This document shows positions 1-64,000 of a stretch of 64,000 nucleotides of DNA, piece after piece (position 1 is the stretch's first letter; each line of letters starts with the position of its first letter). The stretch is from the IMG/VR virus record IMGVR_UViG_3300042154_002208. The stretch is one strand, 5' to 3'. The translations under genes were made by a program, and so were the position numbers. Origin of the DNA: a virus (taxonomy: Duplodnaviria > Caudoviricetes). The notes under the pieces are model-generated. The model was not told the origin of the DNA. It was given only the letters and a program-made list of their open reading frames with translations, and did no database searches.

Positions 1-851
1 CTGGGCAAACTACAGCAGCAGCTGAAGCATTAGGCAGCAGCGGCTCTCCAGCATTTAACGAAATGTCTTTCTCTATTGACAAGACAACAGTTACTGCAAA
101 ATCACGTGCGTTGAAGGCTGAGTACACAGTTGAATTGGCACAAGACTTGAAAGCTATTCACGGTCTTGACGCTGAAGCAGAATTATCAAACATCTTGTCA
201 CAAGAATTCATGTTTGAAATTAACCGTGAAGTTGTTCGTACAATTTACAAAGTTGCTAAGCCAGGTTCTCCAGCTACAGCAACTGCAGGTACATTTGACT
301 TAGACGTTGACTCTAATGGACGTTGGTCTGTTGAGCGTTTCAAAGGTCTATTGTTCAACATTGAACGTGATGCTAATCACATTGCACAAGACACACGTCG
401 TGGTAAAGGTAACTTCATCGTTTGCTCTGCAGACGTTGCAAGTGCATTAGCTATGTCAGGTGTTCTAGACTACGCTCCAGCTTTAAGCACAAACTTAAAT
501 GTTGATGACACCGGCAACACTTTCGCAGGTGTTCTAAACGGACGCTACCGTGTATACATTGATCCGTATTCCAGCAATCTAGGTGACGCAAGTCAGTTCT
601 ACATGGTTGGTTATAAGGGTTCTTCTCCTTATGACGCAGGTATGTTCTACTGCCCATATGTTCCTTTACAAATGGTTCGCGCAGTTGATCCTAACAGCTT
701 CCAGCCAAAGATTGGCTTCAAGACACGTTATGGTTTAATTGCTAACCCATACGTTACATCTGCCGATGGCGTATCAGATGCAGATGCAGCATCATTCACA
801 GCAAATCGTAACCAATATTATCGTCGTACACAAGTGTTGAACTTGATGTAA
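1..851 (+). CDS. gp23: Major capsid protein gp23, C-terminal part (5' truncated by window)
   Basis: Frame open from base 3; T4 gp23 motifs KSRALKAEYTVELAQDLKAIHGLDAEAEL, FYCPYVPLQMVRA, FQPKIGFKTRYG. Confidence 0.97.
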   Translation, partial: GQTTAAAEALGSSGSPAFNEMSFSIDKTTVTAKSRALKAEYTVELAQDLKAIHGLDAEAELSNILSQEFMFEINREVVRTIYKVAKPGSPATATAGTFDLDVDSNGRWSVERFKGLLFNIERDANHIAQDTRRGKGNFIVCSADVASALAMSGVLDYAPALSTNLNVDDTGNTFAGVLNGRYRVYIDPYSSNLGDASQFYMVGYKGSSPYDAGMFYCPYVPLQMVRAVDPNSFQPKIGFKTRYGLIANPYVTSADGVSDADAASFTANRNQYYRRTQVLNLM

Positions 852-891
852 TTCGATATTATCGAGTAAGCCGACAAAGATCGGTACTTCT

Positions 892-918
892 AAAGGGGGG
901 CTTAGGCTCCCCTTTTTT
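892..918 (+). terminator. Intrinsic terminator after gp23
   Basis: G-rich stem GGGGGC-TTAG-GCTCCCC followed by TTTTTT. Confidence 0.85.
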
Positions 919-922
919 GCCT

Positions 923-930
923 TATAAATA
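923..930 (+). promoter_or_regulatory. T4-type late promoter (gp55-dependent)
   Basis: Exact TATAAATA upstream of gp3 RBS (GGAGG). Confidence 0.8.
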
Positions 931-948
931 TAATAACGGAGGAAAGAA

Positions 949-1533
949 ATGTATACTGCAAATGTAAATGTAGCAAAGCAAAATTATGCAAATTCATTAC
1001 CCACGACATATGATTATCTAAGACCGAATGCTTTCCGATTTTCTGTTAAGGATATTCCCAATGTGTCTTTTACTTGCCAATCAGCTAATTTGCCCCAGCT
1101 TGCATTAGGGTTTGCATCGCAACCTACCCCGTTTACTGACATTCCACGTATCGGTGATAAACTAGAATTCGGAGAGTTTACAATTAGATTTTTGATATCG
1201 GAAGATATGTCCAATTATTTGGAATTATACAATTGGTTAGTGGCTTTAGGTTTTCCTAAAGATTATACACAATTTGGCGCGCTAATAAAAAATAGACCTA
1301 GTAGATTCCCGTTTAAGGTGAATCAACAAGGTGAATCGGAAGTTTTGGCATACTCGGATGCAACTTTAACGATTTTAGACTCGACAAATACACCTAAAGT
1401 ACATATAATATATAAGGATATATTCCCAGTCTCATTAGAAGGACTGGATTTTGATATTGCATCTGCCGGTGTGGAATATTTTACCGCAATTGCTTCTTTT
1501 AAATATACTTTGTTTGAAGTGGAGCGACTTTAA
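949..1533 (+). CDS. gp3: Tail completion/sheath stabiliser gp3
   Basis: YLRPNAFRF..IPNVSFTCQSANLP..GDKLEFGEFTIRFLISEDMSNYLELYNW pattern; canonical position after gp23. Confidence 0.85.
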   Translation: MYTANVNVAKQNYANSLPTTYDYLRPNAFRFSVKDIPNVSFTCQSANLPQLALGFASQPTPFTDIPRIGDKLEFGEFTIRFLISEDMSNYLELYNWLVALGFPKDYTQFGALIKNRPSRFPFKVNQQGESEVLAYSDATLTILDSTNTPKVHIIYKDIFPVSLEGLDFDIASAGVEYFTAIASFKYTLFEVERL

Positions 1534-1549
1534 TTAATATGGAGATTTT

Positions 1550-2458
1550 ATGGCTAACAACAATAAACCTGGACTGAAGAACATTCCAAAAATTCCGGTT
1601 CCTAAGTTTAACAAACCCCCGGTCGCAGAAGCGGCACCCCCTGCAGCTCAACCGGGGCAATTGCAAATCAACATTGATGATTTGCGTAAAGAAAGAATCT
1701 TTGTAGCTACACCGTGTTATGGTGGCATGCTTACAGAGGCATATTTCCGCTCAATGGTTCGTACATTGACATTCTTCAATCAACATCAAATCCCATTGGC
1801 GTTTGGTACTATTGCAAATGAGTCTTTAGTTACTCGTGCTCGCAATGTGTTGGTTGCATATTTCCTTCAAAGCAACTACACTCGTTTGCTCTTTATTGAT
1901 GCTGACATTGAGTTCCAAGTTGAAGACGTTCTCAAATTGATTGCTCACAACAAAGAAGTTTGTGTTGGTGCATATCCTAAAAAGGGTGTCAATTGGCAAC
2001 GTATTAAGGATAGCATTAACTCTAGACCAGGTCAAGATATTTCTGATAGAGATATTGCAGCTGCTGGTTCGGACTATGCAATTAACTTTAAGTTTGTTAA
2101 TCGTGAGGCAAAACAAATTGCTATTGAAAACGGCGTAATTAAATTGCATGATGGCGCAACCGGCTTTATGATGATTAAGCGCGAGGCAATTGACAAGATG
2201 ATTGCAGCATACCCAGAGTTGAAGTATAACAATGATTTGAATACTCCTCCAGATTTGCAAGACTTCTTCTATGCATTCTTTGACACCATGATTGATCCCA
2301 AAGACAAGCGCTACCTGTCAGAAGATTATACATTCAGCAGACGTTGGCAAGATATCGGTGGCGACATTTGGCTCGATCCAACAATCTCATTGAATCACTA
2401 CGGTTCATTTAATTTCCAGGGCAACCCTGCTCAGATTATTCAGATTAGTCCTCAGTAA
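1550..2458 (+). CDS. GT-A-fold glycosyltransferase-like protein
   Basis: FVATPCYGG, NESLVTRARN, LFIDADIEF (DxD), YLSEDYTF motifs. Confidence 0.7.
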   Translation: MANNNKPGLKNIPKIPVPKFNKPPVAEAAPPAAQPGQLQINIDDLRKERIFVATPCYGGMLTEAYFRSMVRTLTFFNQHQIPLAFGTIANESLVTRARNVLVAYFLQSNYTRLLFIDADIEFQVEDVLKLIAHNKEVCVGAYPKKGVNWQRIKDSINSRPGQDISDRDIAAAGSDYAINFKFVNREAKQIAIENGVIKLHDGATGFMMIKREAIDKMIAAYPELKYNNDLNTPPDLQDFFYAFFDTMIDPKDKRYLSEDYTFSRRWQDIGGDIWLDPTISLNHYGSFNFQGNPAQIIQISPQ

Positions 2459-2898
2459 TGAAATTATCTGACCTGCAGGAAATGTGGGCAGATGATTGTA
2501 AGATTAATGAAACTAATCTCGGACATGAATCTGCTCGCACACCTTTATTACATTCTAAGTATTTGAATTTTTTATCATCTACTCGGCTTAACCTACGCAA
2601 AGCAGAGTCTGAATATCTCAACCTTCGCAGAAAAAAATACAAGTATTATAGGGGAGAAATGACCCAGCTTGAATTATCAGATGAAGGTTGGACTCAATGG
2701 CAAGGAAACAAACCATTGAAAAATGAGATGGACGAATTTTTGCAGGTTGACGCAGATTTAATTTTACTACAAGACAAAGTAGAATACTTTAAAACTGTTA
2801 TGTATCAATTAGAACAAATTATAAGATCTTTAAACAGTAGAACATGGGACATCAAGAATAGTATTGAATGGTCCAAGTTTACAAACGGTATGATGTAA
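2458..2898 (+). CDS. uvsY: Recombination mediator UvsY
   Basis: WADDCKI..LHSKYL..RTWDIKNSIEW pattern; directly upstream of uvsW. Confidence 0.88.
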   Translation: MKLSDLQEMWADDCKINETNLGHESARTPLLHSKYLNFLSSTRLNLRKAESEYLNLRRKKYKYYRGEMTQLELSDEGWTQWQGNKPLKNEMDEFLQVDADLILLQDKVEYFKTVMYQLEQIIRSLNSRTWDIKNSIEWSKFTNGMM

Positions 2899-4385
2899 TG
2901 TCCGACAAAATAAGCGTACGAAAAAAAAATGAAGTGTATCTACAAGTTGATACTGAACCTTCAATTGCTCAAGAACTAAATGACCATTTTTCATTCGAAG
3001 TTCCTGGCGCAAAGTTTCATCCACTATACAAATCTCGTATGTGGGATGGACGCGTACGTCTTTTTTCCATGTTTACCAAAGAGCTTTATATTGGTCTAAA
3101 AGACTATTTAGAGCAATTTGCAAAAGAACGCGATTACATATTTGATGATTCGCAGTATGAAAAAACTGCAGATGTTTGCACTATAGATGAAGTAAAAGAA
3201 TTTGTTAAAAGTTTAAATATTGCATCCAAAGGACAACCTCTTGAAATACGAGAGTATCAAATTGAAGCAATACATAAAGCTATTAATGATGGCAGACGGT
3301 TATTGTTATCTCCCACTGGATCAGGCAAATCTTATATTATATACTGTTTAATTCGCTGGCATGAGCTAAGAGGAAGAAGACAATTAATTCTTGTTCCTAC
3401 TACATCGCTGGTTGAACAGATGTATTCCGATTTCCAAGATTATTCTAGTATTAATAATTGGAAAACTTCTGAGCATTGTCATCGCATTTATGGTGGACAT
3501 GAAAAGTCTAATGAGTATGATGTAATTATTAGTACTTGGCAATCTATTTACAAATTACCTAAACAATTCTTTGCAGATTTTAAAGCAGTGTATGGAGATG
3601 AGGCGCATTTATTTAAAGCTAAATCTTTAACAGGGATTTTAAATAAAATGCCAGATACTCCTTATAGAATTGGAACTACCGGTACGTTAGACGGCACCCA
3701 AACACATAAGCTAGTTCTTGAAGGAATGTTTGGCCCAGTTTATAAAGTCACAACAACTAAAAAATTAATCACAAGTAAAACACTTGCTGATCTGCAAATT
3801 TATAATCTTGTTTTGGATTATCCGGATGAAGTTAAAAAAGCACTCAAAGGAAAAACATACCAAGAAGAAATGGACTTTATTGTTGGTTACGAACCTCGCA
3901 ATAAATTTATCCGAAATCTTGCAATCAAACAAACGGGCAATAGTTTAGTACTATTTCAATATGTTGAGAAACACGGCAAAATGTTACATGAGATGATTCA
4001 ATCCAAAGCAGAAAATCGAAAGGTGTTTTTTGTTTATGGTGGAACTGATACAGAACAACGTGAGGAAATTCGTCGATTGACAGAATCCGAAAAGGATGCT
4101 ATAATAGTGGCTTCATACGGAACTTTTTCTACGGGGATAAATATTAAAAACCTGCATAATATTATTTTTGCTTCTCCCTCAAAATCTCGTGTTCGAAATT
4201 TGCAATCAATTGGGCGAGGATTGAGAACAAGTGAAACAAAAGATAGTTGCAACCTATATGATATAGGCGATGATTTAACATGGAAGTCTAAAAAGAATTA
4301 TACGTTGTTACACATGATTGAAAGAATTAAAATTTATAATGACGAGCATTTTGATTACAAATTACTAAGGATACCTATTCAATGA
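2898..4385 (+). CDS. uvsW: SF2 DNA helicase UvsW
   Basis: SPTGSGKS Walker A, GDEAH, GTTGT, QSIGRGLR; start at ATG 2898 overlapping uvsY stop. Confidence 0.95.
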   Translation: MSDKISVRKKNEVYLQVDTEPSIAQELNDHFSFEVPGAKFHPLYKSRMWDGRVRLFSMFTKELYIGLKDYLEQFAKERDYIFDDSQYEKTADVCTIDEVKEFVKSLNIASKGQPLEIREYQIEAIHKAINDGRRLLLSPTGSGKSYIIYCLIRWHELRGRRQLILVPTTSLVEQMYSDFQDYSSINNWKTSEHCHRIYGGHEKSNEYDVIISTWQSIYKLPKQFFADFKAVYGDEAHLFKAKSLTGILNKMPDTPYRIGTTGTLDGTQTHKLVLEGMFGPVYKVTTTKKLITSKTLADLQIYNLVLDYPDEVKKALKGKTYQEEMDFIVGYEPRNKFIRNLAIKQTGNSLVLFQYVEKHGKMLHEMIQSKAENRKVFFVYGGTDTEQREEIRRLTESEKDAIIVASYGTFSTGINIKNLHNIIFASPSKSRVRNLQSIGRGLRTSETKDSCNLYDIGDDLTWKSKKNYTLLHMIERIKIYNDEHFDYKLLRIPIQ

Positions 4386-4822
4386 ACGATCCTAATGTTA
4401 AAATTTTAAAATTAACAAGTGGTGAAGATATAATATGTAAAACATTCGATGAATGTAAAGACCTCAAAGGTCGTAATATATCAATTACAGATCCTGTAGT
4501 GTTAAATCAGATTAGAATGCCAAGAGGAGATATGATTGTAGAATCATATATTTTATCCCCTTGGGTAGCATTAGGAAACACAGAAAGTTTTGAGATATCA
4601 ACAGATCATATCATAGTTGCTGTTGATACAAAAGAAACATTAAAAGATAATTATATAAAATTCATAGATTCCAGGTCAGATCCTGAAATTTCTGAGGTTG
4701 AGGAAAAGGATTTGGAAAAAGAACAAATCCAAGAAATTGTAGATAAATTTATAAACACACTTGAAGAAGAGCATAATGAAAACAAAGAACCCCCTAAAAG
4801 ACGTGGAAGAACTCTCCACTGA
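4382..4822 (+). CDS. Conserved T4-like hypothetical protein (Sm-like N-terminus)
   Basis: VKILKLTSGEDII motif; typical position between uvsW and gp55. Confidence 0.65.
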   Translation: MNDPNVKILKLTSGEDIICKTFDECKDLKGRNISITDPVVLNQIRMPRGDMIVESYILSPWVALGNTESFEISTDHIIVAVDTKETLKDNYIKFIDSRSDPEISEVEEKDLEKEQIQEIVDKFINTLEEEHNENKEPPKRRGRTLH

Positions 4823-5396
4823 AATAGCTGAAGTAGTTAAGGAAGTAAAAATTCCTACTTCGTCTCACTATGTAGACAATAAAAAGTTTTTACAAGCTCT
4901 TATTGAATATAGACAAAGTGTAGTTGATGCGGCGGCCGAAGGAAAAGAACCACCTATTGTATCTAACTACATAGGTGAATGCTTTATTAAAATTGCAACA
5001 CATTTATCTTATAAATCTAATTTCATTAATTATACATTTAAAGATGATATGATTTCGGATGGAATTGAAAATTGTCTAACTGCTGTTGCCAAATTTGACC
5101 CATCCAAAGGATCAAATCCTTTCGCATATTATACTCAAATTATATACTTTGCTTTTATTAGACGTATCCAAAAAGAAAAGAAGCAACAAGCTACTAAGTA
5201 TAAATTGATTGAGAATATGGATATTGATTCATTAATTCTTCAAGAACATGACAACGGTGAATTTGGTAATCAGTTCTTAGATTACTTAAAACGGCAAATG
5301 GATACTATTGATATTGAAAAACGGGTAATTTCACCTCCTAAAAAGAACAAAATAATTACGGATGATTCGAGCAATCCACTTGACTTAGATGACTAA
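4761..5396 (+). CDS. gp55: Late transcription sigma factor gp55
   Basis: HYVDNKKFL, YIGECFIKIA, DMISDGIENC, NPFAYYTQIIYFAFIRRIQKEKKQ; exact start uncertain. Confidence 0.95.
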   Translation: MKKSIMKTKNPLKDVEELSTEIAEVVKEVKIPTSSHYVDNKKFLQALIEYRQSVVDAAAEGKEPPIVSNYIGECFIKIATHLSYKSNFINYTFKDDMISDGIENCLTAVAKFDPSKGSNPFAYYTQIIYFAFIRRIQKEKKQQATKYKLIENMDIDSLILQEHDNGEFGNQFLDYLKRQMDTIDIEKRVISPPKKNKIITDDSSNPLDLDD

Positions 5397-5408
5397 ACAC
5401 TATATAAT
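5380..5408 (+). promoter_or_regulatory. Sigma70-type early promoter for the deazaguanine cluster
   Basis: TTGACT(5380)-17 nt-TATAAT(5403), overlapping the 3' end of gp55. Confidence 0.8.
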
Positions 5409-5433
5409 ATGAGTATTGTTGAACGGAGTCATT

Positions 5434-6303
5434 ATGGCTAAACTTAAAATTTCAGAACTATTTTATTCAATTCAAGGCGAAGGCCGGTATATGGGTGTAC
5501 CATCTGTGTTCTTAAGAACATTTGGTTGCAATTTTACTTGTGACGGATTTGGTATGCCAAAGGGCGAAAAAAGCGATGAACGAAATGTTATCTCAATTAA
5601 AGCAGACAGTTTTAAAAATTACAATGACTTGCCTCTTGTACATACTGGCTGCGATTCCTATGCTAGTTGGGACCCTCGTTTTAAGCATCTTAGCCCTGTA
5701 CTCGATGTTAAAGATGTTGTGGAAGCAATCGTCGATACACTCCCACATAAAGAATGGAAAGACGAACACCTAGTTATTACTGGCGGTGAACCTTTATTGG
5801 GTTGGCAAAAACAATATCCGGAATTACTCGGTAATGAAAAAATGATAGCATTGAAAGAATTGACATTTGAGACAAATGGTACACAACCTTTGTCTAGCGA
5901 ATTTAAACAATATCTTTTAAATTGGACACTAAATAATAAAGGTCGCACTAGCAAAAGAGGTGTCGATGCTTTAACATTTTCAGTTTCACCTAAACTATCT
6001 GTATCGGGTGAAAAGTGGGAAGATGCAATTTGCCCAGAAATTGTAGCAGGTTATGAATGGTGCGGTTACACGTATCTTAAATTTGTGATTGGATCTAAAG
6101 AAGATGCAGAAGAAGCGGAACAGGCAGTAAATGCATATCGTAAAGCTGGTTTCTCAGGTCCTGTTTATCTTATGCCTCTCGGTGGAACTGAGCGGCTGTA
6201 CTCTCTTAATAATCGCAGCGTTGCAGAGTACGCAATGCAAAAAGGTTGGAGATATTCCGACCGACTACAAATCCCATTGTTTAAAAACGCATGGGGCACT
6301 TAA
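5434..6303 (+). CDS. queE: 7-carboxy-7-deazaguanine synthase (radical SAM)
   Basis: ELFYSIQGEG, FLRTFGCNFTC..GCDS, VITGGEP, ETNGT, SPKL, RLQIPLF. Confidence 0.92.
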   Translation: MAKLKISELFYSIQGEGRYMGVPSVFLRTFGCNFTCDGFGMPKGEKSDERNVISIKADSFKNYNDLPLVHTGCDSYASWDPRFKHLSPVLDVKDVVEAIVDTLPHKEWKDEHLVITGGEPLLGWQKQYPELLGNEKMIALKELTFETNGTQPLSSEFKQYLLNWTLNNKGRTSKRGVDALTFSVSPKLSVSGEKWEDAICPEIVAGYEWCGYTYLKFVIGSKEDAEEAEQAVNAYRKAGFSGPVYLMPLGGTERLYSLNNRSVAEYAMQKGWRYSDRLQIPLFKNAWGT

Positions 6304-6319
6304 CTAAAAGGAAAATAAC

Positions 6320-6514
6320 ATGAGCGCACATAACGACATTGAAACAAGTTTAGCGGCATATAATGCTGAGAATGAGAAATTTAACAAAGGCAATGCAGCC
6401 GCAGGTACACGTACTCGCAAAGCATTAGCAGAGTTAGCCAAAGCAGTTAAAGCACGTCGCAATGAAATTACTGCCGAAAAAGCAGCTAGAGCAGAAGCAA
6501 AAACTAAGGCATAA
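6320..6514 (+). CDS. Small basic histone H1-like (Hc1-type) protein
   Basis: KGNAAAGTRTRKALAELAKAVKARR resembles the Hc1 domain; Ala/Lys-rich tail. Confidence 0.6.
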   Translation: MSAHNDIETSLAAYNAENEKFNKGNAAAGTRTRKALAELAKAVKARRNEITAEKAARAEAKTKA

Positions 6515-6631
6515 TTATGGTCACCTGTAACAAGTCAGTAAGGCGTGTGCAGGTGTACCAATATCAAATACTTATGTTACACAACGGTAACATACTATCA
6601 AAAATAAACCATCACAAAGGAAGGTTATCAA

Positions 6632-7315
6632 ATGAGTTTTAATAAAACTAAATGCGACCCAGAATTGGGTCTTAGAGTACACGAACACCTAGTTAAAATT
6701 GGTGTTGAAACTCCAACAACAAAATCATTAATTCCAGATCGTAAAGATAAGATAGCAGTTATCGAACCTTTATTTGCCAAGATCATGGAAACACTTGGAC
6801 TTGATCTTACTGATGATAGTCTAATTGAAACACCTAAGCGCGTTGCCAAGATGTATGTAAATGAAATCTTTTGGGGGCTTGATTATGAAGCATTTCCAAA
6901 ATGCACAACCGTTGATAACAAAATGAAATACAATGAAATGGTTGTTGAACGTAATGTTAATGTTCAATCCAATTGTGAACATCACTTTGTCGTTATTGAT
7001 GGTTTAGCAACTGTTGCTTATGTTCCAAAAGACAAAGTTCTTGGTTTATCTAAAATTAATCGTATTGTGGAATATTTTAGCAAGCGACCACAGATTCAAG
7101 AACGATTAACAGAACAAATTTTTCACACACTACAATATATTCTTGATACTGAAGATGTTGCAGTCTTGATTGATGCTCAACATTATTGTGTTAAATCTAG
7201 AGGTGTCGAAGATACCGGAAGCTCTACTGTAACAGTTCGACTAGGTGGCGGATTTAAAAATCATCCAGAAGTAAGAAACGAGTTTTATCAGATTGCTCGA
7301 CAAGGATGTAAATGA
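6632..7315 (+). CDS. folE: GTP cyclohydrolase I
   Basis: ETPKRVAKMY, SNCEHH, GLSKINRIV, RPQIQERLT, HYCVKSRG. Confidence 0.96.
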   Translation: MSFNKTKCDPELGLRVHEHLVKIGVETPTTKSLIPDRKDKIAVIEPLFAKIMETLGLDLTDDSLIETPKRVAKMYVNEIFWGLDYEAFPKCTTVDNKMKYNEMVVERNVNVQSNCEHHFVVIDGLATVAYVPKDKVLGLSKINRIVEYFSKRPQIQERLTEQIFHTLQYILDTEDVAVLIDAQHYCVKSRGVEDTGSSTVTVRLGGGFKNHPEVRNEFYQIARQGCK

Positions 7316-7821
7316 CAGTAAATGTAATGGTTGACTTGGAGACAATGTCAACAAGATCGCATGCAGCTATTTGTTCAATCGGTGCAGTAAAATTTGAAGG
7401 CAGTAAAATTTTAGATACATTTTACTGCACGGTTGATCTTGCTAGTTGTAAAGAGGCGGGGATGCATATATCTAAAGCAACCGTCGAGTGGTGGTCTAAA
7501 CAAAATAAAGAAGCATTGCGGGAATTAACAAAGAATAATATCTCATTGCAAGAAGCTCTTGATAAATTTGAGTTATGGTTCGGTCCTAAAAGTCTACCTA
7601 TTTGGGGTAACGGTGCTGTATTTGATAACACAATCTTAGGCAATGCTTATTTTATTACAGGCAGAGAACCTCCTTGGAAATGCTGGGATGACCGTTGTTA
7701 TAGAACAGCGAAGGCAATGTTCAATTGGATTCCCGAAGCTAAACGCGAAGGCACGTATCATAATGCCTTAGATGATGCGATGCATCAAACAAAACATATA
7801 ATTAAAATTCTTGGTGAGTAA
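7312..7821 (+). CDS. DEDDh 3'-5' exonuclease (Rv2179c-like)
   Basis: MVDLET, SIGAVKF, WGNGAVFD, HNALDDA. Confidence 0.8.
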   Translation: MTVNVMVDLETMSTRSHAAICSIGAVKFEGSKILDTFYCTVDLASCKEAGMHISKATVEWWSKQNKEALRELTKNNISLQEALDKFELWFGPKSLPIWGNGAVFDNTILGNAYFITGREPPWKCWDDRCYRTAKAMFNWIPEAKREGTYHNALDDAMHQTKHIIKILGE

Positions 7822-7822
7822 T

Positions 7823-9184
7823 ATGCGTCTTTATAAAAAGAGAGTTGCGTTTTGTATTAGCGATCAACACCTTGTACCTCATGGTGGCATTGGTCAATTT
7901 GCGAAAGGCTTTGTTGAAATGGCAAATACTATTGACTGGAAAGTTGATATTATTACTGACAAACCTACAACAAATGATTTTGCTAAATTAGTTGAATCAT
8001 TGGGTGCAAATTTAATTTCTCCTAAAAATGCTTTGTCGTATAAGAATCATACCGGTACCTTTGCATTTACAGATTCAATTAACTTTGAAAAGATGATTAA
8101 CTTTCGGGATGCTGTTATGAATGCGTTTCATACTAACGTCTATGATATGGTTATCTGTAATTCATTAGAGGCAATGCCCGCAGTATTGAGTTTTGATCTT
8201 AATAATTATATCCCTGTAGTATTCTACACGCATGAAGAGAGTATGGTGTTCCGTGATACCAGAAAATTTAAAGGTGTATTCTTAGAAAGTTGTAATGAAT
8301 TTTTTAACAACTTAATGACTCTTGAGAACTGTTATATCGGTACACAATCTGCTCGTAATGTTTCCGAAATTAAAAATAACGGCGGAGTAAGCGTAGAACA
8401 TTTAAATATGCCCATGTCTGAAAGAGAATTGCTCACAAGTGATTATTCTGAAAGAAAAGGCGTCTTATATATTGGTAGATGGGAAGACCGTAAAAATCCA
8501 GAAGCATTTCTAAAAGTAATTAAAGAAACTGGATTGCCTGCAAAGATTATGACCAATGCTAACGGCAAAAAGAAATTTGAAGCTCGTCTTGCAGAACTTG
8601 GTATAACCGACTATGAGATTAAGGCTGGTATTGTAGGTAAAGAAAAGGTAGACTTTATTAAATCTGCAAAAGTTCATTTTAATCCTTCACTAAGAGAAAA
8701 CTACCCATTCACATTTTTTGAATGTTTAGGTCATATGCCTTGTATTGTTATTGATAAATCTGAATGGGTAACTAATTTTGATAGTAAATATTATATTCGT
8801 TTGCCACTTAATGATGTAGCAAATACATTAAAGATTGAATATGCTGCTGATCGAAAAGAACGAAACCATGATGCGTTGCAGTATGTGAAGCATTTGGATT
8901 TTCAAACATCTGATAGATGGAAAAAGTTTCTTGCCGGCTACACTCAAACAGCTTTGGCCAGATCAGATTCGGCAAAAATTAATGATTACTCCGAAATCAA
9001 ATATTCGGACTTTATTAAAATCCTAAATAGAACACAATTAGCTATAGATGATGTCAAAAGTATATTGACAAATAAGTCTAAATATAATATAATCTATACA
9101 GACAACGACACATACCTATCTAAAGATCCTAATTTTATACCAAAAGAAGAAGTTGCTTCTTCATTAGAAAGCCTGTTTGCATGA
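7823..9184 (+). CDS. GT-B (family 4-like) glycosyltransferase with C-terminal extension
   Basis: GGIGQF N-terminal motif, LYIGRWEDRKNP, FNPSLRENYPFTFFECLG. Confidence 0.8.
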   Translation: MRLYKKRVAFCISDQHLVPHGGIGQFAKGFVEMANTIDWKVDIITDKPTTNDFAKLVESLGANLISPKNALSYKNHTGTFAFTDSINFEKMINFRDAVMNAFHTNVYDMVICNSLEAMPAVLSFDLNNYIPVVFYTHEESMVFRDTRKFKGVFLESCNEFFNNLMTLENCYIGTQSARNVSEIKNNGGVSVEHLNMPMSERELLTSDYSERKGVLYIGRWEDRKNPEAFLKVIKETGLPAKIMTNANGKKKFEARLAELGITDYEIKAGIVGKEKVDFIKSAKVHFNPSLRENYPFTFFECLGHMPCIVIDKSEWVTNFDSKYYIRLPLNDVANTLKIEYAADRKERNHDALQYVKHLDFQTSDRWKKFLAGYTQTALARSDSAKINDYSEIKYSDFIKILNRTQLAIDDVKSILTNKSKYNIIYTDNDTYLSKDPNFIPKEEVASSLESLFA

Positions 9185-10467
9185 GAACATATGAATACGT
9201 AATTTCTGGCCCAGCATATTTACGCTTGGGTGCAGAACAATGTAATGACCCAGATGTATTAGAAATGATGCTTGACATGATTGCTAAGGTTTGTCACAAT
9301 CAAAACAACCATACATTCTCATTATTGTATAATGGATTTACAGAAAAGAACTTTGGCCCTAAGTTACAAAAGTTTCGTGCTTCAATTAATAATATTCATG
9401 CTGACTCTGGAGGTTTGCAGATTATTACTCGCGGTTTAAAAAATACTCCAGAAGTAAGAGAAAAAGTTTATTTGAATCAAGGTGCATATGCAGACATTGG
9501 TATGTCGTTTGATGAGATTCCTGTCAAGACAACTTCTACAAGTGGCGTATCATCTAAGATTGATACTAAGCGTAGATATGCAGACATGGATAATTTTGAT
9601 GATTATGCAAGACAAACGGGCAAGAATGTAAAATCACAAATTGAAACATTTGATAAGATGGGCAGCAAATGTAGACCATTTGTTATTATGCAGGGCTCAT
9701 CGCAAGAATCATATTCACGCTGGGCAAAATTAGTACTCGAAGAAATTACTCCAGCATTACATCATCGTATCGGTGGTCTTGCTATGGGATCGGCTGCTCT
9801 GGGTATGGGACAATTAGAAGACGTTAAACGAGCATTCTATGTTACACAGATGCCGTATACTAGACCATTTCATTTACACGTATTGGGTGTAGGTGCATTA
9901 CGTCGTATTCTACCTTATATTTGTTTTAGTCAATCTGGTCTATATGAAGGTATTGATATTTCATATGACTCTACCACACATTCTATGTCATTGGATAATG
10001 GATTGTTTTATTTCTCATTTGCTAAAAAAGCAGCAGGTTCACCATATGGTGGCACATCTGTAAAAATGGGCAGAGAGTATTCTAACATTTATAGAACAGT
10101 TACTAAAGAAATTAATACAGTATGTGGAACAAATTATACTCCTGAAGAATACCATATCTTAATGAACAGAGGCGTAGGCGTTCATTTGGAAGCAGGCGGA
10201 AAATTTGTTGATATTATGCGAGCACGTCTTGCCTTTATTTTAACAAACGTACATAATTTTACTCACGATGTCAATGCTTTGACAGAATCAAAAGAATTGT
10301 TCTTAAAGTTCTGTAGAGAAAAGGGGTGTGAGAATGAATACGCTACATTGTTTGATGTTAAGAATCTTTCTGATTTTGAAGATTGGGAAAGAAATGTAGG
10401 CAAGTATATGGAGTCTGAACCAGTTAACACACAACCACCAGTTTCACTTGAGGATTTATTTGCATGA
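9181..10467 (+). CDS. dpdA: DpdA/TGT-like guanine transglycosylase (candidate DNA 7-deazaguanine insertase)
   Basis: HADSGGLQ, SFDEIP, HLHVLGVG, ISYDSTT catalytic-type motifs; context folE/queD/queE. Confidence 0.72.
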   Translation: MRTYEYVISGPAYLRLGAEQCNDPDVLEMMLDMIAKVCHNQNNHTFSLLYNGFTEKNFGPKLQKFRASINNIHADSGGLQIITRGLKNTPEVREKVYLNQGAYADIGMSFDEIPVKTTSTSGVSSKIDTKRRYADMDNFDDYARQTGKNVKSQIETFDKMGSKCRPFVIMQGSSQESYSRWAKLVLEEITPALHHRIGGLAMGSAALGMGQLEDVKRAFYVTQMPYTRPFHLHVLGVGALRRILPYICFSQSGLYEGIDISYDSTTHSMSLDNGLFYFSFAKKAAGSPYGGTSVKMGREYSNIYRTVTKEINTVCGTNYTPEEYHILMNRGVGVHLEAGGKFVDIMRARLAFILTNVHNFTHDVNALTESKELFLKFCREKGCENEYATLFDVKNLSDFEDWERNVGKYMESEPVNTQPPVSLEDLFA

Positions 10468-10916
10468 CCGATATTATTTCAAACGAGCCAGTATTTTTTA
10501 CAGATACAATTATACATAGTAAATTAATTAAAAAGAAAAGTTCTATTTGGGTTACCTTTCGCAAAGAGGGTATTCATAAATATCCCCAAGCAGCAACTGA
10601 TCCTAAATTAGCAACAGGCGATTGGCTGGATGTTTCATTCTTAGGAACACCACATAGACATATTTTTCATTTCCGTGTAGAGATGGAAGTATTTCATGAT
10701 GATCGAGATGTAGAATTTATTCAAGCAAAACGCATTATGGAACGATGGTACTCTGATGGCACACTACATTTAGATTATAAGTCATGTGAAATGATGGCAT
10801 GCGAGCTTTATGATAAATGTGCTGCACAATGGCCTGATAGAGATTATACTATTGAAGTATCAGAAGATGGTGAAAACGGTTGTAGAATTAGTTTTGAAAG
10901 GATAGCTGGTGAGTAA
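10464..10916 (+). CDS. QueD-like T-fold protein, candidate CDG decarboxylase (DpdL-like)
   Basis: LGTPHRHIF (LxxxHRHxF), EFI, SCE and VSEDGENG motifs; directly after the dpdA-like gene. Confidence 0.6.
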   Translation: MTDIISNEPVFFTDTIIHSKLIKKKSSIWVTFRKEGIHKYPQAATDPKLATGDWLDVSFLGTPHRHIFHFRVEMEVFHDDRDVEFIQAKRIMERWYSDGTLHLDYKSCEMMACELYDKCAAQWPDRDYTIEVSEDGENGCRISFERIAGE

Positions 10917-12078
10917 ATTATATTATATGGGTTTAGAGCCCTATGAAGGTCGCTATACTTTACAGTTGCAACAATGGAGTGAAGCTGCATTTAAACGCAG
11001 AGGTATTGACTATGAAGTAATTCATGGTGATATTCTAGATGACTCTAAAGCAATTGTTACAGGTCAAGTACTTGATGCACACGGGCGTAGTTATTATTCG
11101 CTGACACAAATGGCTAATCTTATTAAGAAGATGAAATCTGGCGAAATAACATATGACGACACAATCTTTTTTGAAGATATGTTTACTCCTGGCATTGAGG
11201 CTTTGCCGTATATTATGGATCAAGTTGAATGGAAATATCAACCTCGTATCTTTGTTCGTTGTCTTGCACAAACAATTGATCCGGATGATTTTGTTCACGT
11301 ATGGGATATGCAGAAGTGGATGGGTCTATATGAAAAGATGACAGATCAATTCGTTACAGGTGTACTTGCATCTAACGAAGAAATGGTTGCTCATATGAAA
11401 ATTGCAGGTTGGGAAGCACCAATCTTTAATATCTCTGGACTGGCATTTGACAAAGATGAAGTTCGTAGTCGTGTAGCAACTCGTATTCCATTTAATGATC
11501 GTAAACTTCGTGTAGTATTTGCTGCAAGATTCGATCAGGAAAAACAACCCGATTTCTTTATGGATCTTATTGAAAGATATCATACAATTAACCCGGGTGT
11601 AGAATTTGCTGTCTTATCAGGCGGACCTTTACGTAGTAATAACGAAAAGTATTTGACTCGCGCGCGAGCATTAGAAAAGACTCACAATTTTAAAATTTAT
11701 GAGAATCTTAAAAAGAATGAATACTATGAGTTGTTAGGCGATTCCCGAGTATTATTTAATTGCGCATTGCAGGATTGGGTAAGTAATACTGCATCAGAAG
11801 CAGATGCACTTGGCACAAATTGTTTGTATCCTGCATATAGATCGTTCCCCGAAACATTTGCCAATGATCGCGAATGTCTCTATATCCCATGGTCACAAGA
11901 TGACGCAGTATTTAAATTAAATACGTTATTGTATAACGAGAGAACTAATTTAGGTAAGTTGTCTGATTGGACATCTGGTACTATTGAACGTTGTTTAGAT
12001 ATTATGTTTGAAGATAATGCTAAATGGTATCGTAACGGTAAGGATTATAGAGACCATGTCCCAGCAGCCAAGTACTAA
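10909..12078 (+). CDS. GT-B glycosyltransferase
   Basis: VVFAARFDQEKQP, FNCALQDWVSNTASEADALG C-terminal nucleotide-sugar-binding pattern. Confidence 0.75.
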   Translation: MSKLYYMGLEPYEGRYTLQLQQWSEAAFKRRGIDYEVIHGDILDDSKAIVTGQVLDAHGRSYYSLTQMANLIKKMKSGEITYDDTIFFEDMFTPGIEALPYIMDQVEWKYQPRIFVRCLAQTIDPDDFVHVWDMQKWMGLYEKMTDQFVTGVLASNEEMVAHMKIAGWEAPIFNISGLAFDKDEVRSRVATRIPFNDRKLRVVFAARFDQEKQPDFFMDLIERYHTINPGVEFAVLSGGPLRSNNEKYLTRARALEKTHNFKIYENLKKNEYYELLGDSRVLFNCALQDWVSNTASEADALGTNCLYPAYRSFPETFANDRECLYIPWSQDDAVFKLNTLLYNERTNLGKLSDWTSGTIERCLDIMFEDNAKWYRNGKDYRDHVPAAKY

Positions 12079-13078
12079 ATTAGTCGTTGTCACGGGTTCT
12101 GCCGGTTATATCGGCGGACAGACTTGTATTGAATTAAAGAAACAAGGATACGAAGTTATCGGTATTGATAACAGACACAACGAACATCTTGATGCATTTC
12201 AAGATGAATATCTACAATGCGACTTTACAGATTTAGACGCATTTAGTTTATACAAAAAGGTTTATCCTGTAGCAATTATACATTGTGCTGGTACTAGCTT
12301 AGTTAGTCCTAGTATGAAAAATCCGGGACATTACTTTCATAACAATGTATCTAAAACAAATTTGCTTTTAGATTTTGTTGCCAAACATATTCCAAAGACT
12401 AAGATTATTTTTAGTAGTAGCGCATCTGTTTATGGAATTCCTACAACAAAAACACCATTGAGAGAAAACGATAAGGTCGATCCTATTTCTCCTTATGGCG
12501 AATCTAAGTTAATGGTTGAACATTTATTGGAATGGTATCATCGATGCCACAAATTAAATTTCACTGCATTTAGATATTTTAATGCGTGCGGTGCAGATGA
12601 TAACGGCCAACATGGGCAAGAACCAAATGCAACCCATATCTTTGCCAAACTATTTGAAGCAGTCAAACATAATGCATCATTCACTTTAAATGGTGCAGAC
12701 TATGACACGCCTGACGGAACTTGTATTAGGGATTATATTCATGTTCAAGATATTGCGCTTGCACATATAAAAGCTATTGACAATTCTATTCAAGGCATAT
12801 ATAATTTAGGGATGCTTCAGGGGCATTCTAATCTACAAATTCAAATGCTTGTAGAAAAAATTACCGGTAAAGAGATTGTAACATTTATTAATAGACGACG
12901 CGAAGGAGATCCTCCATCGTTAGTTGCTGATAGTACAATGTTTAAACGTCTTGCAGATTGGACACCTGTATATGATATGTCGGACATTTTAACATCTTTA
13001 AAAACATGGTACAATTCTCCAACATATGAGGCTTTAACAAACCAGCGGTCTTACTCGAACATTCACCCCGCTTTATAA
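12056..13078 (+). CDS. galE: UDP-glucose 4-epimerase
   Basis: VTGSAGYIG, FSSSASVYG, PYGESK (YxxxK), RYFNACGA, RDYIHV. Confidence 0.88.
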   Translation: MSQQPSTKLVVVTGSAGYIGGQTCIELKKQGYEVIGIDNRHNEHLDAFQDEYLQCDFTDLDAFSLYKKVYPVAIIHCAGTSLVSPSMKNPGHYFHNNVSKTNLLLDFVAKHIPKTKIIFSSSASVYGIPTTKTPLRENDKVDPISPYGESKLMVEHLLEWYHRCHKLNFTAFRYFNACGADDNGQHGQEPNATHIFAKLFEAVKHNASFTLNGADYDTPDGTCIRDYIHVQDIALAHIKAIDNSIQGIYNLGMLQGHSNLQIQMLVEKITGKEIVTFINRRREGDPPSLVADSTMFKRLADWTPVYDMSDILTSLKTWYNSPTYEALTNQRSYSNIHPAL

Positions 13079-13116
13079 ATTCTGCATGTCGTCAAACTTA
13101 CTTAAAGAGGCAAGAG

Positions 13117-13599
13117 ATGGCAAATAAAAAATTCTTCTCAACAAAAACATATAGACAAATAGGTCCCGTAGCGTATAGACAATGGCGCGCAGATAGTCAT
13201 TGTAACTTAATTCATGGGTATGCCATGAGTTTTCATTTCGAATTCGAAGCGGATACTCTTGATGCTAGGAATTGGGTTACTGATTTTGGTGGATTGCGAC
13301 CACTTAAAGATAAGCTAGAAGAATGGTTTGACCACACTCTGCTAGTTGCACAAGATGATCCAATGCGAGAACATTTACTAGAATTGGGTAGATTAAAACT
13401 AGCTAAGATTACAGAAGTAGAGCGTACAGGATGTGAAGGTTTATCCGACTTCTTATATGAATATATTAACACAATCTTTTTACCTAACTGCGGCAGCGAA
13501 GAAGCTAAAAGAGTTTGGTGTTGCAGAGTAGAAGTTAGAGAGACTGATAGTAATATGGCAGGTCGCAGTGGTCATAGAGAAGATAATGAATTCGCTTGA
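13117..13599 (+). CDS. queD: 6-carboxy-5,6,7,8-tetrahydropterin synthase
   Basis: HCNLIHGY, WVTDFG, FDHT, GCEG, VRET motifs. Confidence 0.85.
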   Translation: MANKKFFSTKTYRQIGPVAYRQWRADSHCNLIHGYAMSFHFEFEADTLDARNWVTDFGGLRPLKDKLEEWFDHTLLVAQDDPMREHLLELGRLKLAKITEVERTGCEGLSDFLYEYINTIFLPNCGSEEAKRVWCCRVEVRETDSNMAGRSGHREDNEFA

Positions 13600-13777
13600 A
13601 AAGGTATGGGCCAGAGCAACCGGGCATTTAATGGGTAGTACAGATCATGACAAACCCGATGTGCCGGTGTTAACACTTCGTGAAGCAAGAGTTGCATTAT
13701 TCCTAAAAACATTTTGGGTTATAATACACACAATAACTTGCTTCTTTATTATTGCAAACGTAATAAGACATTGGTAG
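13586..13777 (+). CDS. Small putative membrane protein
   Basis: ORF with hydrophobic C-terminal helix; tight packing with neighbours. Confidence 0.55.
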   Translation: MNSLEKVWARATGHLMGSTDHDKPDVPVLTLREARVALFLKTFWVIIHTITCFFIIANVIRHW

Positions 13778-13778
13778 T

Positions 13779-14834
13779 ATGAAAATTTGTTTATTGGGTG
13801 ATACGCATTTTGGGGTTAGGAATGATTCTAAAGCATTCCATATTTACTATGAAAAATTTTATAGTGAAGTTTTCTTTCCTTATTTAGAACAAGAAAATGT
13901 AACAACTGTTCTGCAGTTAGGTGATTTATTTGATCGTCGTAAGTATATTAACTTTATGTCCCTCGCAGAATCTCGTCGTTATTTTTTCGATGTGTTATCT
14001 AAAAAGAATATTAGATTAATTGCTCTTATAGGTAATCATGATATCTTTTGGAAAGAAAGTCTAAAAGTAAATTCTCCGGAATTACTTTTGGAAGACTACA
14101 ATAATATTGAAATTGTAAACAGCCCAACAACTATGCAATTTGATAATAAAAGCATAGACATTATTCCTTGGATTTGTAAAGAAAATGAAAATGATATTGC
14201 AGACTTTATAACTAAATCTGCATCAGATTTTTGTGCTGGACATTTTGAGCTATCAGGGTTTCAAATGATGAAAGGCATTGATAGTCACGATGGTATGGAT
14301 AGATCAATGCTGAAAACCTATAATACCGTTTTCAGTGGACATTATCATACTAGATCGCACGAAGATAATATTGTTTATCTGGGTACTCCATACGAACTGG
14401 CTTGGAACGATGAAGGCGATCCTAAGGGATTTTACATTTTTGATACTGATACTGGGTTGTTTGATTTTATTCAGAATCCGCTTAATATGTTTATTAAACA
14501 TTACTATGACGATGAAAAGACAGATCCCAATTTAATTGACAAGTCAATATTTACCAACAAGTACGTTAAACTTGTAGTAGTTAACAAAAAAGATATTTTA
14601 AAATTTGATAAATTTGTAGAAGCTATCTATACAAACAATCCTATAGAGTTAAAAATTATAGAAGACTTTTCAGAGTTTGAAGCTAGTGCATTGGATGATT
14701 CAATTGATCTAGAAGATACTATGACATTGTTATCTGATTATGTAGATAGCGTTGAAACAGATTCTGACAAAGAGCGGTTAAAGACTTTGCTAAAGACTTT
14801 ATATGTAGAAGCACAACATTATAATGAAGCATGA
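13779..14834 (+). CDS. gp47: Recombination endonuclease subunit gp47 (Mre11-like)
   Basis: GDTHFG, GDLFD, GNHD, GHFE, SGHYH phosphoesterase motifs. Confidence 0.95.
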   Translation: MKICLLGDTHFGVRNDSKAFHIYYEKFYSEVFFPYLEQENVTTVLQLGDLFDRRKYINFMSLAESRRYFFDVLSKKNIRLIALIGNHDIFWKESLKVNSPELLLEDYNNIEIVNSPTTMQFDNKSIDIIPWICKENENDIADFITKSASDFCAGHFELSGFQMMKGIDSHDGMDRSMLKTYNTVFSGHYHTRSHEDNIVYLGTPYELAWNDEGDPKGFYIFDTDTGLFDFIQNPLNMFIKHYYDDEKTDPNLIDKSIFTNKYVKLVVVNKKDILKFDKFVEAIYTNNPIELKIIEDFSEFEASALDDSIDLEDTMTLLSDYVDSVETDSDKERLKTLLKTLYVEAQHYNEA

Positions 14835-16543
14835 TAAAATTTAAGAAAATAATTTGGAAAAATTTCTTATCAACCGGCGGGCAATTTACTGAAGTAGAGT
14901 TTACTAAATCTTCATCTACTTTAATTGTTGGAGAAAACGGTGCAGGCAAAAGCACTATTTTAGATGCAATTTGTTTTGTTCTGTTTAATAAACCTTTTAG
15001 GAATATTAACAAACCGCAGTTGATGAATACTATCAACGGCAAGTTACTTGTTGTTGAGGTTGAATTTTCTATTGGTAACAAAGATTATAGAATTGTGCGA
15101 GGAATGAAACCTGGCATATTTGAGATCTATTGCAATGACGTATTATTGAATCAAGATGCTGCCTCAAGAGATTATCAAAAGTATCTTGAAGAAAGTATTT
15201 TAAAATTAAATTATAAATCATTCACTCAGATTGTTATATTAGGATCTGCATCATTTACTCCCTTCATGCAATTGTCTTTGGGAAATAGACGTGAAATTAT
15301 TGAGGATATTTTAGATATTCAAATTTTCACAGTTATGAATGCAGTATTAAAAGATAAAACAACTGACATAAAAGCTCGTATAACAGAGATTGAAAATGAT
15401 ATTACCTTAGGTAAAAATAAGGTTAAGTTGCATCAACAATATATTGCAACCCTTGAAAGCGACAAACAAAAGAAAGTTGAAGATGTACAAAAGCGCATAC
15501 TTGAATCGAATGCTGAGATATCACAACTTAATGCAGGAATGTTGGTCGAGCAAGAAAAAGAAACGAGTTGTAAATCCTCTATATCTGACGCCGATGAGAA
15601 GCGTAACAAGCGTACGGAGATGGGAGCGTTGCTTAGAAAGCTTTCCGAAAGAATTACTAATCAAGAAACAAGCATACAATTTTACCACGACCATGATGTT
15701 TGTCCAACGTGTAGCCAGGATCTTGACGAACATCTCAAAGGATCCGCAATCGAACTTCATACACATAAACGTGAAGAAGTGCAATCTGCGATTGAAGCCC
15801 TTAGCTTGCAACTTGAAGGTGTTGAAACTAGACTTAATGAGATTGATGCGATCGAAAAGAAAATCTCTGAATATACAAGCAACATCATTAGATATCAGTC
15901 AAAGATCATCGCATCTCAAACGTACATTCAAAAGCTACAGGCGGACCTGGCAGTCAACAATAATGATACGGCAAACATTGAAGATGAAACGAGAAAACTT
16001 AAAAACTTGGCCAAGGAAGTGGTCGCACTTGCAGGTGAAAAAAGTAAATTATCAGAAGATAAGCATTATTTAGATATTGCAAGTGTATTGCTAAAAGATA
16101 CTGGCATTAAAACAAAGATCATTCGTCAATACTTACCTGCAATAAATAAATTAGTAAATAAGTATTTGGCGGCAATGGATTTCTTTGTTCACTTTGAATT
16201 AGATGAATCTTTTAATGAAGTAATTAAATCTAGACACAGAGACGAGTTTAGTTATGCTTCATTTAGTGAAGGCGAAAAACAAAGAATAGATTTGGCGTTA
16301 TTGTTTACTTGGCGAACAATTGCTAAGATGAAAAATAGTGCAAGTACAAATTTACTATTATTAGATGAAGTATTTGATTCTTCATTAGACACAAATGGCA
16401 CAGACTATGTAATGAATTTATTAAATACAATTGGTGAAGATACAAACGTATTTGTAATTTCGCACAAAGGCGATCAACTCTTAGATAAGTTTAAGTCTGT
16501 AATTAAGTTTCAAAAGTATCAAAATTTTAGTAGAATATCATGA
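14831..16543 (+). CDS. gp46: Recombination endonuclease subunit gp46 (Rad50-like)
   Basis: GENGAGKST, CPTC zinc hook, FSEGEK signature, LLLDEVFD. Confidence 0.96.
   Translation: MIKFKKIIWKNFLSTGGQFTEVEFTKSSSTLIVGENGAGKSTILDAICFVLFNKPFRNINKPQLMNTINGKLLVVEVEFSIGNKDYRIVRGMKPGIFEIYCNDVLLNQDAASRDYQKYLEESILKLNYKSFTQIVILGSASFTPFMQLSLGNRREIIEDILDIQIFTVMNAVLKDKTTDIKARITEIENDITLGKNKVKLHQQYIATLESDKQKKVEDVQKRILESNAEISQLNAGMLVEQEKETSCKSSISDADEKRNKRTEMGALLRKLSERITNQETSIQFYHDHDVCPTCSQDLDEHLKGSAIELHTHKREEVQSAIEALSLQLEGVETRLNEIDAIEKKISEYTSNIIRYQSKIIASQTYIQKLQADLAVNNNDTANIEDETRKLKNLAKEVVALAGEKSKLSEDKHYLDIASVLLKDTGIKTKIIRQYLPAINKLVNKYLAAMDFFVHFELDESFNEVIKSRHRDEFSYASFSEGEKQRIDLALLFTWRTIAKMKNSASTNLLLLDEVFDSSLDTNGTDYVMNLLNTIGEDTNVFVISHKGDQLLDKFKSVIKFQKYQNFSRIS
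15444..16073 (+). CDS. Candidate overprinted basic ORF (+1 frame within gp46)
   Basis: 209 open codons on the same strand; gp46 codons here avoid NTA+purine pairs. Confidence 0.3.
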   Translation: MQPLKATNKRKLKMYKSAYLNRMLRYHNLMQECWSSKKKKRVVNPLYLTPMRSVTSVRRWERCLESFPKELLIKKQAYNFTTTMMFVQRVARILTNISKDPQSNFIHINVKKCNLRLKPLACNLKVLKLDLMRLMRSKRKSLNIQATSLDISQRSSHLKRTFKSYRRTWQSTIMIRQTLKMKRENLKTWPRKWSHLQVKKVNYQKISII

Positions 16544-17115
16544 TTGTAATTAGAAAAGATAAATTAGATTTGGTAGAACCCTCCGCTGAGGTAATGCACA
16601 AGGCACCGCAGTCCTTTAATTTTCAAACTGATGGTGATAGTGCGCAAAGCGTTGCAAATGTTTTATTTGAAAGAATGAAACAACTAGGGGGTGTAGGTCT
16701 AAGCGCCAATCAAGTTGGATTAGACATGCGTGTATTTGTAATGGGATTAGACGAACTTAAAATTGCAATATTTAATCCTATTATAATTAAATATAGTAAA
16801 GAAGAGGAAGTATTCAACGAAGGTTGTTTATCTTATCCTGGTATTATGTTAGCCATTAATAGACCAACTAAAATTACAGCTACGTACCAAGATGAAACAG
16901 GAAAATACGTAGAGCAAGATTTTAACGGATTAACTGCTAGAATATTTCAACATGAATATGATCATATGAATGGTACTGATTACACACACCGAGTATCTAA
17001 ATTTAAATTAGATTTTGCTAAAAAGAAATTTGAAAATAAACGTAAAAAGATAATTAAAAAATACGCAGTTAAAACAATGATAGAGGCACTAAATGGCAAT
17101 AAAGATTCCAACTGA
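16540..17115 (+). CDS. def: Peptide deformylase
   Basis: GVGLSANQVG, EGCLS, QHEYDH motifs. Confidence 0.95.
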   Translation: MIVIRKDKLDLVEPSAEVMHKAPQSFNFQTDGDSAQSVANVLFERMKQLGGVGLSANQVGLDMRVFVMGLDELKIAIFNPIIIKYSKEEEVFNEGCLSYPGIMLAINRPTKITATYQDETGKYVEQDFNGLTARIFQHEYDHMNGTDYTHRVSKFKLDFAKKKFENKRKKIIKKYAVKTMIEALNGNKDSN

Positions 17116-17506
17116 ATATGATAATGGTTTTGATTTTGGATTTACAGCTGTAGATTCAGAAGAGTCTATTGTAGAAAAACCAGTAGTTAAAACTCAAGAT
17201 ATAGTTGATTCTGTATCTGTTGAATTAACATTATTAAAAGATAAATTAGATTCTGTATATAATAAAATTGATTCAATGGAAGAGATAATCAAAGCGGGAG
17301 CTGGTTCTAATTTTGATATTGATAGTTATAAGGTTTTGGTTGATAAAGATTCTAATGAGAAACTTAAAAAGGTTGAGGCATTAATACTGCCATTATTAGC
17401 TAATTTATTAAAAAATCCGGATAAAGATTATATTAAATGGCCTAATAGAACTCCGATTATCGAAGCACAAATCCAAAAAATACTTTCGATTACTCGTCCA
17501 AACTAG
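17093..17506 (+). CDS. Conserved T4-like phage hypothetical protein
   Basis: FDFGFTAVD and PLLANLLKNPDKDYIKWPNR pattern; good ORF. Confidence 0.65.
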   Translation: MAIKIPTEYDNGFDFGFTAVDSEESIVEKPVVKTQDIVDSVSVELTLLKDKLDSVYNKIDSMEEIIKAGAGSNFDIDSYKVLVDKDSNEKLKKVEALILPLLANLLKNPDKDYIKWPNRTPIIEAQIQKILSITRPN

Positions 17507-17517
17507 CAAAATTTCTG

Positions 17518-17546
17518 TTGACTTCTACCCCGAAAGATGTTATAAT
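17518..17546 (+). promoter_or_regulatory. Sigma70-type early promoter
   Basis: TTGACT-17-TATAAT, then GGAG RBS. Confidence 0.85.
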
Positions 17547-17568
17547 AGTCTTATAGACAGGAGATCTT

Positions 17569-19809
17569 ATGACACTAGCAAATTCAAAGTCAACGCTTGC
17601 CAAACTTCTAGCTCAAGAAAATCTTTCGGTTGAGCACCGCAATGTAAGCACTGCTTATTTTGATCCCAAGAACAGAGTTCTTGTTCTCCCCATCTGGAAA
17701 GAAATGTCCACTGAACTTTATGACTTGCTTGTAGGTCATGAAGTAGGTCATGCATGGGAAACCCCCGCCGAAGGCTGGCACACAGCCGTCACATCACATC
17801 CAAAAGGTTTTAAATCATATCTTAATGTGATCGAAGATGCACGTATCGAGAAAGCTATTAAATCTCGATACCCTGGTCTTCGTTCTGCTTTTTACAAGGC
17901 ATACAAAGAACTGATTGAAAAAGACTTCTTTGGTATTGCAGATGTGGATATTAATGGCTTGGCATTGATAGACCGAATCAATCTGCACTATAAGGTTGGT
18001 CCTTTTATGAATGTTCATTTCTCATCCGATGAACAAGCAATTTTAACTGACATTGATAATGCATCGCACTGGGATGATGTTCTTAGAATTGCCAAAAGTC
18101 TTTATGAGCTTCGCAAAGAAGAAATGCAAACAAACTCGTTTGACGATTTTGAATATGAACCAGGGGAAGATGGTGAAGATGGTGAAGACGAAGATGGCGA
18201 TTATGATATTGATTCTGAATATGATTCAGACTTTTCAGATGAAGATGAGGATGGTGACGAGGACTTAGATTCAAAGAGAAAACAATATCGTGGAATGACT
18301 AGGGATATTGACCCAGAATCATTCACAGACAAAGTATTCCGTCAAAAAGAAGAAACCCTTATTTCTGACGAAATCCGACCATACTGTTATGTCAATTTAC
18401 CATTAGTAAATACTAAAGATTTTATTGTATCCTATAAAAAAGTATACGAACAATCTGCTTGGACCTCAGTCGATAATTATCAAACCTTTGTTAAAGAACA
18501 GGTTGCCAATGCAACGTATGACATGACATTGAAAGAAGGCGACGCATTTAATCCAACCACACTATTATCAGAATACAAAGAAACAAATTCAAGATTCATT
18601 CAATATCTTGTTAAAGAATTTGAATTGAAACGAAATGCTGCGCAATTTGCCAGAGCAAGTGTGTCTAAGACAGGTGAGTTGGATGTTGAAAAAGTATTCG
18701 CATATAAATTCAAAGAAGATCTTTTCAAGCGTGTTACTAAAATTCCATTCGGCAAGAATCACGGCATGGTAATGTTCGTTGATTGGTCGGGTTCAATGAC
18801 AAACAACATTACATCTACAATTGAACAAACTTTGATTCTTGCAGATTTTTGTCGCAAGGTTAATATTCCTTTTGAAGTTTATGCGTTTACAAACTGCGAT
18901 GCAGGATTTGAATCTCATTTAGGTTTTCCTAAAAATGCTAAAATTCGGTATTCCCGCAGATCGAAAGATCTTTGCTTAGAAGACAGAAGTTTCCGTTTGT
19001 TGCAGTTATTATCTAATACTATGGATAGCAAACAATATCGTACAGCTCAAACACGTCTGCTTCAATATGGTAAAGTGTATGAATATTATCTTAAAGATAG
19101 ATATAACCATACAGACGCATCAATTGCAAGATTTCGTGAACGCCAATTACCTCTTGAATTGCGTTTAGCAGGTACCCCGTTGAATGAAGCATTGGTTCTT
19201 GCTAATTATATCATTCCAGAATTTAAGACAGCTTATCGATTAGATGTAGTAAACACTATTTTCCTAACAGATGGCGAAGCTAACGATACCGATATGCTAG
19301 TTGTGATTGACGAAAAAAATGGCGAACAGAGATCTTATGGTCGTATGATATCTTCCGAATATAATGCAAGCAAGCATAAAGGTTATAATCTTATTATAAC
19401 TGATAAAGAAACAGGTAAAGTTGGTTATGCAAAACCCCGTGAACATATGACTACTGCTTTACTTCGTTTGTTGAAAGAACGCACAGGTACAAATTTAGTT
19501 GGATATTATATTAGTTCATATACTAGCAGAAATGGTATTAAAGGATTCCTCGGTACTGCAGGTCAGCCTACTGAGAATGTGGATTCGATTTATACATTTA
19601 TGCGAAAGAATAAATTTTACGATCTAAAAGATGCAGGATATGACAAGTATTTTTTGGTAAATAATAAAGATTTGATTGTAGAAAATTCCGAATTATCTGT
19701 TGAAAAAGATTCGTCCAAAAAGGATATTATGAAAGCTTTTATTACAAATCAAAAGAAAAAGCTAATTAATCGTGTGCTTTTGAACAAATTTATTGCAGAA
19801 ATTGCTTGA
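17569..19809 (+). CDS. vWA-domain protein with N-terminal HExxH metallopeptidase-like domain (CobT-like)
   Basis: GHEVGH, NVIEDARIE, D/E-rich linker, DWSGSM MIDAS, FLTDGE. Confidence 0.82.
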   Translation: MTLANSKSTLAKLLAQENLSVEHRNVSTAYFDPKNRVLVLPIWKEMSTELYDLLVGHEVGHAWETPAEGWHTAVTSHPKGFKSYLNVIEDARIEKAIKSRYPGLRSAFYKAYKELIEKDFFGIADVDINGLALIDRINLHYKVGPFMNVHFSSDEQAILTDIDNASHWDDVLRIAKSLYELRKEEMQTNSFDDFEYEPGEDGEDGEDEDGDYDIDSEYDSDFSDEDEDGDEDLDSKRKQYRGMTRDIDPESFTDKVFRQKEETLISDEIRPYCYVNLPLVNTKDFIVSYKKVYEQSAWTSVDNYQTFVKEQVANATYDMTLKEGDAFNPTTLLSEYKETNSRFIQYLVKEFELKRNAAQFARASVSKTGELDVEKVFAYKFKEDLFKRVTKIPFGKNHGMVMFVDWSGSMTNNITSTIEQTLILADFCRKVNIPFEVYAFTNCDAGFESHLGFPKNAKIRYSRRSKDLCLEDRSFRLLQLLSNTMDSKQYRTAQTRLLQYGKVYEYYLKDRYNHTDASIARFRERQLPLELRLAGTPLNEALVLANYIIPEFKTAYRLDVVNTIFLTDGEANDTDMLVVIDEKNGEQRSYGRMISSEYNASKHKGYNLIITDKETGKVGYAKPREHMTTALLRLLKERTGTNLVGYYISSYTSRNGIKGFLGTAGQPTENVDSIYTFMRKNKFYDLKDAGYDKYFLVNNKDLIVENSELSVEKDSSKKDIMKAFITNQKKKLINRVLLNKFIAEIA

Positions 19810-19834
19810 CACCGAAACCAAAAGGTGTTATAAT
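19806..19834 (+). promoter_or_regulatory. Sigma70-type early promoter
   Basis: TTGACA-17-TATAAT. Confidence 0.85.
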
Positions 19835-19865
19835 TAATTATGATTAACCGTGAGACTACTTTATT

Positions 19866-21053
19866 ATGAAATCTACTGACATTCAAAAGAAACAAATTGT
19901 ATCTGATCTGATTCAAGCATTTGGTAAAACCGCTGCTAGAAAAGATGTTATTGCTTTTATCAAGCAAAAAGACATTACTATGCCTAACTGGTTGATCAAC
20001 GGTGAGGCATATCGAGCAGGCCGTGGTATTATTAATCTTGATGCATTTGGAACAGATAAAATGAATAACATTCCCCATACTCCAGTAACAGCTTCTCCTG
20101 TAGAAATGCCTGCAATGCAAGCTCAAGTTGTTCAATTGCGTCAACGCAAACTAGTAACAGAGGTTGACAACCTAATTCCAAATAAAGACGCAACATATGT
20201 GCCGTTTGGTTTTTATAAAGATCTAGAATCTATTGTAAAATCTAAAGCATTTTATCCATTGTTTATTACTGGTCTTACTGGTAACGGTAAAACTACAATG
20301 GTAGAACAAGTATGTGCTAAATTAAAACGTGAATGTATTCGTGTCAATGTTTCTATTGAAACCGATGAGGATGACCTTGTAGGTGGTTCTACTTTGATTG
20401 ACGGCAATGTTACATTCCGTGAAGGTCCAGTTATTACAGCAATGAAGCGTGGCGCAGTTCTTTTGATTGACGAAATTGATCGTGGTTCAAATAAGTTGAT
20501 GTGTATTCAGGGTATCCTTGAAGGCAAGTCATACTTTAATAAAAAGAACGGTGAAGTAATTTATCCGGCCGAAGGCTTTAATGTTATTGCTACAGCAAAT
20601 ACTAAAGGTCGCGGTACAGATGACGGCAAGTATATTGCGGCACAAATTCTTGACGAAGCTTTCTTAGAGCGATTCCCAATTACAGTTGAACAAGAATATC
20701 CTTCAACATCAATTGAGCGCAAGATCATTATCAACAATATGGAAACAAACAATTGCGTGGATGAAGAGTTTGCGGACAAGTTGGTAGCTTGGGCAGAAAT
20801 TATTCGTAAGACATATATGGAAGATGCAATTGACGAATTGATTTCTACTCGACGTCTTGTTCATATTGTAAAAGCATTCTCAGTATTTAAAGATCGTAGC
20901 AAGGCAATTAATCTGTGTATTAATCGTTTTGACGATGACACGAAGAATGCGTTTATGGATTTGTACTCTAAGATTGATTCGCCTCCCATGGAAGAACCAG
21001 TTAATTCAGTTCAAGAAAACAAGGTTACAGAGGATGAAGACATCCCATTTTAA
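19866..21053 (+). CDS. MoxR/CobS-like AAA+ ATPase
   Basis: GLTGNGKT, LLIDEID, ATANTKG, AFLERF, ISTRRL. Confidence 0.9.
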   Translation: MKSTDIQKKQIVSDLIQAFGKTAARKDVIAFIKQKDITMPNWLINGEAYRAGRGIINLDAFGTDKMNNIPHTPVTASPVEMPAMQAQVVQLRQRKLVTEVDNLIPNKDATYVPFGFYKDLESIVKSKAFYPLFITGLTGNGKTTMVEQVCAKLKRECIRVNVSIETDEDDLVGGSTLIDGNVTFREGPVITAMKRGAVLLIDEIDRGSNKLMCIQGILEGKSYFNKKNGEVIYPAEGFNVIATANTKGRGTDDGKYIAAQILDEAFLERFPITVEQEYPSTSIERKIIINNMETNNCVDEEFADKLVAWAEIIRKTYMEDAIDELISTRRLVHIVKAFSVFKDRSKAINLCINRFDDDTKNAFMDLYSKIDSPPMEEPVNSVQENKVTEDEDIPF

Positions 21054-21069
21054 ATACTTTAATTTAACC

Positions 21070-21091
21070 AAAGGGCACGAAAGTGCCCTTT
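21070..21091 (+). terminator. Intrinsic terminator hairpin
   Basis: AAAGGGCAC-GAAA-GTGCCCTTT. Confidence 0.8.
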
Positions 21092-21107
21092 AACCTATTT
21101 AAGGTGT

Positions 21108-21115
21108 TATAAATA
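21108..21115 (+). promoter_or_regulatory. T4-type late promoter for the sugar island
   Basis: TATAAATA just after the terminator, ~35 nt upstream of gmd. Confidence 0.7.
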
Positions 21116-21149
21116 AATGTATATTATAAATTCATTATAGGAATTGAAA

Positions 21150-22157
21150 ATGAAAACAGCATTAATTACTGGTATTACAGGCCAAGACGGATCGTACCTT
21201 GCAGAACTATTACTCGAAAAGGGTTATATGGTTCACGGCATTATTAGACGTAGTTCGTCAATCAACACAGGTCGCATCGACCACATCTACGATAACCCAA
21301 ATTTAAAACTACATTATGGCGACGTAACTGACTCTTTGTCACTTATGAACATACTTAAAAAGTATGAGCCAGATGAAATCTATAATTTGGCTGCACAAAG
21401 TCATGTTAAAGTTTCATTTGAGACTCCTGAATATACTGCACAAGTTGATGCATTAGGTACTTTAAAAATTCTTGAATCAGTTAGATTACTAAATTTAGAA
21501 CATAAGACTAAAATTTATCAGGCATCTACATCTGAGTTATATGGATTGGTGCAAGAAATCCCACAAAAAGAAACAACCCCATTTTATCCTCGCTCACCAT
21601 ATGGTGTAGCTAAACTATATGGATTTTGGATTGTTAAAAATTATCGTGAATCTTATAATATGTTTGCCTGTTCTGGTATTTTATTTAATCATGAATCTCC
21701 TCGTCGAGGACATAATTTTGTAACCAAGAAAATTGTAGATGGACTTGAAGCAATTAGTTCAGGTCGGCAGGAATGTTTATCTATGGGCAATTTAAATGCA
21801 AAACGTGATTGGGGGCACGCTAAAGATTATGTTAAAGCAATGTGGTTAATGTTGCAACAAGACACACCTGATGATTTTGTTATTGCCACCGGTGAACAAT
21901 ATTCGGTAAAAGATTTTGTTAATAAGTGCGCGCCATACTATCACTTATCTATTCGTTGGGAAGGCGCAGGCCTAAACGAAGTAGGTATTAATAATTACAA
22001 TAATAAAGTAATTATTCGAGTAGATGAAAAATACTTCCGCCCTGCAGAAGTAGAAACTTTATTGGGCGATCCATCAAAGGCAAAGAGTGTGTTAGGTTGG
22101 CAGCCTGAGCATACATTCGATAGTTTAGTTGAAGATATGTGTACTAATTTTGAGTGA
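21150..22157 (+). CDS. gmd: GDP-mannose 4,6-dehydratase
   Basis: [52 protein letters not shown]. Confidence 0.96.
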
Positions 22158-22164
22158 GGATAAT

Positions 22165-23100
22165 ATGGAAAAAAATAGTAAAATTTTTATTGCAGGTCAT
22201 AATGGTTTAGTAGGATCTGCTATTGTGCGTAAACTTCAGAATGAGGGTTACGATAATCTAATTCTTCGTTCTAAAAGTGAATTGGATTTACGAGATCAAC
22301 GAGCAGTTCGTAATTTCTTTAGTACAGAAAAACCTGAATATGTTTTCTTAGCAGCAGCTAAAGTTGGAGGTATCAATTATAACGCAACTAATCCTGCTGA
22401 GTTTATTTATGATAACCTTGCTATTCAGACTAACGTAATTGATGCAGCATATAGAAACAATTGTAGTAAATTGTTGTTCTTGGGTTCGGCCTGCATTTAT
22501 CCTAAGGTCACACCTCAACCTATTAAAGAAGAATACTTGTTAACAGCGCCACTAGAACCTTCTAATGAAGGTTACGCATTAGCTAAAATTACAGGTATGC
22601 GTATGTGCGAATATTACAGACGTCAATATGGTTTCAACGCTATTAGTTTGATGCCTGCAAATTTGTATGGGCCACATGACAATTTTATTCCTGAGCAAGG
22701 CCACGTTATCCCGGGTATCATTACTAAGTTCTTTAACGCAATGAAGAACAATGAAGATAGTATTATGTGCTGGGGAGATGGATCACCTACACGAGAATTT
22801 TTATATGTAGATGATTTAGCAGATGCTTGTTTGTTTCTGATGAATAATTACGACAAAGCTGAATTTATTAATGTAGGTAGCGATGTTGAAATTCCAATTA
22901 AAGAACTTTCAGAATTAATTAAAGATGCTGTTGGTTTCAAGGGTGAAATTAAGTGGGATACAACTCTACCGAATGGTACACCTAGACGCAAAATGGAAAA
23001 CTCAAGATTGTTTGACATGGGATGGAAACCAAAGGTATCGTTTGAGGAAGGACTCAAGCGTACGATTGATTGGTATAAAACAGAAAAAGGTATACTATGA
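22165..23100 (+). CDS. fcl: GDP-L-fucose synthase / ColC-like epimerase-reductase
   Basis: GHNGLVGSA, AAKVGGI, FLGSACIYP, YALAK, WGDGSPTREF. Confidence 0.9.
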   Translation: MEKNSKIFIAGHNGLVGSAIVRKLQNEGYDNLILRSKSELDLRDQRAVRNFFSTEKPEYVFLAAAKVGGINYNATNPAEFIYDNLAIQTNVIDAAYRNNCSKLLFLGSACIYPKVTPQPIKEEYLLTAPLEPSNEGYALAKITGMRMCEYYRRQYGFNAISLMPANLYGPHDNFIPEQGHVIPGIITKFFNAMKNNEDSIMCWGDGSPTREFLYVDDLADACLFLMNNYDKAEFINVGSDVEIPIKELSELIKDAVGFKGEIKWDTTLPNGTPRRKMENSRLFDMGWKPKVSFEEGLKRTIDWYKTEKGIL

Positions 23101-24266
23101 AGTGGCCGTTGATGGGTGAGACAATCACCTTTATGGACAGATTGAAGATGGCGCATTTTGCGCTGACAGCTAAGAAATTCACATTCGGTGAAAAGGTAAA
23201 ACAATTCGAAAACGAATGGAGCGAGTGGCTTGGCGCGAAACATTCTTTATATGTTTCTAGCGGAAGTACTGCAAACTTCTTATTGGTAGCGGCAGTTAAA
23301 GAGTTATACAAATTAAAAGCGGGTGACAAAGTATTAGTTCCTGCTTGCACATGGATGACGAATGTTTCACCTATTATGCAGCTTGGTCTTGAACCAGTAT
23401 TTTGCGATGTTAATCTAGATAATTTTAGTTTTGATCTCGAAGAAGCTAGATTGATTTCATTGAAGCATGATATTAAAATGGTATTCATTACTCATTTGTT
23501 AGGGTTCTCCGCAAACAATGAAGGTATTAAACGTATCTTCCCAAGAGCAATTATAATAGATGATATCTGCGAATCACATGGTTGCAAAACACCATACGGC
23601 GAAAAATGTGGTTCAAATAGTTTAGGTGCAACATTCAGTTTCTATTTTGGACATCATATGTCTACAGTAGAAGGTGGAATGATTTCCACAAACAATACTA
23701 AACTTTATGATTTGATGAAAATTAAACGAAGCCATGGTATGGCAAGAGAATCAATTAACTTCGATGAGTATGCTAAAAAATATCCTGATGTAGATAAACA
23801 ATTCTTGTTTGTTACCGACGGATACAATTTTAGAAATCATGAGATTTGTGCTGTACTTGGTATCTCGCAATTAAAACGTTTGGATAAAATGGTTGAGATT
23901 AGAAATAGAAATCACAAACTATTTACAGAAATTATTGACAAATATCCTAATCTGTTTTATACTATTAAAAATCCCAAAACAATTAGCAGCTTCTGTTTTC
24001 CTTTCATCTGCAGATCAAACGAGATCATGTTAGCAATGAAGGATACATTCACTAAACATACTATTGAATACAGACCAGTTGTTGCGGGCAATTTATTGTC
24101 ACAGCCTTTTCTTAAAGATTATAAAATAGAAACTACTAAGAAAAGAACCAATGCTGACATTATTCAGACACAAGGGGTTTATATCGGTAACAATCATTTT
24201 GTTACAGAATCAGACATGAAATTTTTAGATAAAGTAGTAGGAGAAATTAATGACCAATTTAGGTGA
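23097..24266 (+). CDS. PLP/PMP-dependent DegT-family enzyme, ColD-like GDP-4-keto-6-deoxymannose 3-dehydratase
   Basis: SSGSTAN, DDICESHG, FSFYFGHHMSTVEGG with His in place of the Schiff-base Lys; adjacent to gmd-fcl. Confidence 0.72.
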   Translation: MKWPLMGETITFMDRLKMAHFALTAKKFTFGEKVKQFENEWSEWLGAKHSLYVSSGSTANFLLVAAVKELYKLKAGDKVLVPACTWMTNVSPIMQLGLEPVFCDVNLDNFSFDLEEARLISLKHDIKMVFITHLLGFSANNEGIKRIFPRAIIIDDICESHGCKTPYGEKCGSNSLGATFSFYFGHHMSTVEGGMISTNNTKLYDLMKIKRSHGMARESINFDEYAKKYPDVDKQFLFVTDGYNFRNHEICAVLGISQLKRLDKMVEIRNRNHKLFTEIIDKYPNLFYTIKNPKTISSFCFPFICRSNEIMLAMKDTFTKHTIEYRPVVAGNLLSQPFLKDYKIETTKKRTNADIIQTQGVYIGNNHFVTESDMKFLDKVVGEINDQFR

Positions 24267-24609
24267 AAACATTGAGGAAGTTATTAAAAGAACAGTTAAC
24301 AATGTTTTAGATAATGCTAAAGATTTTGGTATGCCAGATTCCAATTATATCGCAACTGACAATCTAGGTGAGATTGTTGAGAAACTTGCTATCATTCATA
24401 TTAGAATGTGGATGCTTGAAGATGCATTTCAAACTGCAAAATCAGATGAAGAGATGGCTGATCTAAAACGCAAAGTTGATATTTGCTTCAAGGTTAAGCG
24501 TCCTAAATATGTTCAAGCTATTAACCTGCTAGTTGATGATGCTATTAAAAATGAAAAATCTTTGAGAGAAGATTCTGTTAAATTGTATAAAGGTATTGAT
24601 AATGTCTAA
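24250..24609 (+). CDS. Hypothetical protein (DUF4254-like helical)
   Basis: LGEIVEKLAIIHIRMWMLED pattern. Confidence 0.5.
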   Translation: MTNLGENIEEVIKRTVNNVLDNAKDFGMPDSNYIATDNLGEIVEKLAIIHIRMWMLEDAFQTAKSDEEMADLKRKVDICFKVKRPKYVQAINLLVDDAIKNEKSLREDSVKLYKGIDNV

Positions 24610-25516
24610 AATTGTTTTCTTTAATCATTATCACAAAGGTGATCTACATACGCATAAAGAATTTATTCGTCACATTCAATCACAACTACCAGAATTTACA
24701 TTCGAATATCTGCATAAAAATGCAGAAAAGTTAACCGCAGAATTGGGTATTTCTTTAATAGGGTCGCCCGATGATTTAGACAACAAGACTCCATTCTATC
24801 AGGATGAAGATACTTTGTTTGTTAATACGTGGGTTGGATGTAACTGGGATGTGTTCTGTAAGTATGGTGGTATTAATATGAATACTATCTACGAAGAATG
24901 GGGAGACATTGTAGATACAATTAATGAGACATTCGGTACTTCTGTTAAATTACATAAAGATAAAGAATATTATTTGCCTCGTATCAGCTACAACGCTTTA
25001 AGTATTGCAGGCGTAGATCAATATGTTAATTCTACAATTGGTGTTCGAAAAGTATTAGTCTGCAATAATGTACCTCAATCTAATCAGTCATTTTCTTCTG
25101 ATATGAAGGAACACATTTTGCCCTTTGCAGAAATGTATCCCGATACACATTTTATCTGCACTAATAAATTTGATACTGAAGGTGCTACAAATATTTTATT
25201 CACCGGCGATATTATAGGTCCTGTTACCGATGGAGATCTACAGGAGATTTCTTATCTAAGTACATACTGCAATGTTATTGTTGGTAAGAACTCTGGCCCG
25301 TATGTATTCTGCGAGACTTATGATAATTATATGGATGACACAAAAACATTTGTATCATTTAATACTAAGCATCCAGATTATGAAGATGTACATGAGACAA
25401 TGTCAAAAGATTTAAATATCAAATGTACGTATCATGCAATCCCAATCTTCAGCAATTCATTGACTGATAAAGATCACGAAAACATTATGTCTGCATTGAA
25501 TCGGGCATTTGCATGA
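24602..25516 (+). CDS. Glycosyltransferase-like protein
   Basis: HKGDLH N-terminus and IVGKNSGP motif resembling GT9-like enzymes; island context. Confidence 0.5.
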   Translation: MSKIVFFNHYHKGDLHTHKEFIRHIQSQLPEFTFEYLHKNAEKLTAELGISLIGSPDDLDNKTPFYQDEDTLFVNTWVGCNWDVFCKYGGINMNTIYEEWGDIVDTINETFGTSVKLHKDKEYYLPRISYNALSIAGVDQYVNSTIGVRKVLVCNNVPQSNQSFSSDMKEHILPFAEMYPDTHFICTNKFDTEGATNILFTGDIIGPVTDGDLQEISYLSTYCNVIVGKNSGPYVFCETYDNYMDDTKTFVSFNTKHPDYEDVHETMSKDLNIKCTYHAIPIFSNSLTDKDHENIMSALNRAFA

Positions 25517-26388
25517 AGCCGTTGAGAATAGCATTTGCAGATACACATGACCATCTTGCAGCGTTTTTTATATATCTTCTTCAGACTAGATATCAAGTAG
25601 ATATCGTAGGTATGAGTGAATCGCCGGATTTTTTATTATTTGGTGATGATAACTTTGGCCGTAATAACTTAAATATCACCAGAGATCAATGTACTAAGAT
25701 ATTGTTCACAGGTGAAAATCGTAGACCTGAGAATTTTGATTGCGACTATGCTATTAGTTTTGACCATATATTTGAACCATGGCATTACAGATTACCCTTG
25801 TATGTAATTTATATGTGGGCATTGGAGCATATCCATGAAACAAGATTTGATTTTAACTATATCTTTAATCCCGAGATTAAAGAAAAAACAGACTTTTGTA
25901 CGTTTGTAGTATCGAATCCAAATTGTAATGAGCGCAATGAATTCTTCAATAAGCTAAATAATATTAAACGTGTAGATAGCGGCGGCAAATTGTTTAACAA
26001 CATCAATGCTAATTTAACAGGCGAAGAAAGCAAAATAGATTTCCTTTCGACAAGAAAATTTAATATTTGTTTTGAACATACTTCTCATCCCGGTTATACT
26101 ACGGAGAAAATTCTTCACGCATTCTATGCAGGAACTGTTCCAATTTATTGGGGTTCCGAAACAATTGCAAATGACTTTAATCCTGCCGCATTCATAAATT
26201 TACACGATTTCAATAGCCAGGAAGAGGCTATTGCACATATAATGAAGGTTGATCAAGATGACGAACTATATGCATCTTATGTTAATGCTCCAAAATTTTT
26301 AAACGGAATCCCTCCGTCATTTGTAGTATTGGATAACTTCCTTAATTGGTTTGATGCTATAGTGTATAATAAAATTTTAAAACGATGA
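25513..26388 (+). CDS. GT10 alpha-1,3-fucosyltransferase-like
   Basis: FCTFVVSNP, VDSGG, KFNICFE, GYTTEKI, VPIYWG. Confidence 0.88.
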   Translation: MKPLRIAFADTHDHLAAFFIYLLQTRYQVDIVGMSESPDFLLFGDDNFGRNNLNITRDQCTKILFTGENRRPENFDCDYAISFDHIFEPWHYRLPLYVIYMWALEHIHETRFDFNYIFNPEIKEKTDFCTFVVSNPNCNERNEFFNKLNNIKRVDSGGKLFNNINANLTGEESKIDFLSTRKFNICFEHTSHPGYTTEKILHAFYAGTVPIYWGSETIANDFNPAAFINLHDFNSQEEAIAHIMKVDQDDELYASYVNAPKFLNGIPPSFVVLDNFLNWFDAIVYNKILKR

Positions 26389-27095
26389 AAATACAAACAT
26401 TTATCTTTAACTGGCGCGGACAGTATGAAAAAACAAAAGAAAAGCAAAAGCAACTGAGTGCCATTGGGGTCGTGCCTGTCGTTATTAATAGTGACGACAA
26501 TCACCGTGAGGACGATCCTAATTGGCACAACATTGGCGAGGACAGTTATTTTACCGCACAATTTTTAAAAGCAATTGAGTTATTTGATGCGGATGCAATG
26601 TTTCACATTCAAGCAGATGCATCTTATGATAATTGGACTGAAATTTATGCTGGCGCTGAAGAATGTTTCGACACTTACAACTGGGGCATCTATGCTCCGA
26701 ATGTAGATTATACATTCTATGATTCTAGTAGAGCTGATCTTAAATCGTTTGATCTAGAAGAGCCTTATTATAAAATGGTTGCAAATCCTGATTGTACTTG
26801 TTGGTTTATTCATAAAGATATTATTGAGGATGCTAAGAATCGTAATATCGATTTTGCCCCCTATAAAATGGGATGGAGCTTTGATATAGTATATACTGCA
26901 ATTGGTTATATTAGTAAGAGGCCCGTTATCAGAGATTATCGTTACACAATCTCACATCCGCCAGGAACAAACTATAGTAAACAACAAGCTGAGACTGAGA
27001 TGCATACGTTTTACTCAAACCTGCCTTCAGATATTCAGACTGCATTTAAATATATTAAACAAGACAAAGAACATTTAGGAAAATATTATGCTTAA
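26385..27095 (+). CDS. Hypothetical GT-A-like protein
   Basis: FHIQADA, IYAPNVD; island context. Confidence 0.5.
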   Translation: MKIQTFIFNWRGQYEKTKEKQKQLSAIGVVPVVINSDDNHREDDPNWHNIGEDSYFTAQFLKAIELFDADAMFHIQADASYDNWTEIYAGAEECFDTYNWGIYAPNVDYTFYDSSRADLKSFDLEEPYYKMVANPDCTCWFIHKDIIEDAKNRNIDFAPYKMGWSFDIVYTAIGYISKRPVIRDYRYTISHPPGTNYSKQQAETEMHTFYSNLPSDIQTAFKYIKQDKEHLGKYYA

Positions 27096-28020
27096 AAACT
27101 TCTTTGAGGTTAATGATTTAATTTCGGAAAAATTGCAAGCAAATGAACCTTTTTCATTATTGCGTCTAGATAATAGTGCGGGGTATGTTCTACAAAATCT
27201 GTTTAACAATACTAGTATATCCCCACAATTCTTTAATAATACTGCTCTTTCTTTTGAGGGTGGGATAACTCCGGGTACAACTGACTATTATATAGATACC
27301 ATTGTTCCTATGTTAACACAATCTATGAAAGAATGTGATATACTCGGATTTGTTGATATGTCATTAGCCATACAAAATGATACGACCTTTACAAAAACAT
27401 TCGGCGAAAAGCCTATGTTCTTTGGGCATGATAGTCTTATGGTTTTGGATCCTATCGGTGTTCTAAGAGGCGGGTTATGCGGAACATTTAAGGTCGAAAC
27501 ACCTTGGACAAAATATTTAAAAAATAAAAAAGTATTAATTATATCTACGCATTGTGAAACTATTAAATCGCAATGGCAACAGATTGATAAAATATGGGGA
27601 GACAATTTAGATTTAGTTGCACCGTTTGATTTAGTAGGATGTATTCGTACTCCGTACCATCCTTTAATGGATGACAGACAATATCCTGGTTGCGAAACGT
27701 GGGAACAAAATGTAGAATACATAAAAAATGAAATTGATAAGTATGAATATGACGTTTTAATTTCTGGAGCATCAACATCTTCTCCTATATATGTAGAACA
27801 TGCGAAAAAACGAGGCAAAGTAGGTATACAAACTGGCGGCGTGCATCAGTTATTCTTCGGCATATTAGGACATCGTTGGTCACCCGAGGCAAACAACGGA
27901 TATAGAGTATGGGCAGAATATTATAATGAACATTGGACATATCCTTTTAAAGAAGACGAAGCAAGGAATAAAAATCAAGTAAGACATTTGGAAGGCAATT
28001 ATGCCTATTGGAAACCATGA
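27088..28020 (+). CDS. Putative glycosyltransferase (GT-D/DUF1792-like)
   Basis: KKVLIIS and YDVLISGA..GIQTGGVHQLFFGI pattern. Confidence 0.55.
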   Translation: MLKNFFEVNDLISEKLQANEPFSLLRLDNSAGYVLQNLFNNTSISPQFFNNTALSFEGGITPGTTDYYIDTIVPMLTQSMKECDILGFVDMSLAIQNDTTFTKTFGEKPMFFGHDSLMVLDPIGVLRGGLCGTFKVETPWTKYLKNKKVLIISTHCETIKSQWQQIDKIWGDNLDLVAPFDLVGCIRTPYHPLMDDRQYPGCETWEQNVEYIKNEIDKYEYDVLISGASTSSPIYVEHAKKRGKVGIQTGGVHQLFFGILGHRWSPEANNGYRVWAEYYNEHWTYPFKEDEARNKNQVRHLEGNYAYWKP

Positions 28021-29342
28021 ATAAACAAGACATCATTAACGGAGTAGCTGCATATTTCCAAAACAAGGCAGCAAATAAGACATGGACTGCCGGTAAGGAT
28101 TTTGTAAATTATGCTGGTCCATATTTTGACGAACATGAAATTATGGCGGCAGTTTCTACATTGTTAGATAGCTGGCTTGTAATGGGCGATCAATCAATAA
28201 AATTTGAGAAACAATTTCCTAAGCAATTTCAAAAGAACTTTGGAATACTTACTAATTCAGGATCAAGTTCTAATTTACTAATGATGTCTACGCTTACATC
28301 TAAGCGAGGATACAACTTACCTAAAGGTACAAAGGTGTTGATGCCTATTGCAGGTTTTCCTACAACATTAAATCCTACATTACAAGTAGGGTTTGAACCT
28401 GTATTTTTAGATATTGAATTGGATACACTTAATTTAGATTTAACTAGAGCGGAAGAACTAATTAAGAAACATGACATTCGAGTAATCACATTTGCTCACG
28501 TCTTGGGCAATCCTCCTAATATGCGTTGGGTAATGGAACTTGTTAATCGTTATGATTTAATTCTATTAGAAGATTGTTGTGATGCTTTGGGTTCTACATA
28601 TGGTGGACAACCACTGGGATCATATGGTGAAATGGCATCTTGCTCATTCTATCCCGCACACCATATGACAATGGGCGAAGGCGGATTTGTAGCATGTAAG
28701 TCTTATGAGACAGAAGTTATTCTTCGTTCATTTAGAGAATGGGGCCGAGGTTGTTACTGTGTAGGGCCGGAAGCTAATAAACTAAAATGTGGTTCTTGCG
28801 GCAAACGATTCCAAGAATGGATCCCTGAAATGCCAGGCGAAATTTTTGACCACAAGTATGTATATGACGAGATTGGATATAATCTTAAACCTATTGAACT
28901 ACAGGGTGCGATGGGGTTAGTACAACTAGATAAATTGGAGACTATTCATGCCCTACGTCGTCGTAATTATAGTTTGCTTTTTGATATCTACAGCAAGTAC
29001 GAAGAGTATTTCCATCTACCAAGAGCACAAGAATACTCCGACCCAAGTTGGTTCGCATTCCCATTAACAATTCGTGCAGGATCTCCTTTCAAACGTAGCG
29101 ACATTGTAGACTATTTGGAAGAGAATTTAATTCAGACGCGACCATATTTTGCTGGTAATATTATGTTACAGCCCGCATATTCACATTTAATGAATCCTGC
29201 AGATGCAAGAGATAATTTTCCAATTGCTACAATGACAATGACTAATACTTATTTCCATGGTACTAGTCCCGTCATTACTCCTGAGCAAATTAAATATATC
29301 GGTGAAGTAGTAGATAGTTTTATGAGTTTATTTGGAGGTTAA
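28017..29342 (+). CDS. rfbH: RfbH/DdhC (E1)-like NDP-4-keto-6-deoxyglucose 3-dehydratase
   Basis: NSGSSSNL, EDCCDALG, SFYPAHHMTMGEGG, GRGCYC, YDHKY-type GYNLK, PSWFAFP. Confidence 0.88.
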   Translation: MNKQDIINGVAAYFQNKAANKTWTAGKDFVNYAGPYFDEHEIMAAVSTLLDSWLVMGDQSIKFEKQFPKQFQKNFGILTNSGSSSNLLMMSTLTSKRGYNLPKGTKVLMPIAGFPTTLNPTLQVGFEPVFLDIELDTLNLDLTRAEELIKKHDIRVITFAHVLGNPPNMRWVMELVNRYDLILLEDCCDALGSTYGGQPLGSYGEMASCSFYPAHHMTMGEGGFVACKSYETEVILRSFREWGRGCYCVGPEANKLKCGSCGKRFQEWIPEMPGEIFDHKYVYDEIGYNLKPIELQGAMGLVQLDKLETIHALRRRNYSLLFDIYSKYEEYFHLPRAQEYSDPSWFAFPLTIRAGSPFKRSDIVDYLEENLIQTRPYFAGNIMLQPAYSHLMNPADARDNFPIATMTMTNTYFHGTSPVITPEQIKYIGEVVDSFMSLFGG

Positions 29343-29343
29343 T

Positions 29344-30357
29344 ATGCGTGTATGCGATTGGATAGCAGATTATCTTTATAATTTAGGAATTGAAAATGTC
29401 CATGGGCTCATGGGCGGAGGCGCTAGCGGATTAAATGATGGGTTTATTAAGAATGGAAAAATAAATTATATCTGTTATCATAACGAACAAGGTGCAGGCC
29501 ATTCTGCAATGGGTGAAGCAATTTATACTGGTAAAGTATCAGTTGTTAATCCTACTACCGGGTGTGCAGGAACAAATTGTGCCACATCTGTATTAGATGC
29601 ATGGCAAGATGGAGTACCTGTATTATTCATATCTGGCAATGTTAGAATGAATACTTGTTCTAGTTGGATTAATACTACAAAGAATATTAACTTGCGTAAG
29701 TATGGTATTCAGGAACACAATGTTGTTTCTATGTATAAGAACATGACTAAGTATGCTCATTTTATAACAAGCGTAGATGAAGTTGCATATGTAATTACAA
29801 AGGCGTTATATATGGCAAAAGAAGGAAGACCTGGGCCGTGCTGGGTTGATATTCCCGGGGATATACAAACTGCAGAAATGCCAGAAACATATAAATTGTT
29901 TATTGCAGATGATCCTATTAATCGTATTCATACAAATCTTGACGAATTAAAGAATCAATTAGAACAATCAGAAAGACCAGTTGTGTTAGTTGGTCAGGGC
30001 ATTAGACAAACAAATACAGTAGATTCCTTTATTAAATTTATAGAAAAATATAAACTACCATTTGTAACAACATACGGCGCAACCGATTATGCAAGTAACG
30101 ATCATGAATTAAATATGGGAGCAATTGGTATCAAGGGTTGCCGATATGGAAATTTTGTAGTACAAAATGCAAGTCTATTATTAGTTCTTGGTAGTAGTTT
30201 AAATAGTAGTGTGATAGGTTATGACCCTAAACAGTTTAGTATTGGTAGCAAAAAGATCGTTGTTGATATTGATTCTGCCGAACTAAATAAAGATATATTA
30301 GACATAAGTGAAAAATACAATATGGATCTTTCCGATTTCTTTGAGGTTATGGTATGA
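29344..30357 (+). CDS. ThDP-dependent enzyme (ALS/YerE-like), N-terminal PYR and middle domains
   Basis: HNEQGAG catalytic Glu, TTGCAGTN, GRPGPCWVDIPGDIQ. Confidence 0.85.
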   Translation: MRVCDWIADYLYNLGIENVHGLMGGGASGLNDGFIKNGKINYICYHNEQGAGHSAMGEAIYTGKVSVVNPTTGCAGTNCATSVLDAWQDGVPVLFISGNVRMNTCSSWINTTKNINLRKYGIQEHNVVSMYKNMTKYAHFITSVDEVAYVITKALYMAKEGRPGPCWVDIPGDIQTAEMPETYKLFIADDPINRIHTNLDELKNQLEQSERPVVLVGQGIRQTNTVDSFIKFIEKYKLPFVTTYGATDYASNDHELNMGAIGIKGCRYGNFVVQNASLLLVLGSSLNSSVIGYDPKQFSIGSKKIVVDIDSAELNKDILDISEKYNMDLSDFFEVMV

Positions 30358-31094
30358 ATAGAACTGAATGGATAGACAAATGTAATCATTGGAAAAATAA
30401 ATGGCCTGTAATACAACAGGAATATTTACAAGCCGGTGACGAAATTAATATGTACGCAGTGATAGATGCTATAAACAAATATAGTAAACCAACTGCTACA
30501 GTAATGGCAGACGCGGGTAGTGGTTATTATATCGGAAGCACTGCATTTAAACCCAAACAAGGACAACGATTTGTTTGTAGCGTATCCCAAGCAGATATGG
30601 GCTGGGCAGTTCCTGCGGCAGTGGGCGTAGCATTAGCAAGTAAACAACAAGCTATAACATTCTTAGGCGATGGCAGTTTTATGTCAAACATACAAGAACT
30701 TGCCGTTGCTAAACAACACAATCTAGATATTAAATTTGTCATTCTCAATAACAACGGATATTCTTGTATTCGGAATACGCAAACAAAATACTATCAAGGT
30801 AGAGTATATGGTACAAGTAATACTACAGGTATTTGGTTTCCATCGTTTGAGAATGTATCAACTACATTTGGTTTAGGTTATAAAGAAATAAATGATGTAG
30901 ATCAGTTAAAAGAATTTGAACATATATTAAACACTCCTGGCCCTATGCTTGTAGTTTGTAAATGTAATACAGACCAAGAAATTGCTCCAGCACAAGGGCT
31001 AAAGAATGGTAAACAAGCAGGCCTGCATGATTTATTCCCATTTTTAAGTGACGAAGAATTAAACCGAGAGATGATTGTAAAATATAATGTATAA
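30354..31094 (+). CDS. ThDP-dependent enzyme (ALS/YerE-like), C-terminal ThDP-binding domain
   Basis: MGWAVPAAVG, GDGSFM..NN ThDP motif; ATGA overlap with the preceding ORF. Confidence 0.85.
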   Translation: MNRTEWIDKCNHWKNKWPVIQQEYLQAGDEINMYAVIDAINKYSKPTATVMADAGSGYYIGSTAFKPKQGQRFVCSVSQADMGWAVPAAVGVALASKQQAITFLGDGSFMSNIQELAVAKQHNLDIKFVILNNNGYSCIRNTQTKYYQGRVYGTSNTTGIWFPSFENVSTTFGLGYKEINDVDQLKEFEHILNTPGPMLVVCKCNTDQEIAPAQGLKNGKQAGLHDLFPFLSDEELNREMIVKYNV

Positions 31095-31869
31095 AGTTTT
31101 TAAGTGTGTATCATGTGATTCTAATAATGTAGAATACAAAGAAACTGGTTTAGCTAAATTTATACAATTTCGTATATTTGGAAATACTACAGACATGCCA
31201 ATAGTTGGTATGAAATGTTTAGATTGTTCTTTTGTTGGATCTGCGGATAGATTCACAGATGATGAAACTAAAATATATTATAACGGATATAGAGACAACG
31301 AATATACGCGTACTCGAATTATGTTTGAGCCGGGATATACTGATATAAAAAAGTTTAATAGTATTGCCTATAAAACACATAGACAAGAAGGTATACAAAA
31401 ATTAATTAAACAACATATTGATGCCGACCAAATACATACAGTATTAGATTACGGAGGAGACGATGGATCTTTTATTCCTGATTGTTTTGATAAATCTAAA
31501 AAATATGTTTTTGATATTAGTAACGTTCCATTGACATCTAAGGTTGAATCAATATCTCTCAATGAAAACAAAATTTTTGATTTTATATTATGCACGCATC
31601 TATTAGAACACGTATCTGATCCCAGTGATATATTGGGTAAAATAAAAGAACATGCGAATGATAATACCTGGATTTATTTTGAAATACCAAACAACCCTGC
31701 ACCGTACATTGGTAATATCCACGAACATATTAATTTCTTTAATATTAAATCGGCCACGGCATTGTTAAATCGTAATGGGTTTAAGGTCATAGATGTTTGT
31801 GAGTATGGGTTTGATTCATTTGCTGTTTCCCATAAAAATAATCTATGTATACTGACTAAGCTTTATTGA
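31087..31869 (+). CDS. Class I SAM-dependent methyltransferase with N-terminal Cys pairs
   Basis: CVSC..CLDC, VLDYGGDDG, HLLEHV, HEHINFF. Confidence 0.8.
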   Translation: MYKVFKCVSCDSNNVEYKETGLAKFIQFRIFGNTTDMPIVGMKCLDCSFVGSADRFTDDETKIYYNGYRDNEYTRTRIMFEPGYTDIKKFNSIAYKTHRQEGIQKLIKQHIDADQIHTVLDYGGDDGSFIPDCFDKSKKYVFDISNVPLTSKVESISLNENKIFDFILCTHLLEHVSDPSDILGKIKEHANDNTWIYFEIPNNPAPYIGNIHEHINFFNIKSATALLNRNGFKVIDVCEYGFDSFAVSHKNNLCILTKLY

Positions 31870-31881
31870 ATTGAGTATTTT

Positions 31882-32664
31882 ATGAAAATATTAGTTATAG
31901 GTGCAGGTGGATTTGTTGGTTCATATATTGTTCCTCTATTATCTAAAAATCATGAAGTTATTCCTGTTTATAAAAATGAGATTGATCTTTTAGATAATCA
32001 AACAGTTACAAAAATATTAGACGTTCTTCGTGCCGATGTTGTTATTAATTGTTTAACCTTTGGTGGCAAAACAGAACTACACGAGAACAATGCTTGGAAT
32101 GTTGGCAAGAACATGGCAGTGTTCTATAACTTCTATACCAATGAGGATAAATTTAAATTTTATATTAATTTGGGTTCTGGCATTGAAAAAACCAATGCAA
32201 GAAATGCGTATGTATTTTCCAAAAGATTAATTAAGAATTTGTGTTTTGGTCCTAAGTATCTGACACTACGAATATATGGATGTTTTGGTGCAGGAGAACC
32301 CTCACATAGATTGTTAAAGCAATACAATGCAACCGAAGGTGAATTTAAAATAAAGAATGATCGCGAATTCGACTATTTTTCAGTACAAGATTTATATAAT
32401 GTTATTGATTATTCATTGAATAATTATGGCACTAGCGATTGGTTAGTAGGTAATGATATAGATTGCGTATATCGGAACAAAATTACCCTAAGTGAATTTT
32501 TGGGGATGTACTGCGATATAAATAATATAGAGAAAAGATTTGTAGTTGAATCTACAAGTGATGAAAAATATATAGGCCATCCAGTTGATATCAGTACTCT
32601 AGAAGAGTTCGGAGGATTGAAGTTGTATGGCATTGGACATGGATTGAAAGTTTATAATGACTAA
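31882..32664 (+). CDS. NAD-dependent epimerase/reductase (SDR)
   Basis: GAGGFVG, YVFSK (YxxxK), RDFDY-type motif. Confidence 0.8.
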   Translation: MKILVIGAGGFVGSYIVPLLSKNHEVIPVYKNEIDLLDNQTVTKILDVLRADVVINCLTFGGKTELHENNAWNVGKNMAVFYNFYTNEDKFKFYINLGSGIEKTNARNAYVFSKRLIKNLCFGPKYLTLRIYGCFGAGEPSHRLLKQYNATEGEFKIKNDREFDYFSVQDLYNVIDYSLNNYGTSDWLVGNDIDCVYRNKITLSEFLGMYCDINNIEKRFVVESTSDEKYIGHPVDISTLEEFGGLKLYGIGHGLKVYND

Positions 32665-33607
32665 AGTTGTTTATGTTACAGGGTGCATTGGATTTATAGG
32701 TTACCATGTAACCAAAAAATGTTTAGATGCGGGGTATCATGTTTTAGGGATAGATAGTAAAACATATGCGAGCAATCTAAATTTACTTCCAGACTTATTA
32801 AAATATCCAAAATTCAAATTTTTAGAATTGGATATTAATGATCTAGACAGACTTCATGACTGCGATTATTTTATTAATACCGCAGCTGAAACACACGTCG
32901 ACAATAGTATTGTTAGTTCAGATGTTTTCCTTAGAAGCAACATCAACGGTGTTCATAAAATACTAGAACTAATTAAAGCTATACCAAAAGCTCGTAGACC
33001 AATATTACTACACTTCAGTACAGATGAAGTGTATGGAGATATCGTAGATGGGGTTCATACTGAAACAGATTTACTAAAACCAAGCAATCCATATTCAGCA
33101 ACAAAAGCAGCAGCTGATATGTTGGTAACAGCATGGGCAAGAACATATGATGTTCCCTATGTAATTGTTAGACCAACTAATAATTACGGAATTGGTCAAT
33201 ATGTTGAGAAGTTTATTCCTAAAGCAATTAAAAATTTATCTCTAGGTAGACCTATTATTATGCATGACAACGGATCTCCTAGAAGAACTTGGTTGCACGT
33301 ATCCGATACAGCAACTGCAGTATTAAAAATTATTGAATCGGGAACAGTTAACGAAACCTACAATATATCAGGCAATTATGAGGAACAAAATATTATTGTT
33401 GCTAAACATTTAGTTGATTTATTCTTTAATTGGAATGTTATCCATTATACAGAATTTATGGATTTTTCTGAAAAGCGTGTTGGTCAAGATGTTAGATATG
33501 CTATAGATGATTCTAAATTAAAAGCATTAGGTTGGAAACCAGAAGCAGAGTTTAAAGATTCATTAGTTGAGATTGTGGAATACTATAAAGAAAATTTTAT
33601 ATGGTAA
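32657..33607 (+). CDS. rmlB: dTDP-glucose 4,6-dehydratase-like
   Basis: TGCIGFIG, AAETHVDNSI, FSTDEVYG, PYSATKA, NNYG. Confidence 0.88.
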   Translation: MTKVVYVTGCIGFIGYHVTKKCLDAGYHVLGIDSKTYASNLNLLPDLLKYPKFKFLELDINDLDRLHDCDYFINTAAETHVDNSIVSSDVFLRSNINGVHKILELIKAIPKARRPILLHFSTDEVYGDIVDGVHTETDLLKPSNPYSATKAAADMLVTAWARTYDVPYVIVRPTNNYGIGQYVEKFIPKAIKNLSLGRPIIMHDNGSPRRTWLHVSDTATAVLKIIESGTVNETYNISGNYEEQNIIVAKHLVDLFFNWNVIHYTEFMDFSEKRVGQDVRYAIDDSKLKALGWKPEAEFKDSLVEIVEYYKENFIW

Positions 33608-34299
33608 AAATTATATCATTAAGTGTTTGGGGAAATGATCCCAGATATATTGTTGGCGCAAATCGTCAGTATGAATTAGCAAAGAAATATTATCCTGATT
33701 GGGAATTTAGAATTTATACTGATGATAAAAATAAATTCTCTAATCTAACAAATGCCAACATTATAGAAGTAACTGATGGAACATATGGTATGTTCTGGAG
33801 GTTCAGAGCAATGTTTGAGGATGAATCTAATATTGTAATTGTCAGAGACTCGGATAGTAGAATTACTTTCAGAGAACATCAAGCAGTCAATCAATGGTTG
33901 CAATCTAATAAAAAATTCCACACATTCCGAGATCACGAAGCACATTTTGAATTCCCTATTATCGGATGTGCATTTGGATACAAGGGTAAATTTGGAACTC
34001 CTATATTAAATTTATTAAATTCTTATACATCTCAGATGAATTATTATGTGGGCGATCAAATATTTTTAAGAGATGTAATTTGGCCATTAGTTAAAGACGA
34101 TGCAATGATTCATTGCATGAAAGATGGATGGTTCAAAGAAACAAGAACACAATTAGTTAATCCATATGATTTTTGTGGCAACGGATATGACGAAAATGAT
34201 ATGCCGTTGTATCCGCCAACTTTAGCGGAATGCGCAGGATTTGACCCTAAAAATACCTCTAAAGAATTTAAATTTAACAAAGGCATTTTAACAAAATGA
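33601..34299 (+). CDS. Conserved GT-like hypothetical protein
   Basis: SLSVWG..RYIVGA, MFWRF, RDSDSR pattern. Confidence 0.55.
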   Translation: MVKIISLSVWGNDPRYIVGANRQYELAKKYYPDWEFRIYTDDKNKFSNLTNANIIEVTDGTYGMFWRFRAMFEDESNIVIVRDSDSRITFREHQAVNQWLQSNKKFHTFRDHEAHFEFPIIGCAFGYKGKFGTPILNLLNSYTSQMNYYVGDQIFLRDVIWPLVKDDAMIHCMKDGWFKETRTQLVNPYDFCGNGYDENDMPLYPPTLAECAGFDPKNTSKEFKFNKGILTK

Positions 34300-35090
34300 A
34301 AAGCTATTTTATTACTCCCGTATTCAATAAAGAGAATATGATTGGGAAAGTACTTGAAGGAATTGCGCAATCTGTTGCAGGTAAATATACTGCAATTTTT
34401 ATTATTGATGGATGCACTGATAAAAGCGAAGAAGTTATTAAAAGCTACAACAATCCAAATATTGTTTTATTGCATGCTCCGAATATTCATGAGATTAAAA
34501 GTCTAAATATTGGTCTATCATATATTAGAGATAATTGCAATCCCGACCCAGATGATTTAGTATTCACAGTACAAGACGATGTAATTATTGAAGAAGAAAA
34601 TATTGATATACTATTTACTAATTTGTTTGAGGAATATACTGATTTAGGATACATGTCTTTTAGATTGGGTATCAGTATGCAATTAGCGGGTGATGGTATA
34701 TCTGAATATAACTTCGCGGAGTCTGAATTTGGACATTGGAAGCAATTAGGTCTAAAACATTTTCGAGAAATTAAACACGGTGATTTAGTTGAAGCTGAAG
34801 CAGTTATTAGAAGTCCTACTTGCGTTCTATGGAAGCGTTATCAGGAGGTAGGATTCTACAATGACGATCTTGCTCCTTGCGGTTACGACTGCCAAGATTT
34901 TAGTATTCGTATGAATATGAATGGATATCGCAATGGTGTATATGCTTTAAAATATAGAAGCGATGTTGATTGGGGTTCTACAAGAGAAAAGGCTGAAACA
35001 GAAGTTAATTCTAAGATGGGACAAATACAGGAACGCAATAGACAATATCTTGCAAGAACATATAGAAATTATTTTGAGGGAAAACGATGA
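34296..35090 (+). CDS. GT2 glycosyltransferase
   Basis: ITPVFN, IDGCTD, QDD, GYDCQD. Confidence 0.78.
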   Translation: MKSYFITPVFNKENMIGKVLEGIAQSVAGKYTAIFIIDGCTDKSEEVIKSYNNPNIVLLHAPNIHEIKSLNIGLSYIRDNCNPDPDDLVFTVQDDVIIEEENIDILFTNLFEEYTDLGYMSFRLGISMQLAGDGISEYNFAESEFGHWKQLGLKHFREIKHGDLVEAEAVIRSPTCVLWKRYQEVGFYNDDLAPCGYDCQDFSIRMNMNGYRNGVYALKYRSDVDWGSTREKAETEVNSKMGQIQERNRQYLARTYRNYFEGKR

Positions 35091-35812
35091 GTGAAGTGAC
35101 TATTATAACAGCAACAACTGGTTCTAATTATCTTCACGATAATATTAAATCGGTTCAATTGCAAACACATAAAGATATTCAGCATCTAATTGTTGTTGAT
35201 GGTGAGGAACATTTTGAGAAGGTTGCTGCTATATTAGCAGAACACGATTTTCCAAATATAGATATGGTTGTTTTGCCTTATGCTACAGGTAAAGAACAAT
35301 ATAATGGTCACCGAATCTATGGCGGATTTACCCACATTGCAAAAGGTGATTACATTGGTTACCTAGATGAAGATAACTGGCTAGAGCCAGAACATGTGGA
35401 AGTATTGCTTGATACTGTAAAAGATAATCAATGGGCAGCAACCTTGCGTAAGATTGTAGATAACGAAGGTAAGTTCATTTGTAATGATGATTGCGAAAGT
35501 CTGTGTAATTGGGAATCGGTTATTAAAGATTACTTTGTAGATGTTAATTGTTTCTTTTTCACCAAACCTCTTGCGCTTCAATTAAGTCCTATTTGGTATA
35601 GACGTGCAAGACATCCAGACGATCAACCTGAAGTAGATCGAGCATTGACGTACACGCTAAAAGATAATAAAATAGCATGTGAGGTGACGGGAAAGTATAC
35701 TGTAAATTACCGAGCAGGAAATAGAGCAGATTCGGTTCAAGCTAAATTTTTCCTGCAAGGTAATGAAATAATGAAACAAAAATATAATGGAGAGCTACCA
35801 TGGCGGAAATAG
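35087..35812 (+). CDS. GT2 glycosyltransferase
   Basis: VVDG, YLDEDNW, VDVNC. Confidence 0.8.
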   Translation: MSEVTIITATTGSNYLHDNIKSVQLQTHKDIQHLIVVDGEEHFEKVAAILAEHDFPNIDMVVLPYATGKEQYNGHRIYGGFTHIAKGDYIGYLDEDNWLEPEHVEVLLDTVKDNQWAATLRKIVDNEGKFICNDDCESLCNWESVIKDYFVDVNCFFFTKPLALQLSPIWYRRARHPDDQPEVDRALTYTLKDNKIACEVTGKYTVNYRAGNRADSVQAKFFLQGNEIMKQKYNGELPWRK

Positions 35813-36117
35813 ACTACAAATATAATGAGGGTGAGTTAATTAAAGAGTTTCAAGAATACATTGATGCAACATATGGACAACATTATTCAATGAATAGATT
35901 CCAGGCATCCGAGTTTATTATTGATAATGGGCATGGTGTAGGATTTACTGCAGGCAATGTAATGAAATACGTCCAAAGATATGGCAAAAAAGCTGGTCGT
36001 AACAGACAAGACTTGTTAAAGGTTTTACACTACGCATTGATGTTGTTATATGTGCATGATCTTGAAACAGGCGAAGGCAATGCTGATAATTTTGAAATAC
36101 GTAAGGTAAATAAATGA
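35800..36117 (+). CDS. DUF3310-like (putative nucleotide kinase-like) T4-superfamily protein
   Basis: ATYGQHYS, GNVMKYVQRYGKK, DLLKVLHYA. Confidence 0.65.
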   Translation: MAEIDYKYNEGELIKEFQEYIDATYGQHYSMNRFQASEFIIDNGHGVGFTAGNVMKYVQRYGKKAGRNRQDLLKVLHYALMLLYVHDLETGEGNADNFEIRKVNK

Positions 36118-36989
36118 GCACTATTCTTCTAGGTTCAAGCGGGTTTCTAGGCCCACAAATATTAGAAAAATATCCTGATATTGTTTCTGTTGGTCGCACA
36201 AAACCTGCAACAGGAGTGAAGCACGTGGATTGTCCTACATTAGAGCATCTACCCGAAGTTCTAGACAAATTAGATTTTGATAAAGTGATTATGATGATTG
36301 GTAGTTCTAATCATACAGAATTAAATTGTCAGAATATGTTAGCGATTGAAAAGAATGTAATACCGTTAAAAAAGGTATTTGCATATTTCAAGAATAGACC
36401 AATTAAAAAGCTATTAAGTTTTAGTTCTATTCTTTTATATGATCGCAGTAAAATGACTTTGCCGGTTGACGAATCGCAATCATTAAGTACTTATCAGAAT
36501 GAATACATTTTCAGTAAGTTCTTAGGCGAAGAAGTTGCAAAATTTTATTCTGATGTACCTAACATCATTGTGAGATTAACAAACATTTACGGACCAACTA
36601 CAGCATTAGATAGACCAGATTTGGTTAATCAATTAGTTGAAGGTTTGGTTATTCGTAAAAAAGCACGAGTATTAAATTTAAGACCACAGCGAGATTTTAT
36701 TTATACTGCAGATGCTTCTGACGCAATTGTAAAATTATTGGATACTGATTATACAGGTCCTGTTAATGTTGCTACAGGTCAAATGCATTCCGTAGGTGAC
36801 GTTGTTAAAATTTTAGAAAAACTTTCTGGAATTAAAATTGAAATAGGTGACGGTCCAGCAACTGGACATATGCAATTTGTTTCGGACAATACATTGATTA
36901 AGAAATTAATTGAATGGGAACCGAAATACAATTTGGAAGAAGGTCTAACAGAGACCTATAAAAAAATGATGGCTATGTATGGGAAATAG
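36114..36989 (+). CDS. NAD-dependent epimerase/dehydratase
   Basis: GSSGFLG, YIFSK, RLTNIYGP, RDFIY. Confidence 0.82.
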   Translation: MSTILLGSSGFLGPQILEKYPDIVSVGRTKPATGVKHVDCPTLEHLPEVLDKLDFDKVIMMIGSSNHTELNCQNMLAIEKNVIPLKKVFAYFKNRPIKKLLSFSSILLYDRSKMTLPVDESQSLSTYQNEYIFSKFLGEEVAKFYSDVPNIIVRLTNIYGPTTALDRPDLVNQLVEGLVIRKKARVLNLRPQRDFIYTADASDAIVKLLDTDYTGPVNVATGQMHSVGDVVKILEKLSGIKIEIGDGPATGHMQFVSDNTLIKKLIEWEPKYNLEEGLTETYKKMMAMYGK

Positions 36990-36991
36990 TA

Positions 36992-37020
36992 TAGACTTAT
37001 ACGCACATAGGTGTTATAAT
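36992..37020 (+). promoter_or_regulatory. Sigma70-type early promoter for gp45-44-62-regA
   Basis: TAGACT-17-TATAAT with GTGT immediately before the -10. Confidence 0.7.
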
Positions 37021-37059
37021 ATATTTTTATGTAAATGATATTGCAATTTAGGAGATATT

Positions 37060-37716
37060 ATGCAATTTAGTAATGAAACAATTCAGTTCTTAAAGAACTT
37101 CGCCGCAATTAATAGTAACATCTTGATCCGTAAAGGTCAGACGTTATCTACAATCAGCACAGCAAAGAATATCTTTGCCCGTGTAACAGTTACAGAAGAC
37201 TTCCCAGTAGAAGTTCCTGTATATGATTTAAATTCGTTGTTGGCATTGTTAACATTGATGGAGAATCAGCAAGTTGATTTTGGCGAAAAGTCTTTGACTA
37301 TTTCTAAAGACAATGGTAAATTTGAATACTTCTATTCTAATGCAAGCGTTATTGTAGCAGCACCTGATAAGAACATCGAGATTGATGAACACTTCAAATT
37401 CAATCTATCATCTGAAGATGTTAACATGATTATGAAGGCAGCAGCTATTACAGCAGCACCTACAATTTCTGTTATTAGTAAAAATGGACAAGTTACATTG
37501 ACCATTGGTGATAAGAAAAATGATACTGCAAACACTTATAAAAAGACAATTGGAGCATCAGATGCAACATTTGAATGTCATATGGCAGTTGAAAACTTTA
37601 AGATCATTCCTGATGCGTATGCAGTAACAGTTGCTAAAAAGAAATTGTTCCACTTTAAAAACGCCACAAAGCCTTTGGAATATTTCATCGCAATGGAACC
37701 TGATTCGGTGATCTAA
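37060..37716 (+). CDS. gp45: Sliding clamp gp45
   Basis: LKNFAAINSNI, IYDL-type YDLNSLL, YFIAME C-terminus. Confidence 0.9.
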   Translation: MQFSNETIQFLKNFAAINSNILIRKGQTLSTISTAKNIFARVTVTEDFPVEVPVYDLNSLLALLTLMENQQVDFGEKSLTISKDNGKFEYFYSNASVIVAAPDKNIEIDEHFKFNLSSEDVNMIMKAAAITAAPTISVISKNGQVTLTIGDKKNDTANTYKKTIGASDATFECHMAVENFKIIPDAYAVTVAKKKLFHFKNATKPLEYFIAMEPDSVI

Positions 37717-38066
37717 TGAATCACTTAGGTCGTAGATCATTTGCTAAAGGCCTAGGTCTTATAGGTCTAATTGGTGTAGGCGTTGCAGGATATAAAGAAG
37801 CTAAAGAGCAACTTATGCCTGCCCCCGATGAACTAGCGTCTAAAGAGTTATCTGACAAATTAGACGAACAAGCTGTTCTTTCTTTGCAGGCAACATATGG
37901 TGAAAAGATGCCACCGCCGGATTTTACCCCATATGGACAGTTTATGGTTTCTGGCAGTGGCCCTAATTATAAACCCGGGACTGAAATACGTGTACAAGCT
38001 AAGATGCAGGTTGGACCTGATGGAAAGCTATACGTCAAAGAGAATGACATTTGGCGTAAAATTTAA
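37716..38066 (+). CDS. Hypothetical protein with twin-arginine-like N-terminal anchor
   Basis: GRRSFAKGLGLIGLIGVGVAG. Confidence 0.55.
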   Translation: MNHLGRRSFAKGLGLIGLIGVGVAGYKEAKEQLMPAPDELASKELSDKLDEQAVLSLQATYGEKMPPPDFTPYGQFMVSGSGPNYKPGTEIRVQAKMQVGPDGKLYVKENDIWRKI

Positions 38067-38081
38067 TATTATGGAGTTATT

Positions 38082-39023
38082 ATGGAATTTCGTGAAGATC
38101 AATTTTTGTGGGTTGAAAAGTATCGCCCTCGTAAACTAGATGAATGTATTTTACCTGTAGACCAAAAGAAGGTCTTTCAGGACATGGTTGAAAAAGATGA
38201 AATACAAAACATGCTATTGTGTGGTTCGGCGGGTGTAGGTAAGACTACTATTGCCCGAGCATTATGTGAAGAACTAGGTACAGACTATATCATCATTAAC
38301 GGTTCAGAAGAATCTGGTATTGATGTTCTTAGAACTAAGATCAAACAGTTTGCTTCTACAGTATCCTTTAGTGGCAAGACTAAAGTTGTTATTTTAGATG
38401 AGGCTGATTACTTAAACCCCAATTCTACACAACCGGCCTTAAGAGCATTCATAGAAGAATTCTCAGCAAATTGCAGATTCATTTTTACTTGTAATTTTAA
38501 AAATCGTATTATTCCTCCGCTTCATTCTCGATGCGCGGTAATCGAATTTAAAATTGGTAAAGAAGAACGTCCTAAGATTGCTGCTCGTTTCTTTAAACGT
38601 GTTAATGAAATATTGGCAAACGAAAAGGTCGAAGCCGACCCTAAAGTTGTAGCAAAAGTTCTTGAGAAACATTTTCCCGATTATCGTCGTGTACTTAATG
38701 AGTTGCAGCGTTATGCATCTTCGGGTAAAATTGATGAGGGCATTCTTGTTAATATGGGTGAGGTTAATATGCAAGACCTTATCTCTGCTCTCAAAGACAA
38801 AGATTGGAAAAAGATGCGTACCTGGGTTGTTAACAATTTAGATAACGATCCGCAAACTCTTTTCAGAAAAATCTATGATACATTATTAGATTCGGTTGTT
38901 CAAGTTCCACAACTTGTTTTGTTGCTTGCAGACTATCAGTACAAAGCGGCATTTTGTGCAGACCAAGAAATTAATCTTGTTGCGTGTTTAACAGAGATTA
39001 TGGCATCGGTTGAATTTAAATGA
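38082..39023 (+). CDS. gp44: Clamp loader large subunit gp44
   Basis: LWVEKYRP, GSAGVGKTT, ILDEADYL, PLHSRC. Confidence 0.96.
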   Translation: MEFREDQFLWVEKYRPRKLDECILPVDQKKVFQDMVEKDEIQNMLLCGSAGVGKTTIARALCEELGTDYIIINGSEESGIDVLRTKIKQFASTVSFSGKTKVVILDEADYLNPNSTQPALRAFIEEFSANCRFIFTCNFKNRIIPPLHSRCAVIEFKIGKEERPKIAARFFKRVNEILANEKVEADPKVVAKVLEKHFPDYRRVLNELQRYASSGKIDEGILVNMGEVNMQDLISALKDKDWKKMRTWVVNNLDNDPQTLFRKIYDTLLDSVVQVPQLVLLLADYQYKAAFCADQEINLVACLTEIMASVEFK

Positions 39024-39307
39024 TTGATTTATTAAAACCTACATTTGATTGGATTAAAGATGACTACATTACTAATCGCTTTCGTTTTTGCGTGGAGTTG
39101 CTTGCTTGGGCTATCAGTATTGGGTGTTCAATTACCATGGCTCTCACAGTCCCCAACCCGCCCCTACTTTCTCTTTACCCTATATGGATCGTCGGTTGCG
39201 GTATGTATGCTTGGGCTGCTTGGACTCGTAAATCTTTTGGCATGCTGGCTAACTATCTGTTACTGGTAACAATTGATTCAGTTGGACTGATAAGGATGCT
39301 ATCATGA
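39020..39307 (+). CDS. Small multi-pass membrane protein
   Basis: Three hydrophobic segments; ATGA-type overlaps with both neighbours. Confidence 0.65.
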   Translation: MIDLLKPTFDWIKDDYITNRFRFCVELLAWAISIGCSITMALTVPNPPLLSLYPIWIVGCGMYAWAAWTRKSFGMLANYLLLVTIDSVGLIRMLS

Positions 39308-39744
39308 GTTTATTTGGAACCCCTGTGGAAAAACCAGCAGAAGTTCCATATAAGGCTCCTGCAATTTCCCCCTTTGACTTTATTAATGCTATTCATTACA
39401 GCAAAGATAATCTAATCGTAGACGATTGGTCGGAGAAACAATATAACGCTTTTATCATTAATAAAGGACTATCTTACGGACATGACACAGTAATCCCTGC
39501 GAATGAGATGAATTCGCGACCACATCTTGAGAAAAAGATGCAGTTTTCGTTTCTTATAAATACTATTAGGCCCCGTAAAAGATTCAATAAATGGATCAAG
39601 GCGGAGAAAATTGAATCGATCGAAGTAATAAAAGAATACTATGGATATAGCACAGAAAAAGCCCGCCAAGTACTCCCGCTTCTCGACGACTCAAAATTAG
39701 ATTATTTAAGAACAAAACTAATAAAAGGTGGTCGTAATGGCTGA
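39304..39744 (+). CDS. gp62: Clamp loader small subunit gp62
   Basis: PFDFINAI, FIINKGLS, RPRKRFNKW, IKEYYGYS. Confidence 0.9.
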   Translation: MSLFGTPVEKPAEVPYKAPAISPFDFINAIHYSKDNLIVDDWSEKQYNAFIINKGLSYGHDTVIPANEMNSRPHLEKKMQFSFLINTIRPRKRFNKWIKAEKIESIEVIKEYYGYSTEKARQVLPLLDDSKLDYLRTKLIKGGRNG

Positions 39745-40168
39745 AGATATTTTTCACATTGATTATCCTGGATACAACCCGCTGGAAGTAACCATGGCAC
39801 AACCTGACGATTTTTTGAAAGTCAGAGAAACTCTCACACGCATCGGTGTAGCATCCCGCAAAGATAAAGTACTGTATCAATCCTGCCATATTTTACATAA
39901 GCAAGGTAGATATTTCATTGTTCATTTTAAAGAGCTATTTGCTCTCGATGGTAAGACTGCAGATTTAACAGAGAACGATTTACAAAGACGTAATACAATT
40001 GCCAAGCTGCTAATAGATTGGGGCTTGGTAAAAATTATTGATCCTGATAAATTTACAGATTTAGCACCATTGTCGCAAATTAAAGTAATTGCTTTTAAAG
40101 ATAAGGGCGAATGGTCTTTACAAACAAAGTATAATATTGGTAAGAAAAAACAACCTACAGATGAATAA
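39737..40168 (+). CDS. regA: Translational repressor RegA
   Basis: DDFLKVRETLTRIG, LYQSCHILHKQG.YFIVHFKELF. Confidence 0.97.
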   Translation: MAEDIFHIDYPGYNPLEVTMAQPDDFLKVRETLTRIGVASRKDKVLYQSCHILHKQGRYFIVHFKELFALDGKTADLTENDLQRRNTIAKLLIDWGLVKIIDPDKFTDLAPLSQIKVIAFKDKGEWSLQTKYNIGKKKQPTDE

Positions 40169-40172
40169 TCTG

Positions 40173-40180
40173 TATAAATA
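40173..40180 (+). promoter_or_regulatory. T4-type late promoter
   Basis: Exact TATAAATA after regA. Confidence 0.75.
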
Positions 40181-40185
40181 ATAAT

Positions 40186-40342
40186 ATCCCAGGGATGGGA
40201 ACTAGCAGTCCGAGGTAGGCTAGTAAAATATTCCTCGGGCCAATTTCAGTCCCACTACCTTGGGAACGTCTAAAGCTGGTACAACGTATGGTACCCCTGT
40301 AGTCAGTAAGCAGGATTAACGCTATGCCTTCGGGGTAGCAAA
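40186..40342 (+). ncRNA. Structured RNA / 5' leader with predicted pseudoknot (unassigned)
   Basis: TCCCAGGG/CCTTGGGA closing stem, ACTAGC/GCTAGT hairpin whose loop GTCCGAGG pairs with CCTCGGGC, plus three more hairpins. Confidence 0.55.
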
Positions 40343-40370
40343 TTTTAAACTCGCTTAATAGGAGAACTAT

Positions 40371-40601
40371 ATGTTTTACGCAAACATGGCTATCGATTCA
40401 ATTCAAGACGCCAAAATCAACTTCCTCAAACAAACAGTCAAGGAAGATTCCCTTCAAAAACCTCTAGTCGATTTTGTAGAAGCACAACGGGTCTTTACAA
40501 AACAAGTTGCTAAGTCTGCTAACGATGTAATGAATATTGCGTCAGAGACTTTTGCTAATTCGATTACTGGTAAAACAAGTAAAAAGGGAGAATCAAAATG
40601 A
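40371..40601 (+). CDS. Small helical protein, phasin-like
   Basis: Amphipathic helical composition; strong GGAG RBS. Confidence 0.5.
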   Translation: MFYANMAIDSIQDAKINFLKQTVKEDSLQKPLVDFVEAQRVFTKQVAKSANDVMNIASETFANSITGKTSKKGESK

Positions 40602-41122
40602 CATTTGTTCCACAAATATTTGGCCGTGATATGTTCAAAGACTTTGATAAACTATATGTAGGCTTTGACGATCAATTTAGCAAGATGGCCAAGATTCATG
40701 ATGATCTAACAAAGAGCATTCCGAATTATCCACCATACAATATTAAGAAAACTGGCGATACAACTTATGTTATTGAAGTTGCAGTTGCTGGTTTTGCGAG
40801 ACAGGATATTGAAATTGAACTTGCCGATGGCAAAATGATTATTAAAGGCAATGTAAATGGTGCAGAGCAAGAAGATAATTTCTTGTTCAAAGGTATTGCT
40901 AATAGAGCATTTACTCGCACATTTGCTTTAGAAGACCATATTGAAGTTCAAGATGCTGCTATGTTAAATGGTATGCTTAAGATTTTCTTAGAGCGTATTA
41001 TTCCAGAACATAAGAAGCCAAAGAAAATTGAAGTTAAAGATTCTGAAGTAAGCACAAAGCCTACAAAGAAATCTAAGCCTCAATTACTTACAGAAGATCC
41101 TGTAGAAAATAGAAACCTATAA
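40598..41122 (+). CDS. hsp20: Small heat-shock protein (Hsp20/IbpA family)
   Basis: NYPPYNIKK, IEVAVAGF, KGIANRAFTRTF, NGMLKI. Confidence 0.95.
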   Translation: MTFVPQIFGRDMFKDFDKLYVGFDDQFSKMAKIHDDLTKSIPNYPPYNIKKTGDTTYVIEVAVAGFARQDIEIELADGKMIIKGNVNGAEQEDNFLFKGIANRAFTRTFALEDHIEVQDAAMLNGMLKIFLERIIPEHKKPKKIEVKDSEVSTKPTKKSKPQLLTEDPVENRNL

Positions 41123-41307
41123 TGAATAATGATCTAAAAGAATTTGAGGGAGTTCATTTCCCTGCAATGAAAGACTTTTGGTCATGGGTTGAAAAAGCCT
41201 TTACTCCTTCATATCAAAAAGAAATTGATATGTATTTGAAAGATTCTGTAGATTATAAAGATCTAGAACATAGAATGCAGGTATTAGCACGTAGAGGATT
41301 ACTATGA
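41122..41307 (+). CDS. Small protein, DUF3563-like
   Basis: YLKDSVDYKDLEHRMQ pattern. Confidence 0.5.
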   Translation: MNNDLKEFEGVHFPAMKDFWSWVEKAFTPSYQKEIDMYLKDSVDYKDLEHRMQVLARRGLL

Positions 41308-41400
41308 AATTCATTAGAGCTTTTATTAAAATCGTACATGAAGTACGACACCGACTAGCCACTCGTGGAGATAAACTCCCCACAAAGGGTTCGTAAAATC

Positions 41401-41420
41401 ACTAGGGCTTCGGCCCTAGT
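41401..41420 (+). terminator. Hairpin with UUCG loop (probable terminator)
   Basis: ACTAGGGC-TTCG-GCCCTAGT. Confidence 0.7.
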
Positions 41421-41496
41421 TGTCCAAATGATATTAGAATACTTTGTTATTTTACATAAAGATGTTATAATATATTATTCGTAAACGGAGAATTGA

Positions 41497-41814
41497 ATGA
41501 TTAAAATTTTAAAGCTACAAACCGGTGAAGAATTAGTTGCCGATATGACAATGGAAACCGCAAGTATTAAACTTGTGCAACCATTCATTTTAACAATGTC
41601 GCCTAATCGTGAACCTGGATTTGAAAAAGAAATGACACTGGCATTGTTTCCATATGCCCCATATGTTGTTAAACATACAATTGAAGTTGATGCTTCAAAA
41701 GTTATATGGATTGCAGAATTGCCAAATAGTATGATTGCAGACTACAATCGTGCATTGGAAAATCTAAATGTTACATTGTCTAACATTAAGCAAGACCTTG
41801 ATACTAAAGCATAA
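41497..41814 (+). CDS. Conserved T4-like hypothetical (Sm-like)
   Basis: IKILKLQTGEELVA; preceded by GATGTTATAAT -10 box. Confidence 0.65.
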   Translation: MIKILKLQTGEELVADMTMETASIKLVQPFILTMSPNREPGFEKEMTLALFPYAPYVVKHTIEVDASKVIWIAELPNSMIADYNRALENLNVTLSNIKQDLDTKA

Positions 41815-41816
41815 AA

Positions 41817-41933
41817 ATGAAAACATTGCACAACTTTAAAAAACGCACCAAACAGGGCGGCAAAGCAAAAACCTCAAGTATGAATAAGACTCAAAAGAGA
41901 AGTTATAAGGCATACAGAGGCCAGGGCAAATAA
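41817..41933 (+). CDS. Small basic peptide (KTSSMNK..YRGQGK type)
   Basis: 38-codon ORF translated by hand, below the track cutoff. Confidence 0.55.
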   Translation: MKTLHNFKKRTKQGGKAKTSSMNKTQKRSYKAYRGQGK

Positions 41934-42113
41934 ATGAGCGGTAAGGGTAGTAAACCTAGACCATATAGTGTTCCTATTGCTACATTTGATAATAATTACG
42001 ATGCTATTTTTCGTAATTATAAAAAAACAGATGAAGAAAAATTTGATGATGCGATTATGAAAAACGAATACTATGAAGATTCTGAGAAGCTAACAGAAAA
42101 AGATTATAAATAA
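41934..42113 (+). CDS. Small conserved phage peptide (GKGSKPRP type)
   Basis: 59-codon ORF abutting the previous stop. Confidence 0.55.
   Translation: MSGKGSKPRPYSVPIATFDNNYDAIFRNYKKTDEEKFDDAIMKNEYYEDSEKLTEKDYK
42105..42112 (+). promoter_or_regulatory. T4-type late promoter upstream of an isolated tRNA
   Basis: TATAAATA 8 nt before the tRNA. Confidence 0.6.
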
Positions 42114-42120
42114 ATTATAC

Positions 42121-42194
42121 CGCGGATTGGTGAAATGGTATCACAAAGGACTCATAATCCTTAGTTCCTAGTTCAACTCTGGGGTCCGCATCCA
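42121..42194 (+). tRNA. tRNA with CAT anticodon (Met/fMet/Ile2 ambiguous)
   Basis: Cloverleaf, AAGGA-CTCATAA-TCCTT arm, TTCAACT T-loop, encoded CCA; C1:A72 mismatch. Confidence 0.85.
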
Positions 42195-42196
42195 TT

Positions 42197-42499
42197 ATGA
42201 AAAAAATTATATTATTACTGCTACTGGCTGTATCTACAATTGCGTGTAGTGAAGAAAAACACAAACCCGTAATTTGTTTAGATACAAAAGAAATGTTTGA
42301 CGCAATATTTGAAGAATACCGCGAGACAATACTTATGATATTTGACCAAGATACATTTACCAACAAGATTGTTTTAACAGTTAATCAAACAACAAAGACA
42401 TGGTCATTAGTCGAATACAGTACTAAGATAGCTTGTTTGTTAGGTTCAGGCCATAATTATAAGATAATGGGTCGTGTATCAAGTAAAGATTATATATGA
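42197..42499 (+). CDS. Secreted hypothetical protein
   Basis: Signal peptide MKKIILLLLLAVSTIAC (possible lipobox). Confidence 0.65.
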   Translation: MKKIILLLLLAVSTIACSEEKHKPVICLDTKEMFDAIFEEYRETILMIFDQDTFTNKIVLTVNQTTKTWSLVEYSTKIACLLGSGHNYKIMGRVSSKDYI

Positions 42500-43224
42500 A
42501 GTATATAATGTTATTAGCATTGTTTATAACAAGCAATGCCTTTTCCATGAAAGTAACTGCTCATTCTTGGCTTGTTGCTGATAGCAATGGTAAGATAATT
42601 CAGGGTGAGCGTATGGATGAGTCTCGCTCAATTGCAAGTATCACAAAACTTATGACTGCAATGGTCGTAATAGATGCCGGTCAAGATCCAAAAGAAAAAC
42701 TGGGCAAATTTACAAGGGAACAGCATATACAGTTGGCGCTTGTTAAATCCAGTAATGAATCTGCTATTTTACTATGCGACAAATATCCCGGCGGCAAACC
42801 CAATTGTATTAGGGATATGAATCAAAAAGCAGTTGCGATTAATATGCACAATACTAAATTTGTCGAGGCATCGGGATTGAGCCCAATGAATATTAGTACT
42901 GCTAAAGATTTATTGGAATTAACATTGGCCGCAAGCTACTATCCCGAAATTGTTGAAGCAAGTAAAACTCCTCAAGTAAAAATTCAGATCAAAAAGAAGT
43001 GGTTCTTTTTTAATAATACAAATCCTATTATTGGAAAGAGACATAATTTTATTGTGAGTAAAACTGGAACAACAAATGCTGCTGGTGGTTGCATCGTTAT
43101 GATGCTTGATACCGATATCGGCAGACGTATTGTTGTTGTTCTTGGAAGTAAAAACGGTAGAACTAGAATTCCCGAAGCCGAATTTATCGCACTTCAGGAA
43201 TATCAATTAGATAAAATTTATTAA
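42496..43224 (+). CDS. Peptidase S11 D-Ala-D-Ala carboxy/endopeptidase (PBP7-like)
   Basis: Signal peptide; SITK (SxxK), SSN (SxN), KTG motifs. Confidence 0.9.
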   Translation: MKYIMLLALFITSNAFSMKVTAHSWLVADSNGKIIQGERMDESRSIASITKLMTAMVVIDAGQDPKEKLGKFTREQHIQLALVKSSNESAILLCDKYPGGKPNCIRDMNQKAVAINMHNTKFVEASGLSPMNISTAKDLLELTLAASYYPEIVEASKTPQVKIQIKKKWFFFNNTNPIIGKRHNFIVSKTGTTNAAGGCIVMMLDTDIGRRIVVVLGSKNGRTRIPEAEFIALQEYQLDKIY

Positions 43225-43336
43225 TTCAATTCCAGTATTTGGTACAGGTATTCAGATTGTATCTGAGGATATTCCCAGACCAAGGACTATACCCAAAGCA
43301 CCTTAATGCTAAGGTACCACTAGATTTAAAATTTTT

Positions 43337-43588
43337 ATGAAATGGCACCCAATTGGTAAAAATCTAAATTTTGCTCAAGAAATATTAGGTAATTCTGATC
43401 ATGGAATAATTACCTGGATGTATATAAGTGGGCCGTTTGGAATTGTGAAAGCGTACGATATAGGGTACATTGATGATGGATATTATGAACAATATCCTGA
43501 TAGGCTTTGGGATTTATATAAATCTATTTTGTCGGTCCTTGATGGACATTATCACTGTTGCTTATCAGGTAGGGTTTGGAATTTTTGA
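43337..43588 (+). CDS. Possible hypothetical protein
   Basis: 83-aa ORF with no recognisable motif; overlaps the end of a convergent gene. Confidence 0.25.
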   Translation: MKWHPIGKNLNFAQEILGNSDHGIITWMYISGPFGIVKAYDIGYIDDGYYEQYPDRLWDLYKSILSVLDGHYHCCLSGRVWNF

Positions 43589-43776
43589 AATTTTCTTTGT
43601 TGCCACCACATGAGCCAAGGAGTTACGTGTGCTGCCGCCATAATTAACCACATGATAGGCATTTCTAAAGTAAATGCTCCGCATAAGTTATGGTGTGAGT
43701 ATGCATAGCTAACCGCCGCTCCTAGTAGGAATACAGGTGCAGGAAACAAACTAAAAAATAGATTAATATTTTTCAT
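43552..43776 (-). CDS. Small membrane protein
   Basis: Two hydrophobic helices; coupled to the erpA stop. Confidence 0.6.
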
Positions 43777-44096
43777 ACACTAAACGAACTACCGCAACCG
43801 CAAGTGGATTGAGCATTTGGATTAGTTATAACAAACTGTGAACCTTGTATATCTTCTTTGTAATCCACAGTTGCGCCTGTTAGATATTGCATGCTCATGG
43901 CATCAATTAATATTTTAGTTTTTTCAAGCGGCATTTCGAAATCGTCTTCGTTCATTATCTCATCGAATGTGAATCCATAACTCATTCCGCTACATCCTCC
44001 ACCCTGCACAAATGTTCTTAAACATAAGTCAGGATTACCTTCTTCTGCGAAAAGATCTAGAATTTTTGTTTTTGCTGATTCTGTTATTGTTATCAT
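43773..44096 (-). CDS. erpA: Fe-S cluster insertion protein ErpA
   Basis: [24 protein letters not shown]. Confidence 0.88.
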
Positions 44097-44419
44097 ACTC
44101 TGAAACTTTCTCCGCATCCGCATCGGTCACGTTCGTTGGGGTTTTTAAAATCAAATCCTTCATTAAGTCCATTACGAACCCAATCCATTACTACTCCGTT
44201 TAAGTAAGCTAAACTTTTAGTATCTACTAATACTACAAAATCTTTTTGAGCGTAGTTTGTTGTGCTAACGTCAGTAACATAGTTGTCAACATATTCCATG
44301 GTATACGCTAAACCACTACAACCAGTAGTCTTTACACCCAATCGAATACCAACTCCCTTACCTCGTTTCTGAAGTAGGGTTTTAACTTTCTCATATGCCT
44401 TTTCAGTTAATGAGATCAT
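44093..44419 (-). CDS. iscA: Fe-S cluster assembly protein IscA
   Basis: [28 protein letters not shown]. Confidence 0.92.
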
Positions 44420-44810
44420 GATTTGCTAACCATTCTTTTCTTTTGTAGTCGGCTACTGCGGCTTTAATTGCATCTTCTGCTAGGATCGAACAATGTATCT
44501 TAACTGGTGGTAATGCTAGTTCTTGGGCAATGTCGGAATTTTTAATTGATCCGGCTTGGTCAAGGGTTTTTCCTTTGACCCATTCTGTAATGAGACTCGA
44601 ACTCGCAATAGCCGATCCGCAGCCATACGTTTTAAATTTCGCATCTGTAATAATACCTGTATCATGGTCAACCTTTATTTGTAGTTTCATTACGTCGCCG
44701 CAAGCAGGCGCGCCAACCATACCAGTACCAATATCAGTATCAGTCTTGTCAAAAGATCCCACATTCCTGGGATTTTCATAATGATCAATTACTTGTTGTG
44801 AATAGGCCAT
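44403..44810 (-). CDS. iscU: Fe-S scaffold IscU
   Basis: DHYENPRNVG, GAPACGDVM, KTYGCGSAIASSS, LPPVKIHCS. Confidence 0.96.
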   Translation of the reverse strand: MAYSQQVIDHYENPRNVGSFDKTDTDIGTGMVGAPACGDVMKLQIKVDHDTGIITDAKFKTYGCGSAIASSSLITEWVKGKTLDQAGSIKNSDIAQELALPPVKIHCSILAEDAIKAAVADYKRKEWLANHDLIN

Positions 44811-45358
44811 TATAGTACAATCGGCAACCAGAGCCATATTCCTTGACTCATTAACAACGCAGATAATGCGCCAACCGCAATACTTGCAATATATAATGCG
44901 GGTGCTACAGCCAAGATACTAGCTGACAATAACACAATAGCAATTTGAAATCCAGAACCAGCAAAGGTCATCCATGGTCCAGACTTGCGTATCTCATCAC
45001 GCTCAGCTTCTAAAGCGCGGGCCTTAGCCATTAGTTCTTTCTTGCCTTCACCTGTTGCAGGCTCGCTCTCGTATCTATTAATTTTAGCAGTTAACTTATC
45101 TGCCTTTTCAAATTGTTTTCTTTCAACCGCATCGTCTCTAGCCATTTCAGCAAGAGTTTGTTTAATCGACTTTGCCTGAAAGAATGCCCAAGTATCGTTT
45201 GCTTTAATAGTATTGTTTAATACTTTAGAACTATTACCCGAAGCAATATAAGTATTAATAGCTAAAAGAGCAGCAAGTACAGTAATTAACCAACCGGCTT
45301 TATCTTTAATTTGTGCTTCACGCTCGGAACGTGATAATGGTTTCTTTTCTTCTGCCAT
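44810..45358 (-). CDS. DUF4337-like membrane protein
   Basis: WAFFQAKSIKQ motif, TM helices. Confidence 0.7.
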   Translation of the reverse strand: MAEEKKPLSRSEREAQIKDKAGWLITVLAALLAINTYIASGNSSKVLNNTIKANDTWAFFQAKSIKQTLAEMARDDAVERKQFEKADKLTAKINRYESEPATGEGKKELMAKARALEAERDEIRKSGPWMTFAGSGFQIAIVLLSASILAVAPALYIASIAVGALSALLMSQGIWLWLPIVL

Positions 45359-45359
45359 T

Positions 45360-45629
45360 TTATTTTCCTTTTTGTTTTAGTTCAATAACTTCTTTTTGAA
45401 GATATTCAAAATCTTTTCTTAGTAATTCAACATCTGTTGTATTACGACCTGGCTGCTTTATATAGCTTACAAATCTTTCGTCGGCCAGCATTACTGTGTG
45501 TTCTAACTCTGAAATTCTTGTCTGTGTGGTAAACACATACCAGCTAGCAATAACAATAGCAGTAACCACAGAGATCAAAGTCTTTAAAGGAACTGTGACT
45601 TCTGTCTTCTCATCAATTTGTACCGCCAT
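45360..45629 (-). CDS. Hypothetical protein with single TM and coiled coil
   Basis: ORF packing; TM at N-terminus. Confidence 0.6.
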   Translation of the reverse strand: MAVQIDEKTEVTVPLKTLISVVTAIVIASWYVFTTQTRISELEHTVMLADERFVSYIKQPGRNTTDVELLRKDFEYLQKEVIELKQKGK

Positions 45630-46355
45630 TTATTTGTCCTCTGCTTTTTCCAATTTGGCAATATAGTTTGCCATCATATGATCAAATACCCCAATGAACT
45701 TTTGTCCTTTTGCTCTGGCTCTTAATCTACTGCGAATCATATCCTTCACTCTCTGCCAAGGAGTTAGATCTCTAAACTCACCATAGTAGTTCATGTATTT
45801 ATGTGTCCCATGATGCGTAAAGCCCATTAACATAAAAGGAACCTTGGTAACATCATCACAGTTATTTTGCACTCTATAGTGGGTGACTGTTAGACTATTA
45901 ACGTATTCCTTATTGCCCACTCTCGGCGAACCAAATGTTATTAGTGCTATAACCTTTGATTGCATTCTGCCTGCAGCAATAGTTGCCATAGCAGCACCAA
46001 GACTATGACCTGTAACATAAAGGCTATCGATTTTTTCAACAGCTTTTTCTATTGCAGGCCATAACTTATTAATCTCACCTTTAAAGCCTACGTGAATTTT
46101 GCCACCAATCGCTTCAATATTCTTACCAGCTTTTAAATCGGCCAATATGTCTGACTTTTGTGTTACTTCAGTTCCCCTAAAACTCAAAACGTGTATACCG
46201 TTAGTATCTTTTAACAAGTATGCTTGAGCACCTTCGATATCAAAAAACTCAACAATAGTAAATCCATGAGACTTAAATTTAGTTTTTGATTCTTTTGGGT
46301 TGTCATAAGTAATTGCAGATATGTTAGCAAATACTGATAGTTGAGCTTTTTCCAT
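45630..46355 (-). CDS. Class 3 lipase (alpha/beta hydrolase)
   Basis: FRGT, HVGF, GHSLGAA (GxSxG), FGSPRVG, DDVTKVP. Confidence 0.9.
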   Translation of the reverse strand: MEKAQLSVFANISAITYDNPKESKTKFKSHGFTIVEFFDIEGAQAYLLKDTNGIHVLSFRGTEVTQKSDILADLKAGKNIEAIGGKIHVGFKGEINKLWPAIEKAVEKIDSLYVTGHSLGAAMATIAAGRMQSKVIALITFGSPRVGNKEYVNSLTVTHYRVQNNCDDVTKVPFMLMGFTHHGTHKYMNYYGEFRDLTPWQRVKDMIRSRLRARAKGQKFIGVFDHMMANYIAKLEKAEDK

Positions 46356-46373
46356 TTATTTTCCTTTTTTTTA

Positions 46374-46526
46374 TTAACCGGGTAAAAATCTACCTAGTAA
46401 AACATTAACAATTTTGTTTGATATGTCGTCTGGAAGAAATTTAAGAAACCCTAAAAAATATAACGCCACGCATCCATACACAAATATTTTCAAACACATA
46501 TCAAATGTTTTTTGGTATTCGTTCAT
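46374..46526 (-). CDS. Small membrane peptide
   Basis: 50-aa ORF MNEYQKTFD.. translated by hand, overlapping the upstream stop. Confidence 0.55.
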   Translation of the reverse strand: MNEYQKTFDMCLKIFVYGCVALYFLGFLKFLPDDISNKIVNVLLGRFLPG

Positions 46527-47020
46527 CTTCCGCACCTATTACCCGTTTGGCAAAACTGCATTAGTTCATAACCACCAATGAACAATACGAACAAGACAAA
46601 AGCAGCTCCGCCAAGTATCATAGCCCATTCATTTAGCTCTTCTTCTTTTTGTTTACGTTTACGCTCTTGATCGTTAAACATTCTTAAATCATTCGCATCA
46701 TCAGAATCCATTTCTGCTTGGCGAGCTTTGATCTTGTTCCATACGTCAATCTTACCTGTCTGCATAAACAACATCTTTAGTTCTTCTTCAAATGCTCTGG
46801 CTTGTTCTAATGCCATTTCAATCTGAAGTGCGGTTCCCATGTTGGAACCTTTTTTAGACTTTTTGGCCTCCATTAATGCTTTAGTGGCAGTACTCTTAGC
46901 GTCAAACATTTTCCCAATCATGGGAGCAAGAGAGCCTAGATCATTAGCTACTTTACTAGCTTTTTTAACCATGCTTATTGCAGACTGTATGCCTGCGAGT
47001 GCTGTCATTGGATCTATCAT
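46523..47020 (-). CDS. Conserved phage hypothetical protein with C-terminal TM
   Basis: MIDPMTALAG.. helical protein. Confidence 0.7.
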   Translation of the reverse strand: MIDPMTALAGIQSAISMVKKASKVANDLGSLAPMIGKMFDAKSTATKALMEAKKSKKGSNMGTALQIEMALEQARAFEEELKMLFMQTGKIDVWNKIKARQAEMDSDDANDLRMFNDQERKRKQKEEELNEWAMILGGAAFVLFVLFIGGYELMQFCQTGNRCGR

Positions 47021-47163
47021 TTCTTTTTACCTTCTTTGGGTTTTTCTTCTTTTCTCCACTCCAAACAAATCACTTTTCTATTATAGACATCGCCAATCCA
47101 GGTCCATCTTACACATTCTGGTTTTTGAATGTACATATACATGGCAAGAGCAGTAGCAAACAT
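47017..47163 (-). CDS. Small protein (CVRWTW..CLEW)
   Basis: ~48-aa ORF translated by hand, coupled on both sides. Confidence 0.5.
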   Translation of the reverse strand: MFATALAMYMYIQKPECVRWTWIGDVYNRKVICLEWRKEEKPKEGKKK

Positions 47164-47750
47164 TATTTATTCGCCAATGGATTGTCAATAGCTTTTTGAA
47201 TTTTGCCATCAACTTCTTTCTTCAACCCTTCAACTTCTTTAGATATTTCTCTACGGGCATCTGCCATTTCTTTACGTATAGCATTTACTTCGCCTCGAGC
47301 TTTATCCAAATCTTCACGAATATCTTTACGAGCCTGGCGCATTTCTTGCTCCGTCTCTCTTTGAGCTTGTTTTACCCCGCGCTCTACCTGTTCTGTAACT
47401 GATTCATTACGACGAATATCGTTCTTTAGATCAGTCTTAATGTCGCGAGTGTAATCAGATGTTTTAGAACTGTTTTCTTCTATAACAGCTAGACGTTTAT
47501 CAAACCCCGACAAGTCAGGTGCTTCGTATGATGCAATCTTTTTCTTCATACCTACGTAATCTTTATATACTTCAAATGTACCATATAGGCCACCTAATAC
47601 AGATGACACAATAGTGGCTGCAACCATTAATTTTGCTGGGGTGAATTCATATCCGCCAATACTAATAACAGTATCTTTACTTGCATATTTCTTCATTGCC
47701 GCTTCTGCTTCGTCAATCTTAGCATTAACGTTTTTAATTTCTTCTGCCAT
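47163..47750 (-). CDS. Membrane-anchored coiled-coil protein
   Basis: TM near N-terminus, long heptad-rich region. Confidence 0.7.
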   Translation of the reverse strand: MAEEIKNVNAKIDEAEAAMKKYASKDTVISIGGYEFTPAKLMVAATIVSSVLGGLYGTFEVYKDYVGMKKKIASYEAPDLSGFDKRLAVIEENSSKTSDYTRDIKTDLKNDIRRNESVTEQVERGVKQAQRETEQEMRQARKDIREDLDKARGEVNAIRKEMADARREISKEVEGLKKEVDGKIQKAIDNPLANK

Positions 47751-47911
47751 TTTTATCTCCTATTTTTTGGGTTGATAACATTCTCAACCATTCTTTTTTT
47801 GCTTCTAAATTGTCTTTTGCATTTTGTAATTTTGTATTATTCTTTTTTATAATACTTGTTGCAGATAATCCTACACCAATTCCTATGATTATGTAAACAC
47901 CATATCCCATA

Positions 47912-50035
47912 TTATTGCCCTAACTTATATTGCTTATCAATCATTTCTTGATGCAATCTGTCAGAACTAAGTGATCTTAACGCCCTCGCATTGTCAATAG
48001 TCTTTTGATTTCTATAAATTTCTTTAGGTTCATAAAATGCTGCATCGGGAATCATTGAAAAATACTGTGCAAAATTTGCAGGCTGACGGGCAATTGATTC
48101 AATTGTTACTCCGCCAGCAAGTTCATTGTTTTGTACATTTCGGTTCAATGCATCAGTTTGTTGTCCTGTGCCAGATTGTAATATAATTGGTCTATATTCT
48201 ATTGCAGATTCCACGGGATTTTTATTTCCGCTAAATTTGATACCTTCTAATACTGGCATTTCTATTTGTACAGGTGATTGCCGTGTGGGCGGAACTAAAC
48301 TATAATTTAATGATTGCGAAGATACCATTGAAACAATTATATCTTGTCTAACAACTGGAGGTTGATACTGATATACTTGAGTAGAAGCTGCTGCAGTATT
48401 TTCAAACTTAGGTGGTTCATATTTAACCGGAGGCAAAATATTAATTTGTGCGCTTGCCTGCGTGTCTTGTTTAATTTCAAACTGTGTTCTGCCCATAGTA
48501 GAAGAAGGAACTTGCAGTCCCATATTCTCATTACTTAAAGGTGGTTCATATTTTGGGATTTGAACACTGGTATTAATTTCTAACTTACTTGTAGATTCAA
48601 CTTTGGGGACATATGCAATGGGTTGAGGTACATTAAAAACAAAATCTTGTTTTGTATCATTTTGAATGTTTTGTTGCATACTAAAACTCATACTTGAACT
48701 AGAAGATGATTGCCCAGAATTTGCACTTGATAATGATTGTTCCAGTCTAGCAGAACTAAACATTGTATTGGATTGCAAGTTTCCTTGCAATGGTAGTCCG
48801 CTATTTTGTGTAGGCCCGGAAACAGATTGGGTACTTGATGATTGAGATGTACCTGCAGATTGCGAATTTCCAATAGCTATACTTTGCGATTGTGCATCAC
48901 CTGCAATTTTTTCTGCAGTTTGTTTTGCGGTTTCGCCTGCAGAAAATGCCTGTGCGTCAGCTGCTTGTACTACTGACTTTTCTAATGCTGCAGTTTTTTC
49001 CTGATTTGATCCTATCATACTTAAAACAGATGATAATGAAACAGGCGATGAACTTTTACCACCACCTGCATCTGCAACTTCTCCTGCTTTTGGTTGCTGA
49101 TTATTCGCACTAGGTTGTGCCGCGGCTTGTTGAGGCGCAGGCCCAGGCGGAGGAAGAGATCCGGGTTGAGCTTGTCCCTGTTGAGGTTGCTGTTGTTCTT
49201 GAGGGGGAGGAGAACCTGCCGATTGAGGAGATCCTTGAGGTTGCGGTGGCCCAGGTGGCGGCGCAGCTGCAAATGTTTCAGGTGGAGGTGCTGCTGTAGG
49301 TGTTTGTGCTGGGACTAACTTAGCCAATGCATCTAAATAGCCTTTGCAAGTAGGCGAATATAGTGGGTTAGACGCACATGGGTCAACACTATATTTTACA
49401 CTGAAATTAACATTATATATTTCTGGCCCATATGGACCAGCCCAAAAATTATTATCTCTACCAATAAATCCGTATTGTACTTGTCCGATAGAAGGTACTG
49501 CAAGAGGCGTCGTAAATGTTTTGGAGTAATCAAATGTAGTCCAATTATATTTACGAGTTAAATCATAAACATCTCCATACAATAAATTTGTTGCGCCTCT
49601 ACCACCTGTGTTGTCCCAAAAGCGAACTAATGCCATTAAATTATCTACACGGCCATCATCCCAACCATTACCATTCTTTGCTGTAAACCCAAAGTTATAA
49701 CCATTGACTTGTAGCCCTGAACCAGACGGTAGTACCGAGGCAATATGCTGTTGTTGATAGAGGTATGTTGAACCATAAGAAAAATTAATGTTACCACCTG
49801 GACGCACAATAGCATTCGGTCCGCAGTAACCCGTATCCCCAGGTTGTCCCCAACAAGTTAGTTGGTTCTGATAAACCCCGCCAACCCAAGGCGTAGGTCC
49901 GCCCTGGGGAGTATCTTGAACAATATTCCCTGTGGTGTAAACTTGCCCTGGTTCTAGTACTTGCGCTTTACTTAAAAGCGGCGTGAACAAGAATACCGAG
50001 CAAAGAGCCAGCGCCGATATGTTTAGCAGTTTCAT
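47912..50035 (-). CDS. Large secreted Pro/Gln/Ser-rich protein
   Basis: Signal peptide from Met at 50035; globular N-domain, PPPQ/QQQ/SSS low-complexity middle. Confidence 0.75.
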   Translation of the reverse strand: MKLLNISALALCSVFLFTPLLSKAQVLEPGQVYTTGNIVQDTPQGGPTPWVGGVYQNQLTCWGQPGDTGYCGPNAIVRPGGNINFSYGSTYLYQQQHIASVLPSGSGLQVNGYNFGFTAKNGNGWDDGRVDNLMALVRFWDNTGGRGATNLLYGDVYDLTRKYNWTTFDYSKTFTTPLAVPSIGQVQYGFIGRDNNFWAGPYGPEIYNVNFSVKYSVDPCASNPLYSPTCKGYLDALAKLVPAQTPTAAPPPETFAAAPPPGPPQPQGSPQSAGSPPPQEQQQPQQGQAQPGSLPPPGPAPQQAAAQPSANNQQPKAGEVADAGGGKSSSPVSLSSVLSMIGSNQEKTAALEKSVVQAADAQAFSAGETAKQTAEKIAGDAQSQSIAIGNSQSAGTSQSSSTQSVSGPTQNSGLPLQGNLQSNTMFSSARLEQSLSSANSGQSSSSSSMSFSMQQNIQNDTKQDFVFNVPQPIAYVPKVESTSKLEINTSVQIPKYEPPLSNENMGLQVPSSTMGRTQFEIKQDTQASAQINILPPVKYEPPKFENTAAASTQVYQYQPPVVRQDIIVSMVSSQSLNYSLVPPTRQSPVQIEMPVLEGIKFSGNKNPVESAIEYRPIILQSGTGQQTDALNRNVQNNELAGGVTIESIARQPANFAQYFSMIPDAAFYEPKEIYRNQKTIDNARALRSLSSDRLHQEMIDKQYKLGQ

Positions 50036-51584
50036 ATTTGTCTTCTTTTGGTTGTTGTGGGATTTTATCTTTATTATTTTCCCATGCAAGTTTAGCTTGT
50101 TCGCCAATCTTACCCTCAATAGGACAAGGTGTTCCTGCATTTAACATTGCGTTAAAAACACGTTCGTCCTGACACATGACTGCTACTGCAGCAACTTTCA
50201 TTCCCATATCATAAAGTGTTTTAGAAAGTTTTAATCTTTCACAATTTAGATCTCTTACTGTACCGCCAGCTGAAACACCAAATACTTGTGTTTGCACTGA
50301 ACCAGATGATCCTGTACTACATAGATCATTGTTACCTCCACTCATCATTGCTGGTGCAACTGCTGTAGGTGGTGGTTGAATTACTCTTTGAGTAATAAGT
50401 GTTTCGTTTTTATTAATGTTAGTTACTTCGCCAGAATTTATGTTCTGGTTAATATTTGCATTTTGATTGACATTTGTATTATTACTTGTACTTGATGCTG
50501 TTGACGAACTAATATTTCTATTAGTCATGTCGCCAGTATTAACATTGTTGTTAGTATTAGTAGATGTACTAACGTTGTTATTGTTATTTGTAGCTGTACT
50601 TGCATTATTATTGTTATACGTCATAGTACCGCTGTTAATATTATTGTTTGTATTAACGGCTGTACTAGTACTGACATTGTTATTATTGAATGTCTGTGTA
50701 CCGCTATTCACATTGTAATTGGTATTTGTATTGGTGTTAGTACTTGTGCTGGTATTTTGATTAATATTCGTCATGCTACCACTTTGAATATTATTATTTG
50801 TATTAACACTTGTAGAAGTATTGATATTTCTATTGGTCATATCACCAGTATTCACATTGTTATTTTGATTCACGTTAGTGGTACTGAGAGTAGACGTATT
50901 AATATTTCTATTAGTCATGTCGCCAGTATTAACATTGTTATTTTGGTTTACATTGGTGTTTGCCGTTGTAGCAGTACTGACGTTATTGTTATTAAAAGTC
51001 TGGGTACCACTATTCACATTGTTGTTAGTATTAACGTTTGTGCTTGTTAACGCACTTGTGTTTTGGTTAATATTCGTTAATGTACCACTCTGAATGTTAT
51101 TGTTAGTATTAACATTGTTGTTGGTTGCGGTTGACGATGATGTATTGACGTTATTATTGTTATTCGTCATCGTGCCAGTATTGACGTTGTTGTTATTGTA
51201 CGTCATTGTACCTGAATTGACGTTGTTGTTATTCAACGTCTGAGTACCGCTGTTAATATTGTTGTTAGTATTAACGGTTGTGCTTGTGCTGGTACTTGCA
51301 CTATTATTGTTGTTAGTATTTACCGATGTACTGTTAACAGTTGAATTGCTTGTGGCAGTGCTTGTACTTGTAGCATTGCTATTACTGTTAACGGTACTGA
51401 CACTATTAGAAGTGCTGTTAGTATCTACTAATGATTTACTATCGTATGTGCCTTGATTGATAAGACTTGTAGTCCCAGTTGTTGTTCCTCCAGTTGTGCT
51501 AGAGGTTCCACTTGTCGTTTGCGCTAAAGTGCTACCAAACATCATAACAAAAAGTGCCAATGCGGCTACCTTTTTGTTGAACAT
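49968..51584 (-). CDS. Secreted Asn/Thr-rich repeat protein with Cys-containing C-terminal domain
   Basis: Signal peptide; ~330 aa of N/T/S repeats; DLC..NCERLK..MCQD..GTPCP domain. Confidence 0.8.
   Translation of the reverse strand: MFNKKVAALALFVMMFGSTLAQTTSGTSSTTGGTTTGTTSLINQGTYDSKSLVDTNSTSNSVSTVNSNSNATSTSTATSNSTVNSTSVNTNNNNSASTSTSTTVNTNNNINSGTQTLNNNNVNSGTMTYNNNNVNTGTMTNNNNNVNTSSSTATNNNVNTNNNIQSGTLTNINQNTSALTSTNVNTNNNVNSGTQTFNNNNVSTATTANTNVNQNNNVNTGDMTNRNINTSTLSTTNVNQNNNVNTGDMTNRNINTSTSVNTNNNIQSGSMTNINQNTSTSTNTNTNTNYNVNSGTQTFNNNNVSTSTAVNTNNNINSGTMTYNNNNASTATNNNNNVSTSTNTNNNVNTGDMTNRNISSSTASSTSNNTNVNQNANINQNINSGEVTNINKNETLITQRVIQPPPTAVAPAMMSGGNNDLCSTGSSGSVQTQVFGVSAGGTVRDLNCERLKLSKTLYDMGMKVAAVAVMCQDERVFNAMLNAGTPCPIEGKIGEQAKLAWENNKDKIPQQPKEDKYETAKHIGAGSLLGILVHAAFK
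50400..51430 (-). repeat. Imperfect tandem peptide repeats (NTGDMTNRNI / NSGTQTFNNNN / NTNNN)
   Basis: Seen in translation and as repeated gtattaacattg / tcatgtcgccagt DNA. Confidence 0.75.
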
Positions 51585-51619
51585 TTTTTCTCCTATTTTG
51601 TTTTACTTTTAATTATTAA

Positions 51620-52747
51620 TTAACCGAGTGCCATATTATATAAGTAACCCACCGAAATTTTTGACCAGGTGGTTAATGCGCCAACTTGTTTGGGGCTTGA
51701 ATAATATGTAGCATTACCTAGTCCCAATAGTCCATCAAAATTGTAACCCCATGCCCATAATGTACCATCCGTTTTAATAGCCTGGGTATGATAACCACCT
51801 GCCCCAATACTTGACCACGTAGTCAATGCACCAACCTGTACAGGACTAGATCTACTTATGGTATTACCTAAACCAAGCTGTCCTCCACCATTGGCGCCCC
51901 ATGCCCATAATGTGCCGTTGGTTTTAATTGCAATGGACTGAAATGCATCAACAGATGCACTTGCCCAATTTGTATCAGCACCTACTTGTTTTGGACTTGA
52001 ATAATATGTGGTATTGCCTAAACCCAACTGTCCTGCATTATTTTGGCCCCACATCCATAGCGTGCCGTCAGTTTTTATTGCGGCCACAAGGTCTTCCCCT
52101 GCATGTATAGATGACCACGTAGTTAACGCACCAACTTGTGTTGGACTAGATCTATTATTGGTATCACCCAGGCCCAATTTGCCATTCGTATTATGCCCCC
52201 AAGACCACAGTGTTCCATCTGTTTTAAGTGCTAGGTTATTATTATATCCTGTACTTATTTTGGACCATGCAGTTAATGCTCCAACTTGTTTTGGACTTGA
52301 ATAATTTGTAAGATTGCCTAAACCTAAATTCCCGTAATCCGCATTATATCCCCATGCCCACAATGTACCGTCTGTCTTTATTGCGATCATGTGCCCGTTG
52401 CCTACACCCATAGATGCCCAATTAGTCAATGTCCCTACTTGCGTAGGACTAGATCTATCTATGGTGTCACCATGTCCAAGCCTGCCGTTGTTCGCATTGT
52501 TTCCCCATGTCCACAAAGTACCATTAGTTTTTAATCCAGCAGTGGCCGTACCTCCGCCCGCATATACATTTTCCCAATCGGTCAACGCACCCACCTGTGT
52601 TGGACTAGATCTATTATTAGTATCGCCTAAACCAAGTTTTCCCTTATAATTAGAGCCCCATGCCCACATATATAAGGCGGGACGAGGCGGTGGAGGTGCA
52701 ACAAAGGTTCCGCCACCATCTAATCTAAATCCAGCTGTAAATTCCAT
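51620..52747 (-). CDS. RCC1/BLIP-II repeat beta-propeller protein
   Basis: About seven ~51-aa repeats KTDGTLW.WG.N..G.LGLG....SSP.QVG. Confidence 0.9.
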   Translation of the reverse strand: MEFTAGFRLDGGGTFVAPPPPRPALYMWAWGSNYKGKLGLGDTNNRSSPTQVGALTDWENVYAGGGTATAGLKTNGTLWTWGNNANNGRLGHGDTIDRSSPTQVGTLTNWASMGVGNGHMIAIKTDGTLWAWGYNADYGNLGLGNLTNYSSPKQVGALTAWSKISTGYNNNLALKTDGTLWSWGHNTNGKLGLGDTNNRSSPTQVGALTTWSSIHAGEDLVAAIKTDGTLWMWGQNNAGQLGLGNTTYYSSPKQVGADTNWASASVDAFQSIAIKTNGTLWAWGANGGGQLGLGNTISRSSPVQVGALTTWSSIGAGGYHTQAIKTDGTLWAWGYNFDGLLGLGNATYYSSPKQVGALTTWSKISVGYLYNMALG

Positions 52748-52832
52748 TTGATTATCCTTACTAACATATGCGTATTCATATATTTATGCCTATTCAAATA
52801 TAAAGATTTGGTTATCTTTATCTCATAACCTA

Positions 52833-52861
52833 TTGACAAATAAGCATTTTTCCTATATAAT
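52833..52861 (+). promoter_or_regulatory. Sigma70-type early promoter for gp43
   Basis: TTGACA-17-TATAAT. Confidence 0.85.
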
Positions 52862-52895
52862 GATATAATTATTTATTGTGTCTAAAAGGTTTTTA

Positions 52896-55385
52896 ATGAA
52901 GTTCTACACTAACGTAAATCAGTATGGTAATCGTATTCTGGTCAGGGGCGTAAATAACGGCAAAACCGTTCAGGAAAAGATCGAATTCAAACCAAGCTTA
53001 TTTACAAAGTCACAGAAAGAATCACAGTATAAGTCGTTATACGGAGATAATCTTGAAGAAATCGAATTCGCAGATATCAACGATGCCAAAGATTATGTCA
53101 AAAGATACAAAGAAGTAGAAAATTATCCCATCTTCGGCAACACAAATTACGCATATCAGTATATCACAAAGACGTTTCCAGACGAAGTAGAGTTCGATAT
53201 TTCGCAGATTAAAATTTGGTCTCTTGATATTGAGACCTCTGCAGAACTTGGATTCCCCAATGTCAGAGATCCAAAAGAAGAATTGTTATTGATTACGATT
53301 CAAGATGCAAGTACTAAAGAGCTTGTGACATTTGGATCGAAACAATTTAAAGTAACAAAAGATAATCATACCTATATTCAATGTAGAGATGAGTATGATC
53401 TGTTTCAGAAGTTCTTAGCATACTTTCAAGACAATTGCCCTAACATTCTTACAGGATGGAACATTGAGTTTTTCGATATTCCATATCTGTGCTCTAGAAT
53501 GGCACGTATTCTAGGAGATGATGCTGTTAAAAAGCTATCACCATGGGGTGTGGTAAATCCAAAAGAGTTTACCCGCATGAGTCGCACAGAACTTATTTAT
53601 GATATTCTTGGTGTAGCCATTCTAGACTATCTTGATCTGTATAAGAAGTTTACCTACAGTGCTCAAGAATCATATAAGTTAGATCACATTGCCAAAGTAG
53701 AACTTGGTAAAGAGAAATTATCGTATGATGAATATACTTCATTCCGAGACTTCTATAAAAATGATTGGCAAAAGTTTGTTGAGTATAACGTAGTTGACGT
53801 AGAACTTGTTGACCAGCTTGAAGATAAGATGAAGTTGATTGAACTGATTCTTACAATGGCGTATGATGCGAAGTGTAATTATGTTGATGTATTCTCAGCT
53901 GTAAGAACTTGGGACTGTATCTTATGGAATCATTTATGGAAACAAAACATCGTTGTCCATCAGAGAGAAGGTTTGCCCGGCAGACAAATTGTCGGGGCAT
54001 TTGTTCAAGAACCACGACCAGGCAAATATGATTGGGTTGTTTCTTTTGATGCGACAAGTCTGTATCCAAGTATTATTATGCAGTATAATTTGTCGCCAGA
54101 AACACAAATTAGAAAAGCAACAAAGAATGCAGATGTAAACTCATTGTTAAAACAATCTATCAATCTAGATGATCTAAAAGATAACAACTATTGCATGTCT
54201 GCAAATGGCTTTTGCTATACCAGAGAGAAGCAAGGATTATTTCCTGAGATTGTTCAGAAACTATTTGACGATCGACAACGATATAAAAAGTTGATGTTGG
54301 CTGCTCAATCTAAGTATGAAGAATCAAAAGATAAGAAGTGGCAAAAAGAGATTGCAAAGTATAACAACTTTCAGATGGCTCGCAAGATTCAATTGAACTC
54401 TTTATTTGGTGCATGGGGTAATGAGTTTTTTAGATTCTATGATTCGAACATTGCTGAAGGTATCACAATGACCGGTCAGTATATTATTCAAACAGTTGGC
54501 AAAGCATTGGATGAGTATTTAAATAAAGTATGTGGAACTAAAGATCACATTTATTCTTTTTATTCAGATACAGATGCGTGTTATATTACACTTGATCCAT
54601 TGGTTCAAAAGTTCTACAAAGATCAACCAAAAGAAAAGATCGTGGAGATTCTCGATAAGATTTGTAATGAGAAAATTGAAAAGGCAATTAACAAGTCATG
54701 TGATATGCTTGCAGATTATACTAATGCATTTGAAACAAAGATTTATTTTAAGCGTGAGGTTATTGCAGATCGAGGCATTTGGGTTGCTAAGAAACGATAT
54801 GCTCTGAATGTTTATAACAATGAGGGCGTTCAATATAAAGAACCAAAGCTAAAGGTCATGGGATTGGAGATTGTTAGATCATCTACGCCCGAACCTGTAC
54901 GAGACGCTTTGAAGCAGGCAGTTAAATTGGCATTGACTGGAACAGAACAAGAGCTACAAGATTACATTCGAGAGTTTGAAACTAAATATCGTAAATTAGA
55001 ACCAGAATTAATCGCATTCCCTAGGGGTGTGAATGGAGTCGATAAATATACAGATAGATCATCTATTTATAAACCAGCTACTCCAATGCACGTTCGAGGA
55101 GCCTTGCTGTATAACTTTTATTTAAAAGAACAGCAAATAGATAAAAAGTATGAACTTATAAGTGAAGGCGATAAGATCAAATTCATTTACTTAAAAGAAC
55201 CAAACTTGATTAAAGAAAATTGTATTGCCTTTATCAATGTGATTCCTGAAGAGTTCAATTTGAAGCAGTATGTAGATTATGACACAATGTTTGAGAAATC
55301 ATTTCTTGAACCGTTAACAACAATATTGAATGGTGTGGGTTGGTCTGCAAAGCCACAAGCAACATTGGAAGGATTATTCGCATGA
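52896..55385 (+). CDS. gp43: Family B DNA polymerase gp43
   Basis: DIET exo I, GWNIEFFD, SFDATSLYPS, KIQLNSLFG, YSDTDAC; no intein or intron. Confidence 0.98.
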   Translation: MKFYTNVNQYGNRILVRGVNNGKTVQEKIEFKPSLFTKSQKESQYKSLYGDNLEEIEFADINDAKDYVKRYKEVENYPIFGNTNYAYQYITKTFPDEVEFDISQIKIWSLDIETSAELGFPNVRDPKEELLLITIQDASTKELVTFGSKQFKVTKDNHTYIQCRDEYDLFQKFLAYFQDNCPNILTGWNIEFFDIPYLCSRMARILGDDAVKKLSPWGVVNPKEFTRMSRTELIYDILGVAILDYLDLYKKFTYSAQESYKLDHIAKVELGKEKLSYDEYTSFRDFYKNDWQKFVEYNVVDVELVDQLEDKMKLIELILTMAYDAKCNYVDVFSAVRTWDCILWNHLWKQNIVVHQREGLPGRQIVGAFVQEPRPGKYDWVVSFDATSLYPSIIMQYNLSPETQIRKATKNADVNSLLKQSINLDDLKDNNYCMSANGFCYTREKQGLFPEIVQKLFDDRQRYKKLMLAAQSKYEESKDKKWQKEIAKYNNFQMARKIQLNSLFGAWGNEFFRFYDSNIAEGITMTGQYIIQTVGKALDEYLNKVCGTKDHIYSFYSDTDACYITLDPLVQKFYKDQPKEKIVEILDKICNEKIEKAINKSCDMLADYTNAFETKIYFKREVIADRGIWVAKKRYALNVYNNEGVQYKEPKLKVMGLEIVRSSTPEPVRDALKQAVKLALTGTEQELQDYIREFETKYRKLEPELIAFPRGVNGVDKYTDRSSIYKPATPMHVRGALLYNFYLKEQQIDKKYELISEGDKIKFIYLKEPNLIKENCIAFINVIPEEFNLKQYVDYDTMFEKSFLEPLTTILNGVGWSAKPQATLEGLFA

Positions 55386-55822
55386 AAAAATTACTATTAA
55401 CACTTGCATTTCTATTATGTGCATCTACAAGTTATGCACAAAAAACTCCACAAGGAGTATTATATGATGCTAAAATTATAAGAGTAACTGACGGAGATAC
55501 CGTAGTTATTGCCGCACCATATTTGCCGGCTCCTATCAAACCCGAAATTGCTGTTCGAGTGTTTGGAGTAGACACACCCGAAAAAGGGTTTAGGGGACAA
55601 TGCGATTCCGAAAAACAACGCGGAGAAGCTGCTAGTGTGTTTACCAAAAATGCAATAAATTCCACACAAAAACATCAAGTCATGTTATATGGTTGGGATA
55701 AATTTGGTGGTCGTGTTTTAGGTGATCTAATTCTAAACGGTGTAAGCCTAAGAGCAGAATTAATTAAAAACGGATTCGCCCGTGAATATTACGGAGATGC
55801 CAAACAAAGTTGGTGTAACTAA
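55382..55822 (+). CDS. Staphylococcal-nuclease (SNase)-like secreted nuclease
   Basis: Signal peptide; VTDGDT, RVFGVDTPE, DKFGGRVL. Confidence 0.88.
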   Translation: MKKLLLTLAFLLCASTSYAQKTPQGVLYDAKIIRVTDGDTVVIAAPYLPAPIKPEIAVRVFGVDTPEKGFRGQCDSEKQRGEAASVFTKNAINSTQKHQVMLYGWDKFGGRVLGDLILNGVSLRAELIKNGFAREYYGDAKQSWCN

Positions 55823-55825
55823 CTA

Positions 55826-55854
55826 TTGACTTTTTGTCATGGTTATATTATAAT
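55826..55854 (+). promoter_or_regulatory. Sigma70-type early promoter for uvsX-41
   Basis: TTGACT-17-TATAAT. Confidence 0.85.
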
Positions 55855-55878
55855 ATTGAAATTACTTAAGGAGTTATT

Positions 55879-56958
55879 ATGTCGTTACTTGAAAAATTAA
55901 AGAAAAATTCGACAATCAAAGAAACAGAAACTTTGAGCAAATCCAAATTCTTTGCAAAGAAGGATATGATTCAAACCTCTGTTCCTATGGTTAACGTCGC
56001 GATGTCTGGAAGTCTTGAGGGCGGGTTGACTCCTGGTCTCACAGTATTTGCAGGTCCATCTAAACATTTTAAAACAGCATTCTCGCTATTGCTTGCCAAA
56101 GCCTATTTGGATAAGTATGAGGATGCTGTCGTTTTATTTTATGATTCAGAGTTTGGTTCACCGCAATCCTACTTTGACAACTTTGGAATTGATCCTGGGC
56201 GTGTTTTGCACACTCCTATTACTGACATTGAACAACTTAAATTTGATGTGATGAGCCAAATTAACAATGTAGAGCGTGGCGATCATGTTATAATTGTAGT
56301 TGATTCAGTAGGTAATCTGGCTTCAAAGAAAGAAGTTGATGATGCACTTGAAGGTAAGTCTGTTGCAGATATGACTCGCGCTAAACAGATGAAGTCTTTA
56401 TTCAGAATGATTACACCTCACTTGACCATTAAAGATATTCCAATGGTTGTTGTTAATCATACTTATTCTGAAATTGGTTTGTTCCCTAAACAAATTGTTT
56501 CAGGCGGTACAGGCATTTATTATTCTGCAGATCAAATCTTTATTATTGGTCGTCAACAAGAAAAAGAAGGTACAGAAGTTATTGGATATAACTTTATTAT
56601 CAATGTTGAGAAGTCTAGGTTTGTTCGTGAGAAGTCTAAGATTCCAGTTGAAGTTACATTCGAAGGCGGTATTAGCAAATGGTCTGGTCTATTGGATGTA
56701 GCACTTGAAGGTGGGTTTGTTATCAAGCCATCTAATGGTTGGTATTCTTCGGTCAATAAAGAGACCGGTGTAGTATCGGACAAAAAGCTTAGACTCAAAG
56801 ACACATACACTAAAGAGTTTTGGTTACCAATTATTACATCGCAAGACTTCAGAACTTTTATTGAGAACAAGTATCGTATTGCAGGTGGCGAGATGTTAGG
56901 TGCTAGCTTTAGTAACATTGATCTAGATGAGGAATTTACAAATGCCAGTGAAGTATGA
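55879..56958 (+). CDS. uvsX: RecA-like recombinase UvsX
   Basis: AGPSKHFKT, YDSEFG, DSVGNLASKKE, VNHTY. Confidence 0.96.
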   Translation: MSLLEKLKKNSTIKETETLSKSKFFAKKDMIQTSVPMVNVAMSGSLEGGLTPGLTVFAGPSKHFKTAFSLLLAKAYLDKYEDAVVLFYDSEFGSPQSYFDNFGIDPGRVLHTPITDIEQLKFDVMSQINNVERGDHVIIVVDSVGNLASKKEVDDALEGKSVADMTRAKQMKSLFRMITPHLTIKDIPMVVVNHTYSEIGLFPKQIVSGGTGIYYSADQIFIIGRQQEKEGTEVIGYNFIINVEKSRFVREKSKIPVEVTFEGGISKWSGLLDVALEGGFVIKPSNGWYSSVNKETGVVSDKKLRLKDTYTKEFWLPIITSQDFRTFIENKYRIAGGEMLGASFSNIDLDEEFTNASEV

Positions 56959-57253
56959 ACCGTGGGCAATTAAAAATGAAAAAGGTGATCTATGGGGTTT
57001 CAAACTTCTGGAAGGTAATTATACCGGAACAATCATCAGTATTAATTCCGTCGAGATGGATGATAAATCTGACGACGGAACCGTTGCACTTGACTTCAAC
57101 TTTGTCCAAAGACCAAAAGGAAAAACAGAAGAAGATTTAAATTCTGCAGAATTCAATGGCGTGGTCGCAGACATAATTAACGATATATTAGCAAAGGCAA
57201 TTAATGAATTCGAAAATCGAACAGGTGATTCTGCAAAACCTGGTAACAGATGA
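56942..57253 (+). CDS. Hypothetical protein at the T4 gp40 position
   Basis: Synteny between uvsX and gp41 only. Confidence 0.5.
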   Translation: MPVKYEPWAIKNEKGDLWGFKLLEGNYTGTIISINSVEMDDKSDDGTVALDFNFVQRPKGKTEEDLNSAEFNGVVADIINDILAKAINEFENRTGDSAKPGNR

Positions 57254-58616
57254 TGAGTATATGAGAAAAGTAATCCCGTTCTTAAAGCGGGATTATTTTT
57301 TAGAAAATAGTGATCGATTAATTTTTGATAGAATCAAAGCGTTTATAGATGAGTATAACACACCTCCAAACAAAGATGCTTTGATTGTTGCACTTCAAAA
57401 TGATAAAACATTAAATGAAGAACAATATAAAGAAGTTGCAGGTATCATTCAAGAGCTAAACCCCACAGAACACAATAAAGATTGGCTCTACAAAGAGACT
57501 GAAAAGTTCTGTAAAGACAAAGCAATTTATAACGCAATTTTAAATTCAATTGCAATAATTGATGGCAGAGATGCGGCTAAGACTCAAGATGGTATTCCTC
57601 AATTATTGCAGGATGCACTTGGTGTTTGTTTTGACAACAATGTTGGACATGATTATATTGAGAATGCAGACAGTCGATATGAATTTTATCATAGAGTAGA
57701 ATCAAGAACACCTTTTGATCTTGAGTATTTTAACAAGATCACAAATGGTGGATTGCCTAATAAGACATTGAATGTTGTTCTTGCAGGTACCGGTGTTGGT
57801 AAGTCTTTGTTTATGTGTCACGTAGCAGCATCAACTTTGGCTCAAGGTAAGAATGTTTTGTATATTACTCTTGAGATGGCTGAAGAAAGAATTGCGGAAC
57901 GTATTGATGCAAACTTAATGAATATTACTTTAGATCAATTGAAAGATTTGCCGAAGGCTATATTTGACAATCGAATTGAAAAGATTAGAAACAAAACTGA
58001 AGGCAGATTAATTATTAAAGAATATCCTACTGCTGGCGCACATACTGGACACTTTAAGGCTTTGTTAAATGAATTGCAACTAAAGAAACAATTTAAACCC
58101 GCAATGATTATTATTGACTATTTGAATATTTGTTCAAGTTCTAGATTTAAATCTGGTTCAAATATTAATTCTTATACTTTGATTAAGTCTATTGCTGAAG
58201 AACTTCGTGGCTTGGCGGTTGAAGAAGATCTTCCTATTCTATCAGCTACACAGACAACTCGAAGCGGATATGGTAATACAGATGTTGAACTAACAGATAC
58301 ATCTGAATCTTTTGGTTTGCCTGCAACAGTTGACTTTATGTTTGCTTTGATTTCGACTGAGGAACTTGAACAAACAAATCAGATTATGGTTAAGCAATTA
58401 AAGAATCGATATAATGACCCGACAGCTAATAAACGATTTATGATTGGGGTTGACCGATCTAAGATGAAATTATATGATTTAGAACAGTCTGCTCAAAAGG
58501 GCTTAACAGATGCCAATTTGGATATTGATAGAGTTGACAAACCACAAAAAAGCAATTATAATATAGGAGATGCGTTTAATAAACGGTCTAGAGATTTCTC
58601 ATCTATAAAGTTATAA
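57204..58616 (+). CDS. gp41: Replicative helicase gp41
   Basis: AGTGVGKS, TLEMAE, IIDYLNI, SATQTTR, LKNRY. Confidence 0.97.
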   Translation: MNSKIEQVILQNLVTDDEYMRKVIPFLKRDYFLENSDRLIFDRIKAFIDEYNTPPNKDALIVALQNDKTLNEEQYKEVAGIIQELNPTEHNKDWLYKETEKFCKDKAIYNAILNSIAIIDGRDAAKTQDGIPQLLQDALGVCFDNNVGHDYIENADSRYEFYHRVESRTPFDLEYFNKITNGGLPNKTLNVVLAGTGVGKSLFMCHVAASTLAQGKNVLYITLEMAEERIAERIDANLMNITLDQLKDLPKAIFDNRIEKIRNKTEGRLIIKEYPTAGAHTGHFKALLNELQLKKQFKPAMIIIDYLNICSSSRFKSGSNINSYTLIKSIAEELRGLAVEEDLPILSATQTTRSGYGNTDVELTDTSESFGLPATVDFMFALISTEELEQTNQIMVKQLKNRYNDPTANKRFMIGVDRSKMKLYDLEQSAQKGLTDANLDIDRVDKPQKSNYNIGDAFNKRSRDFSSIKL

Positions 58617-58617
58617 A

Positions 58618-59430
58618 ATGAAACAATATTGGTCAAACACAAAAATTGCAAATTGGATTCGAGGTACAACTAAGCCCTCGTCTGCAACTAGTTCCGGTTG
58701 GCATAAATGGGAAAAAGAAGCAAAAGAATCTCATCCAATTCGTTATTGGATTGTTGAAGAAGGTCTTGATAAAATCCAAACCTTTATTCGGTTACCGATG
58801 GATACATTATACAATGCAAAATATTACATTAACAATCGTTGGGTTACTCGCACTAATAGTCTTACTGCACATCCCAGAGACATCAAACCTGGTCAGTGGC
58901 AAGACGTGGGTAATCGCTTTTTGCCTTGCTTATTCAATGAGCTTGTGGAGTTTGTTGAGGTAGAAACAGCTTGGTTGCATATTGCATGGGATGACGAAGC
59001 AACTAAAAAATATAATCCCCCATTCTATGCCAAAGGTTGGTTCCGTTGGAGAACATGGCGTAGTCCTCAAGCTGGTTTAGATCATCTTGATTGGGCGGCA
59101 ACACTTACCCATGAAGATGAAAATGGTAAAGTGGAAGACACAAGTCAAGCATCTTCTGCAAAAGAAATTAAAGAACTTTACTTGTGGTGGACTACAGTAT
59201 ACCCTAAAAGACCAGATGCCCATGAAGCAAGCGGATGGTCTGCATATTGCGAAAAGCGCAGACAAAAAGCTGGAGGTGATCTATGGGGTCACGAAAATGA
59301 AACAGAAGAAGAACGAAAAGAATGTATGACTGCTTTGGATTTGTCACATAAAATTGAAGCAGAATATATGGCAGAGGATGAAGCAATGATGATTCGCCTC
59401 ATTAAAATTAGACACTCACTTTGGACTTAA
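58618..59430 (+). CDS. Hypothetical Trp-rich phage protein
   Basis: 270-aa ORF with normal codon usage. Confidence 0.7.
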   Translation: MKQYWSNTKIANWIRGTTKPSSATSSGWHKWEKEAKESHPIRYWIVEEGLDKIQTFIRLPMDTLYNAKYYINNRWVTRTNSLTAHPRDIKPGQWQDVGNRFLPCLFNELVEFVEVETAWLHIAWDDEATKKYNPPFYAKGWFRWRTWRSPQAGLDHLDWAATLTHEDENGKVEDTSQASSAKEIKELYLWWTTVYPKRPDAHEASGWSAYCEKRRQKAGGDLWGHENETEEERKECMTALDLSHKIEAEYMAEDEAMMIRLIKIRHSLWT

Positions 59431-59440
59431 AGGAAATAAA

Positions 59441-59647
59441 ATGACAAAGAAACAAGTTAAAAAAATCAGCGACAAGCTATCAAAAGTTAACGATTCAATC
59501 ACTATCAATTTATATGACAACGGATATATGGTTGAAGTCAGCGGAAGAGGACTTGACGATGATTGGACAAACGTAAAAATCTTATGTTCTAATCTAGACG
59601 AAGTAACTACATTGCTTAAAGAAGCAAACGAATTAGAAAAGTGCTAA
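59441..59647 (+). CDS. Hypothetical protein
   Basis: ORF with AAGGA RBS. Confidence 0.65.
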   Translation: MTKKQVKKISDKLSKVNDSITINLYDNGYMVEVSGRGLDDDWTNVKILCSNLDEVTTLLKEANELEKC

Positions 59648-59648
59648 A

Positions 59649-59822
59649 ATGACTGATAAGGTTTGGCACACCATTGTACAAGATGATCCAGATCAACCTG
59701 GCGAATTTATTATTGAATTGCCCGAGGATCTTCTTAAACAAGTTCAATGGGTAGAAGGCGATACTTTGGAATGGAAAATGTCTGGCGAACAAATTATATT
59801 ATCCAAAAAGATAATAGGCTAA
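59649..59822 (+). CDS. AbrB/MazE-like small protein
   Basis: Hand-translated: IIELPEDLLKQVQWVEGDTLEW. Confidence 0.65.
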   Translation: MTDKVWHTIVQDDPDQPGEFIIELPEDLLKQVQWVEGDTLEWKMSGEQIILSKKIIG

Positions 59823-59852
59823 ATATTATTTGTAACTCAACAGGAGAAACTA

Positions 59853-60032
59853 ATGCAAACTAAAACAAATCCCGAAACACTTATTGAAACAAATAAGCCA
59901 GGGTTTCTGCAAGAAGTCATTGAAAACGGACCTAGATCATCTACAGATAATGTATTGAAATCTGAGAGTGAAGTTTACGGCGAGAATTTATCTAAACTAT
60001 ATGGTGAGGAACCGAATCACTTCACCGACTAA
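59853..60032 (+). CDS. Hypothetical protein
   Basis: 59-aa ORF with AGGAG RBS. Confidence 0.5.
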   Translation: MQTKTNPETLIETNKPGFLQEVIENGPRSSTDNVLKSESEVYGENLSKLYGEEPNHFTD

Positions 60033-60037
60033 AGCGT

Positions 60038-60045
60038 TATAAATA
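60038..60045 (+). promoter_or_regulatory. T4-type late promoter
   Basis: TATAAATA upstream of GGAGG RBS. Confidence 0.7.
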
Positions 60046-60064
60046 AAAGTGGAGGACAATAAAA

Positions 60065-60568
60065 ATGAAAGTTTCCGTTAGAAATGCAAAAGATAGAATG
60101 CTAGTGTATTTACTAAAGTTAGCTGCCGATTCATTTGCCAAAAATTTAATGTCCCCACAATTGACCAAACACTTATCTATTAAAATTGTTGTACGTGACA
60201 AGCTAGACGCCGGCGGCTTTTGTGATTACGAAATTGATCCAGCAGGCAATCCAAGAGAATTTAACATTGAACTTTTAAGGACACGAAAAAAGATTAATAT
60301 GTTCAAGGTCCTGGCACATGAGATGGTTCATGTGAAGCAACATGCCAAAGGCGAAGCCAAAGATAAGTTTAAAAAAGATAAGTATATAACATTATGGTTT
60401 GGTGAAAAATATGATGATGATACATCCTACTGGGACCAACCTTGGGAAATAGAAGCCTATGGTTTGGAAAATAGTCTTGTTGCAAAATTTTTAGTGGAAC
60501 ATGACCAATTTAAAAATCTAAGGCAGAAGCACGCAGATTGGTTCACGGAGGAGTCGATAAAAGAATAA
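60065..60568 (+). CDS. HExxH zinc metallopeptidase-like protein
   Basis: LAHEMVHVKQ, PWEIEA. Confidence 0.8.
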   Translation: MKVSVRNAKDRMLVYLLKLAADSFAKNLMSPQLTKHLSIKIVVRDKLDAGGFCDYEIDPAGNPREFNIELLRTRKKINMFKVLAHEMVHVKQHAKGEAKDKFKKDKYITLWFGEKYDDDTSYWDQPWEIEAYGLENSLVAKFLVEHDQFKNLRQKHADWFTEESIKE

Positions 60569-60584
60569 TTAAAAGGAGCACGGT

Positions 60585-60743
60585 ATGGAAAGTATTACAT
60601 TTTCGTTATATGACCTAATTCAAATTTCTCTAATGTTAGCAGCTTGTTTTGCCTGTTACAAATGGGGACACAACAAAGGCGTAGATGACACGTTGGACTT
60701 TTTCGAATCAGAAGGCGTTATAGAAAAAGAGGAAAATGCTTAA
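60585..60743 (+). CDS. Small membrane protein
   Basis: 52-aa ORF with AAGGAG RBS. Confidence 0.55.
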   Translation: MESITFSLYDLIQISLMLAACFACYKWGHNKGVDDTLDFFESEGVIEKEENA

Positions 60744-60783
60744 TTTTTAAGCAAAATTAACCGTTGTGCTAAAACAACACTGT

Positions 60784-60815
60784 AGAACCCGAGCATTTGA
60801 CTCGGGTTCTTTTTT
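60784..60815 (+). terminator. Intrinsic terminator overlapping an early promoter
   Basis: AGAACCCGAG-CATTTGA-CTCGGGTTCT-TTTTT. Confidence 0.8.
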
Positions 60816-60825
60816 CTGTTATAAT
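60797..60825 (+). promoter_or_regulatory. Sigma70-type early promoter
   Basis: TTGACT-17-TATAAT. Confidence 0.8.
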
Positions 60826-60831
60826 AAGCAC

Positions 60832-61215
60832 ATGATAAAGAACTTTTCAATCGGTGCAGAAGTCGAGATTCAAACTCGGTGGAAATCGAATATATTGGGT
60901 GAAGAATATCAGGATAATATATTCAAAGGTAAAGTCGTTAATAATCCTAAATGGTTAGATAATGATTATGTCTCTGTATATACAGGTAATCCAGAATATC
61001 CCACATCCCATATTAATAAGCGATTTATTGTTGGATTTGATTTTCCAGATAATCGAGTAGAAACTCGTATATTCCGGATTAAATCAAAATCGAAAGGACA
61101 TATCTATAATGTCGTTTCAGATAACGGTATTGTTTCCTGTAGTTGTGTAGGATTTCAATTCCGTAGAACTTGCAAGCATGCAAATAAAGTTAAAGAATTT
61201 ATCCAAAATGCTTGA
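60832..61215 (+). CDS. SWIM zinc-finger protein
   Basis: CSCVGFQFRRTCKH; start at ATG 60832 after the promoter. Confidence 0.8.
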   Translation: MIKNFSIGAEVEIQTRWKSNILGEEYQDNIFKGKVVNNPKWLDNDYVSVYTGNPEYPTSHINKRFIVGFDFPDNRVETRIFRIKSKSKGHIYNVVSDNGIVSCSCVGFQFRRTCKHANKVKEFIQNA

Positions 61216-61240
61216 CAGGCCAGCCGAAAGGCTATATAAT
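61212..61240 (+). promoter_or_regulatory. Sigma70-type early promoter
   Basis: TTGACA-17-TATAAT. Confidence 0.85.
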
Positions 61241-61288
61241 ATGAATTGTAGGGTTGTTAATTTTTACATTTTTTGAAGGATCTATATT

Positions 61289-61702
61289 ATGAGTACATTC
61301 ACAGTAGCCGGCGTTTCTACACAGTACGGTATCACTAAAGTTCGTTTTGCCAATGACATGGTATCTCGATACAAACTCTTGTCTAAAGGTGGTCACTCTC
61401 CTTTGGAGTTGATTGAGTTGCCAAGAGGCATGACAAAGTCCGAAGCATGTCAGTATCTTCTTGATACAGGTGGTGTCTTTGAACAATGGTCTGGTCTCAT
61501 CATCGAGACAATGGGTAAGAAACAAGGTACAGTTATTAGCAAGCCAGTGAAGGCAAAAGCTAAAGCAGCACCTGTAAAGGCAAAGACAGTTGCTCCTGCG
61601 AAAGTAGCAGCACCTAAAGTAGTCAAGGCAAAAGTTGTCGAGGATGACTTGGAACTTGAAGAATTGAAACAGTTGGCTGAGTTGGAAGACGCGCCAATTT
61701 AA
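61289..61702 (+). CDS. Early hypothetical protein with Lys/Ala/Pro-rich tail
   Basis: AGGA RBS; KAKAKAAPVKAK tail. Confidence 0.75.
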   Translation: MSTFTVAGVSTQYGITKVRFANDMVSRYKLLSKGGHSPLELIELPRGMTKSEACQYLLDTGGVFEQWSGLIIETMGKKQGTVISKPVKAKAKAAPVKAKTVAPAKVAAPKVVKAKVVEDDLELEELKQLAELEDAPI

Positions 61703-61736
61703 TTTTTAAAAGCACCAGTAAGACGGTGCCGAGATG

Positions 61737-61744
61737 TATAAATA
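61737..61744 (+). promoter_or_regulatory. T4-type late promoter-like motif
   Basis: TATAAATA in intergenic region. Confidence 0.5.
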
Positions 61745-61749
61745 TTTTT

Positions 61750-61857
61750 ATGAACAATAAATTTAACCTTTTCTGTCAGCATCAAGAACCGACTTCTTAT
61801 ATTGGAACGTCAGAGCGCGTTGCAGACAAAAATTCATGGAGTGTGCTTCAGGGTTAG
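61750..61857 (+). CDS. Possible 35-aa leader peptide
   Basis: MNNKFNLFCQHQEPT..VLQG followed by a terminator hairpin. Confidence 0.3.
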   Translation: MNNKFNLFCQHQEPTSYIGTSERVADKNSWSVLQG

Positions 61858-61884
61858 AATTTAAATTTCATACAAGTTTATCTT

Positions 61885-61924
61885 AGAACCCTCGGCACTT
61901 CTACAGTCCGAGGGTTTTCCTTTT
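61885..61924 (+). terminator. Intrinsic terminator upstream of the tRNA array
   Basis: AACCCTCGG...CCGAGGGTT plus T-tracts. Confidence 0.75.
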
Positions 61925-61949
61925 GTGACATGCTTTAGTACCCTTACAT

Positions 61950-61978
61950 TTGACAAGGATACTAAAAGATGTTATAAT
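61950..61978 (+). promoter_or_regulatory. Sigma70-type promoter of the tRNA array
   Basis: TTGACA-17-TATAAT. Confidence 0.85.
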
Positions 61979-62039
61979 AAGTTTAAATAGATCGTTATTT
62001 AAGCTAAGTTCTTTTAAAATTTGCGCATGATATTATTGT

Positions 62040-62113
62040 ATCCGGTTAGCTCAATAGTAGAGCATTCGACTGATAATCGAAAGACAGAGGAGCGTTACCT
62101 CTACTGGATACCA
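62040..62113 (+). tRNA. tRNA-Ile(GAT), non-canonical T-loop
   Basis: TTCGA-CTGATAA-TCGAA arm; T-arm AGAGG-AGCGTTA-CCTCT; CCA. Confidence 0.75.
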
Positions 62114-62119
62114 AATTTT

Positions 62120-62195
62120 GTCCCGTTCGTCTAGAGGCCTAGGACACCACCCTTTCACGGTGACTACACCAGTTCGAATCTGGTACGGGACGCCA
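62120..62195 (+). tRNA. tRNA-Glu(TTC)
   Basis: Cloverleaf, CTTTCAC loop, CCA. Confidence 0.92.
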
Positions 62196-62233
62196 TTATT
62201 TTGTGCATTACCAAGTGTATAAAACAATGGTAC

Positions 62234-62311
62234 GCCTAGATGGCAGAGTGGTCAAATGCAACGGATTGCAAATCCGTAAGATCGTCAGTTCGAATCTGAC
62301 TCTAGGTTCCA
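62234..62311 (+). tRNA. tRNA-Cys(GCA)
   Basis: ACGGA-TTGCAAA-TCCGT; U73; CCA. Confidence 0.92.
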
Positions 62312-62321
62312 AAAATAATGC

Positions 62322-62350
62322 TTGACACAAGTGTGTTAAGATGTTATAAT
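62322..62350 (+). promoter_or_regulatory. Sigma70-type promoter inside the tRNA array
   Basis: TTGACA-17-TATAAT. Confidence 0.85.
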
Positions 62351-62360
62351 TAAGTTAATT

Positions 62361-62552
62361 AATTGGGGTTACCCGCACCAGTAGGTAATATAACAAGTGT
62401 TCAAGTCGACGGACTAGAGCTTTTATATTGCACGAAAGATGGAAACGAAGCCGCAAGGTTGATACGGTGGTCACGCTGGAGTATGTGGGCCTGTAATGTT
62501 GAGGCAGAAGGCACAAGAGACGGTCTTGTGAGATATGCGTAGTCCCCCAATT
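62361..62552 (+). ncRNA. Unassigned structured ncRNA candidate A
   Basis: AATTGGGG/CCCCAATT closing stem, multiple internal hairpins. Confidence 0.6.
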
Positions 62553-62563
62553 AAAAAGTTTTT

Positions 62564-62639
62564 GGTCTGTTAGTGTTAGCGGTAAGCACGCGAGCCTGTC
62601 ACGCTTGTAGCAGGGATTCGAATTCCCTACAGACCGCCA
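62564..62639 (+). tRNA. tRNA-Asp(GTC)
   Basis: Cloverleaf, CTGTCAC loop, G73, CCA. Confidence 0.92.
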
Positions 62640-62644
62640 AGTTA

Positions 62645-62710
62645 TGGTCTTAGTCTATAAATGCATAAAGAGAGTCTAAGTTAAATGGCACCTCAAAGTG
62701 GGACCAACCA
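62645..62710 (+). other. tRNA-like element (acceptor-type stem + ACCA, no clear cloverleaf)
   Basis: TGGTCTT/GGGACCA-A-CCA. Confidence 0.35.
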
Positions 62711-62714
62711 TTTT

Positions 62715-62905
62715 AGAACCCGCCGGAGTAACGTCTGGCTAGTATGACCCATACGAAGCGAAGTGAGTTCGTCACTCAAGGGTGGTAGTCTTTTTACCTA
62801 AAGGCCGTTGGCAGCACGAGAGCGGTCCTTGTCGGGGAGCGGGTGGAAGGTACGCATGGGGGATATGATAGCGTCATATTTTTCTGTACTATAATTACCG
62901 CCGGA
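62715..62905 (+). ncRNA. Unassigned structured ncRNA candidate B
   Basis: GC-rich, at least six hairpins between tRNA-Asp and tRNA-Leu. Confidence 0.55.
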
Positions 62906-62920
62906 GGACGCAGAGCATTT

Positions 62921-62997
62921 GCCTAGGTGACGGAATTGGTATACGTGTTGGTCTTAGAAGCCAAATTTTGAGAGTTCGAGTCTCTCCTTAGGCACCA
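62921..62997 (+). tRNA. tRNA-Leu(TAG) with short variable loop
   Basis: TTGGT-CTTAGAA-GCCAA; 5-nt variable region; A73 CCA. Confidence 0.85.
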
Positions 62998-63090
62998 TAT
63001 TGAAACATTCTAAACTGGACGCAGGTTCTAAGAAGTAAGACCTTGATTGATCCCCAAGAAGGTATGGAGAGCAAGAGTGTTTCAATATGG
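62995..63090 (+). ncRNA. Long-stem inter-tRNA element 1
   Basis: CCATATTGAAACATTC/GAGTGTTTCAATATGG 16-bp stem. Confidence 0.55.
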
Positions 63091-63164
63091 GGGTGTAGCT
63101 CAGTTGGGAGAGCGGTTGCTTTGCAAGCAATAGGTCGCAGGTTCGATCCCTGTCTCCTCCACCA
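63089..63164 (+). tRNA. tRNA-Ala(TGC)
   Basis: G3:U70, TTTGCAA loop, CCA. Confidence 0.93.
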
Positions 63165-63170
63165 ATTTAA

Positions 63171-63244
63171 CTCGGTGTAGTTTAATGGTAGAATTCGTGG
63201 TTTGGGACCATGAGACGGAAGTTCGATTCTTCCTACCGAGACCA
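63171..63244 (+). tRNA. tRNA-Pro(TGG)
   Basis: TTTGGGA loop, CCA. Confidence 0.92.
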
Positions 63245-63252
63245 TAGTTTTT

Positions 63253-63328
63253 TGGCCTATAGCTCAGTTGGTAGAGCGTTTGACTGTTAATCAAAATGTC
63301 CCTGGTTCGAGCCCAGGTTGGCCAGCCA
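63253..63328 (+). tRNA. tRNA-Asn(GTT)
   Basis: CTGTTAA loop, G73, CCA. Confidence 0.93.
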
Positions 63329-63333
63329 AATTT

Positions 63334-63418
63334 GGAGATGCCGCCGTAATGGTATGGCAGGAGACTGTAAATCTTCCGACTCACGTCACAATTGGTTCGA
63401 TCCCAATCATCTCCACCA
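63334..63418 (+). tRNA. tRNA-Tyr(GTA)
   Basis: CTGTAAA loop, long variable arm, CCA. Confidence 0.92.
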
Positions 63419-63444
63419 TTTTTAATTTTTAACAAGGAGCAGTT

Positions 63445-63585
63445 ATGAAACATAAGATGATCGTCAAGCAACGTAACCGTTTCGTTGTTTTGGCTTTACA
63501 ACGCAAAGCGGGAGTCCATCGTAAAAGCAACAAAGCTTTGCGAAGGCAACATAATGCGAGTATAGCTCAGTTGGTAGAGCAGTAG
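63445..63585 (+). CDS. Small basic protein (RKAGVHRKSNKA) overlapping tRNA-Lys
   Basis: AAGGAG RBS; 46-aa ORF translated by hand; stop inside the tRNA. Confidence 0.55.
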   Translation: MKHKMIVKQRNRFVVLALQRKAGVHRKSNKALRRQHNASIAQLVEQ

Positions 63586-63631
63586 ACTTTTAATCTATTG
63601 GTCGTGGGTTCGAATCCCCCTACTCGTACCA
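63556..63631 (+). tRNA. tRNA-Lys(TTT)
   Basis: CTTTTAA loop, CCA. Confidence 0.92.
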
Positions 63632-63720
63632 TATAAAAACATTCTTGTCAGCACTGTGGGAAGCGCAGATAGACAATACTAGAACAAGGTTCGAATCCAA
63701 ACAAGAGTGTTTCTATATGG
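63629..63720 (+). ncRNA. Long-stem inter-tRNA element 2 with internal T-loop-like motif
   Basis: CCATATAAAAACATTCTTG/CAAGAGTGTTTCTATATGG stem; GGTTCGAATCC inside. Confidence 0.6.
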
Positions 63721-63726
63721 CAATAT

Positions 63727-63802
63727 GCAGTTGTTAGTGTAACGGTTAACACCACGGATTGTGATTCCGTTAATATGGGTTCGATTCCCATACTTCTGCC
63801 CA
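63727..63802 (+). tRNA. tRNA-His(GTG)
   Basis: G-1:C73, TTGTGAT loop, CCA; two T:T acceptor mismatches. Confidence 0.85.
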
Positions 63803-63808
63803 GATTAG

Positions 63809-63883
63809 ATTGGGATATTTCAATTGGTTAGAAACGGGGATGTATAAGCCGCGTAATGTGAGTTCGACTCTCACTCCCAATCT
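63809..63883 (+). pseudogene. Degenerate tRNA (TAT at anticodon position)
   Basis: Good acceptor, D and T arms but broken anticodon stem and no CCA. Confidence 0.5.
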
Positions 63884-63886
63884 TCC

Positions 63887-63961
63887 GGTGATGTAGCATA
63901 ACGGTAGTGCACCAGCTTCATACGCTGCCCGGTGTAAGTTCGATTCTTACTATCACCACCA
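63887..63961 (+). tRNA. tRNA-Met(CAT), elongator-type
   Basis: TTCATAC loop, G1:C72, CCA. Confidence 0.88.
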
Positions 63962-63964
63962 TTT

Positions 63965-64000
63965 GCGCGGTTAGCTCAGTTGGTAGAGCGTCTGCCTTAC
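63965..64000 (+). tRNA. tRNA-Val(TAC), truncated by window end
   Basis: GCGCGGT-TAGCTCAGTTGGTAGAGC-GTCTGC-CTTAC. Confidence 0.85.

Follow-up and report, generated by a model that had tools for sequence, protein, structure and literature searches.

A candidate pathway for sugar-bearing 7-deazaguanine in the DNA of a T4-like lake phage

Two glycosyltransferase genes and the gene for a sugar epimerase lie among known genes for the replacement of guanine by 7-deazaguanine in DNA, in an uncultured T4-like phage from lake water, and the question raised by this locus is what the sugar enzymes act on. To our knowledge, all characterised DNA glycosylations are on hydroxymethyl pyrimidines, and none of the eight known 7-deazaguanines of DNA carries a sugar. 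Consistent with what an earlier reading of the DNA, made from the sequence alone, had stated, our literature search turned up no paper that describes a 7-deazaguanine with a sugar in DNA.

We propose, with moderate confidence, that the island is a DpdL-type deazaguanine module joined to a dedicated sugar kit (GT2, GalE and GT1), which would yield sugar-bearing 7-deazaguanine in DNA. This proposal builds on gene identities, folds, tight coupling and conserved co-occurrence, which are established here for the window (the whole 64,000-nucleotide stretch that was analysed) and its relatives.

Layout of the island

The interval from a gp55-like sigma factor to gp47/gp46 is occupied, in order, by the following genes:

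4761..5396, + strand: gp55-like late sigma factor, which bounds the island on the left (match to the NCBIfam sigma-70 superfamily at E 2e-6; position conserved in related contigs)
5416..6303, + strand: QueE, 7-carboxy-7-deazaguanine synthase, radical SAM (phrog_2076 QueE-like, E 1e-51; N-terminal matches to QueE NCBIfam)
6320..6514, + strand: Hc1-like (histone H1-like) small basic protein, 64 aa (Pfam PF07432, E 1.2e-11, 44.7 bits against a cut-off of 23.5)
6632..7315, + strand: FolE, GTP cyclohydrolase I (Pfam PF01227, E 1e-60)
7312..7821, + strand: DexA/Rv2179c-like 3'-5' exonuclease (Pfam PF16473, E 7e-46)
7823..9184, + strand: GT1, GT-B/GT4-like glycosyltransferase, putative accessory transferase of the lineage (fold model, Foldseek, invariant motif, locus survey)
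9181..10467, + strand: DpdA-family (TGT-superfamily) transglycosylase of the ACP17/BUDD type (phrog_10773, E 3e-99)
10464..10916, + strand: DpdL, QueD-like T-fold protein, proposed CDG decarboxylase (motif LGTPHRHIF; tblastn; phrog_17812)
10909..12078, + strand: GT2, GT-B/GT4-like glycosyltransferase of the DpdL-associated family (fold model, Foldseek, hhalign, locus survey)
12056..13078, + strand: GalE, UDP-glucose 4-epimerase (TIGR01179 equivalog, 275.8 bits against a cut-off of 262.3)
13117..13599, + strand: QueD, 6-carboxytetrahydropterin synthase (phrog_2389, E 4e-41; Pfam PTPS, E 4e-15)
13779..16543, + strand: gp47 and gp46, SbcCD-like recombination nuclease, right boundary (phrog_100, E 3e-111, for gp47; conserved synteny)

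The Hc1-like open reading frame is conserved in some relatives, not all, relatives and BUCT-ZZ01 likewise have the DexA-like exonuclease gene adjoining the module, and QueD has CNLIHGY where the motif CxxxHGH is expected.

The sequence-only reading had two glycosyltransferase genes flanking a dpdA-like/dpdL-like pair, joined to it by overlapping stop and start codons, with galE overlapping the second by 23 nt and queD following; every one of these open reading frames and junctions was found in its place. Specifically, the GT1 ATG lies 1 nt past the stop codon of the DexA-like gene, the GT1 TGA overlaps the ATG of the DpdA-family gene as ATGA at 9181-9184, the DpdA-family gene overlaps dpdL in the same way at 10464-10467, GT2 starts with GTG within an 8-nt overlap with dpdL, and the galE ATG at 12056 gives the 23-nt overlap with GT2. 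By these start/stop overlaps there is translational coupling at GT1/DpdA, DpdA/DpdL, DpdL/GT2 and GT2/GalE. Dozens of IMG/VR viral contigs have the identical gene order, with GT1 identity as low as 48%, and for this reason the arrangement is far from chance.

Enzyme families at the locus

The DpdA-family protein (428 aa) is 35% identical (E 6e-65) to the DpdA of ACP17, which is the protein used in PMC10516641. Its profile matches the BUDD 'queuine tRNA-ribosyltransferase' (hhalign probability 100%, E 1.5e-53), and the protein matches TIGR00449 with an E of 7e-7, under the model cut-off. Across 18 homologues the stretches D75-S-G-G-L-Q and Y-D263-S-T do not vary; their TGT catalytic assignment is by motif resemblance and not by structure. 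However, there is no detectable similarity to the short DpdA3 of phiST (gp042, 259 aa; hhalign probability 0.2%), which is equated with CGPG_00065 by gene order only. The label dpdA-like is thus appropriate at the level of the DpdA family, in its ACP17/BUDD type, but this comparison gives no support for placing it in the DpdA3 subfamily of phiST.

The dpdL-like label holds on both motif and homology. LGTPHRHIF fits LxxxHRHxF, the DpdL-defining motif that replaces CxxxHGH of QueD (PMC10516641), and in tblastn the protein is 55.6% identical (E 7e-33) to the ACP17 homologue and 34.5% identical (E 1e-6) to the DpdL of phiST. It is encoded here together with FolE, QueD, QueE and the DpdA family, and QueC (PF06508) was not found in three complete relatives or BUCT-ZZ01, as it is likewise missing in the dDG phage phiST (PMC10516641). 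Decarboxylation of CDG by DpdL is a published but unproven proposal (PMC10516641).

AlphaFold models of GT1 (pLDDT 88.7) and GT2 (pLDDT 85.6) both have a two-Rossmann-domain GT-B/GT4-like fold (Foldseek PDB E 7e-14 and 7e-12, respectively, each at probability 1.0), to which GT1 adds an extra C-terminal domain at about residues 345-453. Matches to Pfam Glycos_transf_1 are weak, at 26.5 bits for GT2 (cut-off 26.4) and 18.3 bits, under the cut-off, for GT1. The E-x7-E motif is present in GT1 as E292-x7-E300, with both glutamates invariant, and in GT2 as the variant D289-x7-E297, of which E297 is invariant. Both had been read as GT-B enzymes, correctly, and as unrelated to each other, which is nearly right, since only a weak profile match (hhalign probability 85%, E 7e-6) links their C-terminal domains.

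GT2 is acidic (pI 5.2), with a net charge of -10 in its N-terminal (acceptor) domain, and many of the solved folds nearest to it in Foldseek are small-molecule transferases, namely BshA, pteridine glucosyltransferase BGluT, SenB, LmbT and MshA. Since these fold neighbours take small molecules, a free base or other small molecule would fit GT2 better than DNA. In a viral fold search, proteins annotated as DNA alpha-glucosyltransferases score no higher than generic glycosyltransferases, and the best named viral structural match of GT2 is the glycosyltransferase of ACP17. One possibility is that the glycosyltransferases act on a small pathway molecule, for example a free deazapurine or pterin that is glycosylated as a metabolite, or an intermediate that a sugar activates transiently, and that the DNA keeps plain dDG or dCDG. 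Besides the acidity of GT2 and its neighbours, which include a cyanobacterial tetrahydrobiopterin glucosyltransferase, the natural products huimycin and dapiramicin, which are N2-glycosylated 7-deazaguanines, speak for this. It may also be consistent with the report of Cui et al. that DpdL and DpdA of ACP17 failed to reconstitute dDG in E. coli and that extra enzymes may be needed (PMC10516641).

Distribution and timing of the glycosyltransferase genes

The distribution of GT2 bears on this possibility. The family numbers 643 representatives (50% identity, E<=1e-30) and is frequent in lake viromes. The sequence-only reading had pointed to neighbourhood conservation in related phages, and to homologues without dpdA-type genes, as informative, and both were looked for. 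The order recurs, DpdL is present at all 69 viral GT2 loci having enough upstream sequence (median gap 9 nt), a deazaguanine-pathway gene is found at 48 of 50 GT1 loci, and GalE follows GT2 in 97 of 99 loci, but is missing in all four where another glycosyltransferase takes the GT2 slot; the counts overstate independence, because the loci include many close relatives and some contigs fetched twice. Linkage of GT2 to DpdL spans phage lineages infecting Pseudomonas, Acidovorax, Sinorhizobium, Xanthomonas and Synechococcus, two divergent GT2-family members from metagenomes also adjoin PTPS/FolE genes, and other lineages add epimerases and nucleotidyltransferases of their own. Taken with the coupling, this supports the glycosyltransferases being functionally part of the 7-deazaguanine module.

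No GT2 homologue was found in the whole genomes of the DpdL phages phiST, RHph_I1_18, Bakedbeans and D479, and GT2 is thus an add-on to the pathway and not part of base synthesis. Judged by gene content, this distribution is the pattern of a tailoring enzyme. Plain dDG is proven for the DNA of phiST (PMC10516641), and since that phage forms it without a GT2 homologue, GT2 is dispensable for making the base. Moreover, in phages whose hosts differ widely, GT2 is always found together with replication genes and a DNA transglycosylase, so that a cyanobacterial pterin glycoside is not an explanation, and a free metabolite would be of little use to a phage as compared with protected DNA. We therefore regard action on a small molecule, with the DNA left plain, as unlikely.

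A further possibility is that the glycosyltransferases and GalE glycosylate targets other than nucleic acid, such as virion proteins or host envelope glycans, and owe their placement to shared early expression. Three promoter-like sites of sigma-70 type are predicted in the island:

5380..5408, + strand: sigma-70-like promoter, predicted, just 5' of queE (11/12 consensus match)
9065..9093, + strand: perfect sigma-70 promoter-like site within the 3' end of GT1, upstream of the DpdA-family gene (12/12 match, 17-nt spacer)
12777..12805, + strand: perfect sigma-70 promoter-like site within galE, upstream of queD (12/12 match)

No T4-type late promoter TATAAATA is present in 4300-14200, unlike the separate 16-kb glycan-biosynthesis island of the same window, which begins with TATAAATA at 21108. 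That second island is evidence of heavy investment in glycans, which is in favour of a non-nucleic-acid target, as are the generic GT4 folds, the JGI names of GT1 homologues ('involved in cell wall biosynthesis') and one GT1 homologue (58% identity) with no deazaguanine gene inside 10 kb. However, the glycosyltransferase genes share start/stop overlaps with DpdA and DpdL, and DpdL accompanies GT2 throughout the phage lineages of five host genera, such that, with the lack of a late promoter, we consider glycosylation of proteins or envelope glycans quite improbable. The island would instead be a DpdL-type module for DNA modification, with early expression.

Proposed pathway and comparison with known systems

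In the pathway that we favour, leading to sugar-bearing 7-deazaguanine in DNA, FolE, QueD and QueE would convert GTP to 7-carboxy-7-deazaguanine, DpdL would strip the carboxyl group to give 7-deazaguanine, and the DpdA-family transglycosylase would exchange guanine in phage DNA for this base. GT2, the constant companion of DpdL, would be the core transferase, with GalE making its donor, probably UDP-galactose, and GT1 would be a second, lineage-specific transferase. The product is then most likely 7-deazaguanine in DNA to which GT2 has added one sugar and GT1 perhaps another, and this decoration would protect the DNA against host nucleases. We infer the placement of the sugar on the DNA base, and it may be added on DNA after insertion or to the free base before insertion by DpdA. 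Because C7 of plain 7-deazaguanine carries neither a hydroxyl nor an amine, the linkage would have to be an unusual one; attachment may be as a C-glycoside at C7 or C8, or at N2 or O6, and a C7/C8 C-glycoside or an N2-glycoside could be unprecedented. We see about an even chance that virion DNA of the source lineage and of BUCT-ZZ01, PA5oct, ACP17, BUDD/X1 and Phosso has glycosylated 7-deazaguanine in place of guanine, bearing a mono- or disaccharide in two-GT phages, probably with galactose.

If true, this would join the DNA glycosylation and deazaguanine branches of phage DNA chemistry in a new natural DNA base, the first sugar-bearing purine analogue known from any genome, and given the large GT2 family, common in lake viromes, the modification would be ecologically widespread. 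It might also explain the failed reconstitution with ACP17 DpdL and DpdA, might account for the modified G of PA5oct, a jumbo phage relevant to therapy, and would offer new enzymes for nucleic-acid labelling, namely a deazapurine glycosyltransferase that possibly makes an unusual glycosidic bond.

In T4, the alpha-glucosyltransferase gene a-gt occupies the same gene 55-gene 47 slot as this island (NC_000866), as had been stated correctly beforehand. The T4 alpha- and beta-glucosyltransferases share the GT-B fold with GT1 and GT2, UDP-sugar-dependent decoration of a non-canonical DNA base would be a further likeness, and the swapping of transferases from lineage to lineage looks similar here. 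The comparison does not extend to homology of a-gt with either enzyme (hhalign probability 4.3% for GT1, 0.2% for GT2), and the analogy, as judged from profiles, is positional only. T4 also differs in its acceptor, which is hydroxymethylcytosine, whereas the purine analogue proposed as acceptor here lacks a hydroxymethyl handle. Nevertheless, the shared interval and the glucosylation of hmC by GT-B enzymes in T4 raise the possibility that another modified base, hydroxymethylcytosine or hydroxymethyluracil, is glycosylated in T-even style and that deazaguanine is an independent second modification. This we hold to be very unlikely, because the complete relatives lack both QueC and a thymidylate-synthase-type hydroxymethylase (the thymidylate-synthase/dCMP-hydroxymethylase family, PF00303, was found in none of the three, nor in BUCT-ZZ01), a-gt is not homologous, and the linkage of GT2 to DpdL would be left unexplained. 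Of the two targets that had been envisaged, the inserted deazaguanine or another base, the first is favoured by coupling to the deazaguanine module.

A functional precedent is QTMAN/GTDC1, a GT4 enzyme of GT-B type that mannosylates queuosine, a 7-deazaguanine derivative, in tRNA and so glycosylates such a base inside a polynucleotide. There the sugar goes onto the cyclopentenediol of queuosine, a group that is missing here. QTMAN_N (PF12038) has no match at E<=10 in GT2 and five homologues, nor one at E<=1 in the genomes of five related phages, and QTMAN is not within the 30 best Swiss-Prot fold matches.

The dDG system of phiST (Cui, Hutinet et al., NAR 2023, PMC10516641) resembles the island in having FolE, QueD and QueE without QueC, an LxxxHRHxF QueD paralogue (DpdL), a TGT-superfamily transglycosylase and a replication-gene setting with an exonuclease gene near. 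It differs in having no GT1 or GT2 homologue and no GalE, in the presence of MazG and a kinase-like ATPase, and in its product, plain dDG.

The closest comparison is with cultured phages of different hosts and lineages (ACP17, PA5oct, Phosso, BUDD/X1 and BUCT-ZZ01), whose DpdL-adjacent glycosyltransferases are GT2 homologues (hhalign E of about 3e-33, 2e-41 and 3e-45 for ACP17, PA5oct and Phosso, and 64% identity for BUCT-ZZ01). As here, a GT2-family gene adjoins DpdL and a TGT-like gene. Most of these phages have a single glycosyltransferase, the two-GT layout being found again in BUCT-ZZ01 only. A different TGT-like subfamily (532-540 aa, DSGGFQ motif) is used by PA5oct and the L059 lineage, which also have an added phosphoribosyltransferase or nucleotidyltransferases. 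As an indirect hint from experiment at the proposed modification, the DNA of PA5oct resists cutting at G-containing restriction sites through a modification that is chemically unidentified (PMC12191111).

Organisation of the deazaguanine island

The island consists of ten genes on the + strand, flanked by the gene for a gp55-like sigma factor and by gp47/gp46, as follows:

4761-5396, +, gp55-like sigma factor (left boundary)
5416-6303, +, QueE
6320-6514, +, Hc1-like ORF of 64 aa (PF07432, E 1.2e-11, above the cut-off)
6632-7315, +, FolE
7312-7821, +, DexA/Rv2179c-like exonuclease
7823-9184, +, first glycosyltransferase (GT1)
9181-10467, +, TGT-superfamily protein of 428 aa
10464-10916, +, small T-fold protein, DpdL (LGTPHRHIF)
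10909-12078, +, second glycosyltransferase (GT2; GTG start)
12056-13078, +, GalE (ATG at 12056)
13117-13599, +, QueD (CNLIHGY)
13779-16543, +, gp47/gp46 (right boundary)

The sequence-only reading had the glycosyltransferases joined to their neighbours by overlapping stop and start codons, and all of these junctions are present. Specifically, the stop of GT1 and the start of the TGT-like gene have an ATGA in common, as do the stop of the TGT-like gene and the start of the dpdL gene, the GTG start of GT2 lies 8 nt ahead of the dpdL stop, and the galE ATG lies 23 nt ahead of the GT2 stop. The 64-aa ORF that separates queE from folE is matched by Hc1, a histone H1-like protein of chlamydiae, and is kept there in some related contigs; it is of the small basic DNA-binding protein type and is sited within a DNA-modification operon. 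The window comes from an uncultured phage; no near-identical DNA was found in cultured phages, and DNA of the window is present in at least 17 lake-water metagenomes (sequencing runs).

A strong sigma-70-like promoter is predicted by consensus match upstream of queE, and two perfect 12/12 consensus sites (TTGACA, 17 nt, TATAAT) fall within genes: the last part of GT1, upstream of dpdA, holds one (9065-9093, +), and galE, upstream of queD, holds the other (12777-12805, +). By a rough estimate about 0.004 of these would be expected in 10 kb. The T4-type late promoter motif, TATAAATA, was not found in the island. This pattern, which is one of consensus matches only, would be consistent with an early, replication-time action of GT1 and GT2. 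A separate 16-kb glycan-biosynthesis island (21108-36989) begins with TATAAATA at 21108, the only T4-type late promoter motif nearby, and probably represents a glycosylation programme of its own, acting late.

Proteins of the deazaguanine pathway

The LGTPHRHIF segment of the small T-fold protein corresponds to LxxxHRHxF, the defining signature of DpdL, a proposed 7-carboxy-7-deazaguanine (CDG) decarboxylase (Cui, Hutinet et al., PMC10516641). The protein is 55.6% identical to the homologue of phage ACP17, whose dpdL was tested in that study, in a reconstitution that failed (PMC10516641), and 34.5% identical to the DpdL of Cellulophaga phage phiST. QueD keeps the context of the catalytic cysteine (CNLIHGY). 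QueC was found neither in three complete relatives (202-222 kb) nor in phage BUCT-ZZ01, so that a base derived from CDG is expected. The same holds for phiST, in which 2'-deoxy-7-deazaguanosine (dDG), a nucleoside with [M+H]+ 267.109, takes the place of all dG (PMC10516641).

The 428-aa protein is matched weakly by TGT models; D-S-G-G-L-Q and Y-D-S-T motifs are invariant among its homologues, and it is 35% identical to ACP17 DpdA and aligns with a protein annotated as TGT in Xanthomonas phage BUDD, at an hhalign E of 1.5e-53. A search of PDB chains with its profile found nothing. Since hhalign detected no similarity to the short phiST protein taken as DpdA3, we class it, by sequence, as a putative DpdA-family enzyme of the ACP17/BUDD type.

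Association of the glycosyltransferases with the deazaguanine module

Searches with GT2 and GT1 found 294 and 58 viral-contig loci, respectively, and our tblastn survey comprised 137 loci (L001-L137), nearly all of them viral contigs. Neighbourhood conservation among relatives, a check proposed in the sequence-only reading, is borne out by the order helicase-gp55-QueE-FolE-DexA-GT1-DpdA-DpdL-GT2-GalE-QueD-gp47-gp46, which recurs in dozens of contigs, with GT1 identity down to 48%. Of the GT2 loci, 69 extend 2.5 kb or more upstream, and DpdL is present in every one of them (median gap 9 nt); at least one deazaguanine gene is present in 48 of the 50 GT1 loci. Many of the counted loci are closely related or duplicate the same contig, and the counts are not independent events.

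Other lineages provide independent instances of the link between GT2 and deazaguanine genes. In a PolB-adjacent one (L059 type), GT2 (66% identity) is accompanied by a different, 532-aa TGT-like protein (ILGDSGGFQI), DpdL, FolE, an epimerase and a nucleotidyltransferase. Phage PA5oct has a TGT-like protein of the same type (39% identity) and a glycosyltransferase, together with DpdL, QueE, an epimerase fragment and a phosphoribosyltransferase. The corresponding loci hold DpdA, a glycosyltransferase, DpdL and QueE in ACP17, a glycosyltransferase, DpdA, DpdL and QueE in BUDD, and DpdL with a glycosyltransferase in Phosso. PA5oct, ACP17, BUDD/X1 and Phosso have one glycosyltransferase each, and BUCT-ZZ01, whose host is Synechococcus elongatus PCC 7942, has two. 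The GT2 profile matches the ACP17, PA5oct and Phosso transferases at E 3e-33, 2e-41 and 3e-45, and the ACP17 protein is also the best named viral structural match of GT2. Among 1.84 billion representatives, 643 belong to the family at E<=1e-30; the contigs of four were read, two of which again have PTPS and GTP cyclohydrolase I genes next to the transferase, the others being a 1.7-kb contig and a 4.4-kb contig whose neighbouring genes are without a Pfam match.

The TGT-like proteins of the PolB-adjacent lineage (L059:4837-6435) and PA5oct (L139:6209-7831, EST35_0316), of 532-540 aa, with the TGT motif DSGGFQ, no Pfam or PHROG match and 39% mutual identity, lie two or three genes upstream of DpdL and, on their sequences, look like a further, unnamed DpdA-like subfamily. 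Purine-type phosphoribosyltransferases adjoin queE in the GT2-bearing PA5oct (L139:10160-10594) and BUCT-ZZ01 (L001:3093-3554), a hint that part of the deazaguanine could pass into the nucleotide pool, instead of or besides insertion by DpdA; neither these nor the nucleotidyltransferases have a counterpart in the window. In two jumbo-phage contigs (L143:904-3756 and L117:7989-10195) GT1 homologues of 54-55% identity stand in a run that begins with queE; genes for a short-chain epimerase and a UvdE UV-endonuclease come after it, with a methyltransferase-like gene after the transferase in L143, a different accessory set around a GT1-type enzyme. The DpdL match in Vibrio phage Bakedbeans gp176 (L155:7209-8360) covers only the C-terminal third of the 383-aa annotated protein; either the start is mis-called, or DpdL is fused here to an unknown domain at its N-terminus.

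A GT2 profile search of the whole genomes of the DpdL-bearing phiST, RHph_I1_18, Bakedbeans and D479 found nothing. Thus, in the loci with sufficient upstream sequence, GT2 is always accompanied by DpdL but DpdL not always by GT2, and this one-sided association fits a tailoring enzyme that works on the product of the pathway. The making and insertion of the base do not require GT2, as phiST, which has none, forms plain dDG. GalE, which passes the equivalog cut-off, follows GT2 in 97 of 99 loci with GT2 at least 60% identical, and is missing in all four where a transferase of less than 30% identity occupies the slot, which suggests that GT2 uses the GalE product. Loci L025-L029, a sub-lineage, are without GT1 and have in its slot an unrelated gene for 300 aa with no Pfam match (L026:5415-6317), while keeping GT2 (91% identity) and a different type of GalE (51%). 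In other lineages there are cytidylyltransferase-like genes and a gene resembling 6-phosphogluconolactonase.

Fold, likely acceptor and relation to known sugar transferases

Pfam support is marginal for both transferases; the structure models are confident (pLDDT 88.7 for GT1 and 85.6 for GT2) and predict GT-B/GT4-like folds for both. An E-x7-E motif is invariant in GT1, and GT2 has the variant D-x7-E. The description of the two as unrelated GT-B enzymes holds for the fold and is nearly right for their relationship, as they are only distantly related. GT1 has an extra C-terminal domain of ~110 residues (about 345-453), for which an Atlas feature search gave only sub-threshold unnamed matches. 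Neither sequence found anything useful among PDB chains, the GT2 profile giving only a marginal match to WlaC. A 655-aa GT2-family member was dismissed as an informative fusion, its extension being low-complexity and without matches.

The functional link of the transferases to the deazaguanine module, as put forward in the sequence-only reading, is strong, and the interpretation given there is partly supported; that a DNA base carries the sugar we consider the best reading, with somewhat better than even confidence. Alternatively, the sugar could be added to the free base ahead of its insertion by DpdA, or to a metabolite that stays out of DNA altogether, since GT2 is acidic (pI 5.2, with an N-terminal domain net charge of -10) and small molecules are the acceptors of many of the solved structures nearest to it (BshA, a Synechococcus pteridine glucosyltransferase, SenB, LmbT and MshA). 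The argument from charge is weak, because the DpdA-like protein is itself not basic (pI 6.5). For a glycosylated DNA base, plain 7-deazaguanine offers no obvious acceptor group, and the link would have to be a C-glycoside at C7/C8 or go through N2 or O6. Among natural products there are deazaguanines glycosylated at N2. A full-text literature search found no report of glycosylated 7-deazaguanine in DNA, in agreement with the earlier statement that no characterised example is known, and the DNA modification of PA5oct was inferred solely from restriction resistance (PMC12191111). Another base had also been considered as target; no gene of the thymidylate-synthase/dCMP-hydroxymethylase family was found in the three complete relatives or BUCT-ZZ01, so that hmC or hmU would not be available for glycosylation.

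As stated in the sequence-only reading, T4 a-gt lies between genes 55 and 47, the same interval as the island, yet profile comparison relates neither GT1 nor GT2 to it. QTMAN, a GT4-type mannosyltransferase of tRNA queuosine, is a functional precedent only; its N-terminal domain was not found in GT2, five homologues or five phage genomes, and a relationship is not supported. The distribution of GT2 is like that in hmC phages, some but not all of which have glucosyltransferases, and the swapping of modules recalls the T-even phages, in which the sugars on hmC have diversified.

Follow-up and report, generated by a model that had tools for sequence, protein, structure and literature searches.

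The analysed stretch of DNA, hereafter the window, is 64 kb long and is part of a T4-like phage genome. Its genes include those for the major head protein, the tail tube, a UvsW-like helicase, the late sigma factor, DNA polymerase, UvsX and a helicase, together with 14 tRNA genes (42121-42194 and 62040-63961), Ile(TAT) and Leu(TAG) among them. The gene gp46 encodes a Rad50/SbcC-like ATPase and directly follows gp47, the gene for an Mre11-like metallophosphoesterase, with which it likely forms one transcript; on the downstream side it is adjoined by a peptide deformylase gene (Table 1). The closest gp46 from a cultured phage is that of Methylophilales phage Melnitz, at just 50% identity, and the close relatives are uncultured viral contigs, which, by our reading of the sample series, come mostly from fresh water. 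Stop-codon recoding was ruled out, since the window genes are intact under table 11.

Table 1. Position of gp47, gp46 and the features of the +1 frame in the window (residues are numbered from 1)
Feature	Position	Strand	Evidence or remark
gp47, Mre11-like metallophosphoesterase, directly 5' of gp46	13779..14834	+	Pfam Metallophos; adjacent in nearly all loci
gp46, Rad50/SbcC-like ATPase, 570 aa, ancestral frame	14831..16543	+	PHROG 77, E 1e-177; Pfam SMC_N, AAA_23, weak Rad50 zinc hook
Unconserved stop-free stretch 5' of the ATG, containing TTG 15444	15411..15482	+	TAG two codons before the ATG in 46/78 relatives
Putative internal translation-start region	15462..15500	+	Purine-rich, weakly folded, weak Shine-Dalgarno-like pairing
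Predicted overprinted gene, +1 frame, ATG to TAG, 196 aa, wholly nested in gp46 residues 218-414	15483..16073	+	
Conserved core, about aa 1-135	15483..15887	+	Invariant columns in 64 sequences, stop map, lengths
Rare TCC invariant at gp46 Ser249, read as Pro32 in the new frame	15575..15577	+	TCC 39/39
gp46 codon 272 always xCC (Ser TCC, Thr ACC, Ala GCC), Pro55 in the new frame	15644..15646	+	39/39 in clade A
gp46 zinc hook CPTC, intact beneath the overlap	15701..15712	+	
Variable C-terminal tail	15888..16073	+	Total length 115-239 aa, depending on the stop of each relative

The +1 frame of gp46 contains 36 stops in all. The last one before a long gap lies at 15408 and 17 follow the gap, so that 220 codons (15411-16070) are free of stops across the zinc-hook coiled coil. 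The initial annotation had described here a 209-codon ORF (15444-16073), about twice as long as any other out-of-frame ORF on the same strand, and both statements proved correct: 209 amino acids are counted from the TTG at 15444, and the runner-up stretch among the 47 window genes has 113 codons. The accompanying claims of a shifted leucine codon usage, of avoided stop-making codon pairs and of a higher local GC were likewise borne out. Over the overlap, the Leu codons of gp46 are CTT (12), TTG (4), TTA (2) and CTA, CTC and CTG (one each), and in the gp46 flanks TTA makes up 22 of the 37 Leu codons. Of the places where a Leu, Ile, Val or Met codon could create a +1 stop, none has one in the ORF (0 of 31), against 19 of 39 upstream and 16 of 25 downstream. 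The GC content is 0.40 over the overlap, compared with 0.30 and 0.28 in the flanks.

With the gp46 protein held fixed, the probability that the frame contains no stop between ATG 15483 and its end was 6e-8 under genome or whole-gene codon usage, and 5.6e-4 under the codon usage of the region itself. A codon-shuffling null model, suggested in the initial annotation, was run with 20,000 synonymous shuffles, in which the longest open stretch reached 158 codons. As a control, the 91-codon +1 stop-free stretch in uvsX (56424-56698 of the window) was followed in the relatives; it was closed in those at 88-90% identity and is therefore due to chance.

For the start of the ORF, either TTG 15444 or ATG 15483 had been put forward. 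The ATG, which sits in gp46 Asp218, is conserved; the TTG is not, and because a TAG stands two codons 5' of the ATG in 46 of the 78 relatives, TTG 15444 was ruled out as a start and an upstream frameshift is argued against. The stretch between the last stop and the ATG is thus probably untranslated in the +1 frame. In one relative (L104) the conserved ATG is changed to ACG, but another ATG lies one codon upstream. Given this stop before the ATG, and an ATG either conserved or compensated, a programmed frameshift product of gp46 was rejected, and no slippery motif for frameshifting was visible; a shift inside the first few codons would still be compatible with a stop two codons before the ATG. 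The start region had a mean MFE of -3.2 kcal/mol vs -6.5 kcal/mol at other +1 ATGs, and an anti-SD value of -3.3 vs -1.2, each of them merely within the best 13-16%.

A scan based on gp46 returned 80 loci. Among the 36 relatives covering the start with at least 67% gp46 identity (67-98%), the frame was open from the ATG codon across the hook region in 29 and closed in 7, and below 63% identity none was open from the position of ATG 15483; one of the six gp46 search patterns ends at the ATG codon, so that a slight bias towards open genes is possible. Frequent +1 stops in close relatives, named in the initial annotation as a ground for rejection, were absent from the close relatives. The addition of scans based on the ORF gave 78 distinct genes with a frame of at least 100 codons beginning at that ATG position, the most distant having about 64% gp46 identity; this set was selected for the ORF and hence describes its shape and not its frequency. 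While gp46 matches 4223 phage records, the overprinted ORF matches none, and the gp46 genes of cultured T4-like phages were closed in the +1 frame in 9 of 9 cases. The length of gp46 and the position of its hook are equal with and without the ORF. A homing endonuclease or other mobile insertion was ruled out by this unchanged length and by the lack of a Pfam or PHROG match. A literature search, mostly outside subscription journals, found no report of a gene inside gp46.

The synonymous sites of gp46, whose analysis had also been proposed at the outset, were then compared over the overlap and its flanks. In 20 disjoint pairs of open genes, the gp46-synonymous divergence was 0.186 in the overlap vs 0.298 and 0.282 in the flanks, a reduction of about 37%, whereas 8 pairs of closed genes showed no drop in the same region (0.346 vs 0.322 and 0.283). 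The changes that alter gp46 were also counted pairwise, those also altering the new protein vs those that do not. This ratio (dNN/dNS) was 0.81 (95% 0.60-1.02) for the new frame in open genes, and closed genes gave 1.31 (1.23-1.52) over this region, the flanks having 1.09 and 0.93, close to the value of the open overlap. By itself the ratio is modest and borderline: since its interval touches 1 and it lies near the flank values, the amino-acid signal comes from the contrast with the closed pairs and from single fixed codons.

Two such codons are listed in Table 1. The TCC that is invariant at gp46 Ser249 makes up only 50 of 852 Ser codons (6%) in the flanks. At codon 272, the sequences of clade B, a second group introduced below, have TCC in 17 of 19 cases, and three of the four closed clade B alleles have TCT. 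In addition, gp46 Arg274 and Arg334 alternate between AGA and CGA, so Glu57 and Asp117 stay in the new frame. The mean column identity of the overprinted protein is 49%. In closed genes, the dN/dS-like ratio of gp46 itself was 0.46 in the overlap region vs 0.11 and 0.03 in the heads, and the coiled-coil region is where gp46 is most tolerant of change. These comparisons show purifying selection on the frame, on its ATG and on particular residues, and they support the original proposal that the tolerant coiled coil contains a selected overlapping gene. We consider it very probable that the ORF is a selected protein-coding gene.

The core of the encoded protein is marked, in 64 sequences, by an N-terminal MYKxxYLxR, an NP at positions 31-32, the set W47-L51-P55-L58 and a block from N110 to S135. 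The shortest natural versions end at 115-141 aa, and the varying position of the stop suggests that the working part is N-terminal, probably the first 115-135 residues. Some constraint persists in the tail where it is present (dNN/dNS of 0.69).

In trees built from entire gp46 and from those parts of it outside the overlap, closed genes were interspersed among the open ones; the gp46 tree is a quick one with a weak backbone. Three relatives (L031, L060 and L190) keep the ATG and most of the signature codons, yet have 4-9 stops, and on this evidence are pseudogenes. In three others (L013, L024 and L206) the residue difference is 48-69% in the core vs 9-18% in the 5' head, which suggests either an older loss or an exchange of the coiled-coil segment. 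Closed genes among open ones, together with the pseudogenes, indicate that the overprinted gene has been lost repeatedly and point to an accessory gene, dispensable in some lineages. No correlation was found between the presence or loss of the ORF and the neighbouring genes. An imported codon bias, the other objection raised in the initial annotation, does not account for the pattern, because the frame is improbable even under the region's own usage and the pseudogenised alleles regain stops while keeping their signature codons.

A scan made with a closed gp46 gene led to clade B, in which gp46 is about 57% identical to that of the window and carries a 131-codon +1 frame. Here the +1 frame was open in 31 of the 35 distinct genes, from residue 217 to residue 331, 348 or 390, mostly with an ATG at the codon of residue 217, and the remaining four had 4-9 stops within the first 115 codons. 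The probability per sequence was 0.007-0.09, the synonymous suppression was slight, and the evidence for an overprinted gene is weaker in this clade than in clade A. The starts of the two clades are one codon apart and Pro55 is common to both, being mostly absent from the closed clade B alleles; the similarity of the two profiles is no higher than that to closed frames. An HHalign comparison of clades A and B (93%) was rejected as proof of common origin, as closed frames score equally. The backbone of the tree is weak; a common origin is possible. A third, divergent form, lacking Pro32, Trp47 and Pro55, occurs in L222 (3126-3809; 65% gp46 identity), with 228 open +1 codons from the same ATG codon as in the window and a probability of 1e-10.

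The predicted product from ATG 15483 has 196 aa, a mass of 23.7 kDa and a pI of 11.1. It is therefore as basic as the initial annotation had stated, but not as a selected feature: the net charge per residue is +0.19 for the ORF, +0.21 to +0.24 for closed frames and -0.06 for the overlapped gp46 segment. A basic charge results in any case when Glu/Lys/Gln-rich codons are read in the +1 frame; it was discarded as a functional clue, closed frames being at least as basic. Compared with closed frames, the ORF is less hydrophobic and has more Pro and more acidic residues. No transmembrane stretch was found (the best 19-residue hydropathy has a mean of 0.5 and a maximum of 1.61, residues 1-113), and no conserved Cys, lipobox or signal peptide was found in the product. 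Without a lipobox Cys or a transmembrane helix, it is therefore neither an embedded o-spanin nor a single-gene lysis protein.

A profile of 20 sequences had one match among 1.84 billion proteins, and a profile of clade B had one among the candidates of 5.8 billion. Both of these, the only occurrences in the protein collections searched, are the same ORF, called because a run of N had broken gp46 in the assembly. No homolog outside gp46 was found among the 1.84 billion proteins, no match in Pfam or in a PDB sequence search, and no family similarity in PHROGs (64 members searched). Foldseek searches against viral and PDB libraries and the Atlas gave no structural match, and the ESM Atlas features were all below 0.9. 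The AlphaFold model consists of helices joined by low-confidence loops with no confident fold (pLDDT 64, pTM 0.27; for clade B, pLDDT 67, pTM 0.24), so the blanks of the structure searches are no sign of a new fold. Overall, a soluble, basic, mostly helical and loosely folded protein is predicted. The product would be a new protein family, and the gene itself was previously unannotated.

We propose that the coiled-coil arms of gp46, which tolerate most amino-acid change, were overprinted in their +1 frame and so gave rise to the gene. From the layout of the locus and T4 biology, translation would start internally, at this ATG of the gp47-gp46 message, and the product would then, by analogy with T4, be made before and during DNA replication. 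The protein may use short helical motifs to bind a host nucleic acid or an acidic host protein. It would thereby serve host takeover or counter-defence under certain conditions only, the gene being retained in phages whose hosts possess the target and lost from the others. De novo frames mostly encode accessory proteins, according to data from RNA viruses (PMC8227390). Given the gene, we place a conditional host-directed role, argued by analogy, a little short of even; the overprinted gene and the host-directed role taken together are our best explanation, and a tentative one. The counter-defence role is argued from analogy and from the pattern of loss, which tracks no neighbouring gene.

The product might instead act on the phage's own replication and recombination, by coating phage DNA or by binding the acidic coiled coil or hook of gp46 and so tuning the gp46/47 nuclease. 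Its nesting in gp46, hence co-expression with gp46/47, its charge opposite to that of the overlapped segment and the fact that the ORF was never seen apart from gp46 agree with such a role; linkage and opposite charge, however, are to be expected of any overprint here, given that closed frames are just as basic, and a core cofactor fits poorly with repeated loss while gp46, hook and neighbours are otherwise intact. We regard this role as unlikely. Small basic proteins of T4 such as the internal proteins, MotB and Ndd offer models for other accessory roles, for example inside the virion or in the control of transcription or translation. A soluble, helical prediction suits these accessory roles, but no exact T4 late promoter TATAAATA occurs in gp47-gp46 upstream of the ATG and the product resembles no PHROG family; we consider them rather unlikely. 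A candidate internal late promoter near 15212 was dismissed, being a near-match only and the same in closed genes.

It is improbable that translation of the frame matters and the protein does not, through +1 ribosome traffic that regulates the stability or output of the gp46 message or through a frameshift that fuses the gp46 head to the new frame. Stops are avoided far more strictly than residues are conserved and the stop position varies, as that reading would have it, but specific residues are held by rare codons, the ORF stop does not abut a downstream start, and the TAG before the ATG, the compensated ATG of L104 and the lack of a visible slippery motif all count against it. That there is no gene at all, the frame having been left open by imported codon bias, RNA structure, an antisense gene or shared ancestry, is highly improbable: the GC is higher over the region, the relatives are not independent and a codon-aligned antisense frame is also long in the window (125 codons), but the open frame exceeds chance even with the region's own codons, the overlap had no consistent folding signal of conserved RNA structure (nor did gp46 match Rfam), the antisense frame is unconserved, being open in merely 19 of 60 relatives, and an antisense gene was thus ruled out, the chance stretch in uvsX closes at 88-90% identity where the gp46 frame survives to 64%, and pseudogenised alleles regain stops.

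Nested +1 genes on the same strand are known from lambda, where the embedded o-spanin Rz1 lies in Rz, a coiled-coil protein, and from phiX174, where E lies in D. The gp46 ORF resembles them in this arrangement, and Rz1/Rz also in the coiled coil; it differs in having no lipobox Cys, signal peptide or transmembrane stretch and in lying outside a lysis cassette. The nearest precedent appears to be T4 30.3', a short basic product of about 75 aa encoded in the +1 frame inside the small accessory gene 30.3. Both are basic +1 products wholly inside another gene of a T4-like phage, although here the product has about 196 aa, lies inside the essential gp46, and its selection and losses were traced over dozens of genomes. 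The T4 30.3 protein is AdfN (PMC11825919). In hepatitis B virus, preS1 overlies the polymerase spacer (PMC9093120). This is likewise a new frame in a sequence-tolerant linker of an essential replication enzyme; in gp46, by contrast, tolerance resides in a structured region, the antiparallel coiled coil that bears the zinc hook, and phages can apparently dispense with the new gene.

By the criteria of Keese-Gibbs and Rancurel, as reviewed in PMC8227390, the ORF probably belongs with de novo overprints: its frame is beyond chance, its start is conserved, both frames are constrained, its distribution is narrower than that of gp46, and it has no non-overlapping homolog. As in other overprinted viral genes of that review, an alternative frame lies on an older, widespread gene and is restricted, without homolog, probably accessory and loosely structured. 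That review covers small eukaryotic viruses below 30 kb, whereas the gene overprinted here encodes an ATPase at the core of replication, and the phage is a large tailed one, with relatives' contigs of up to 222 kb. The overlap of 591 nt is fully nested, compared with a median +1 overlap of 14 nt in viral genomes (PMC8903798).

Long nested genes are considered uncommon among large dsDNA phages, and they are discarded by gene callers. Here, apparently, a selected gene of about 200 residues without a known relative lies concealed in a core replication gene. The coexisting open, truncated, pseudogenised and replaced alleles provide a natural series in which to study the birth and loss of a gene and the price of double coding to a coiled coil. 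An equivalent open-frame screen would be cheap to apply to other phage core genes and may reveal more. It is doubtful, though conceivable, that one ancient overprint of the Rad50 coiled coil supplied a wide radiation of freshwater T4-like phages, comprising both clades as well as L222 and reaching down to about 57% gp46 identity, with a new host-directed family that cycles through active, pseudogenised and replaced alleles by segment exchange. If so, the Rad50 coiled coil of large dsDNA phages would be a recurring nursery of new genes that standard annotation misses.

Other features were observed in gp46 of the relatives. In L308 (3309-3827), whose gp46 has 53% identity, a 173-codon open +1 frame lies elsewhere, at residues of about 270-442, with a probability of about 1.5e-4 under its own flank codons; this single sequence is possibly an independent overprint. 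In the clade B relatives L228-L280, the segment before the hook (residues of about 220-262) is hypervariable and mosaic, and the heads are nearly identical; L278 and L263, for example, differ at 43% of residues in this segment vs 2% in the heads. A two-piece intein (Pfam Intein_splicing, E 7e-14) interrupts gp46 of L197 (1358-3561) directly after the Walker A lysine. Its N-part of about 29 residues ends with a stop at 1567 and its C-part of about 125 residues begins with an ATG near 1597 in another frame. This could reflect a frameshift error or a natural split of the intein, whose N-fragment would then be very short. In L076, L124, L132, L186 and L187, gp46 matches in two frames, with breaks near residues 152-172, 181, 217-225 and 351-357, probably because of assembly errors.

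Elsewhere in the window, QueE-like, GTP cyclohydrolase and QueD-like genes (5416-13599), with a glycosyltransferase and an epimerase near by, suggest a DNA modification based on 7-deazaguanine; the names QueD and epimerase were taken from sequence and from the neighbours in L200. A run of same-strand genes of about 16 kb (21144-36989), the first of which codes for GDP-mannose 4,6-dehydratase, resembles an island for sugar modification. Finally, antisense frames of 163 and 185 stop-free codons were found on the minus strand inside two unnamed genes (1826-2260 and 27288-27818, respectively), and each exceeded all of 400 codon simulations.

Follow-up and report, generated by a model that had tools for sequence, protein, structure and literature searches.

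For fifty years it has been known that the tRNA clusters of phages also encode other stable RNAs. HDV-like ribozymes of phages sit downstream of tRNAs, and Y RNAs, which occur in bacteria and phages and whose 5' and 3' ends pair to close a multibranched module, lie near tRNA genes in some phages. The processing stalks of rRNA operons are cut by RNase III, and the UGGN/GGU elements of the T-box and RNase P pair with tRNA 3' ends. In T4, RNA C and RNA D (the species 1 and 2 RNAs; rnaC and rnaD) are non-tRNA stable RNAs of 119-139 nt that derive from the tRNA region, are co-transcribed with the tRNAs and have no known function (PMC3014915; PMC9697503). GOLLD and ROOL, large ornate RNAs of bacteria and phages, are highly structured and likewise of unknown function, and many of the phage-borne ones have tRNA genes as neighbours (PMC12286853). 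A 2023 survey of 10,006 csRNAs gives 8,495 unnamed candidate RNAs predicted from IMG/VR (PMC10690425).

We analysed a 64,000-nt stretch of viral DNA, referred to here as the window, and found that nucleotides 62359-62554 of its + strand are a real non-coding RNA gene, belonging to an uncatalogued family in the tRNA arrays of uncultured T4-like lake phages. The source phage, itself uncultured and T4-like, carries genes for a UvsX-type recombinase and a gp41-type helicase a few kb upstream of the RNA, and the best DNA matches of the window, with 60-70% identity, come from phages such as T4-like cyanophages and pelagiphages. A dense tRNA array runs along the + strand from 62040 onward in the order tRNA-Glu, tRNA-Cys, promoter, RNA and tRNA-Asp, with the RNA located in the 252-nt gap between tRNA-Cys (62234-62311) and tRNA-Asp (62564-62639). 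ARAGORN detected no tRNA or tmRNA in this gap. An earlier note on this DNA had placed an unassigned multibranched RNA in the array, about 10 nt past a TATAAT, and had taken it for the first product of an internal sigma70 promoter. Our results agree on each point: the promoter matches the consensus at 12 of 12 positions, carries the extended -10 TG and is conserved in 18 contigs, and the closing helix of the RNA starts at 62359, 8 nt past the -10, and ends at 62554, 9 nt short of tRNA-Asp. The limits given below for the primary RNA follow from the promoter geometry and the start of tRNA-Asp at 62564. The mature RNA probably corresponds to approximately 62357-62554. The features of the locus are as follows.

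62322-62350, + strand: sigma70-type promoter (-35 TTGACA at 62322-62327, 17-nt spacer, TG at 62342-62343, TATAAT at 62345-62350)
62357-62563, + strand: predicted primary RNA segment; transcription likely begins with the A at 62357 or 62358, and the segment reaches up to tRNA-Asp
62359-62368, + strand: 5' strand of the closing helix P1, TTAATTGGGG, pairing with 62545-62554
62372-62375 (CCCG) and 62486-62489 (TGGG), + strand: helix P1b, with compensatory changes in four of four pairs and 95.7% of cells paired
62378-62382 (CCAGT) and 62475-62479 (GCTGG), + strand: helix P1c, 100% of cells paired
62385-62431, + strand: P2, a long three-part arm with the tetraloop GACG (62408-62411) at its apex, closed by C62407-G62412
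62432-62474, + strand: near-invariant core, made up of the junction strand ACGAAAGATGGAAACGAA, the P3 hairpin and then TGATACGGTGGTCAC
62450-62452 (GCC) and 62457-62459 (GGT), + strand: P3 hairpin with loop GCAA, whose stem covaries (GCC/GGU, GUC/GAC, ACC/GGU, GCU/AGC)
62493-62499, + strand: interdomain linker GTAATGT, of which the last four bases are the 5' strand of P4
62496-62499 and 62533-62536 (ATAT), + strand: helix P4, covarying in the long forms (AUG/CAU plus a second segment)
62512-62530, + strand: P5 hairpin CACAAGA-GACGG-TCTTGTG, with a covarying stem and a fixed loop
62545-62554, + strand: 3' strand of P1, CCCCAATTAA, pairing with 62359-62368
62555-62563, + strand: 9-nt trailer AAAGTTTTT between RNA and tRNA-Asp, read from the sequence
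62564-62639, + strand: tRNA-Asp(GUC), the next gene downstream; processing at its 5' end would define the 3' end of the RNA

Within 1.2 kb the window has three sigma70 promoters that match the consensus at 12 of 12 positions (61212-61240, 61950-61978 and 62322-62350), two of them with the extended -10 TG, and the second (61950-61978) heads the tRNA array. At 63445-63585 (+) the window also holds a 46-codon, very basic ORF (MKHKMIVKQRNRF...) with a good Shine-Dalgarno sequence (AAGGAG, 63434-63439) and no significant match in Pfam or PHROG. This ORF overlaps a tRNA-Lys gene (63556-63631) by 30 nt, and RNase P cleavage at the 5' end of tRNA-Lys would yield a stop-less message.

Neither strand of 62312-62563 gave a match in Rfam 15 with cmscan, either at the gathering threshold over the whole window or at E <= 10 on 61900-64000 (a search space of 2.1 kb). 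This is in line with the earlier note, which had judged by inspection that the RNA is not a tRNA, tmRNA, RNase P or 6S RNA. A blastn search (word 11) of 50,697 phage records returned no match to the RNA, the region is absent from the nearest virus record (G001), and a literature search for the core sequence brought up nothing relevant. Relatives were found in at least 70 uncultured viral contigs, and every member lies within a tRNA array. A 20-mer of the core, which had not been employed in an earlier promoter-based search, is present in 47 viral contigs. A covariance model, R1, was built from 32 distinct sequences and found a divergent subgroup at 21 further loci, in which most of the invariant P3 arm is replaced by a shorter, different arm. 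The family pattern consists of GGUUACC, followed by helices P1b and P1c, within which lie the P2 arm with its GNCG tip, the junction ACAYGAAR and the P3 arm, and lastly GUAAUG. The window fits this pattern, scoring 131.3 bits (E 1e-32) against R1 with all five core helices present.

In a prokaryotic set of 185,579 bacterial and archaeal species, one genome each, the core 20-mer matched 13 times; all 13 matches were within protein genes and lacked the flanking motifs, and they were set aside as chance. On present evidence the family is confined to phages. A single copy was found in each of the five large records checked. Two of these reach 90% completeness or more, one of 174 kb with terminal repeats and one of 147 kb. 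Both of these near-complete genomes are T4-like, with T4-type gp41 helicases 60-71% identical to that of the window. L176 and L226 are on the same 524-kb viral contig, which has two copies of the divergent subgroup as against the one copy per T4-like record checked. The family is uncatalogued relative to Rfam 15 and could be among the unnamed candidates of the 2023 survey (PMC10690425). The RNA had been called novel, and this applies to the family, which lacks an Rfam 15 match; it does not apply to the kind, of which T4 RNA C and RNA D are precedents (PMC3014915; PMC9697503).

As a single sequence, the window's RNA folds only modestly better than chance (z = -2.97; 1 of 200 shuffles), and the case for the RNA therefore rests on comparison with its relatives. 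Covariation backs seven helices. In the MAFFT alignment of the core, 92.9% of the cells form standard pairs, a figure that falls to 27-43% once the 3' partners are displaced by 1-3 columns; both bases have changed in 25 of the 31 pairs, and 500 shuffles never attained any of the observed measures. When the divergent subgroup was added, 94.9% of the cells paired and compensatory changes were seen at 28 of the 31 pairs, in an alignment that was fitted to the covariance model and leans towards the structure. For the core helices, 95% of the cells pair versus 32-41% with slid partners. P1 and P5 also covary, and G-U pairs are frequent, which assigns the RNA to the + strand.

In P1, T-A is replaced by C-G in a compensatory manner in L087, L096 and L101, and relatives carry AATCGGGG/CCCCGATT, the change from AATTGGGG to AATCGGGG occurring jointly with that from CCCCAATT to CCCCGATT. 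The closing helix had been drawn in the earlier note with a continuation, CGCA/TGCG; the outer part TTAATTGGGG/CCCCAATTAA was borne out by these changes, and the continuation was not, being broken independently on its two sides (CTCA in L090, TGCT in L087), with its 5' side belonging to the covarying helix P1b. The latter takes forms such as CCAA/UUGG, CUAA/UUAG and CCUG/UAGG in the family. A further proposed pairing, GGTCAC/GTGGGCC, conflicts with the covarying helices and had to be abandoned: GGTCAC falls within the invariant core, and GTGGG supplies the 3' strand of P1b. P1c is invariant in the main group and reads CCGUU/GACGG or CCAUU/GAUGG in the divergent subgroup, where two pairs have changed on both sides in 13-14 distinct sequences. 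Three other core pairings (a hairpin CGGUG-GUCA-CGCUG, CCA with the UGG of GAUGG, and GGUUACC with GGUGGUC) were dropped, since the divergent subgroup has compensatory changes for CCAGU/GCUGG.

The other three hairpins of the earlier description emerge from the comparison as drawn, or nearly so. The P2 arm (strands GTAATATAA/TTATATTGC, cap AGTC-GACG-GACT) has compensatory changes in 19 of 19 pairs, and the G at 62430 is specific to the window as compared with its relatives. The GCAA-loop hairpin, P3, is supported as GCC-GCAA-GGT; its extension (GAU with GUC, AC with GU) is only predicted. In P5, both partners have been exchanged at four of the five stem pairs, in 14-20 of the 32 sequences, and the loop GACG(G/A) is constant. 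P4 shows no variation among the short forms. Approximately 60 nt of the core are identical or nearly so in the 32 distinct main-group sequences. The linker GTAATGT is also almost unchanged there, with A as its first base in three members and the remainder invariant, and it reads GUAAUGA in the divergent subgroup. The P2 loop is GNCG across the family. We considered whether its GACG could serve as an Asp codon for tRNA-Asp(GUC), and rejected the idea: the second loop base varies (GACG, GCCG or GGCG), and the neighbours of the RNA are mostly not tRNA-Asp. Complementarity of GGUGGU to the anticodon stem of the window's tRNA-Glu is not kept in the tRNA-Glu of other members, and a T-box resemblance of GGUGGUCACGC was discarded, with no T-box match and the segment missing from the divergent subgroup.

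The earlier statement that there is no ORF is not strictly correct, in that a 59-codon frame beginning with TTG spans 62363-62542, and could in principle encode a 59-residue peptide. The window and L090 keep this frame open. It is not conserved: it is interrupted in near-identical relatives, with longest open runs of 41 aa in L082 and 44 aa in L087, and in most others, the run falling to 33 aa. Moreover, a ribosome-binding site is absent, the peptide has no Pfam match, relatives carry indels in P2 and P3 whose lengths are not multiples of three, and the substitutions compensate base pairing. There is next to no chance that the peptide is real, and we regard this reading as effectively refuted already. 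The stretch is not coding, and the description of the locus as a non-coding RNA is upheld by the strong covariation among relatives and by its presence in RNA libraries.

Sixteen RNA runs, mostly from lakes or other freshwater, hold parts of the 1.1-kb stretch searched. Four of them were aligned to the stretch, and parts of the stretch without cover were given no weight. The library contigs are assembled and show presence, not transcript ends or strand, and RNA libraries can contain DNA. A lake metatranscriptome (X3) contains a 170-nt contig that corresponds to 62373-62542 only, and a separate contig begins at 62548. In a second run (X4), the family core (62444-62480) reaches a summed word depth of 2253, against 0-5 for the window's non-conserved flanks. 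This depth, which is similar to that of tRNA-Glu bins, comes from contigs of relatives, whose loose ends are long-form family sequence; RNA of the family is abundant in lake RNA samples. In a third (X1), a single contig spans tRNA-Cys, the RNA and tRNA-Asp, and could be a precursor transcript or DNA. RNA-library contigs from two studies join 62638 to 62715, skipping 76 nt from tRNA-Asp to the next structured RNA, and are most simply a deletion variant in related phages.

The identical promoter was found in 18 related viral contigs, where it precedes either of two unrelated RNAs. In seven of these it is followed by the present RNA with few substitutions, and in the other 11 by an RNA of almost equal length, designated type B, which occupies the following slots.

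L005, L084-L086, L088, L089, L092-L094, L097 and L098, after the promoter: type B RNA, approximately 220 nt

Type B is a widespread family in its own right: its 26-mer GATCCGGTGGCAGAAAACCGTTAGCG is present as an exact match in 75 viral contigs, with further loci at L154-L217, and Rfam gave no match. The possibility that it is a diverged homologue was dismissed, as model R1 matched none of the type B slots. In other phages type B lies directly downstream of tRNA-Glu (six loci inspected). The helicases of the phages in which the two RNAs alternate are about 86% identical. The RNA is not essential to the lineage, because close relatives without it carry the other RNA in the slot. The exchange of the two alleles suggests an accessory role, perhaps linked to host range or counter-defence.

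Outside the lineage of the window, the RNA measures 226-269 nt, lacks a promoter of its own and contains an extra hairpin, P6, and a second P4 segment. These long forms adjoin tRNA-Glu(UUC) in every locus with a visible neighbour, at 1-10 nt from the tRNA genes or overlapping the CCA end. At 26 long-form loci the RNA begins 1 nt past the CCA of tRNA-Glu or overlaps it; at nine, tRNA-Glu starts 1-6 nt downstream of the RNA, and the upstream gene is tRNA-Gln in all seven of these where it is visible. In the divergent subgroup the RNA is upstream of tRNA-Glu and type B directly downstream. P1 of the long forms comprises 13-23 bp and covaries, and in 26 of 27 distinct members this closing helix extends, with no shift of register, across the N73-CCA of the upstream tRNA. 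The opposite strand is UGGU, and CGGU in L131, where N73 is G. This NCCA helix is absent from the window and its 11 close relatives, in which the promoter replaces the junction with the upstream tRNA. The window form thus lacks the P6 hairpin, the second P4 segment and the NCCA helix of most relatives, and, to judge from this loss of features, its copy could be decaying. A third conserved element occurs directly 3' of the long-form RNA in L100, L102, L110, L204 and others. Its ends are of the TTAGTTTAG...CTAAACTAA type, its hairpin stem covaries (GAGU/ACUC or GGGU/ACCC), and its loop AAACGUCA is complementary to the UGACG of the P2 tip of the present family. On this complementarity, a loop-loop contact between the third element and the P2 tip is conceivable.

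Taken together, the geometry of the locus, the flush tRNA neighbours of the relatives and the T4 precedent allow us to infer a route of maturation. The host sigma70 polymerase would start at about 62357, from the extended -10 promoter inside the tRNA array. The RNA would fold co-transcriptionally into two domains held by the 10-bp helix that joins both ends: the first a three-way junction of P1c, P2 and P3 around the near-invariant core of about 60 nt, the second a P4-P5 arm in reduced form. Cleavage by RNase P where tRNA-Asp begins (62563/62564) would free the 3' side, and exonucleases may then trim the 9-nt trailer up to the closing helix, which would protect the mature RNA. Release by tRNA-type processing, which the earlier note had also proposed, is plausible, as the RNA of relatives is flush with or overlaps tRNA genes.

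As for what the RNA does once released, we consider it fairly probable that it is a stable RNA binding a partner in trans. The near-invariant core, the three-way junction and the two GACG-type loops, which stay fixed on covarying stems, point to a binding or catalytic surface and not a mere processing hairpin, and the dedicated strong promoter together with the alternation with another RNA family in the slot suggests an accessory function in trans. The released RNA would most likely act as a scaffold, decoy or sensor, with the two fixed GACG-type loops and the invariant junction as its binding surface, and its partner, whether protein or RNA, would probably belong to the tRNA or translation machinery.

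Several other explanations must be weighed against such a trans-acting RNA. The element might be a processing or 'punctuation' module acting in cis, which organises precursor cleavage by RNase III, E or P and maturation of the neighbouring tRNAs and is functionless after release. The long forms fit this well: the element is always flush with tRNAs, the closing helix extends over the upstream N73-CCA in nearly all distinct members, and a P1 of 13-23 bp suffices for a double-strand-specific nuclease. However, a processing signal needs neither a near-invariant core of this size nor fixed loops nor a conserved three-way junction, and the window form, which is driven from a promoter of its own, has a P1 of only 10 bp and includes no upstream tRNA in that helix, has kept the whole core. 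In addition, the core is very abundant in an RNA library, as expected for a stable product. We thus find the cis module unlikely, if the most serious of the competitors. It is still less likely, and in our view improbable, that the RNA is a selfish or neutral cassette that moves among tRNA arrays by recombination at conserved tRNA sequences with no benefit to the phage. The swapping of two unrelated families in one promoter slot, among phages with such similar helicases, would be explained, as would the variable order in which both families adjoin tRNA-Glu in other phages, and homing endonucleases are known in such arrays (for example SegB, in the T4 annotation). Nevertheless, a cassette of this kind is difficult to reconcile with the strong purifying selection on structure and sequence, the single copy per genome in the five large records, the strong dedicated promoter, the high RNA abundance and the lack of an attached mobility gene.

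A catalytic or ligand-binding RNA, either a self-cleaving ribozyme that frees itself or an aptamer for a metabolite or a tRNA end, was given slightly less weight again. Active sites and binding pockets typically show conservation of this kind, about 60 nt being nearly invariant among phages whose helicases share only 60-70% identity. The place directly past the tRNA CCA end recalls the phage HDV-like ribozymes, and UGGU opposite NCCA resembles the binding of tRNA 3' ends by T-box leaders and by the RNA of RNase P. Against this, no Rfam ribozyme or riboswitch model matched, the P3 arm is mostly replaced in the divergent subgroup, so that no universal active site can reside there, there is no downstream gene to regulate, and the window form lacks the UGGU tail. 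A long shot, which we rank just below these, is that the RNA binds tRNA ends, the UGGU beside the invariant core gripping the NCCA of tRNA-Glu or tRNA-Gln in cis within the precursor and possibly later in trans. If this were true, the role of the RNA during infection would be to sense tRNA 3' ends, to shield them or to act on them chemically, for example in protection against host defences that modify CCA or as a new class of ribozyme that matures tRNA.

Returning to the known systems, T4 RNA C and RNA D are alike to the present RNA in lying on the tRNA strand, inside the tRNA cluster of a T4-type phage and immediately next to tRNA genes. They differ in sequence and architecture. With filters off, R1 scored at most 9.2 bits (E 0.21) on T4 69500-74500, and this inside tRNA-Ile. 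T4 RNA C has a tRNA-like T arm and an acceptor-like end, neither of which is present in the window RNA, and the latter is larger than RNA C and RNA D, is built on a three-way-junction core and, in the lineage of the window, has its own sigma70 promoter. In T4 RNA C (L153, 1409-1547, minus strand) the hairpin tips UGAC(GG) and (G)CGUCAA are complementary over five bases; the tip UGACGG resembles the P2 tip of the present family, which may be chance. GOLLD and ROOL are several-fold larger and form multimeric cages, whereas the window RNA has no match to their Rfam models and nothing suggests that it multimerises. Y RNAs share the end-pairing stem around a multibranched module, but the window RNA lacks the tRNA-like module and the known Ro-binding helix, and the YrlA model (RF02553) had no match on 62312-62563, with weak matches on true tRNAs elsewhere in the array only. 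The end helix of the long forms resembles the rRNA stalks, and their UGGU resembles the recognition elements of T-boxes and RNase P; unlike in the latter two, the pairing with NCCA is in cis within the precursor, the window copy is without it, and no T-box or RNase P model matched.

With dozens of diverged members, a covariation-backed fold and a near-invariant core, the family provides a better comparative handle on the question posed by T4 RNA C and RNA D. The conserved grip on the tRNA NCCA end, the natural swap alleles and the abundance in lake metatranscriptomes are further handles, and the modest length of the RNA suits it to probing, pull-downs and structural studies, by which the old question becomes testable. 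The window RNA is the same kind of gene as T4 RNA C and RNA D, from a different family.
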